This document shows positions 1-32,919 of a stretch of DNA of 32,919 nt, one piece after another. The position numbers and the translations under genes were made by a program. Position 1 is the stretch's first letter; every line of letters begins with the position of its first letter. The notes below the pieces were generated by a model. The model ran no database searches and was not told the DNA's origin. It was given only the letters and a program-made list of their open reading frames with translations. This DNA comes from Bacteroidota bacterium (lineage in GTDB: Bacteria > Bacteroidota > Bacteroidia > Chitinophagales > Chitinophagaceae): the NCBI GenBank assembly GCA_947462495.1, contig CANHOY010000001.1:1-32919 (forward strand). The letters are read 5' to 3'.

Positions 1-1
1 G

Positions 2-232
2 CTTACTTATAAAAATGCAGGTGTGGCGGAAGCCATTAAAGACATTCCAATGGAGTGGTTGGTGTTAGAAACCGATGCGCCTTATTTAGCACCTGTTCCT
101 TTTCGGGGTAAAACCAATGAGCCTAGTTATATGATTCAGGTAGCGATGAAGTTGGCTGAAATTAAAAATATTCCTTTGCATGAAGTAGCGGAGAAAACTA
201 CGAAAAATGCGGAGGGGGTGTTTGGGATATAG
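2..232 (+). CDS. tatD: TatD family hydrolase/DNase, C-terminal part (5' truncated by window edge)
   Basis: Frame is open from base 2 (LTYKNAGVAEAIKDIP...). Contains the TatD C-terminal motif LETDAPYLAPVPFRGKTNEP and ends with the T.NA..F helix. Confidence 0.92.
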   Translation, partial: LTYKNAGVAEAIKDIPMEWLVLETDAPYLAPVPFRGKTNEPSYMIQVAMKLAEIKNIPLHEVAEKTTKNAEGVFGI

Positions 233-243
233 GGTAGGGTGCC

Positions 244-270
244 CTAAACCCATGATTAGAGTGGGTTTAG
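244..270. terminator. Stem-loop between convergent tatD and the fibre gene (possible bidirectional terminator)
   Basis: CTAAACCCA (244-252) pairs perfectly with TGGGTTTAG (262-270), with a 9-nt loop. No clear U-tract on either side. Confidence 0.45.
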
Positions 271-290
271 TGATGCCTATGTAATTTTGC

Positions 291-3200
291 TTATTTTTTC
301 TCTTCTATTAGTTTTTGAACTATTGCCTCTAAAGTTTTTAAACGTTCTTTTAGTTCAGTATTTTCTTTGCTTAATTCTTGAATAGATTTCACCACAACTG
401 GCAATAAATTACCATAAGTAGCTTCCCACTTATTGGGGTTTGACTTATAAACCAGTTTTAGCCAATCTGCATTGTATTTATTCTGCGCTTCATCCAATTC
501 CTGAGCAATAAAACCAGCGGTTTGTTCCTTGCTAATTTTACTTCCGTCAGATACCCCAGCTTTATACCATTCTCTTTTATCCCAATTAAATACTCTTGGT
601 TTTAGAGAGTTGATGAAGTTTAAGCCTACACTTAAGTCATTGATATTCTTTTTATCGCGTTGGTCGGATAAGGAAGTAATAGTAGTTACATTGGCTCTAA
701 TTACTGTATTTGAACTATTGCCTAATGTGATTTCGTCTGAAACAGAAGTGCCTGAAACTTGAGCATTGTAACCTATTGTAATATTGTTTGTTCCAGTAAT
801 TAAGGTATTACCAGCGGCATAACCTATAGCTACATTATAATTTCCTTCAGTGTTTTGTGTTAATGCTTGATAGCCTAAAGAAACGTTCCCAATTCCTATG
901 GTGTTTTTGTATGAAGCTAAAAGACCTAATGCAATATTTGAACCACCATGTGTATTATAAGTTAAAGCGCCATTCCCCATCGCAATATTAGTCGTTCCGT
1001 CAAGGTTATAATACATTGTATTATAACCAATTGCAATATTACTTGTTCCTTCAGTATTTTTATATAATGAGGCGTTTCCAATTGCAATATTTTGTAATCC
1101 TATTGTATTTTTATTCAAAGTGTATGAACCAATCCCTATATTATAATCACCGGTAGTGTTTTCAACTAAAGCGTTTGATCCAACAGCAATATTATTATAT
1201 CCTTCTGTATTTTTAGACAAGCTATTTGTTCCAATTGCAACTATATCGTCACCAATTGTGTTAGCTGATAATGTATTATAACCTAGAGCCGTATTGTTAT
1301 TTGCTATAGTATTATTTAAAAGTGATTGGTAGCCAACAGCAGTATTGTATCGACCAGTGTTATTAGCAGCAGTTGAACTTCCTTTTAAAGATTCATATCC
1401 AACAGCAGTATTACCAGTTGTTCTTCCGGTTGTTCTATCATCTGCATAATACATTGCCCTTGTTCCAATTGCAATTGAACCACTATTAGCCACATTGAAA
1501 TATAAAGACTGATAGCCAATTGATGTATTATCACTGCCAGTTGTATTATCTTTTAATGCATGAAAGCCTAAAGTTGAGTTATCATTTCCTTCAGTATTTG
1601 CACTAAGAGAATTCATACCTACACTAGTATTTCTGGCTCCAGTTGTATTAGCATTTAAAGCGCTCCATCCAATAGCAGTATTATCTCCATTCAAACTATT
1701 TTCTAAAGTTAGATGTCCAACCGCAGTATTATTGTTATATGTTGTATTAGCTTTCAAAGAATTTACACCAATAGCAACATTTCCCTGTCCAGTTGTGTTA
1801 GAATATAAAGCTGAAGATCCAATACCAATGTTATTATCGCCTGTTGTAATAGATTTTATACTTTGATATCCAATAGCAGTATTATTTAACCCAGTGTTAT
1901 TAGCAGCAGTTGTGCTGCCCATTAGTGATTCATACCCAACAGCTGTATTGCCTGTTGTTCTACCAGTGGATCTATCATCAGCATAATACATTGCATTGTG
2001 ACCTATTGCAGCTGATCCCGAGTTTGCTTTGTTTGAGAATAATGTATTTACCCCAATTGCAACATTACTTGTACCTGTAGTATTTTCATAAAGTGCTCCA
2101 TATCCATTTGCAACATTACTTGCACCTGTAGTATTTTGATATAAACTCCATTTACCAATTGCTGTGTTAAAAAATCCTGTGGTATTATAATATAGTGATG
2201 ATGATCCAATTGCTATGTTATTAATACCTGTGGTGTTACTAAATAGTGCTTGATATCCAAGCGTAATATTATGTCGCCCTGTGGTGTTGCTAAATAGTGC
2301 TTGATATCCAACTGCTGTATTTGAATAGCCTGTTGTATTTGAGAGTAATGCATCTTTCCCTATTGCTGTATTAGTAGTTACAGTAGGTGTTCCTGATCCA
2401 ATACCTACAGTAATTCCATTTACCTTTAAATCATAAGCACCTAAATCAACTGCTTGAGATGCACCAGTATACGGAACACCCGCTGTTACTGAAGTTGTAA
2501 CTGTTCCGTCTGCTCTTAAATATTGAGTTGATAAACCACCCGGAACTTTATAGCCAGCTGCAGTTATGTTACCACTTGTTTTTACATCTGTTATTGAAGT
2601 ATTTCCTAATTGAATAGTATTAGAAGCGGAGACGATTGCTAAGCTACCTATTGCAATTGCATTTGATAAGTTATTTGAAGAGGCATCACTATTATTACCA
2701 ATGAATAGATTTTGAGAACCTACTGTAATTACGCTACCAGCATCTCTACCAATTGCGTTATTTGAACTCCCAGTTGTTAAGCCAGATAAACTATAAACAC
2801 CCAGTGCGCTATTGCTACCACCTGATGTTAAATTTTTTAAAGCCCCCTCTCCAATTGCATTATTGTAATTCGAGCCTGCTGCATTAAAATTTAACATTGC
2901 CTGATGTCCTACAGCTACATTGGAACTTCCTATTATGTTTGATCTTAAAGCCTCATTCCCTAAGGCCACATTTACCCATCCAGTTGTATTTGCACTCAAA
3001 GCATCATTCCCAATTGATGTATTAGATGACCCAGTTGTATTTGCATTTAATGAATTATAACCAATTGAAGCATTATTTGAACCGGAAGTATTGCTGTATA
3101 ATGAATTTGTGCCAATAGCAACATTACTTGAACCACTAGTATTTAAGTATAAAGAACCGCCTCCAAATGAAGCATTATAATCTCCGGTAGTGTTTGCATT

Positions 3201-6200
3201 TAATGCTCCGGAACCCATTGCTGTATTGGAAGCGCCACTAGTATTAGCTTTCATTGATTCATTACCAAAAGCAGAATTATAATTCCCAGTAGTATTATAA
3301 TAAAGAGAATTATAACCAGCTGAAGTGTTGTTAGTACCTGTGATATTACTTTTTAATGCAAAACCGCCTAAGGCAATATTATAGTTGCCAGATGTATTAC
3401 TTGATAGTGAGTAATAACCCATTGCTGTATTATCACTTCCAGTAGTATTTGCACCTAAGCTATATACTCCATTTGCAGAATTCTGTGTACCTGTAGTATT
3501 TAAATGCATACTTCCAAAACCTATACTTGTATTACTAGCGCCTGTTGTATTTGAAGCCATACTTATATACCCAATTGCAGTATTATTATCACCAGTTTTA
3601 TTATTACTTAGTGCAGTTCTTCCAACTGCTGTATTATTAGAAGCAGTGGTATTTTGAGACAATGCATTATCACCAATAGCAGTATTATTTTCACCACTGG
3701 TATTATTATATAGTGAATAACCACCAACAGCTGTGTTAAAACTTGCAGTCGTATTGGAGGCTAAAGAACCTACTCCTATAGCAATATTTGATGCACCTGT
3801 TGTATTTTTTTCTAAAGCTTCAAAACCAATTGCAGTGTTGTTTGACCCCGTTTTATTTGAATATAAGGACTGAACACCTACTGCAGTATTTTGAGTACCT
3901 GAAGTATTAGATCCAAGAGATTCTTTTCCAATTGCTGTATTATTTGAACCTGTATTATTATAAGGAAGAGCTTTTGAACCAATTGCAGTATTTGAAAAGC
4001 CAGTTGTATTAAACCATAATGCAATATGACCAATTGCAGCATTATCATACCCTGTATTATTCGCACTCAATGCATTATAACCTTGAGCGGTATTATTGTA
4101 ACCTGAACTATTTCCAACCATTGCATTATGGCCAATAGCAACATTATTTGATCCAGTTGTATTATTATTAAGGGCAAAAGTACCAACTGCAGTGTTAAAG
4201 TTTCCAGTTAAATTTGTATAAAGTGACTTAAGTCCAATTGCAAGGTTATATGAACCAGTAGTATTTGAATAAAGTGCTTGATAACCAACTGCAACATTAC
4301 TTCCACCCAAAGTATTACTATACATTGCCTTTGAACCAACCGCGGTATTTCTACTTACTGTAGTTGAATTATATAGAGAACTATCTCCTATAGCAACGTT
4401 ATTATTGCCAGTTGTATTATTGAATAAGCTATATATACCAACTGCGACATTTGAATAACCCGATGTGTTTTGATTTAATGCTACAATACCAATTGCAGTA
4501 TTTGTAGAACCAGTGGTATTTCTAAAAAGTGATTTTGATCCAACAGCAATATTATAATATCCGGTTGAATTAGAATAAAGGGACTGGTAACCTTGAGCGG
4601 TATTAGAATAACCTTCAGTATTTCTATAAAGTGCTTGATAACCAATTGCAGTATTATCGTTAGCTGTTGTGTTAAAATAAAGGGAATGATCACCAACTGC
4701 AATGTTATTGTTACCTGTAGTATTTGAATAAAGAGATCTATTTCCAATTCCAGTATTTTTTTTACCTGTAGTATTTGAATAAAGAGACCTATTCCCAATC
4801 CCAGTATTATATAAGCCACTAGTATTTGAACGAAGTGCTAAACTACCAATTGCCATATTCCAAAAACCAGTTGAGTCGGTTGCTAGGTTGGAGTATAAAG
4901 AACTATCTCCAATTGCTATATTTCCAAATGTATCAGTTAGTATTCCAGATGAGCCACTACTTCCATTCAACTTCCCAGTCACAGTTAAATCTCCATTAAT
5001 AGTCACTTTCTTATTATCAAACTCACCATAAATTAAAGGAGTTTTTGTTTTATCGTTGGCGATAATTAATTTATTGCTTGTGTTTAGGAATATTGAATCA
5101 CTTGCAGCCTTGTATCCAAGTATAACATTACCACTTCCTCTTAAGTTAGTGGCAACTGCAGCACCTATAATAACATTCTTGCTTCCGTTGGAGGAAGTAT
5201 CGTATAGCATCTCTGTTCCTAGTATCACATTATCATCCCCATTGTAGTTCAATGCTGTATTGGCTCCAATAGATACGTTTCTACTTACATCATTGGCTAG
5301 TTTTAAATTATTAGCACCTATTGACACGTTCGTGCCTGCATTTTTTGCACTTTGTAATGCACTAGTTCCTAAAGCTACGTTTTGGCTGTACTGAACTGTT
5401 TTAGAGCCAACAGATCCTATTGAATTTTTTCCTGCTTCATACCCTACTAATACGTTTCCAGTAGCATCTGCTTTAGCGTTTTGCCCTGCATTATTCCCTA
5501 TGATTACATTTTGCATGGCGCCACCACTAGTTGTGGTTCCTAAAGTGGCACCACTCGCGGTACCAATTAAGATATTATCGTTATTGGAACTATTGTCTTT
5601 ATTCTTTATCAAACTACCACCTGCGCCATTACCTATTGCATAGTTATTTGCATTGGCAGCTAATGTATCCATGCCTTTTAAGGCATCATATCCAATGGCT
5701 AAACCATAGGGTGTTTTAGTTGCAGAATCTCTTATATATTTTATTACCCCCGATTTAATGCCTGCAAATTGGGCAACAATTTTGGAAAGAGAATCAATTT
5801 TAGGTATATAGATGGCGCCTCTATTATTATTTAATACAATACTATCTCCCTTTTGAGCAAGCTTAATAGTTGCTATATCTAATTTTAAACTATCTACACT
5901 AATACTTGCAGCCCCTGCATTATTGGCATATAAAGCATAAGGAACAGATAGTAGTTGAGAGGTCCCAACAAATACAAATGCAGTACCGCCATCTAAGTCT
6001 AGTTCCACTTTCATGTAGTAAGGAAACTTACTCCATTGAACATCTTCCATTTTACCTGTATTGGCTTGTCCATTTCCAATGATAACTGAGAATTGGCCGT
6101 AAGGATCTGTATTAACATTGTGTATTTCTTGATACTTAATTGTACCTAATTGCTGCAACTCAATTAGCCCAATTCTTAACGAGATTTTTTTACTAGCAAC

Positions 6201-6332
6201 AGGAGTTCCAGCATTAGTTAAGGCTACCCCTTGATAATTAAATCCAAGCGGTGCTTGTGCACTTATATTGCTAATTGATAAAATAGTGGCTACAATAAAT
6301 AAGCCAATAATTTTTTGAATATAGTTCCCCAT
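291..6332 (-). CDS. Giant exported tail-fibre-like protein A (2013 aa): signal peptide, conserved Bacteroidota N-terminal domain, 17-aa NxAxG repeats, C-terminal peptidase S74-type intramolecular chaperone
   Basis: Start placed at MGNYIQK (6332) by comparison with the two other module copies; an in-frame upstream ATG exists at 6353. SPI signal ends ISA|Q. N-domain QAPLGFNYQGVA...SQLLSVPYALYA. Dozens of NTAxGxxALxxNTTG units. C-terminal SDQRDKKNI...LKPRVFNW...GFIAQEL...coiled coil matches the chaperone-of-endosialidase (S74) pattern. Confidence 0.85.
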   Translation of the reverse strand: MGNYIQKIIGLFIVATILSISNISAQAPLGFNYQGVALTNAGTPVASKKISLRIGLIELQQLGTIKYQEIHNVNTDPYGQFSVIIGNGQANTGKMEDVQWSKFPYYMKVELDLDGGTAFVFVGTSQLLSVPYALYANNAGAASISVDSLKLDIATIKLAQKGDSIVLNNNRGAIYIPKIDSLSKIVAQFAGIKSGVIKYIRDSATKTPYGLAIGYDALKGMDTLAANANNYAIGNGAGGSLIKNKDNSSNNDNILIGTASGATLGTTTSGGAMQNVIIGNNAGQNAKADATGNVLVGYEAGKNSIGSVGSKTVQYSQNVALGTSALQSAKNAGTNVSIGANNLKLANDVSRNVSIGANTALNYNGDDNVILGTEMLYDTSSNGSKNVIIGAAVATNLRGSGNVILGYKAASDSIFLNTSNKLIIANDKTKTPLIYGEFDNKKVTINGDLTVTGKLNGSSGSSGILTDTFGNIAIGDSSLYSNLATDSTGFWNMAIGSLALRSNTSGLYNTGIGNRSLYSNTTGKKNTGIGNRSLYSNTTGNNNIAVGDHSLYFNTTANDNTAIGYQALYRNTEGYSNTAQGYQSLYSNSTGYYNIAVGSKSLFRNTTGSTNTAIGIVALNQNTSGYSNVAVGIYSLFNNTTGNNNVAIGDSSLYNSTTVSRNTAVGSKAMYSNTLGGSNVAVGYQALYSNTTGSYNLAIGLKSLYTNLTGNFNTAVGTFALNNNTTGSNNVAIGHNAMVGNSSGYNNTAQGYNALSANNTGYDNAAIGHIALWFNTTGFSNTAIGSKALPYNNTGSNNTAIGKESLGSNTSGTQNTAVGVQSLYSNKTGSNNTAIGFEALEKNTTGASNIAIGVGSLASNTTASFNTAVGGYSLYNNTSGENNTAIGDNALSQNTTASNNTAVGRTALSNNKTGDNNTAIGYISMASNTTGASNTSIGFGSMHLNTTGTQNSANGVYSLGANTTGSDNTAMGYYSLSSNTSGNYNIALGGFALKSNITGTNNTSAGYNSLYYNTTGNYNSAFGNESMKANTSGASNTAMGSGALNANTTGDYNASFGGGSLYLNTSGSSNVAIGTNSLYSNTSGSNNASIGYNSLNANTTGSSNTSIGNDALSANTTGWVNVALGNEALRSNIIGSSNVAVGHQAMLNFNAAGSNYNNAIGEGALKNLTSGGSNSALGVYSLSGLTTGSSNNAIGRDAGSVITVGSQNLFIGNNSDASSNNLSNAIAIGSLAIVSASNTIQLGNTSITDVKTSGNITAAGYKVPGGLSTQYLRADGTVTTSVTAGVPYTGASQAVDLGAYDLKVNGITVGIGSGTPTVTTNTAIGKDALLSNTTGYSNTAVGYQALFSNTTGRHNITLGYQALFSNTTGINNIAIGSSSLYYNTTGFFNTAIGKWSLYQNTTGASNVANGYGALYENTTGTSNVAIGVNTLFSNKANSGSAAIGHNAMYYADDRSTGRTTGNTAVGYESLMGSTTAANNTGLNNTAIGYQSIKSITTGDNNIGIGSSALYSNTTGQGNVAIGVNSLKANTTYNNNTAVGHLTLENSLNGDNTAIGWSALNANTTGARNTSVGMNSLSANTEGNDNSTLGFHALKDNTTGSDNTSIGYQSLYFNVANSGSIAIGTRAMYYADDRTTGRTTGNTAVGYESLKGSSTAANNTGRYNTAVGYQSLLNNTIANNNTALGYNTLSANTIGDDIVAIGTNSLSKNTEGYNNIAVGSNALVENTTGDYNIGIGSYTLNKNTIGLQNIAIGNASLYKNTEGTSNIAIGYNTMYYNLDGTTNIAMGNGALTYNTHGGSNIALGLLASYKNTIGIGNVSLGYQALTQNTEGNYNVAIGYAAGNTLITGTNNITIGYNAQVSGTSVSDEITLGNSSNTVIRANVTTITSLSDQRDKKNINDLSVGLNFINSLKPRVFNWDKREWYKAGVSDGSKISKEQTAGFIAQELDEAQNKYNADWLKLVYKSNPNKWEATYGNLLPVVVKSIQELSKENTELKERLKTLEAIVQKLIEEKK
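770..4930 (-). repeat. Intragenic 51-nt (17-aa) tandem repeat arrays, beta-roll/YadA-head-like
   Basis: Units such as NTAIGYQALYRNTEGYS and NTAQGYQSLYSNSTGYY are 17 aa long. Near-identical neighbours lie 51 nt apart (4711 vs 4762; 2227 vs 2278). Boundaries approximate. Confidence 0.9.
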
Positions 6333-6396
6333 AGAGATGATTTTTAAATTCATTTTAAGACAGCTAGATATAGCTGAATGGGGTAGGGCAAAGGTA
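6327..6396 (-). promoter_or_regulatory. Conserved promoter plus structured leader, copy A
   Basis: TACCTTTG -7 element (6396-6389), then CCCTACCCCATT, hairpin CAGCTA-TATC-TAGCTG (6376-6361), ATGA...TCAT and start ATGGGG. Homologous to 11151-11222 and 14159-14230. Confidence 0.8.
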
Positions 6397-6436
6397 AATT
6401 GATATTATGAAAAAGGACAATTTATCTCGCTACCCC

Positions 6437-7357
6437 TTATAGCTTCACAATCTTAAACGTGTAGGTCATTTTAAAGTCGGTAGAATAAACTCTTACGATG
6501 TAAATACCTGAGGCTAAATTAGCTATATCTAGGTTGGTACCGGAATATAGGTTCTTTCTATTGGCTACTATCCTTCCTGTACTAAAATCAAAAATATCGG
6601 CATTTAAGGTGTTGTATTTAATTAAGAAGAAGTTCAAGTATAAATTGGATACATAAGGATTAGGCATCACTTTTATAAACTGATTGTCCTCCAAATTAAT
6701 AATGTCTGTTACTAAGAAGAAATAAGAGGAACCTTTTAAACTAGCACAACCATTTTGCACTGTGGTAACTGTGTAAGAGGCATTTACAAGTGGCTTGTAT
6801 TTAACATCCGTAGCGCCTGCTATAGCTACTCCATCTTTATACCATTGATTGCCTGTACTGTAATTTGAGGTTAAATTACCTACACTATCTCTAACAATAG
6901 TTGGAGTTGGAGGTTTTTGGAAAGCACTCTTTGTTATGATTATTTGCCTGGAGGAATCATAATGTCCTAATCCATCTGTGTAGGCTATTTTATAAACTCC
7001 AGTATCTTTTTGAGTAAGTTTAATTAATGAAGTGTCTTTTGCTTTTATAGCAGTATCGTTTTTAAACCAAGTATAAAAAGGAGAACTATTTGCCTTGATA
7101 ATGGTGGTATCATCAGGACAAATACTTAAGTCTCCAATTATAGCTACACTGGTATCTAACATGATACGAAGTGGTTGCTGAAAACCAACAGTTATTTTAT
7201 TCGTACCTGAGCTAAAATTTCCTGCCATATATTGACCCACTGAAAAGTTTACGTTAGGGCTAGTAAAACCTACAGAGTTGATGGAACCACGTTTGATGGT
7301 TTGGGCATTTAATTGTCCTAAAACAAAGAATGATAATATAAAAAGTAGTTTTTTCAT
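6437..7357 (-). CDS. T9SS type A sorting (CTD) domain protein with N-terminal FSVGQ...GFQQP segment and Ig-like domains
   Basis: Signal peptide LNA|Q. Ig-like YTWFKN and QWYKDGVAIAGAT motifs. C-terminal KVMPNP...DIANLASGIYIVRV...TFKIVK is a typical type A CTD. Confidence 0.85.
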   Translation of the reverse strand: MKKLLFILSFFVLGQLNAQTIKRGSINSVGFTSPNVNFSVGQYMAGNFSSGTNKITVGFQQPLRIMLDTSVAIIGDLSICPDDTTIIKANSSPFYTWFKNDTAIKAKDTSLIKLTQKDTGVYKIAYTDGLGHYDSSRQIIITKSAFQKPPTPTIVRDSVGNLTSNYSTGNQWYKDGVAIAGATDVKYKPLVNASYTVTTVQNGCASLKGSSYFFLVTDIINLEDNQFIKVMPNPYVSNLYLNFFLIKYNTLNADIFDFSTGRIVANRKNLYSGTNLDIANLASGIYIVRVYSTDFKMTYTFKIVKL

Positions 7358-7377
7358 TTAATTTAAATTTTCCACAA

Positions 7378-10300
7378 TTAATTATTACCTACGATAATCC
7401 AATTTGACCCATCACTAACCACTTTTACATATTTATATTGTGAACTTAAAGCATATGTAGTTGATCCATCAATAGTTTGCGATGATGTTGTAGCAGCTGT
7501 AACATCATTTCCGCCGGAATTAATTCTTTTGATTGTATAAGTTTGCCCAACTACTCCAATAGCCGTTGGTAGTGTAATTGTTATAGGGGCTGAGGTGGCA
7601 TTAGCGAGAATAATTTCATCTGAAGACAAGGCAGAGTAGGCTGAAGTTTTAGAAACTAAATTAGAAATTATACCATTAGATTTAAAAGTACCACTTGTGT
7701 TGACATTAGTTATTGAAGTATTCCCTAATTGAATTGAGTTAGAAGCTGAAACTATTGTACCTGCTCCAATTGCAATTGCATTTGATAAAGCACTACTCGA
7801 AACATCAGCAACATTACCAATAGCAATGTTATCATTTCCAGTTATGTTGGTTTGTAAACTTGCCATTCCAAGTGCTACATTTCCATTACCAGTTGTATTT
7901 CCCACTAAAGTTGACATTCCAATTCCAGTATTATTAATTCCTGTTGTGTTATTTGGAATTGCGCCATAACCAATTGCAGTATTATCACCACCAGTAGTAT
8001 TTGCAAATAGTGCCCCACTTCCATTTACTGTATTGTAAGAACCTGTTGTATTAGAGGTGAGAGAATTTCTACCAATTGCAGTGTTTAATTCTCCAGTTGT
8101 ATTTGCATTAAGGGCGCCGTGTCCTAAAGCCGAATTGTTTGAACCTGTAGTGTTTGATAGCATACTTTGATAACCCATTGCTGTATTGTTTGCACCTGTA
8201 GTATTACTGTATAAACTACCTGCCCCATTTGCAGTATTTGAATACCCAGTGGTATTTGCATATAGGGCTTGGCTTCCGATAGCGGTATTGAAAATACCAG
8301 AAGTGTTGGCATTTAGTGTTTTGTATCCAAGAGCAGTATTTTCATACCCAGTTGTGTTTGTATTCATACTTGCATAACCAATACTAGTATTATTAGCACC
8401 CGTTGTATTGCTATACAAAGCAGTATATCCAATCCCTACATTGCCCTCAGCAGTTGTATTTTGGTTTAATGCTCTATCTCCAACAGCAACATTTCCAGTG
8501 GCAGTAGTGTTTTTAGTTAATGACTCTCTGCCAATAGCAACATTCGCTGCACCTGTTGTATTTTCATATAATGCACCTTGACCAACAGCAACATTGACAT
8601 AACCAGTTGTATTTTTCCTTAATGCTTGAGTTCCAATTGCAGTATTCCAGCTTCCAGTTGTTGTTGTTTCTAATGAATTATTACCAATAGCAGTGTTATA
8701 TGATGCAGTAGTATTTTTTGTTAGAGCACCACTCCCAAAAGCACTATTATCATTACCAGTTGTGTTATTACCCATGGTGCCATTACCAAAAGCATTATTT
8801 CTTACACCACCAGTATTGTATTGCAAAGCTAAAATACCAAAAGCTGAATTCTCAGTACCTGTTGTATTATAACTCATTGATCTAAATCCAACTGCAGTAT
8901 TATTATTTCCTGTTGTTGAGCGTTTTAATACACTATCGCCAATGCCTATATTTTGAATTCCTGTGGTATTTGAAATCATAACATCGGAACCTAAAATTGT
9001 ATTATTATAACCTCCAATAGGTATAAAAGTCACATTTGAACCAATTAATTTTCCAGTCACGGTCAATTCTCCATTTATTTTTAACTTCTTATTGTCAAAC
9101 TCTCCATAAATTAAAGGAGTTCTTGAGTTGTCATTATGAATAACTAATCTATTACTTATATTTTAAAATCTTCATTTGCCCCAGCTGAATTTCCAATAAA
9201 TATATTTTTATCACCAGTTTCTAAAAGTCCACCAGCATTATATCCCAAAGCCAAATTATAACTACCTGATGTATCAGATGTCAAGGCATTTACTCCAAAT
9301 GCAGAATTATAATTTCCGATTTTATTTGATAATAAAGACGTTCTTCCAAATCCACTATTCATAATGCCTTTAGTATTTGCGTTTAATGCATAATTTCCAA
9401 ATGCAGAATTTCTATGTCCTGTTGTATTATTTGAGAGAGTATAAGCGCCAAAAGCATTATTACAACAACCAGTTTCATTTAGTTTTAAAGCATCTATTCC
9501 AATCGCATTATTTTGAGTAGCCGCATTTTTTGTTAATGTTGATGAGCCTATACCAATACTATTATTCGCATTTTTACTATTAATTAATGCCTTGGATCCA
9601 ATTGCAATATTATTCCAACCGCTGTCAATTAAAAATAAAGAACTATCTCCAATTGCAATATTATTCTGACCAAATTCAGTTATTGAATTATCTTCTTTAA
9701 TAAATTTTAAGCTGTTTTTTTGCAACCTTATGTTATTTGTATCGATAATAAACATTGTATATATAGAATCTGGATTTATTTGTGTTCCGCTTGTTTTACC
9801 TGTTACAATCAAATCCCCATTAATAGTTACCTTCTTATTATCAAACTCTCCATAAATAAGAGGCGTCTTAGTTTTATTATTTGCAATGATTAATTTATTG
9901 CTCGTATTTAGGAATATCGAATCGCTTGCTGCTTTATAACCTAATATAACATTTCCACTTCCCCTTAAGTTGGTTGCAACAGCAGCCCCTATAATAACAT
10001 TCTTGCTTCCGTTGGAGGAAGTATCAGTAAGCATTTGAGAACCAATGATAATATTATCGTCACCATTATAATCGGGTGCCATATTATTTCCAATAGTAAC
10101 ATTTCTATTTACTTGCTTTGATCTATTAAAATTCTCAGAGCCAATTGCAACATTTGATTCTGCAGCTATTGCATATTGCATAGACCTACTTCCAATTGCA
10201 ACATTTTGATTAAATACAGGAGTAAGTGAACCTAATGTGCCATATGAAAATCTACCAGCTTCATGTCCTATTATAATATTATTTGCAGCCATTCCATTCA

Positions 10301-11156
10301 TATATTGTCCAGTATAATTCCCTAGCATAATATTTTGATTTGCTCCTCTTCCTGTTGATGAACCGATTCCCCAGCCAGATGCATTACCAATAAAAACATT
10401 ATCGTTATTATAGTTAGCATCAGAAAATTTTGGTAATAAAGCTCCTGCACTTTGGCCTATGGCAATATTTGCACTATTGGTAGCTACACTATCAAATAAG
10501 GCTAAAGCGTCATATCCAACTGCAATACCAGTTGGAATTTTAGAAGCAGAATCTTTAATGTATTTTAAAGTACCTGCTTTTATTCCAGCTAATTGTGCTA
10601 CAATTTTTGTAAGCGAATCAATTTTAGGGATATAAATTGCACCTCTATTATTGTTTAATATAATACTATCTCCTTTTTGTGTTAACTTAATTGTGCTTAA
10701 TATATTCTTAATGCTATCCACTCCAACGGAAGCAGCTCCTGCATTATTTGCATATAAAGCATAAGGGACAGATAAAAGTTGTGATGTTCCTACAAATACA
10801 AAGGCAGTACCTCCTGTTAAATCAAGCTCCACTTTCATATAATAGGGGAATAAACTCCATTGAACATCTGTCATTTTACCAGTAACAGCTTGACCATTAC
10901 CAATGATAACAGAGAATTGTCCATATGGATCGGTATTTACATTGTGTATTTCTTGATACCTAACTGAACCCAATTGTTGTGATTCTATTAAAGCAATTCT
11001 TAAAGAAATTACTTTACTAGCTATTGGTGTTCCAGCATTGGTTAAGGCTACCCCTTGATAATTAAATCCAAGTGGCGCTTGTGCACTTATATTGCTGATT
11101 GATAAAATAGCGGCTACAATAAATAAGCCAATAATTTTTTGAATATAGTTCCCCAT
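7378..11156 (-). pseudogene. Frameshifted paralogue B of the giant fibre protein (ORFs 9156-11156 and 7378-9066 form one gene; 1259 aa if repaired)
   Basis: The first ~450 aa parallel protein A. Adding one A to the minus-strand A4 run (+ strand T 9161-9164) gives DFKNISNRLVIHNDNSRTPLIYGEFDNKKLKINGELTVTGK, in frame with the second ORF and matching the neck motif seen at two other places. Could be a true mutation or an assembly indel. Confidence 0.85.
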
Positions 11157-11222
11157 AGAAATGATTTTTAAATTTCATTTTAAGACAGTTATAATTAACT
11201 GAATGGGGGTAGGGTAAAGGTA
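11151..11222 (-). promoter_or_regulatory. Conserved promoter plus structured leader, copy B
   Basis: TACCTTTA (11222-11215), CCCTACCCCCATT, hairpin CAGTTA-ATTA-TAACTG (11201-11186), AAATGA...TCATTT, start ATGGGG. Confidence 0.8.
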
Positions 11223-11392
11223 GCCTTAAAGATTAATAAACTATATTATTTAATAAGGTGAAATGGTATAAATTTTATTTTCTTTGAGAATGTGCGTATT
11301 GATTCTCAATAAGATAGAGAATATTGACTGGTTTTACTTAGAAATACATTTTGAATTTGCCATAGGTTGAAAACCAGGGGCTTATTATTTAA

Positions 11393-11959
11393 TCATCTAA
11401 AAAAGAAACCAGTTACTTTTTTAGGGCTATAAGTACTAATTGTTAAAGTAAAATATTCACTCATTATTTTTTCGCCCCCGAAAATTATATTTTGTTGTTT
11501 TATGCGTGCTAAATTTGCAAAATATTTATCAACTACTGTGAATCTATAAGTAATTGAATTATTATATTTATTGATATCGACTTTTATTTTATCCAGACTT
11601 ATTGATTTCAATTGATTATACATGGATTCAAAAATCGTAGAATCAATGAAATATTCAATTACAGTATTAGAAGCCCCGTATTTTTTTGATGTATGAAACT
11701 TAGATAATTTCCGAACAAATGGAGTTATTCTAAAATTTATATCTATATTTTGGTTTGATTGAAATGCCCATAATGCAATACCTTCATTGCTTTTATTATA
11801 GTTTCGATTTACTAGGAAATATTTTTTTGAGTTTAAAAAAATATTTAAAGAATCAATACTTTCAGTTTTGAATACTGTTTCCATCTCAGTTAGACTTAAT
11901 TGCTGCGCTTTGGTTTGTATAACTCCCAAAATAAGTAGGGTAGATAAAATCCATCTCAT
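11393..11959 (-). CDS. Hypothetical exported protein (188 aa)
   Basis: Signal peptide MRWILSTLLILGVIQTKA|Q. Starts 12 nt after the upstream stop. No family recognised. Confidence 0.65.
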   Translation of the reverse strand: MRWILSTLLILGVIQTKAQQLSLTEMETVFKTESIDSLNIFLNSKKYFLVNRNYNKSNEGIALWAFQSNQNIDINFRITPFVRKLSKFHTSKKYGASNTVIEYFIDSTIFESMYNQLKSISLDKIKVDINKYNNSITYRFTVVDKYFANLARIKQQNIIFGGEKIMSEYFTLTISTYSPKKVTGFFFR

Positions 11960-11971
11960 AAATCGATATTT

Positions 11972-12928
11972 TTAAGAATTTCTGCTATTTTTTAAATTAT
12001 TTGGACTTTTTGGAGATTCGGAGATTTTCAAATAAGCACGATTTTTTTTATTTTTTTTTGCCACTCCCTTTCCTTCTATGAAAATAGTGAAATTTTTAAA
12101 CTCATAGGAATAGGAAGAATTTGCAATAGGCTGATTTGTATAAGAAAATGCCGCGTATAGGTTGGCATCTTTTAATGGGAACTTATATCTTAAACCTAAA
12201 TTATATCCTAATGTATTTGATTGAAAATCGGAATATCCTTGGAAGTAATTACTACCTGTTCTATAATATCCACCTGAATTATGAAAGAAAAATTGATAAG
12301 AAGGGCCAACGGTAAACAAGTCGGGCATAAAAAATAAATCTTTCGGCTTTTCTTTAAATAACTTAAAAATTAAACCGCCATTCAAATCTAGTATGGTTAT
12401 ATTATTTAAATTTGATTCGGAATTATTTGTATTTGTCCCAATAATTATTGAATTAGAGATAAACAAATTAACTCTATCATTTAATTTTAATGTCGAACCC
12501 AGGCCTAAGCTAAAAGCATTTTGAGTCAACATTGGATATTCCTCATTTTGATTACCGTTTTTAATTATTGTTCCTAGCTTTGTTATACCCATTGACAAAT
12601 TAAAGTCCATTCCTTGCCCAATTTTATAACTTTTGACTGAATCATTTTTATTAATGATATTTTTGGAAGTATCAATTTTCGTTAATTGCTCATCGTAAAA
12701 ATTGTCTTTAGTTCCATTTTTATATGTTATAGACTTTAGGTCTTTTATTAATATGGTATAAATGGGGCCATTTAAATTTTCAAACTTTCTGTATTTTACT
12801 TCTGAAAGCGTTACTTCTAAAACTTTAGAGGGTACTTCTTCTCCAGATTTTTTTATTAATATATCTTGTGAGTATAAGCTGCTATTTAAAAAATAAGAAA
12901 TTAGAATTAGTATAATTATTTTTTTCAT
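11972..12928 (-). CDS. Exported protein: small conserved N-terminal domain plus probable outer-membrane beta-barrel
   Basis: Signal peptide ...LYS|Q. N-domain QDILIKKSGEEV..KVLEV..EVKYRK...GP..I.YKNG. C-terminal amphipathic strands (FSLGLGSTL, LGYNLGLRYKF, LYAAFSY). Confidence 0.7.
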   Translation of the reverse strand: MKKIIILILISYFLNSSLYSQDILIKKSGEEVPSKVLEVTLSEVKYRKFENLNGPIYTILIKDLKSITYKNGTKDNFYDEQLTKIDTSKNIINKNDSVKSYKIGQGMDFNLSMGITKLGTIIKNGNQNEEYPMLTQNAFSLGLGSTLKLNDRVNLFISNSIIIGTNTNNSESNLNNITILDLNGGLIFKLFKEKPKDLFFMPDLFTVGPSYQFFFHNSGGYYRTGSNYFQGYSDFQSNTLGYNLGLRYKFPLKDANLYAAFSYTNQPIANSSYSYEFKNFTIFIEGKGVAKKNKKNRAYLKISESPKSPNNLKNSRNS

Positions 12929-12987
12929 TCTTTTGACTTTTTAATCTTTCTTAGACAAACTTTTTAAGGGGGGAGATAATCTATCTA

Positions 12988-13566
12988 TTAATTACCAGCG
13001 TTGCTTTGTCCAATTAGAAATAATACTATTGCTAAATTAAAGCCGGTTCCGAGCAAAAACTTATTATAAATTTTCTTTTTTCTTATTTTAATAGCCATTT
13101 GCTTGTAACCATTTTTATATTCTGTATTATTAATAAGTGCCTTATTTAAATAGTTTAAATTTTCATCTTTTATTTCTTTATTACTTTCAATTGCGGCGGC
13201 TATTCCGCCTACTAAAGGTGTTAATAAGGAGGTTGTAGTGAGTACTAATGATTCATCTGATTTAGGCACGTAATAAAATTTTGATGCATCTAATTGGCCT
13301 TGTTCAAAATTTGAAATACTTGGAGTGTCTTGTGTAAATAAGTCTTTTGATCCATTTTCGTATCGGATGATTAAAACATCTTTTATTAGCAAAGAATAAA
13401 TAGGACCTTCTAAGTTCTCAAATTTTTTATACTTTATTTCGGAAAGGGTGACCTCAGTTACTTTAGCTTTTATATCTTCCCCGTTCTTTTTTGTAATTAA
13501 GTCCTGTCCAAAAGATAAAATTGACATACAGGATAATGCCCAAGCAGTAAAAAATATTTTTTTCAT
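12988..13566 (-). CDS. Exported/membrane hypothetical protein sharing its N-terminal domain with 11972-12928
   Basis: Likely start MKKIFF at 13566, 1 nt after the porin-family gene stop. N-domain QDLITKKNGEDIKAKVTEV...IRYENG. Hydrophobic C-terminal helices. Confidence 0.72.
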   Translation of the reverse strand: MKKIFFTAWALSCMSILSFGQDLITKKNGEDIKAKVTEVTLSEIKYKKFENLEGPIYSLLIKDVLIIRYENGSKDLFTQDTPSISNFEQGQLDASKFYYVPKSDESLVLTTTSLLTPLVGGIAAAIESNKEIKDENLNYLNKALINNTEYKNGYKQMAIKIRKKKIYNKFLLGTGFNLAIVLFLIGQSNAGN

Positions 13567-13567
13567 T

Positions 13568-14164
13568 TTAAAAAGCATAACTTAATACAACGCTTAAAGA
13601 ATTATTTTTAATGGTTGAGTTTAGCCCGGTACCTTGGAATGCAATAGTACTAGTACTACTCATGATATTTGATAAGCCGTATCCATATCTAAATCCTGCA
13701 TGTATTTTTTCAGTTAGTTTAATGCCGCCTCCAAATACAAATTGGATATCGGTTGTTTTAAAATTAGTCTTTTTTACTGCCGTATCAGATTTTGAGCTGG
13801 CTCCTAATAAGAGTCCAAATTGTGGTCCTGCCTCTACATATAGAATATCGGTCAATGCAAATTTAAATAATAGTGGAATGCTTATATAGCTTAGATCGAT
13901 ACTATCTGCCATAGTTCCCATTACTTGATATAATATTTCAGGTTGAATTGATACACTTTCATTAAGCTCATAATTTAAAAAGCCACCCACGACATATTTT
14001 GTTGACTTTGAGGTATTAACATCAAGCCCATTTAATGATATTTTCCAGGAAGGATAATTAACACCCCCTTTTAAACCAAAAGTAGTTTGAGCTTGTATTT
14101 GACTTGTTGATAATAAAGTCGCAATTAGAATTAAGCCTAATATTTTTTGAATATAATTCCCCAT
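13568..14164 (-). CDS. Porin-family / small outer-membrane beta-barrel protein (OMP_b-brl_2/PorT-like)
   Basis: FGLKGGVN, SIQPEILY, LSYISIPLLFKF, VEAGPQFGLLL and RYGYGLSNI motifs, plus a terminal YAF BAM signal. Confidence 0.85.
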   Translation of the reverse strand: MGNYIQKILGLILIATLLSTSQIQAQTTFGLKGGVNYPSWKISLNGLDVNTSKSTKYVVGGFLNYELNESVSIQPEILYQVMGTMADSIDLSYISIPLLFKFALTDILYVEAGPQFGLLLGASSKSDTAVKKTNFKTTDIQFVFGGGIKLTEKIHAGFRYGYGLSNIMSSTSTIAFQGTGLNSTIKNNSLSVVLSYAF

Positions 14165-14230
14165 ACAAATGATTTTTAAAATTCATTTTTAGACAGTTAG
14201 AATTAACTGAATGGGGGTAGGGTAAAGGTA
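14159..14230 (-). promoter_or_regulatory. Conserved promoter plus structured leader, copy C
   Basis: TACCTTTA (14230-14223), CCCTACCCCCATT, hairpin CAGTTA-ATTC-TAACTG (14209-14194), AAATGA...TCATTT, start ATGGGG. Confidence 0.8.
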
Positions 14231-14285
14231 CAGCTGTTATATTAATCTTTATCTTAATTTTTGTACTTATTTGGGTGTTGGAGGA

Positions 14286-14411
14286 GGGATGCCGGAGCTT
14301 TGCTCCGGCATCCCGGGGGTCTGAAAATAACAAGCGCAACGCATCGAGTGCTTTCCGGATTGCCGTCGCTTTGCTCCGGCATCCCGGGGGTCTGAAAATA
14401 AAAAGCGCAAC
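14286..14411. repeat. GC-rich REP-like element: 13-bp perfect hairpin overlapping the first of two 44-nt direct repeats
   Basis: GGGATGCCGGAGC-TTT-GCTCCGGCATCCC (14286-14314). Direct repeats at 14297-14340 and 14368-14411 differ by one base and are separated by 27 nt. Confidence 0.75.
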
Positions 14412-14491
14412 CCAGAGCGCGCTTCGCGCCCTCGTGTTTTTAATTCATCCACTTCAATCTCGAAACAAGTTTCGGATCTCGTGGCTAAATT

Positions 14492-14521
14492 AAAAACCCA
14501 CCCCGTGTTCCGGGGTGGGTT
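14492..14521 (-). terminator. Rho-independent terminator of tRNA-Ser
   Basis: 11-bp stem AACCCACCCCG / CGGGGTGGGTT with a 5-nt loop, running into a T-run on the minus strand. Lies 15 nt downstream of the tRNA. Confidence 0.8.
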
Positions 14522-14536
14522 GCTCTTTCTATTTTG

Positions 14537-14621
14537 CAGAGAGGAAGGGATTCGAACCCCCGATACGTTGCCGTATACACGCTTTCCAAGCGTGCTCCTT
14601 AAACCACTCGGACACCTCTCT
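14537..14621 (-). tRNA. tRNA-Ser (anticodon GGA), CCA not encoded
   Basis: AGAGAGG acceptor stem, D-arm CCGAGTGGTTTAAGG, anticodon arm CACGC-TTGGAAA-GCGTG, long variable arm ATACG-GCAA-CGTAT, T-loop GTTCGAATC, discriminator G. A TAACTTCG -7-like element lies just upstream. Confidence 0.97.
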
Positions 14622-14665
14622 ATTAGGGCAGCGAAGTTAAAATAAATACTTGAGTTTATTGGCCT

Positions 14666-15109
14666 TTAATGCTCTTTTCTATTATGATCCATTCGCTCAT
14701 TGTATTCCAAAGGCTCGTTTTTCCAATTTTTATTATAAGAGACAAACCATCCTAACCAGATGGATCTGGATAATCGCATAATTAAAGGTTGTGTAAAAAG
14801 TAACAATACGATGGCCGTACCCATCCAATAAAATATTCTATTGTCGTCCAAATCAAAAGTCATACCTATCAATACCTTCCATGCCACAAAAGTGGATACA
14901 AAATAAGCCACCGTTAAAGCATAACTCACATAGCCTGTTCCATAATAAAATCCCAATTCTATTTCGGTTGGTTGCCCACACACTGGACACCTTTCATTCA
15001 TTTTAGTAATGGCAGATAAGTCGTATGGATTGCTGGATACAAATAATTTTCCTTCTCTACACCTTGGACATTTGTTGTTTAGGGTGCTCCACAAATAATT
15101 TTTCGGCAT
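14666..15109 (-). CDS. DUF983 family membrane protein
   Basis: KCPRCREGKLF...CPVCG...E.GFYYG..YVSYAL, two TM helices, RLSRSIW. Confidence 0.85.
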   Translation of the reverse strand: MPKNYLWSTLNNKCPRCREGKLFVSSNPYDLSAITKMNERCPVCGQPTEIELGFYYGTGYVSYALTVAYFVSTFVAWKVLIGMTFDLDDNRIFYWMGTAIVLLLFTQPLIMRLSRSIWLGWFVSYNKNWKNEPLEYNERMDHNRKEH

Positions 15110-15113
15110 GCCG

Positions 15114-15121
15114 CAAAGGTA
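15114..15121 (-). promoter_or_regulatory. Bacteroidota sigma-A -7 element for the DUF983 gene
   Basis: Exact TAnnTTTG match (TACCTTTG), 4 nt before the ATG. Confidence 0.65.
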
Positions 15122-15167
15122 TCAAATTATTAAGGAAGTTTTGTATTTAATGAAAGAAGAGTAATAG

Positions 15168-16487
15168 CTAATTGGATGCTATTAATTGCTCCATTTGTAT
15201 GCCTCTAGACCCCTTAATTAAAAAGTAATGGTTTTCGTAATTTTGGGTATCCAACCAAGCTTTGGCAGCGTTGACTGTTTCAAAATAATGATAGTCGTGG
15301 GTGCAGCTTTCAAATTCTTTGCCTACTAAAACTACTTTTTTGAAAGGGTAGGCATTAATCAAATTAATTATTTGCTGATGCTCTTCATCGCTACTAGTAC
15401 CCATTTCTCTCATGCCCCCTATGCACAATATTTTTGAATCACTTTCAATGCCTGCAAAATTTTCAATAGCTACTTTCATACTACTTGGATTCGCATTGTA
15501 AGCATCTAATATTACTTGATTATTTTTCCAAGTGATTAATTGTGAACGACTATTGGTGGGTTGATAATTTTCAATAGAGGCAATAATTTTTTCAACAGGT
15601 ACTTCGCAGTATAAGCCTATACTAATAGCGGCTAGTACATTGGGTATATTATAGGCGCCTACCAATTGCGTTTTTATAATTTTATTTTCTATACTTGCAT
15701 TCCCAGCTTTGGTAATAGTAATTTGCAACAAACCTCCTTGACTACTTTGTGCTGCTCCTTGCAAGCTACCGCTATTGGTTCCGTAAGAAATGATATTTTG
15801 TATGCCTTTGCTCATTGTGTTCAAGTAATCATAATCACTATTGATAAAAGCGGTCCCCTCGTGTTTTTTTAAATAATCAAACAATTCGCCTTTCCCTTTT
15901 TTAACACCTTCTTCGCTGCCAAACCCTTCTAAGTGTGCTTTACCGCAGTTATTAATTAATCCATGTGTGGGTAAAGTGTAACTGCAATAACTTTCAATTT
16001 CATGTATATGATTCGCACCCATTTCAATGATTACATATTGCGCATCTTTTTTTATACTTAATAAAGTAAGCGGTACGCCTATATGATTGTTTAAATTTCC
16101 TTGTGTAGTATAGGTTTTGTAATGACTACTTAGCACCGCCATTGCCAATTCTTTAGTAGTGGTTTTTCCATTGCTTCCAGTGATGGCTATAAATGGAATG
16201 GTAAATTGTTGACGATGATATTTTGCAAGGGCTTGCAAAATAGTTAACACGTCTTCTACTAAAATGATTCTTTCTTGTAAACTGGCTGATGCATTAATAT
16301 TTTCATCTACAATAGAAAAGGCTGCGCCTTGTTCTAATGCTTGTACAGCAAATTCATTTCCATTAAAGTTGGGCCCTTTTAATGCAAAATACAAATCGCC
16401 TTTTTGCAATTTTCTGGTATCTGTTTGCACTTGTGGATGCAACTTAAAAATTTCATATAAAGAAGTAATGGAAGTAAGCTGCTTCAT
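15168..16487 (-). CDS. murF: UDP-N-acetylmuramoyl-tripeptide--D-Ala-D-Ala ligase
   Basis: DTRK...LYFALKGPNFNG, AITGSNGKTTTKE, GNLNNHIGVPLTL, EMGANH, DAYNANPSSM, KGSRG. Confidence 0.96.
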   Translation of the reverse strand: MKQLTSITSLYEIFKLHPQVQTDTRKLQKGDLYFALKGPNFNGNEFAVQALEQGAAFSIVDENINASASLQERIILVEDVLTILQALAKYHRQQFTIPFIAITGSNGKTTTKELAMAVLSSHYKTYTTQGNLNNHIGVPLTLLSIKKDAQYVIIEMGANHIHEIESYCSYTLPTHGLINNCGKAHLEGFGSEEGVKKGKGELFDYLKKHEGTAFINSDYDYLNTMSKGIQNIISYGTNSGSLQGAAQSSQGGLLQITITKAGNASIENKIIKTQLVGAYNIPNVLAAISIGLYCEVPVEKIIASIENYQPTNSRSQLITWKNNQVILDAYNANPSSMKVAIENFAGIESDSKILCIGGMREMGTSSDEEHQQIINLINAYPFKKVVLVGKEFESCTHDYHYFETVNAAKAWLDTQNYENHYFLIKGSRGIQMEQLIASN

Positions 16488-16500
16488 AATGGTAGCAGTT

Positions 16501-16986
16501 TTAGCTGTTTGCCGAACTTAATAAACAAGTGGCCATAGCTACCAATCCTTCTTCTCTTCCCGTGAAGCCCATCGTTTCGGTAGTAGTAGCTTTGATAGAA
16601 ATATCTTTATTACCAATATGTAAAATACCAGCGATACATTCTTGCATGGCTATAACATAGGGTTTTATTTTTGGGGACTCTAAACATAAAGTGGCGTCTA
16701 TGTTTATAATTTGATAGCCTTCAGCTGTAATTAAATCGTAGGTTTTTTGAAGTAAAATTTTACTATCAATATTTTTATAAGCAGCATCCGTGTCAGGGAA
16801 GTGGGTGCCAATATCACCTAAACTTAAGGCGCCTAACAATGCATCACAAATGGCATGTAATAAAACATCTGCATCACTATGACCTAAAGCACCCTTGGTA
16901 TGTGGGATCTTTATGCCACCAATCCATAAGTCTCGGCCAGTAACTAATTGATGAAAATCGATGCCGGAGCCTATGCGTAATTTCAT
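16501..16986 (-). CDS. ispF: 2-C-methyl-D-erythritol 2,4-cyclodiphosphate synthase
   Basis: RIGSGIDFHQL, GHSDADVLLHAICDALLGA, GDIGTHFPD, KATTTE.MGFTGREEG. Confidence 0.97.
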   Translation of the reverse strand: MKLRIGSGIDFHQLVTGRDLWIGGIKIPHTKGALGHSDADVLLHAICDALLGALSLGDIGTHFPDTDAAYKNIDSKILLQKTYDLITAEGYQIINIDATLCLESPKIKPYVIAMQECIAGILHIGNKDISIKATTTETMGFTGREEGLVAMATCLLSSANS

Positions 16987-16991
16987 GCTCC

Positions 16992-18353
16992 TTATTTTTT
17001 AAATAATTTATTCCACCAATGTTCTTTTTCTTCTGAAGCACCTGGTGTGTCCATTCCAAAGGCAGATACTGCACATCTAAATCCAATAGTGCTGGATGAT
17101 TTATCTTGATCTAAAAATCTTCTCGTACCTGGGTTTAGCCAATAAGGACGATCTTTCCAACTACCCCCTTTGTATACTCTAGATTTATTGGAGATTAAAG
17201 TATTGGTATTGGTTTCGTAATTAGAAGTATTCGCGTCGTCGCCATCTAATGAATTATTTCCTCTGTATGGATTAAAATCATCCATATCAATGGTATTCAT
17301 GGGGCGGTAGATATCAGCCACCCACTCATTCACATTACCGCTCACATTATATAACCCCACTTGATTTTGTAAAAAACTATTTACTTTAGAGGGGAAGCCA
17401 GCGCCATCGTTAGAATAGCCTACCATGCCCATATAATCGCCACTTCCGTTTTTGAAATTAGCTAAAAACATCCCCTTTTTTCCTTTCTTTTTTCCGAAGG
17501 TGGTATTTCTCAAGCCATCATTTCCATTAGAGCTCCAAGGATAAGGACTGTCGGAACTTACTACATTAGAATTGGGATGAGGTGAGTTAGCACCTGATTT
17601 AGGAAGATTAAAACCAGAAATGTAATTTTTCCCACTAGAAACTTTTGCTGCATATTCCCACTCGGCTTCGGTAGGTAATCTATAGTCAGGGATCATTACA
17701 TAATCATCTCCTTTTTTAGATCTGTTAAATCCTGTAGCAGATGCGGTATTGGAAACACCATTATTGTTCGCAGAATCTGAAATAGAATTGAAGATACCCA
17801 TTTTACCAACATAGGGTTTTTTAGGATCTATCAATTTATACTTTAATAAAGTTTGTTCATTGGACCTGTCTGTTTTCCACCTGCAATAATCATTGGCTTG
17901 CTCCCAACTAACACCTACTACGGGGTAGTCATTAAACACGGATGATCTAAAATAACCTTCTACCATCGGGTCGTTATAAGATAATTCTGTTTTCCATACG
18001 GTACTGTCTGGCAAAGCAGCTCTAACAATAGAGTCTCTTCCCATTGGAATAAATATTTTTTCCAACCATTGAATATAAGTGCGGTATTTCTTATTACTTA
18101 CCTCATACTGGTCTATTCTAAATGAACTTACGGTAACTCTTCTCAGACTATTATTCCAGTCTCCCATGATATTTTCTTGGTTCATACCCATTGCAAAAGT
18201 GCCTCCACGAATAAGTACGGTTTCGGCATATGGGTCGTCTGATTTTGCCTCTATCTTGATGAAATTATTTTCTTTGTTATTGGATGTCGATAACAAACTA
18301 GGCCCTATTAATAAAAGAGCGAAAAACAGTAAAATACTATTTATAAAATGCAT
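16992..18353 (-). CDS. gldJ: Gliding motility protein GldJ (SUMF1/FGE-sulfatase fold)
   Basis: GGTFAMG...DWNN, ALPDSTVW, YPVVGVSWEQA, RLPTEAEWEYAA, RVYKGGSWKDRPYWLNPG...IGFRC. Divergent from porU and upstream of murF, as in other Bacteroidota. Confidence 0.82.
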   Translation of the reverse strand: MHFINSILLFFALLLIGPSLLSTSNNKENNFIKIEAKSDDPYAETVLIRGGTFAMGMNQENIMGDWNNSLRRVTVSSFRIDQYEVSNKKYRTYIQWLEKIFIPMGRDSIVRAALPDSTVWKTELSYNDPMVEGYFRSSVFNDYPVVGVSWEQANDYCRWKTDRSNEQTLLKYKLIDPKKPYVGKMGIFNSISDSANNNGVSNTASATGFNRSKKGDDYVMIPDYRLPTEAEWEYAAKVSSGKNYISGFNLPKSGANSPHPNSNVVSSDSPYPWSSNGNDGLRNTTFGKKKGKKGMFLANFKNGSGDYMGMVGYSNDGAGFPSKVNSFLQNQVGLYNVSGNVNEWVADIYRPMNTIDMDDFNPYRGNNSLDGDDANTSNYETNTNTLISNKSRVYKGGSWKDRPYWLNPGTRRFLDQDKSSSTIGFRCAVSAFGMDTPGASEEKEHWWNKLFKK

Positions 18354-18467
18354 AGTAATTGTTTATACAAAAATGGGGTTAAGTGATAGTGCGAAGATAG
18401 CTTGTTTTTTAATCATTTATTCACTTGTAAGTATATTCTTGTGTTAGTAAAACCCTAATTTTAACGT

Positions 18468-21400
18468 ATGATAAGGTGGGCCCTAGTATTTTTTTTATGT
18501 ATTGTAATTTTTCCTTCTATTTCAAGTGGGCAAATTTCGCCTTTTTTTAATGGAAAATGGGTAAAAATTGCTGCTACCAAACAGGGGGTGTATCAAGTCA
18601 CGGGTGCCCAACTTAAAGCTATGGGTTTTACCATCCCTTTTGCCTCTAGTCAAGTGCAATTGTACAATTTTAATTTAGCCAATTTGAACGACAAGGTAGT
18701 AGCCAATCCAAAAGTGGGTATTGCTGAAAATGCGATTCTGGTGAATGACGGCGGTGACAATCAATTTGATGAAAAAGATTTTTTATTATTTTATAGTGAA
18801 GGATTTATTCAATGGAAATACGATGAAGTAAAAGGTTTGCCCACTCATTTTAAAAATGCCGTTAGCGATTCCGTTTTTTATTTTATCACGATGGGTGCCA
18901 ATGGAAAAAGAATTAGCAGGCTTGAGAAAATAAATACATCACAACAAACCATCGATGATTATGATGAAAGATGGGTCATTGAAAAAGACAGTGTTTCACT
19001 TTTAAAAAGCGGTAAATTATTGCTTGGTTCGCCCATGGGTCAAGGCAATGGAAAACAAGCACAACTCAATTACACCTATAGTATGGAGGGATTGCTTGTA
19101 AGTAGTCCATTAAAAATAGTAAGCAAATATGCTGCCACAACCTATGAAAACAAAGCCAATTTTAATTTATCCTTCAATAGCAATTTGGCAAGAACTAGTT
19201 CGGTAGATCCTGTGTCTGGGTATTTGTATGATGAATCGGCCAATATTATTATTGATAGTAGTAGTTATTTACTAAATGCCAATACCAATTTAGCCAGTCC
19301 GGTGAACATCAATATTGCATTTTCTAGCAATAATACTAGCGCAACGGGTTGGATAGATTTTATTGAAATAAATGCTAAAAGAAAAATTGGTTTTTGGGGT
19401 AGCAACTCTTTTGGTTTTAGAAATTATCAAAATATAAAATCAGGACTTGCCACGCAATATCAATTACAAAATATAGATGCTACTACACAGGTTTGGGATG
19501 TGACGCATCCAGAGACACCTTTGGGTTTGTCAGTTAATTTTCAAACGCCCACTGCTGGAAATTTTATTCAACTAGCCGATACTCTTCGCGAGTTTTTTGC
19601 CTTTAAACAAAATGCCTATGAGACAGCCACTTTTATAGCTGGGGTAGATAAGCAAAATGTGATAGGTAGCGATGTGCCAGATTATATCATAGTGAGTGCT
19701 AGCAATTATTTAAAGCCTGCAAAAAAATTGAGAGATTTTCATGAATCGGCCCATGGTTTAAAAGGCCAAGTGTTTAATGTGAATGAAATTTTCAATGAAT
19801 TTTCGGGCGGACAACCAAGTGCTATCGGCATTAGAAATTTTATTCAATATTTGTTTAATCAAGCAGCGGTAAAGCGTCAAAATGTACCACAATATTTATT
19901 ATTAGTGGGAATGGCCATTTATAGTAATAAAAATTACAATAGTGCCCAACAAATTCCAGTTTTTCAAAGTGAAGCCTCTACTGGTATTTTAACAAGTTAT
20001 CCAACAGATGATTATTATAGTATTCTGAATAATAATAATGATATTAATTCACCAAATAATATTAATATTTTATCCTTGGCTACAGGAAGATTACCTGTAA
20101 GGACTTTGGCTGAAGCAGATACGGTAGTTGAAAAAATAATTAGTTATCAAAAAAACAGTAATGGAGGTGCCTGGAAAAATCAATTGACTTGGGTAGCAGA
20201 TGATGGAGATTATAATTTGCATTTACAAGATGCCGAAGACATCACCAATAATTTACAAAAGAAAGCGACTCAATGGAATCAGAAAAAAGTATATTTAGAT
20301 TTATACCCTGCTTCTAAAAATATTGCAGGTAATACTTATCCTTTAGTGAATGGGATCATCAATCAATCCGTTAATAATGGAACGCTAATTTTAAATTATA
20401 CGGGGCATGGAAATTTTTCAAGATTAGCGGAAGAGGCTGTGATTGCCCAACCCGATGTACAACAATGGGATAATGCTGGTAAGCTTCCTTTAATGATTAC
20501 AGCTTCTTGTGATTTCGCTCCTTATGACCAACCACAATTGAGTCCATTTGGGTTTGATGCACTTTTAAAAAATTCAAAAGGGGTGGTGGCCTTGGTGTCG
20601 GCAAGTAGATTGGTATATGCTTATAGCAATAAACAAATTAATGATTTATTTATTCAAAAATTATTGGTGCCAGATAGTGTTGGCCAATATTTAACTATAG
20701 GCAACGCGTTGCAAAAAGCAAAAATGGCCGCATGGGCTCAGGGAGAAGACCGTATCAACACCTTTAAATTTACCTTATTAGGTGATCCTGCCATGTATTT
20801 GGCGAAGTCAAAGGATCAAGTTATTTTAAATTCAATTAATGGAAAAACCTTTAATGGCATCGATACGCTACAGGCAGGTAATAAATATTCAATAAGCGGA
20901 TTGGTCAAATCTAATGGGCAAACAAAAAATAATTTTAATGGCACACTTGAAATGGTGCTATATGATGCAGCTAGTTTGAAAAAAACATTGGGCAATGATG
21001 TTAAAAGTATTCCTGTTAATATAAGTCTACAAGAAAATATTTTATTTAAAGGAAAAGCTAGTGTTGCTAATGGAAATTTTGTAATTGAATTTATGTTGCC
21101 TAAAGAAGTGAGTGTAAATCAAGGGGCTTTAAAAATGCAATTAAATGCTTATAATGATAGTACGGATGCAATGAGTGTTTATCAACAAATTTATGCGAAG
21201 CCAATACTTTCTGAAAATTTTTCAGATACCATTGGGCCTTCTATGAAAGTATTTTTGAATGACACCAACTTTATTAACGGAGGTTGGGCAGCGGCAAAAT
21301 CGACACTTCTTATAAATTTAAAAGATGAAGCGGGCATTCAAACTTCTGGCAATTCATTAGGCCATGATATTACCTTATTAATTGATGGAGATACCAAAAA

Positions 21401-21878
21401 TGAATTGGTATTGAATAATTATTATACAGCAGCCATTAATACTTATCAGAAAGGGAGTATTCAATATGCATTGCCTAGTTTTTCAATAGGACAACATCAG
21501 TTAATTATTAAGGCCTGGGACCTATTGGGCAATTCAAGTAAGGATACTATTCAATTTATCGTACCTGATACGGCAGTAATGCTTTTAAATAAAGTGAGCA
21601 ATTTCCCCAATCCCTTTAGACATGGTACTTCATTTAGTTTTGAGCACAATCAATTAGAAAATACTCTAAATATTAACTTAAGCCTTTATAACAATAATGG
21701 TTTGCTTTTATTTACAAGGCCATTAAATGCTCAATACAATGCGAATAGAGTTGTTTCCTATTGGGATGGAACCAACACTAGTGGGGGCTTGTTAAATCCG
21801 GGAGTGTATTATTATAAAATTACGCTATCCAATGGGAAGGAAACAAAGGTATTGGCTAATAAATTAGTTAAATTTTAA
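18468..21878 (+). CDS. porU: T9SS sortase PorU (peptidase C25 family)
   Basis: GKWVKI...GVYQVT, IFNEFSGG, GRLPV, VADDGD, catalytic NYTGHG and TASCDF, LLGDPA, IKAWD, C-terminal NFPNPF CTD. Followed by porV. Confidence 0.92.
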   Translation: MIRWALVFFLCIVIFPSISSGQISPFFNGKWVKIAATKQGVYQVTGAQLKAMGFTIPFASSQVQLYNFNLANLNDKVVANPKVGIAENAILVNDGGDNQFDEKDFLLFYSEGFIQWKYDEVKGLPTHFKNAVSDSVFYFITMGANGKRISRLEKINTSQQTIDDYDERWVIEKDSVSLLKSGKLLLGSPMGQGNGKQAQLNYTYSMEGLLVSSPLKIVSKYAATTYENKANFNLSFNSNLARTSSVDPVSGYLYDESANIIIDSSSYLLNANTNLASPVNINIAFSSNNTSATGWIDFIEINAKRKIGFWGSNSFGFRNYQNIKSGLATQYQLQNIDATTQVWDVTHPETPLGLSVNFQTPTAGNFIQLADTLREFFAFKQNAYETATFIAGVDKQNVIGSDVPDYIIVSASNYLKPAKKLRDFHESAHGLKGQVFNVNEIFNEFSGGQPSAIGIRNFIQYLFNQAAVKRQNVPQYLLLVGMAIYSNKNYNSAQQIPVFQSEASTGILTSYPTDDYYSILNNNNDINSPNNINILSLATGRLPVRTLAEADTVVEKIISYQKNSNGGAWKNQLTWVADDGDYNLHLQDAEDITNNLQKKATQWNQKKVYLDLYPASKNIAGNTYPLVNGIINQSVNNGTLILNYTGHGNFSRLAEEAVIAQPDVQQWDNAGKLPLMITASCDFAPYDQPQLSPFGFDALLKNSKGVVALVSASRLVYAYSNKQINDLFIQKLLVPDSVGQYLTIGNALQKAKMAAWAQGEDRINTFKFTLLGDPAMYLAKSKDQVILNSINGKTFNGIDTLQAGNKYSISGLVKSNGQTKNNFNGTLEMVLYDAASLKKTLGNDVKSIPVNISLQENILFKGKASVANGNFVIEFMLPKEVSVNQGALKMQLNAYNDSTDAMSVYQQIYAKPILSENFSDTIGPSMKVFLNDTNFINGGWAAAKSTLLINLKDEAGIQTSGNSLGHDITLLIDGDTKNELVLNNYYTAAINTYQKGSIQYALPSFSIGQHQLIIKAWDLLGNSSKDTIQFIVPDTAVMLLNKVSNFPNPFRHGTSFSFEHNQLENTLNINLSLYNNNGLLLFTRPLNAQYNANRVVSYWDGTNTSGGLLNPGVYYYKITLSNGKETKVLANKLVKF

Positions 21879-21933
21879 CGACTACTATAAATGAATTTTG
21901 TACCTTTAATTTTCTTAAGTTGAAATTATTATT

Positions 21934-23064
21934 ATGATCCAGATGAAGCTCAAAATATTTGTTTTTTTATTGATTGTATTTTTTACAAAACAAAATGTTT
22001 GGGCACAAACTAAAATTAATATCCAAAGTACGGCTGTTCCTTTTATGTTAATTTCTCCCGATGCCCGTTCTGGTGGTATGGGTAATTTGTCTTTGGCGAT
22101 GTCTCCCGATGCCAATGATCTTTTTGGTAACACGGCTAAGTTGCCCTATATGGAAGAAAAGCAGGGTTTTTTAATTAACTACACCCCTTGGTTAAAGGAT
22201 TTAGGTTTGACCGATGTGTATTTAGCGAGTGCAGGTTACTACAAAAAAATAAATGAAATAAGTGCTATCAATAGTTCCTTGCGATTTTTTAGTTTAGGTA
22301 ATATAGATTTCACTGATGAATCAGGTAATACTTCACTTCCATCACAACGACCCTCAGAATTTAGTTATGACTTTGGATATAGCGTTTTATTGACAGATCA
22401 ATTAAGCATGGGACTTTCTTTAAGGTACATCTATTCAAGACTGGTAACAGGTTCCTTTATTAATAACCCAGTTAATTATAGAGCAGGCAATACTTTATCA
22501 GGCGACATCAGTTTATTTTACAAACAAAATGAAGACCTACAAGGCTTTCACGGAGGTATATTGCTTTCGAATTTAGGGGGTAAAATAAGTTATACTGATA
22601 ATTCAAAAAAGTATTTCATACCTGCCAATATGGGATTGGGCATTGGTTATTTAAATAAATTAGACGCCGAAAATTCATTGGAATTTGGATTAGACGTGAA
22701 TCGATTAATGGTCCCTGTGAGTCCTAATAATTCAGACCAAGAATCAGTCAATCGTTATTTTTCTCAGTCGGTGGTATCAAGTTGGTTTAATTCATTTACG
22801 GCCAAAGAGGGGATGCCTTTGGGCGAATCTATAAAAGCATCTACAGGCATAGAATACAACTACATTAATCGTTTCTTTTTGAGAGCAGGCTATTTCTTAG
22901 ATAATAATAAGAACTTAGGCAATATGCAATATTTTACTATTGGTACCAGCTTTCAATACCAACAGTCTAAGTTTAATATTTCCTATTTAGTTCCATCTGG
23001 AGGGGGCATCACAAAAAATCCGCTTTCTAATACCATTCGATTTGGTAGTATTTTTTACTTCTAG
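21934..23064 (+). CDS. porV: T9SS outer-membrane shuttle PorV
   Basis: TAVPFMLISPDARSGGMG, NYTPWL, LRFFSLG, FFLRAGYF, NPLSNTIRF. Directly follows porU. Confidence 0.93.
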   Translation: MIQMKLKIFVFLLIVFFTKQNVWAQTKINIQSTAVPFMLISPDARSGGMGNLSLAMSPDANDLFGNTAKLPYMEEKQGFLINYTPWLKDLGLTDVYLASAGYYKKINEISAINSSLRFFSLGNIDFTDESGNTSLPSQRPSEFSYDFGYSVLLTDQLSMGLSLRYIYSRLVTGSFINNPVNYRAGNTLSGDISLFYKQNEDLQGFHGGILLSNLGGKISYTDNSKKYFIPANMGLGIGYLNKLDAENSLEFGLDVNRLMVPVSPNNSDQESVNRYFSQSVVSSWFNSFTAKEGMPLGESIKASTGIEYNYINRFFLRAGYFLDNNKNLGNMQYFTIGTSFQYQQSKFNISYLVPSGGGITKNPLSNTIRFGSIFYF

Positions 23065-23090
23065 TTCTATTTTACCTATTTTTGTTGACC

Positions 23091-23531
23091 ATGTCAATTG
23101 CTATTAAAATTGTAAACAAGAGTCATCATTCATTGCCTGCCTATGCGACTTCAGGTGCTTCGGGTATGGACCTTCGGGCTAATTTGGAAGTCGCTTTACA
23201 ATTGCAACCCATGGAGCGTATTTTAATTCCGACTGGCTTATTTCTAGCTATTCCGGAAAACTATGAAGCGCAAATTAGACCCAGAAGCGGGTTGGCGCTT
23301 AAGCAAGGGCTTACTTGTTTAAATACACCAGGTACCATTGACGCTGATTATCGAGGTGAAATAAAAGTAATCTTAATTAATTTATCCACCGAAATGCAAA
23401 CTATTCAAGATGGGGATCGTGTTGCACAAATAGTTTTTTGCGCAGTAGAAAAAGTAAATTTAGAATCGGTAATTGAATTAGAAATTACTCAAAGAGGCGA
23501 AGGCGGCTTTGGGCATACTGGTAAACAATAA
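23091..23531 (+). CDS. dut: dUTP diphosphatase
   Basis: ASGMDLRA, QIRPRSGLA, NTPGTIDADYRGEIKV, RGEGGFGHTG. ATG at 23091 preferred over TTG at 23082. Confidence 0.97.
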   Translation: MSIAIKIVNKSHHSLPAYATSGASGMDLRANLEVALQLQPMERILIPTGLFLAIPENYEAQIRPRSGLALKQGLTCLNTPGTIDADYRGEIKVILINLSTEMQTIQDGDRVAQIVFCAVEKVNLESVIELEITQRGEGGFGHTGKQ

Positions 23532-23538
23532 AGATAGT

Positions 23539-24366
23539 ATGAAAAAAATTCTAATCTTTATTGGTGCAATTGTTTTCATTGTCTCTTGTTCTACTTTTAA
23601 AAAAGTACAAGTACTAAAGGACGCACTTTCTAAAAAAGATTCTTTACAAACTAAATCGCTTTCTGAAGTATCTAAGGTGGATTCTTCTGCTATTGTAAAA
23701 AAAATCATAGAGAAAATAGAGCAAACAAAAATCGACTTCAAAACAATGAATGCTCGTTTAAAAGTAGACTACGAATCTGCCACTAACGCCGATAATTACA
23801 TTGTTAATATTAGCCTTGTTAAAGATTCTGCTATTTACATTACCATTAGAGGGGCGATGGGCGTGATTGGCTTAAAGGCCCTAATAAAAAAAGATAGTGT
23901 AGATTTAATTTACCCCTTAAGAAAAAATAAAAATATCGAACATAAGTCCTTAAGTTATTTACAGGAAGTGTTAAAAATTTCATTCACATTTGGAACCCTT
24001 CAAGATTTGGTTGTTGGGAATCCTATTTTTATTGAAAATTCGAAAGTGGTTTCCTATAAGATGAATAATAATAAATTAGAAGTAGGCATGTTGGGTAGCT
24101 TGTTTAAAAATTTAATAGTTTTAAATGAGGATAATTCAAAAATACTTCAACTTAAATTAGATGACATCGATATTACACAACACCGCACCTGCGCGATAGC
24201 TTATAGCAACCATGTACCTGTTAACCAGTATCAGTTCCCAATGAATAGGGAATTGATTATTTCGGCGCAATCTCGTTTAGAAGTGCGCATGGAAGTGAAG
24301 GAATTTAATTTTAATGAACCTTTAAAATATACCTTTGTTATTCCTAAGCCAGGAAAAAGAAAGTAA
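23539..24366 (+). CDS. DUF4292 family lipoprotein
   Basis: Lipobox IVSC after MKKILIF; KDSAIYI and LQDLVVGNP motifs; conserved position between dut and envC. Confidence 0.8.
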   Translation: MKKILIFIGAIVFIVSCSTFKKVQVLKDALSKKDSLQTKSLSEVSKVDSSAIVKKIIEKIEQTKIDFKTMNARLKVDYESATNADNYIVNISLVKDSAIYITIRGAMGVIGLKALIKKDSVDLIYPLRKNKNIEHKSLSYLQEVLKISFTFGTLQDLVVGNPIFIENSKVVSYKMNNNKLEVGMLGSLFKNLIVLNEDNSKILQLKLDDIDITQHRTCAIAYSNHVPVNQYQFPMNRELIISAQSRLEVRMEVKEFNFNEPLKYTFVIPKPGKRK

Positions 24367-24380
24367 GTAAGTTATAAAAG

Positions 24381-25745
24381 ATGATCATAAAAAGAATTAT
24401 ACTGTTCATTATTTTTTTAGTAAGCATTTCTATGCCTGTTTTAGCTCAAGATAATTTGTCAAGAGACGATTTGCAAAAAGAGACGCAAGCCATTCGAAAA
24501 GAAATTGACGAATTGAATATATTGCTAGAACAAACAAAGAAGAATAAAAAAAATTCACTGGGCCAGTTGGCGGTTATTCATAGTAAAATTGCTAAAAGAG
24601 AAGCTTTAATAAAGGGAATTGCCAAACAAGTTAAAATATTGGACGACGCCATATTTACGAATCAATTGGACGTTCAAAAATTAAATAAAGACTTAGATAC
24701 CTTAAAATCTAAATACCAAAAAAGCATCATTTTTGCTTACAAGAGCAGAAGTGGGTATGAATATCTTAATTTTTTATTTTCTGCTAATAGTTTTAATGAT
24801 GCGGTTAAAAGAATCACTTATTTAAAAAGTTATAGACAAAATAGAGAAGCGCAAGCACGAACCATTGACTTATCTCAACAAGACCTAAATGTTAAAATAA
24901 CTCAATTGGGTTCTAATAAAAAAGATCGATTAAAAACATTAACTGTTCAAAGTGAACAACTAAAAGTGTTAGTGGACGACCGAAAAGAACAAGATAAAAT
25001 TGTTAAGCAACTAAAAAATAAAGAGCAGGAAATTAGTGCACAGGTCCGACAAAAAGAAGCGCAAAGAAGAAAAATGCAATCTGCCTTATTAACCATTATT
25101 CGACGTGAAACTTTGGAAGCGGAAAGAAAAGAAAAAGAAAGAATTGCTAAATCAAGAGCAGCCAATGAAGCAGCTAATAAAGCCAATACCAAAGTAAATA
25201 CGGAAGCGCCTTCTACTTCTAAAGCAACTACTAAAAATACGAAAGTCGTTAATGCAGAAGGCGGATTAACTAGCACCACCGATAATCGTCCCTATTCGGC
25301 TTTGGAAACCACCGAAGAGGGCAGAGAAGCTTCCATCTCTTTTGAAAACAACAAAGGAAATTTACCATGGCCAGTGGATAAAGGGAATGTATACATCCAT
25401 TTTGGTGTCGAAAATATACCAGGTACCAAATTAAATCGAAAAAGCGATGGCATTGAGTTGGCATTACCAAAAGGCACTTCTGTAAAAAGTTTAGCCAATG
25501 GAATTGTAAAATATACAGGAGACATTAATGGTGACTTGACTGTTTTTGTTCAACATGGAAAATATTTCTCCACTTATACGCATTTAAGTAGCATTAATGT
25601 AAATGTAGGTCAGGAAGTTCGTGCAGGCACTTTGCTTGGGAAATCGGGCATCAATTTAGATGGGGAAGGCGCTTTATTATTAATGATTAACAATGAGAAA
25701 GGTGTTTTCTTTGATCCAGAAAATTGGTTAAAAAATAGAAGATAA
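24381..25745 (+). CDS. envC: Murein hydrolase activator EnvC-like (coiled coil plus degenerate M23 domain)
   Basis: Long coiled coil, FLFSANSFNDAVKRITYLK, FENNKGNLPWPV, VQHGKYFSTYTHL, DPENWL. The Zn-ligand motifs of active M23 peptidases are not conserved. Confidence 0.82.
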   Translation: MIIKRIILFIIFLVSISMPVLAQDNLSRDDLQKETQAIRKEIDELNILLEQTKKNKKNSLGQLAVIHSKIAKREALIKGIAKQVKILDDAIFTNQLDVQKLNKDLDTLKSKYQKSIIFAYKSRSGYEYLNFLFSANSFNDAVKRITYLKSYRQNREAQARTIDLSQQDLNVKITQLGSNKKDRLKTLTVQSEQLKVLVDDRKEQDKIVKQLKNKEQEISAQVRQKEAQRRKMQSALLTIIRRETLEAERKEKERIAKSRAANEAANKANTKVNTEAPSTSKATTKNTKVVNAEGGLTSTTDNRPYSALETTEEGREASISFENNKGNLPWPVDKGNVYIHFGVENIPGTKLNRKSDGIELALPKGTSVKSLANGIVKYTGDINGDLTVFVQHGKYFSTYTHLSSINVNVGQEVRAGTLLGKSGINLDGEGALLLMINNEKGVFFDPENWLKNRR

Positions 25746-25790
25746 TTTCTGCAATTATTTTTTTATATTACAATCTAATAATTGCTTTTC

Positions 25791-27275
25791 ATGTCAAAAT
25801 TTATCTTAGCCTTTGATCAAGGTACGACCAGCAGTCGTGCTATGTTATTTGATCACCAGGGGCAAATTCACGCTACTGCACAAAAAGAATTCAAACAAAT
25901 TTTTCCTAAGCCAGGTTGGGTCGAGCATGATCCCTTAGAAATATGGAGTACACAAATGGGGGTAGCTACTGAAGCAATCAGCATGAAAGGATTATCGATA
26001 CAAGATATTGCTGCCATTGGAATTACCAATCAAAGAGAAACCACAGTAGTATGGAATAAAATTACTGGACACCCTGTTTACAATGCAATTGTTTGGCAAG
26101 ATAGACGTACATCTGATTTTTGTGACGAATTAAAAAAACAGGGTAAAGCTGCATTGATTCAAGAAAAAACTGGCTTGGTGATTGATGCTTATTTTTCAGG
26201 TTCAAAAATTAAATGGATTTTAGATAACGTAGCTGGTGCAAGAGATTTAGCCAATAAGGGCGAACTTTTATTTGGCACCATTGATTCCTGGTTGGTTTGG
26301 AAATTAACCAATGGAAAAGTGCATGTAACAGATGTGACCAATGCTTCACGTACTATGCTTTTTAATATACATACTTTACAATGGGATGCAGAATTATTAA
26401 AAATATTAGATGTGCCAGCGAACATGTTGCCAGAAGTAAAAAGTAGCAGTGAAGTATACGGACATACCACACAATTATTTGCTCATCATGAAATTCCTAT
26501 TGCAGGTATTGCAGGAGATCAACAATCTGCCTTGTTTGGACAGATGTGTACTTCGCCTGGTATGGTAAAAAACACTTATGGTACAGGTTGTTTTATGTTA
26601 ATGCACACGGGAGAAAAAGCAGTGAGTTCAAAAAATAATTTAATAACTACCATTGCTTTACAAATGAATGGTCATACCTATTATGCTTTAGAGGGGAGTG
26701 TATTTATTGGAGGTGCGGTGGTGCAATGGTTAAGAGATGGCTTGCATTTAATTAGAAATTCATCTGAGGTAGAGTCATTAGCCAAAGAAGTGGATAGCAC
26801 CGATGGGGTTTATTTAGTACCTGCTTTTGCAGGACTAGGGGCGCCCTATTGGAATCAACATGCACGAGGAACTATTGTGGGTATTACAAGAGGAACTACT
26901 TCGGCACATATTGCACGTGCAGCTTTAGAAAGTATTGCCTTTCAAAGTTATGATTTATTAAAAGCAATGGAAGCCGATTCGGGCATTCCTATTGCTGAAT
27001 TAAGAGTAGATGGAGGAGCCACCCATAATAATTTACTCATGCAGTTTCAATCTGAAATTGTGAACACTAAAGTAATTCGTCCAACCATGGTGGAAACTAC
27101 TGCACTCGGTGCTGCTTACTTAGCAGGCTTAGCAGTTGGTTTTTGGAAAGACATAGAGGAGTTAAGATCAAAATGGCAAATAGATCAAATATTTGAGCCT
27201 ACTGTAAAAAAGGAGCAAAGATCAGAGTGTATTCAAGGTTGGGAAAGAGCTATTAAAGCAACGAATAATTGGTAA
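25791..27275 (+). CDS. glpK: Glycerol kinase
   Basis: [59 protein letters not shown]. Confidence 0.97.
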
Positions 27276-27347
27276 TTAAAATTTATACTACTTTTTAGAT
27301 TTTTTATGATTTAACTTAATTTATTATTTAACAAAAATAAAAAAAAC

Positions 27348-28058
27348 ATGACACCATTTGTTGCAGAAATACTAGGAACCGCATTGGTAGTAACGATAGG
27401 AGATGGCGTTGTCGCCAATAATATTTTACCTAATACCAAAGGAAACAATGGTGGTTTGGTGACCATTGTACTCGGTTGGGTGATTGCAGTTTTTATTGGT
27501 GTGTATGCTACAAGTAGTATTAGTGGTGGGCACTTAAATCCAGCTGTTACAATTGCACTTGCCAGTGCTGGAAAATTTAGTTGGGCCTTGGTCCCTTCTT
27601 ATATACTAGCGCAAATGTTAGGGGCTATGTTGGGGGCTTTCATAGTTTGGATGATTTATAAAGACCAATTCAATGAGTCCAAAGATCAAGGGGCGCAATT
27701 GGCTGTTTTTGCAACCGGGCCTTCTATTCGTAATTTGCCTCAAAACTTTATAGTAGAAACATTGGCTACCATGGTTTTTTTATTAGGCATATTTTTCTTA
27801 AAGCCTGCCAGTTCCGATTTAGGCGCTTTGTCTGCCTTGCCGGTATCCTTATTGGTGGGTGGAATTGGCTTTGGATTAGGCGGACCTACCGGTTGGGCCA
27901 TCAATCCAGCCAGGGATTTGGGACCTAGAATTATGCACTTTATCCTGCCTATCAAGGGAAAAGGGAGCAGCGATTGGGGTTATGCGGCTGTACCTGTTTT
28001 GGGCCCTATTGTGGGGGGAATTTTAGCTGCTTTTATCTACCTACAATTTTTGCAATAA
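27348..28058 (+). CDS. glpF: Glycerol uptake facilitator (MIP/aquaglyceroporin)
   Basis: Two NPA boxes (SGGHLNPAVT, AINPARDLGPR); adjacent to glpK. Confidence 0.93.
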   Translation: MTPFVAEILGTALVVTIGDGVVANNILPNTKGNNGGLVTIVLGWVIAVFIGVYATSSISGGHLNPAVTIALASAGKFSWALVPSYILAQMLGAMLGAFIVWMIYKDQFNESKDQGAQLAVFATGPSIRNLPQNFIVETLATMVFLLGIFFLKPASSDLGALSALPVSLLVGGIGFGLGGPTGWAINPARDLGPRIMHFILPIKGKGSSDWGYAAVPVLGPIVGGILAAFIYLQFLQ

Positions 28059-28071
28059 AGCTACAATGCCT

Positions 28072-28079
28072 TACCTTTG
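28072..28079 (+). promoter_or_regulatory. -7 promoter element of atpD-atpC
   Basis: Exact TAnnTTTG match (TACCTTTG), 18 nt before the atpD ATG. Confidence 0.65.
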
Positions 28080-28091
28080 CAACCGAAATAG

Positions 28092-29597
<1,506 letters not shown>

Positions 29598-29627
29598 TTA
29601 TAAATTTCGATTACTTAAACAGCTTTC

Positions 29628-29873
29628 ATGTTATTGGAAATATTAACACCAGAAAAAAAACTATTCAGCGGCGATGTGCAAGGCGTTCAATTGCCTGGCA
29701 TTGATGGTTTATTTGAAGTATTGGATAAGCACGCTCCCTTGGTGAGTGCTTTAGGGGTGGGTCAGGTAAAAGTGTTAAAAAAAGGCATGCCTTCAGAAAT
29801 GTATGCCATTCAAGGTGGTTTTGTTGAAGTGATCAATAATAAAACGACTGTTTTAGTGGAAGGTGTTTTATAA
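29628..29873 (+). CDS. atpC: F1Fo ATP synthase subunit epsilon (short, beta-sandwich only)
   Basis: LEILTPEK...LPG.DG.F.VL..HAPLVSAL..G...GGFVEV; follows atpD. Confidence 0.95.
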   Translation: MLLEILTPEKKLFSGDVQGVQLPGIDGLFEVLDKHAPLVSALGVGQVKVLKKGMPSEMYAIQGGFVEVINNKTTVLVEGVL

Positions 29874-29913
29874 CTTACCCTATCTGTTAAAAAGCCAACA
29901 TTATAAATAATTG

Positions 29914-29946
29914 TCCCGGTTGCCTTAGGTAGCCGGGATTTTTTTT
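29914..29946 (+). terminator. Rho-independent terminator after atpC
   Basis: TCCCGGTTGCC-TTA-GGTAGCCGGGA stem (two G.U pairs) followed by T8. Confidence 0.88.
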
Positions 29947-29984
29947 ATATTCACATACCCGTAACCAGGGTTGAAGCTTGTGTT

Positions 29985-31298
29985 ATGAAAAAAACATTTC
30001 CAATTATATTTACTTTAATAGGCTTATCCATTTTGGGTATCTTATTTATACAAATAACTTGGCTGCAGGGCTTGCTCATTTTATCTAAAAATCAATTGTC
30101 TGACAAGTTGAATCAGTCAGGTGTAATGGTTTCTAATGAAATTGCGAGAAAAATGAATAGTGGCTTGTCATTTCATTTTCCTAAAAAAGCATTAGGCTTA
30201 AACGATGATTATCATTTACATAGTTTTGAAGAAAATACTATAGCAGATACCTATAGTCGGGAAGAAATCAATTTAAAAATTAGAATCGCATTAGGAAAGT
30301 ATGGGTTAGGCGATATACATTTTGAGTTTGCTGTAGCGGATAAAAAAGGAAACATTGAGTTAAAGAGTAACAAGTTTGAAGAGGTATTTACGGATGAGGA
30401 GAATAGTTTACAAAGCAGGGTGTCGGTAATACCGCAGGATGTGATAGAGCCATCTGGTCCTTTTGAATCTATCATTATAGTCATGCCTAATGTGAAATTG
30501 TATTTATTACATGCTTTACAGTGGGTGATTGTTGGGGTGGTTTTATTTATATTAGTTGTACTGGCCGCTTTTTTTATTACCATCAGGTCATTATTGTCTC
30601 AAAGGAAGTTGGTAGAAATCAAAAGAGATTTTATCAATAACATGACCCATGAATTAAAAACACCATTGGCAACTATTTCCTTAGCGGTAGATGCATTAAG
30701 AAGTTCTAAAGTAAATACCGATCCAAAATCGGTCGAATACTTTATAAATATTATAAAGGAAGAAAATGTGCGCATGAATAAACATGTAGAAATTATTTTA
30801 CAAGCAGCGCAATTAGATAAAAAAGAAAATGAGTTAACTAAGCAACCCACGGATATACATGACTTAATTCAGGGGGTAGTAGATAGCTTTAAATTGCAGT
30901 TGGAAGGCAAGCCCTCCAATGTGCAAACTATATTAGAAGCCAATCCAGCCATTATTGAAGTGGATGAAGAGCATTTGTTACATGTGTTATCTAATTTAAT
31001 TGACAATGCCATTAAATATGCAAAAGAAACTATTGATATTGTTATTAAAACTAGGTCGGCAAATAATAAAATGTATATTACCATTGAAGACAAAGGCATT
31101 GGAATGAATGCAGATGCGATAAAGCATATTTTTGAAAAATTTTATAGAGCACATTCTGGCAACGTGCACGATGTAAAAGGGTATGGTTTAGGAATGAGTT
31201 ATGTAAAATGGGTCGTCGATTCCCATAAAGGAAATATTCAAGTAAAAAGTGAATTGGGCAAAGGCACTTCCATTGAAGTGGTATTACCTAATAGTTAG
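29985..31298 (+). CDS. Membrane sensor histidine kinase (HisKA plus HATPase_c; RprX-like)
   Basis: Two TM helices, H-box FINNMTHELKTPL, N-box NLIDNAIKY, G1 DKGIGM, F-box IFEKFYR, G2 GYGLGM. Confidence 0.92.
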   Translation: MKKTFPIIFTLIGLSILGILFIQITWLQGLLILSKNQLSDKLNQSGVMVSNEIARKMNSGLSFHFPKKALGLNDDYHLHSFEENTIADTYSREEINLKIRIALGKYGLGDIHFEFAVADKKGNIELKSNKFEEVFTDEENSLQSRVSVIPQDVIEPSGPFESIIIVMPNVKLYLLHALQWVIVGVVLFILVVLAAFFITIRSLLSQRKLVEIKRDFINNMTHELKTPLATISLAVDALRSSKVNTDPKSVEYFINIIKEENVRMNKHVEIILQAAQLDKKENELTKQPTDIHDLIQGVVDSFKLQLEGKPSNVQTILEANPAIIEVDEEHLLHVLSNLIDNAIKYAKETIDIVIKTRSANNKMYITIEDKGIGMNADAIKHIFEKFYRAHSGNVHDVKGYGLGMSYVKWVVDSHKGNIQVKSELGKGTSIEVVLPNS

Positions 31299-32643
31299 CC
31301 ATCCAAAACAAGGAGCCATCTCCGTAACTTAAAAAACGGTATTGGTGCTCAATAGCATGCTTGTAAATATTTTTCCATTTATCTCCAGTAATCGCAGCTA
31401 TAATAAGTAATAAGGTAGATTTAGGTTGATGAAAATTAGTAATCAACCCGTTGCATAGTCTAAAGGAATAGCCTGGAACAATCATTAATTTAGTACTGGC
31501 AATTAATTTAGTTAATTTTTTTAATTCCATCCAATCTAATAAAGCGGTTAGAGCTTCTTTTTTAGATATGTTTAATTCATTTAAATCATTGGCGTCCCAT
31601 TGTAGTAGTTTTAAATTAAAGGAGGCTAACTGTTCCAAAGTAGCCGTTTTTTTAAACTGAATTAATTTAACGCCAAACCAATAAAGCGATTCTATAGTAC
31701 GAAGGGAGGTGGTTCCAACTGAAATAACAGGAGCGGCTTTTTGATTATTTTCAAGTTTTTCTTTTTCAAATTCTTTTTGTAAGAAAAATTGAATGACCGA
31801 TTTAGGTACTTCAAAAAACTCTGCGTGCATGGGGTGGTCGCTTATGTTTTCAGTTTTTACAGGTAGAAAAGTTCCCGCCCCAACATGTAAAGTAAGAAAT
31901 TGACTGTCTATTTTTTTTGCAGCCAATGCATTGAATATATTTTCATTAAAATGTAAGCCAGCCGTGGGGGCTGCTACGGATCCTTCTTCTATTGCATAAG
32001 TGGTCTGGTATCGATCTTTGTCTTCAGGGGTGGTGGCCCTTTGAATATAAGGGGGAAGCGGTATGTTTCCAATCTGTTCAATAATTTCAGAAAAATGAAT
32101 ATCCTCCTCCCAAGAAAATTCAATTAAAAATTTTCCGTCTAAAGCTTCAATTTTTTTAGCTTGTATAATTATTTTTTTATCCTGTAGCTGAAAACTTTTT
32201 TCGAGCCAACCATCTTTCCATTTTTTAGCACCGCCCACTAAGCAAATCCATTCTACTTTTTTTGTGGCTTGCATGGCAATGGATACAGGACTATATTTAA
32301 TGCTGGGTTCTAAACAAAAAATTTCTATAATGCTATTGTCATTTTTGTTGGAACTATTCGAATTCGATTCTTTTAAATCACTAGTATTAGAAAAAGCAGT
32401 TTCGGTTTTATTATATTTTTCAAATAAAATTCTTGCTGCAATAACTTTACTATTGTTAAAAATCAAAGTGGATTTTTCTGGAATAAAATCTGCGATATGC
32501 GCATAAGTACTTTCGCCAATTATCTCTTTGTCCCAAACCAATAGCTTACTATCCGATCTATGGGCAGATGGAGTATAGGCTATGCATTGATCTGGTAAAT
32601 CATAATCAAATGCTTGAATAGGTAGGCTAGGACGTTCAATCAT
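31288..32643 (-). CDS. queA: S-adenosylmethionine:tRNA ribosyltransferase-isomerase
   Basis: FDYDLP, FNNSKVI.ARI, PLPPYI.R, YQT.YA..GSVAAPTAGLHF, TLHVGAGTF.PV, VGTTSLR.IES, TNFHQPKSTL, YRFLSYGD. Confidence 0.96.
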   Translation of the reverse strand: MIERPSLPIQAFDYDLPDQCIAYTPSAHRSDSKLLVWDKEIIGESTYAHIADFIPEKSTLIFNNSKVIAARILFEKYNKTETAFSNTSDLKESNSNSSNKNDNSIIEIFCLEPSIKYSPVSIAMQATKKVEWICLVGGAKKWKDGWLEKSFQLQDKKIIIQAKKIEALDGKFLIEFSWEEDIHFSEIIEQIGNIPLPPYIQRATTPEDKDRYQTTYAIEEGSVAAPTAGLHFNENIFNALAAKKIDSQFLTLHVGAGTFLPVKTENISDHPMHAEFFEVPKSVIQFFLQKEFEKEKLENNQKAAPVISVGTTSLRTIESLYWFGVKLIQFKKTATLEQLASFNLKLLQWDANDLNELNISKKEALTALLDWMELKKLTKLIASTKLMIVPGYSFRLCNGLITNFHQPKSTLLLIIAAITGDKWKNIYKHAIEHQYRFLSYGDGSLFWMANY

Positions 32644-32836
32644 GCCCTAAAGGTACATATTGCCTTGATTTTCATGCTAATTCACCTGTTTTTCACATAA
32701 AAAACGCGCTTTTCCACAGCAATACACAACCTCAACATCAATAATTCTTACAAAATGAATGGAATAGCCCTACTGCATTGATTTTCAGCTTGGTTTATTA
32801 CTTGTGGAAAACTAGAACCCCTGTTTTAGCCTTTGA

Positions 32837-32873
32837 AAGTGGGAAATTGTGTTAATTTGTGTGAACAAGTGGT
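32837..32873 (+). promoter_or_regulatory. MraZ operator: four GTG-core direct repeats at 10-bp period
   Basis: GTGGG (32839), GTGTT (32849), GTGTG (32859) and GTGGT (32869), directly upstream of an mraZ-like start. Confidence 0.7.
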
Positions 32874-32896
32874 AAAAATCACTTTAATTATTAACA

Positions 32897-32919
32897 ATGA
32901 CAGGCTTTCACGGAGAATA
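32897..32919 (+). CDS. mraZ: Start of division/cell-wall cluster repressor MraZ (truncated by window edge)
   Basis: MTGFHGE(Y) matches the MraZ N-terminus (F.GEY) and is preceded by the phased GTG repeats. Only 7 complete codons are visible. Confidence 0.65.

Follow-up and report, generated by a model that had tools for sequence, protein, structure and literature searches.

In an integron, the Pc promoter beside the recombination site drives variable cargo, the integrase gene lies next to attI, and the cassettes end in attC. In Borrelia burgdorferi, the erp genes and their upstream homology box place one promoter, leader and export sequence on many unrelated mature proteins, an arrangement produced by natural recombination and carried on mobile DNA (PMC10016077). 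In the sections of that account available, the erp genes share a single allelic site on cp32 prophages; their products are all lipoproteins, and they have a conserved leader, five sorting residues and a known operator (PMC10016077). Here we describe a comparable arrangement in the window, the whole 32,919-nucleotide stretch of DNA analysed, which comes from a freshwater Sediminibacterium-like bacterium (assembly 74% complete): a module of ~140 bases, comprising a predicted promoter, a hairpin leader and an export signal, that has been reused before varied cargo. The earlier note on this DNA knew of no described system matching it; on the described features of the erp genes (PMC10016077), the design is already known from Borrelia, which limits the surprise.

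All three homologous copies reported in the earlier note were recovered on the minus strand, with the translations it had quoted: copy A at 6258..6396 (-7 box 6389-6396, hairpin 6361-6376, start codon 6330-6332, 25-aa signal peptide), copy B at 11082..11222 (-7 box 11215-11222, hairpin 11186-11201, start 11154-11156) and copy C at 14090..14230 (-7 box 14223-14230, hairpin 14194-14209, start 14162-14164). The BLAST check that had been proposed, run with copy C against the assembly, returned copy B (E 7e-37) and copy A (E 7e-28), the next match covering 19 bases at E 0.005. A covariance-model search of the assembly yielded the same three copies and nothing else below E 0.6, and BLAST, nhmmer and the covariance model agree that the assembly holds only these three. 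Across the 66 columns of promoter and leader, 57 are identical between A and B, 62 between B and C, and 56 between A and C. Copy B is a recombinant that combines a C-like leader with an A-like signal peptide: its leader shares seven sites with C and two with A, while its signal peptide shares none with C and 20 with A (Fisher p = 2e-5). The claim that the module heads every transcription unit fits the sequence, the units being predicted. Within 130 bases of eight tested island ORF starts there are five TAnnTTYR matches, namely the three module boxes and two sites inside upstream coding sequence. A search for terminator-like sites ahead of A or B gave none, so read-through into either is possible.

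The three copies, each at the head of a gene for a predicted surface protein, are carried by a 14-kb island, found in sequencing runs that are freshwater metagenomes. One border is tRNA-Ser(GGA) (14536..14621, minus strand), with a terminator-like hairpin downstream at 14495-14521; the other is the 3' end of a convergent gene (1..232, plus strand) that we take, from its sequence, to be tatD-like. Gene A (291..6332, minus strand) encodes a 2013-aa repeat fibre protein with a C-terminal S74 chaperone domain (PF13884, E 1e-8); a further in-frame ATG lies at 6353, within its leader. Copy B leads a split fibre gene followed by a type IX cargo gene. The former, gene B (7378..11156, minus strand), is a paralogue of A that a frameshift near 9160 divides into two ORFs (9156-11156 and 7378-9066); the frameshift could be an assembly error, and no listed metagenome contig piece spans it. 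The latter (6437..7357, minus strand) encodes a 306-aa protein with a type IX secretion C-terminal sorting domain, and a homologue of it also lies downstream of the fibre gene in genome G260. Copy C heads an operon (11393..14164, minus strand) for a 198-aa outer-membrane barrel (13568-14164; domains PF13568 and PF13505), followed by proteins of 196, 318 and 188 aa, of which the 318-aa protein gives a weak barrel match.

Searches beyond the assembly brought the total to 21 copies, 19 in 14 genomes of the genus and two on other contigs, with one of the 21 being weak. A pattern allowing one mismatch matched 12 of 281 genus genomes, with two control matches in other genomes; G120, which had a one-mismatch match only, was dropped. 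An exact-pattern scan of 185,579 species genomes gave ten loci, and covariance searches added G260 (two copies), G146 and G261, the last a copy at 163647 that is counted as weak and has a broken hairpin. Of the two copies on other contigs, one is on metagenome contig L009 and the other on L035 (3 kb), which carries the label Ignavibacteria and contains genes that match those of G069. Covariance model R3 found no copy in 150 family genomes under strict filters, and viral contigs contained neither an exact pattern match nor a confirmed fibre relative. Candidates in G055, G032, G152 and G162 and a first match in G261 were dropped as short A/T-rich or coding matches, as was one in G020 that lay inside coding sequence.

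The reuse of the module before varied cargo, as the earlier note had proposed, was supported, with at least 11 unrelated types of first gene. These encode the fibre, the C barrel, a 137-aa lipoprotein, a second barrel family, an RCC1-repeat protein interrupted by an IS, a 2327-aa protein, a small type IX cargo protein, a 195-aa protein, a stub, four different large proteins (G210, G211, G260a and G261), three of them with type IX-type ends, and a 150-aa CxxC protein (G146). The signal peptide, however, is not the obligatory part that it had been taken for: it is the least constant part of the module, with related N-termini in only four cargo families and no evident signal peptide on the G146 protein.

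The conserved core is instead the -7 box and the leader hairpin. The box TAnnTTYR is present in 18 of 18 aligned copies (as exact TAnnTTTG in ten), its middle bases being free, and it agrees with the Bacteroidetes sigma-A -7 box consensus as given in the available part of the source (PMC9723704); the module start is accordingly predicted to be a housekeeping-type promoter. A sigma-70 scan, which does not cover this promoter type, gave 80 matches against 75 expected. Shortly downstream of the presumed transcription start lies a six-pair hairpin with 96% of cells paired, in which four of the six pairs have changed on both sides; 0 of 500 shuffles came as high (kinship not corrected). One-sided changes in 17 copies, leaving out the broken hairpin of G261, comprise seven G-U cells, no A-C cells and two other mismatches. 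The presence of G-U without A-C changes speaks, albeit on the basis of few independent events, for an RNA stem rather than a DNA operator, and the hairpin likely acts in the mRNA, on stability or translation. Both the promoter activity and the role of the hairpin are deduced from such sequence patterns. A second, A/U stem is weaker (81% paired). A three-way fold, in which the 5' end of the leader pairs with the start codon, was predicted for A, B and C (z about -2), and was rejected as a shared mechanism because it is not conserved (70% of cells paired, no compensation). An Rfam search of 5900-14700 returned only the tRNA and one overlapping match on it at E 0.35, with no curated cis-regulatory RNA.

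The ends of the module proved less sharp than they had appeared. The abrupt upstream end at the -7 box holds within the window, but in relatives the homology extends for ~200 bases more, into attachment-site sequence. Downstream, the junction of copy C does lie at AQ, yet before that point, in codons 9-26, the likeness is already down to 34 of 54 bases; A and B stay homologous far beyond AQ because they are paralogues. Across all copies, the fixed junction after AQ gives way to break points scattered from the -7 box to the cleavage site. The likeness stops directly past the -7 box in G012, before a gene that is presumably AraC-like, and after the hairpin in G213a, whose leading gene corresponds to the second one of the G069/L035 cassette, likely through deletion of the first. 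It stops late in the leader in G211 and G072, and at the ATG in G012a, G136, G213b and G146. In the lipoprotein of G069 and L035, the start of which equals that of fibres P0016-18, the junction falls mid signal peptide, ~13 codons in.

According to the earlier note, a one-off chimera or misassembly behind the barrel fusion, together with a module confined elsewhere to fibre paralogues, would have refuted the claim. The fusion is neither, being carried by two other genomes and by contigs from four studies. Identity of the C operon reaches 96% in L009, against only 71% for the core genes there, and 95% in G066; contigs crossing the junction between signal peptide and barrel occur in runs X1, X3, X4, X9, X10 and X11 (four studies; X1 is maybe the source sample). 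All seven close barrel homologues (67–99% identity) keep the MG/EN/K-type signal peptide, which four distant ones (33–37%) do not have, and from these comparisons we judge the fusion to be real and old. The fibre has 103 matches, among them 12 close ones (63–92%); six of the 12 fit a strict N-terminal pattern and most start with a related N-terminus, while two (P0022 and P0023) have clearly different signal peptides. The fibre genes of G260 and G206 have no module match upstream.

Removal of C orthologues and G215 leaves 15 non-redundant copies outside the window. Ten of them lie directly behind a tRNA-Lys or tRNA-Asp attachment-site (att) junction or arm and two inside tRNA-Lys islands; one (G136) follows an integrase gene and a gene that we take to be small and HTH-like, and two (G072 and G260b) lack any such context. 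Arrays stand behind tRNA-Lys(TTT) in G012, G069 and G211 and, judging by 3'-end repeats, in G210, G213 and G215; that of G002 runs along a tRNA-Asp-type repeat and contains an integrase C-terminal stub. The arrays of these relatives consist of tandem units separated by a tRNA 3' end, a hairpin and arm-like motifs, and their cargo faces the tRNA where the tRNA is on the contig. No intact integrase was seen in these arrays. A PF00589 search gave no match in the contig of the window or in the arrays of G012 and G069; the intact integrase of G136 is the exception to the integrase-less units. In a reverse test, six of 15 core att repeats were followed by the module, even in module-bearing genomes, and so was one of 21 arm matches across a further 17 loci, of which 16 come from genomes without a known copy. 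Most att junctions thus lack the module, which is therefore one among several leaders that cassette ends carry. Because the att profile was trained on seven att-bearing copies, the profile scores of those seven are by construction.

In contrast to those in the Lys and Asp cassettes, the copies in the window lack a tRNA 3' repeat and are oriented away from the tRNA; a search of the island for a repeat of the tRNA-Ser 3' end matched only the tRNA itself, and nhmmer with the att profile found no match anywhere in the window. The only arm-like stretch, a weak one, lies before copy B, where a palindrome (11298..11310, minus strand) is a weak candidate for a decayed attachment-arm remnant. Its score was equalled or exceeded in one of 200 shuffles, and an exact motif related to it occurs seven times, on other contigs.

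Movement of the island is suggested by its flanks. The tRNA-Ser has the window's orientation in G066, L009, G002 and G206, and the opposite one in eight of ten genomes of a further comparison. The flanks of L009 are ~85–90% like those of G012, a genome without the island and with the tRNA-Ser in the other orientation. The L009 island, by contrast, is 96% like the window's, and over the final 60 bases of the gene the L009 tatD also sides with the window (52 vs 39 of 60). From this combination of G012-like flanks with a window-like island and tatD end, we infer allelic replacement. G066 ends after three island genes and L009 after four, both without the intact hairpin present after gene A, and these are therefore probably shortened forms of the island.

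We consider it somewhat probable that the promoter and hairpin leader of a cassette end, in some cases with the start of a signal peptide, have been reused by ordinary recombination at scattered break points rather than by a dedicated machine. After loss of the integrase, integrative elements at tRNA 3' ends would persist as att-bounded cassettes whose promoter points inward, the cassette-end origin presumably coming first. Deletion, or recombination anchored in the shared 5' piece, would then place another gene behind the module, and since export signals tolerate change, we propose that fusions inside the signal peptide could survive. Neighbouring copies would exchange sequence, as in B, and the tRNA-Ser island, in which no clear att site accompanies the copies, would move between species by replacement via flanking core genes. 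It is rather unlikely, in our estimate, that the leader is instead kept by selection; in that case the hairpin would co-regulate surface genes, either as an operator or as an RNA switch, and the att link would be incidental, since islands are where surface genes reside. Such selection would be in keeping with the first 150 aligned bases of A and B, in which 42, 49 and 46 of each 50 are identical while the mature domain agrees at just 21 of 49 fourfold sites, with the persistence of the hairpin in the divergent copies G146 and G260a/b, and with the genes in some arrays that are presumably AraC-like and small HTH-like. Nevertheless, the loci share no single regulator, the window's island has none at all, many copies have upstream homology that passes directly into att sequence, and the G-U without A-C changes disfavour a double-stranded operator. 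Selection on the leader is in any case compatible with reuse of a cassette end, and the two overlap.

A dedicated cassette system, in which a site-specific enzyme would join cargo to the module at one fixed position behind the signal peptide, would account for the many unrelated cargoes and for the several likenesses that stop near A-Q or S-Q. It would also suit an X4 contig that joins a B-like leader to C-like coding sequence in register (14178 to 11170, with 33 bases on the short side), but this single joint is as easily another allele. The scattered break points, the age of the C fusion (kept down to 67% identity) and the frequency of A-Q ends among unrelated signal peptides make such a system quite unlikely. 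The co-occurring recombinase that the earlier note suggested seeking is, moreover, absent from the island, and the assembly has only two tyrosine recombinases, of 311–320 aa. Plain duplication of one fibre gene, with a single chimera or assembly error for C, could draw on the paralogy of A and B and on the related N-termini of most close fibre homologues. It is refuted as a full account by the outside copies, given that C occurs in L009, G066 and contigs of four studies, that the leader stands before at least nine further unrelated genes, and that the G260 and G206 fibres show no match to the module upstream; we regard it as highly improbable. More speculatively, the reused cassette end could be an att-linked expression socket that streamlined lake Bacteroidota deliberately keep on integrase-less cassettes, its hairpin a recombination hot spot at which new surface genes are grafted and, within populations, switched, in the manner of an inside-out integron that rebuilds the cell surface against phages or grazers; this we find doubtful.

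With the promoter and leader provided by the cassette end, lake bacteria with small genomes could express newly gained surface genes at once, and one leader would serve several export routes. To find such cassettes, the module supplies a sequence marker and an unlisted RNA motif, the hairpin; it also points to integrase-less tRNA arrays in the genus. For this genus or phylum, a literature search covering mostly non-subscription texts without supplements found no description of such a leader or of integrase-less tRNA arrays.

The island differs from an integron in having no integrase gene and no attC-like repeat among the repeats listed, and in that the promoter travels inside each unit. As far as the erp genes are described in the available sections (PMC10016077), they share with this locus conserved promoter and leader DNA before unrelated mature domains and recombination among members, seen here in the mosaic copy B. 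Unlike in erp, the signal peptide is optional here and only one family is a lipoprotein, the cargo otherwise comprising barrels, fibres, type IX cargo and a protein without an evident signal peptide; the sites are chromosomal tRNA islands, and we claim neither sequence homology nor membership of the erp family. The units of the relatives, which lack an integrase and have att remnants at tRNA 3' ends as their borders, resemble CIMEs and their tandem accretion, although the window's island has no recognisable att repeat and the part of that account available describes no shared promoter-leader on the cargo of CIMEs (PMC5704250). Partial tRNA repeats likewise mark cassettes in additive and replacement flexible genomic islands (PMC7771536), tycheposon arrays (10.1101/2020.12.28.424599) and Dehalococcoides ssrA islands (PMC3146451). 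Integration genes are present in tycheposons and in many ssrA islands, unlike in the locus described here (10.1101/2020.12.28.424599, PMC3146451), and a common leader is unmentioned in the available portions of all three accounts (PMC7771536, 10.1101/2020.12.28.424599, PMC3146451). What the locus has in common with this group, as L009 suggests, is the cross-species exchange of whole islands by double crossover (PMC7771536; 10.1101/2020.12.28.424599; PMC3146451).

Across the genus, the tRNA-Ser(GGA) gene that lies between the DUF983 gene and tatD (window 14536-14621; loci L132-L139) was found in both orientations, and the orientation seen in the window was accompanied by a shared 250-base hairpin-rich tail. 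Between this tRNA and module copy C, which heads the outer-membrane barrel operon, lie inverted repeats that are nested and include a duplicated unit (14286-14429), the number of units varying among genomes G066 and G206 and locus L009. One contig of the freshwater metagenome run X4 carried a B-like leader fused in register to C-like coding sequence (window 14178 joined to 11170); with 33 bases on its short side, this joint may represent either another allele or a circle junction.

Integrase-less cassettes bounded by tRNA-Lys(TTT) 3' repeats were arranged in tandem in five genomes (G012, contig C1, 486900-510100; G069, C5; G210, C144; G211, C7 and C91; G213, C141), and 52 of the 281 genus genomes matched parts of the tRNA-Lys attachment block or its tRNA-side hairpin. 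An array of single-gene units encoding type IX cargo and lipoproteins occupied positions 30000-51822 of contig C25 in genome G002 (loci L012 and L013). Ahead of four of these genes stood a 3' repeat of tRNA-Asp together with arm motifs, and most of them shared an MK[KR]VI-type signal peptide and a second leader family. One unit contained an integrase C-terminal stub, and one gene was interrupted by an insertion sequence, which we take to be IS21-like. The window's own genome (G000, contig C39, 1-1300) likewise carried tRNA-Asp arm sequence, with a single convergent lipoprotein-like gene after it.

The fibre genes of several genomes had a small neighbouring gene for type IX cargo (window 6437-7357; G012, G213, and G260), which may act as a surface anchor or partner. 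Fibre gene B was split by a frameshift in an A/T-rich stretch (9150-9175), which may be natural or an assembly error. Both window fibres contained 17-residue repeats (291-6332 and 9156-11156), with an S74 chaperone in fibre A, and C-terminal domains differed greatly among close fibre homologues. The N-terminus of fibre B gave a weak match, below the cut-off, to NF053851, a model of the Bdellovibrio mosaic adhesive trimer.

Follow-up and report, generated by a model that had tools for sequence, protein, structure and literature searches.

A covarying leader hairpin, probably formed in RNA, within a reusable head of Sediminibacterium secreted-protein genes

The window, a 32,919-nt stretch of DNA, corresponds to contig C1 of a genome (labelled G000) that was assembled to 1.6 Mb and 74% completeness; it carries on its minus strand three copies (A, B and C) of a 161-nt repeat. 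A preliminary description had read these copies as a three-way RNA junction in which helix P1 pairs an upstream C-run with the initiator AUGGGG and so sequesters the start codon. Which parts of this structure have been conserved, and what might the repeat do for the genes behind it? A genome-wide search revealed no fourth copy in the 1.6-Mb, 74%-complete assembly, and the features of the three copies are collected in Table 1.

Table 1. Positions of the repeat copies, their leader elements and the genes behind them in the window.
Feature	Position	Strand	Remarks
-7 promoter box TACCTTTG, copy A	6396-6389	-	Predicted; box and its 4-nt spacing conserved in homologues; consensus and spacing as in PMC6847099
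Predicted +1 (A), copy A	6384	-	
C-rich 5' end of predicted leader, copy A	6378..6384	-	5' strand of optional P1
P2 hairpin, copy A	6376-6361	-	Conserved, covarying RNA element
P3, copy A	6337..6353	-	Weak, AU-rich hairpin; contains an upstream AUG in the frame of gene A
AUGGGG, copy A	6332-6327	-	Probable initiator followed by GGG; forms the 3' strand of optional P1; not covarying
Signal-peptide coding part of shared head, copy A	6258..6332	-	25 codons
Copy B (box, leader and start codon)	11151..11222	-	Box 11222-11215, predicted +1 A11210, P2 11201-11186, AUGGGG 11156-11151
Copy C (box, leader and start codon)	14159..14230	-	Box 14230-14223, predicted +1 A14218, P2 14209-14194, AUGGGG 14164-14159
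Cargo gene A	291..6332	-	~2,010-aa secreted protein; 17-aa repeats, C-terminal Peptidase_S74 chaperone domain
Cargo gene B	7378..11156	-	Paralogue of A, secreted, 17-aa repeats; two frames, 9156-11156 and 7378-9066
Cargo gene C	13568..14164	-	198-aa outer-membrane beta-barrel protein
tRNA-Ser(GGA)	14536..14621	-	~300 nt upstream of copy C; edge of variable region

The named helices were present in all three copies as described, as were the C-G to U-A change in P2 and its three different loops. For P3, given as (AA)AUGA/UCAU(UU), a helix was found, but in copy A it comprises 4 bp only. Likewise, the assignment of AUGGGG as initiator stood for copies B and C, where it is the sole codon opening the frame; in copy A it is ambiguous because the AUG within P3 shares the frame of gene A, whose ORF extends over 291-6353. 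The predicted leaders measure 52-54 nt, and the minimum free energy fold of copies A, B and C is the three-way junction (-13.7, -13.4 and -14.0 kcal/mol). This junction is only modestly better than chance, as 13, 7 and 8 of every 200 shuffled sequences folded as well as the real ones. The warning that the opposite strand might carry the structure was justified in that this strand folds better in all three copies (-19.6, -18.0 and -15.6 kcal/mol).

Identity between copies A and C was 85% in the box plus leader, dropped to 69% in the signal peptide and to 42% downstream of it, and was 37% upstream; the signal-peptide parts of A and B were 95% identical. These steps in identity indicate that the repeat is a head module, more than a leader. 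Apart from its signal peptide, cargo C is unrelated to A and B, and the reading frame of cargo B is broken near position 9156. One related genome (G066) has the same tRNA-Ser and unit C without modules A and B. Contigs from 4 DNA sequencing runs, aligned to 5900-14700, were fragmentary and carried no information on the leader. As judged by these alignments, the three copies are one reusable head consisting of a predicted promoter, a leader and a signal-peptide start.

Homologues were collected with sequence patterns, a profile and a covariance model. A pattern search of the genus detected the core in 11 of 281 genomes, with no matches in the controls. The pattern scan of GTDB returned 52 loci, of which 10 were retained as members and 42 were judged to be chance and dropped; that of metagenomes, using a pattern that left the promoter and most of P2 unspecified, returned 120 loci, which gave 44 member rows and 76 dropped ones. 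A profile search over all loci then defined 54 distinct members, 53 of them full length. When the covariance model was run on 160 of the 280 other genomes of the genus, picked for small size, it found 17 copies in 14 genomes. Five divergent copies missed by the patterns, one of them degenerate (G261), were found by this model. The leaders analysed comprise 58 distinct sequences from metagenomes and 14 other Sediminibacterium genomes; in most members the C-run, the linker and the opening three bases of P2 were prescribed by the search patterns.

The titles of records at coinciding loci name Sediminibacterium or Chitinophagales, with one 3-kb contig filed as Ignavibacteria. A sample of 150 genomes from the family produced one weak match (G085), itself of the same genus and without the motif, and a sample of 150 from the order produced one weak match (G484, E=0.0036) corresponding to a palindrome of 10 bp that lacks a start codon in the expected position; both searches scored just the top candidates of each genome, and distant members may have escaped them. 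None of seven pattern matches on viral contigs had the box or P2. In an atpD ranking, nine carriers were 85-96% identical to G000, whereas close relatives such as G235 (atpD 92%, 100% complete) gave no match. The element thus appears, from these searches, to be patchy within a small-genome clade. The tree of heads left 27 of 55 inner branches open and was not used for ancestry.

The start of the transcript was predicted from the promoter. A TAnnTTYR box followed, after a gap of exactly 4 nt, by a purine and the C-run occurred in 37 of the 44 metagenome member rows, compared with none of the 76 other rows, and the pattern behind this count ignored the promoter. Among 53 members, 24 had the exact TAnnTTTG box, 18 ended in TTTA, 6 in TTCG and 5 otherwise; window boxes B and C end in A instead of G. 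The base 4 nt after the box was a purine in 52 of 53 (A in 50, G in 2). Flavobacterium start sites lie 4-5 nt after a TAnnTTTG box (PMC6847099), and the predicted box has this arrangement of a Bacteroidota sigma-A promoter (TAnnTTTG 4-5 nt before the start). Given the conserved -7 box and the purine at +1, the predicted start site holds, and the box spacing together with the Flavobacterium distance places the 5' end of the predicted transcript one base before the C-run. We infer that this purine, 4 nt downstream of the -7 box and just ahead of P1, is the first transcribed base, as had been proposed from the window alone.

Covariation was concentrated in P2. In the alignment of 53 sequences this helix was 97.8% paired, three of its pairs had changed on both sides, and it was the only helix retained by RNAalifold. 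Across 31 variants from the 58 leaders its cells comprised 159 Watson-Crick pairs, 14 G.U, no A.C and 10 others, while the loop ranged from 3 to 8 nt (4 nt in 51 of 58). Both sides of a pair had changed along one branch in excess of expectation for pair 4 (6 seen against 1.6 expected, P=0.0002) and pair 6 (4 against 0.7, P=0.0006), and marginally so for pair 5 (2 against 0.4, P=0.05). None of seven mismatched column controls was significant in this test, which is our own and not R-scape, and whose tree was built without the stem and is poorly resolved. The covariation noticed between the window copies was thereby borne out in a larger set. The pairs at the stem base and the letters flanking it were nearly fixed, whereas the loop and the promoter spacer varied freely, and this conservation also holds in the five members found only by the covariance model.

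The asymmetry between G.U and A.C cells together with the variable loop favours a hairpin in sense-strand RNA; an antisense RNA or an operator of fixed spacing would fit less well. Some of the G.U excess could stem from the C-to-T bias linked to transcription. As judged by its pattern of substitution, P2 is a real sense-strand RNA hairpin under selection as a helix, which supports the original proposal of a cis-acting RNA structure in the 5' leader.

P1 lacked this signature. It was paired in 75.8% of cells compared with the value given for P2, none of its pairs had changed on both sides in the 53 sequences, and no covariation was detected on the tree of 58 leaders. Substitutions at its positions numbered 12, 8 and 13 on the G side and 2, 0 and 0 on the C side, a count in which the C-run is fixed by pattern for most members. 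Similarly, the last four positions of the C-run are all C in 54 of 58 leaders, partly fixed by the search pattern. The five members found only by the model, four of which have changes in the C-run, displayed no P1 covariation in the AUG register. Of the 54 leaders whose start codon is in the usual position, 19 had AUGGGG; it was absent from all 17 copies in the 14 other genomes, and the GGG after the start was no more conserved than neighbouring coding positions. The originally described register was predicted to form in 24 of 54 leaders. Neither the three-way junction as a conserved unit nor start-codon sequestration as its function is upheld by these figures.

Pairing between the C-run and the coding start was nevertheless more frequent than in controls when any register was allowed, being predicted in 34 of 54 leaders (which are kin) against 55 of 540 controls. 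A run of four G occurred within the first 18 coding nt in 27 of these 54 related leaders and in 12 of 1,061 G000 genes. The run persists with a shifted frame in a second subfamily, and in the divergent copy L253 a C-to-U change matches the shifted G-run. On the basis of these predicted folds, P1 may be described as an optional, ancestral feature that should be able to form in the window copies. An RNA thermometer was considered but not supported by modelling: the mean predicted unpaired fraction of the start region over 54 leaders was 0.42 at 4 °C and 0.47 at 37 °C, with no sharp opening between these temperatures.

P3 was 92.7% paired in the 53 sequences, and two pairs had changed on both sides, each in one sequence. 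Its cells in the 58 leaders included 8 A.C and 5 G.U, its energy ranged from 0 to -2.9 kcal/mol, and it fell under the 5% shuffle level in 5 of 54 leaders, so that as a conserved helix P3 appears weak. The AUG that it holds follows an A-run, and the main AUG mostly has U at -3. From the upstream AUG a mini-ORF of 2-3 codons can be read in 37 of 58 leaders; its stop is lost in 15, including all three window copies, and the AUG is lost in 6. A conserved upstream mini-ORF was rejected on these counts.

We then considered what follows the head. Among 49 proteins it precedes 16 unrelated families, and the first genes behind the leader encode secreted proteins, among them T9SS cargo, S74 fibres, beta-barrels and lipoproteins. 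A rough hydropathy criterion classed 49 of 50 N-termini as signal-peptide-like. The cargo genes have no common metabolic theme.

A 16-nt copy of the tRNA-Lys(TTT) 3' end lay 163-242 nt upstream of the leader at 11 of the 53 loci with enough upstream DNA, and at none of 119 controls. Units of 4.7-12.6 kb flanked by such repeats are present in genomes G012, G069, G211 and G213; moving inward from one end of the unit, the leader is the first promoter encountered, and it faces the tRNA where this could be seen. Behind other repeats lie different leaders, so the head is common at repeat ends but not obligatory. No integrase was seen inside the repeat-bounded units with one tblastn query and ORF lists. 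One member of the family sits behind an integrase and a helix-turn-helix gene. A tRNA-Lys repeat was not found in G000, where the copies adjoin tRNA-Ser instead.

Our preferred explanation, which we hold tentatively and at somewhat less than an even chance, is that the C-rich, hairpin-bearing 5' end makes the mRNA more stable, P1 being an optional lock. P2 behind the C-rich end would shield the message from decay that depends on the 5' end, and this shielding would raise the output of the secreted-protein gene behind the head. Recombination in variable islands would move the heads and join them to new mature domains, often just inward of tRNA-Lys attachment repeats. With GGG as second codon, as in the window, P1 would form and leave 1-2 unpaired 5' nt, burying the 5' end as well as the start codon and trading damped initiation for stability. 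Such an effect of P1 would tune output and would not constitute a switch. A constitutive booster suits the head because the head serves unrelated cargo. In model bacteria, 5' structure and the identity of the second nucleotide limit the access of RppH and RNase E, and B. subtilis RppH needs just 2-3 unpaired nt (PMC3997798). Terminal structure and the character of the leading nucleotides likewise hinder the 5'-dependent routes of RNase E/G and RNase Y in such bacteria. RNase E/G was detected in 5 of 5 carrier genomes and RNase Y in 4 of 5; in G000 no RNase J scored above the cut-off. The number of unpaired nucleotides before P2 is 1-2 with P1 in the window copies and 8-9 without it. As 8-9 exceeds the 2-3 needed, P2 alone would be a poor classical stabiliser, and its conserved base and flanks, which point to a specific binding partner, also count against stabilisation.

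The same conservation, with stem base and flanks nearly fixed and loop and promoter spacer free, would be expected if P2 and its flanks were recognised by a small RNA, or by an RNA-binding protein specific for this sequence, through which all genes with the head are regulated together. An unpaired C-rich tail is a typical pairing seed. We consider such a factor unlikely, though deserving of attention: the sequence conservation is partly imposed by the search patterns, none of the loci read has a regulator gene beside the head, and no candidate partner was found. Distinctly less probable to us is a junction in which P1 hides the start codon until a signal opens it. This would explain the minimum free energy fold of all three window copies, the excess of C-run pairing with the coding start, and the G-runs with their shifted frame and the matching change in L253; in Flavobacterium, moreover, structure at the start region lowers initiation (PMC6847099). 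Against it stand the lack of both-side changes and one-sided substitution of P1, the scarcity of AUGGGG in leaders and its absence from the copies in other genomes, and a GGG kept no better than its neighbours, besides a weak P3, short junctions and no match to an Rfam riboswitch. We also think it quite improbable that P2 acts by pausing transcription, as a hairpin at which the stand-alone NusG paralogue UpxY is loaded in trans to antiterminate long AT-rich cargo operons, in the way that RfaH works at ops. The carriers read do have a second NusG-family gene behind a protease gene and outside a capsule operon, the copy in G066 passes the UpxY cut-off, and a conserved UG places the end of P2 at -10 (25 leaders) or -9 (24) in 49 of 58 leaders, within the range of -12 to -9 given for Bacteroides opsX hairpins (PMC11685472). 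However, 5 of 5 leaderless genomes have UpxY just as the carriers do, the UG is missing from 9 of 58 leaders although the motif is kept, and the YGCGNAGCR non-template hairpin is absent from the window's leaders (36 matches in G000, 3 of them outside long ORFs and none in a leader). Some cargo units are shorter than 2 kb, and the site lies only ~35 nt from the predicted start. At such a distance sigma may still block the binding site of a NusG-family protein.

The remaining alternatives received little weight. If the element acted as DNA, be it an operator palindrome or a folded single-stranded site, or as antisense RNA, the better folding of the opposite strand in the window copies, the excess of A.C over G.U cells in P3 and the proximity of the head to attachment repeats would find an explanation. 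The spacing of P2 varies from 3 to 8 nt and its cells include 14 G.U and no A.C, however, and the head keeps a fixed distance from the -7 box and a variable one (163-242 nt) from the repeat, which makes this highly improbable. An upstream ORF of 2-3 codons starting at the AUG inside P3 might couple ribosomes to the main start, and the 37 leaders with a mini-ORF, the A-run before its AUG and the under-representation of extra AUGs near starts in Bacteroidota (PMC6847099) agree with this; the losses of stop and AUG described above, which affect the window's own copies, leave it hardly credible. Neutral hitch-hiking, in which a promoter is copied together with a functionless hairpin kept symmetric by template-switch mutation, would fit members that are recent kin and patchily distributed. 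Palindromes can self-correct. Yet tolerance of G.U on one strand, the near absence of broken inner pairs and retention in hosts with atpD 85-96% identical to G000 argue against it, and we accord it very little probability.

The stabilising head that we prefer can be set beside several known systems. In Borrelia burgdorferi one promoter, leader and export-signal start precedes recombining erp surface genes of many independent origins (PMC10016077). As with the erp upstream homology box, the head described here is common to unrelated surface proteins and identity ends near the cleavage site. The erp heads, however, are DNA operators bound by BpaB; they occupy a single allelic site on cp32 prophages and their cargo consists of lipoproteins, whereas the conserved part here is a covarying RNA hairpin found at several chromosomal sites (tRNA-Ser, tRNA-Lys and others). 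The likeness is one of arrangement only; no sequence relation is implied, and the head is not a member of the erp family. Like the stabiliser hairpins of E. coli ompA and papA (PMC3997798), P2 is found in an envelope-protein mRNA, close to where the 5' end is predicted, and the host has RNase E/G and RNase Y; unlike those hairpins, P2 is preceded by 8-9 unpaired nt unless P1 forms, and its leader is a putatively mobile multi-gene module. With Bacteroides fragilis opsX/UpxY and E. coli ops/RfaH it shares a hairpin that, in 49 of 58 leaders, ends 9-10 nt before a pyrimidine-G step (PMC11685472), a place ahead of horizontally moving surface-product genes and a host with a upxY gene. In contrast to opsX/UpxY, it is promoter-proximal, has no YGCGNAGCR non-template hairpin and does not co-occur with upxY, which is elsewhere in the genome and not the first gene behind the leader.

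Integrative elements (IMEs and genomic-island arrays) accrete in tandem at tRNA 3' ends. The 4.7-12.6 kb units bounded by tRNA-Lys 3'-end repeats resemble such arrays, but in our limited search they contained no integrase, and their cargo is almost only secreted proteins. A more far-reaching but doubtful reading is that integrase-less cassettes are stacked at tRNA-Lys and other sites, their head being read in trans by a host factor (UpxY or an RNA-binding protein) and P1 serving as a per-gene dial through the second codon. If that were true, any newly fused surface protein would join one regulon at once.

The Rfam 15 scan of the window returned only tRNA at E<=1, namely tRNA-Ser at 14537-14621, as the preliminary description had anticipated for a novel element, and on 12 homologous loci it returned one tRNA and three sub-threshold matches, none on the leader core. 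Our literature search, which did not extend to the supplementary motif tables of RNA surveys, found no description of the leader motif. On present evidence the locus reveals no new riboswitch; it is an undescribed RNA leader motif within a known kind of arrangement, that of the Borrelia erp heads. A covarying RNA motif absent from Rfam is of interest in this abundant freshwater lineage, whose translation initiation does not use Shine-Dalgarno sequences and whose known leader RNAs are few. The 58 natural variants amount to a mutant panel for the effects of promoter-proximal hairpins in Bacteroidota, and the short, portable leader may be usable for expression tools. For the organisms themselves, the head shows a possible route of surface-protein turnover, in which a ready-made start for expression and export is fused to new domains.

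Only part of what matched the leader in metagenomes belongs to its family. About 16 of the 76 dropped matches make up a distinct family of repeats, which contain inverted repeats internally and lack both the -7 box and hairpin P2. We take these sequences to resemble the termini of miniature transposons of the eukaryotic Tc1/pogo type. A candidate match in another family within the order (locus L270) is a perfect 10-bp hairpin whose start resembles the leader core (E=0.0036). The 3-kb contig that carries locus L066, a typical leader member nearly identical to the metagenome member L156, is assigned to Ignavibacteria; this would reflect either mis-binning or cross-phylum transfer.

At L039 a transposase-like insertion, presumably of the IS21 type, truncates the gene behind the leader at 60 codons. 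The copy's own reading frame at L044 ends after 13 codons, and this leader now precedes a different gene approximately 130 nt downstream.

In the window, the long secreted proteins A and B are made up of 17-aa repeats, and a chaperone domain of the phage Peptidase_S74 type is present in protein A. A break in the reading frame divides gene B into two parts, of 666 and 562 aa. One low-depth contig from run X7 carries an extra base at 9162, and other alleles may therefore exist. GC-rich, REP-like palindromic repeats lie between tRNA-Ser and copy C; their number differs among relatives, and one of them includes a match to YGCGNAGCR, the non-template hairpin motif of Bacteroides opsX.

A stand-alone UpxY-family NusG paralogue, distant from any capsule operon, was found behind a C-terminal protease-like gene at five loci (L257, L259, L260, L261 and L262). 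UpxY was also found in five of five genomes without the leader.

Locations of the features described in the window and in other genomes
Feature	Location	Remark
Gene A	window 291-6332
T9SS-sorted protein gene	window 6437-7357	between genes A and B
Gene B	window 7378-11156
Frame break	window 9066-9160	gene B
REP-like repeats	window 14270-14460
T9SS genes	window 18468-23064	Peptidase_C25, PorV
L270 hairpin	L270:1040-1075	G484:C3
L039	G002:C25:44571-46100
L044	G012:C1:509926-509955
Tandem units with tRNA-Lys(TTT) repeat borders	G012:C1:486886-509100
Same	G069:C5:15547-20326
Same	G213:C141:185-8011
Same	G211:C7:793-5679
Same	G210:C144:12333-17540
Separate inverted-repeat family	L107, L123, L134, L149, L150, L153, L155, L159, L162, L164, L181, L210, L212, L216, L220, L221

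At five loci in relatives, tandem units have 16-nt copies of the tRNA-Lys(TTT) 3′ end as their borders, and a conserved stretch of roughly 100 nt comes after each copy. One tblastn query and the ORF lists revealed no integrase within the units, and most of their cargo consists of secreted proteins. Each series of units resembles non-autonomous cassettes arranged in an array.
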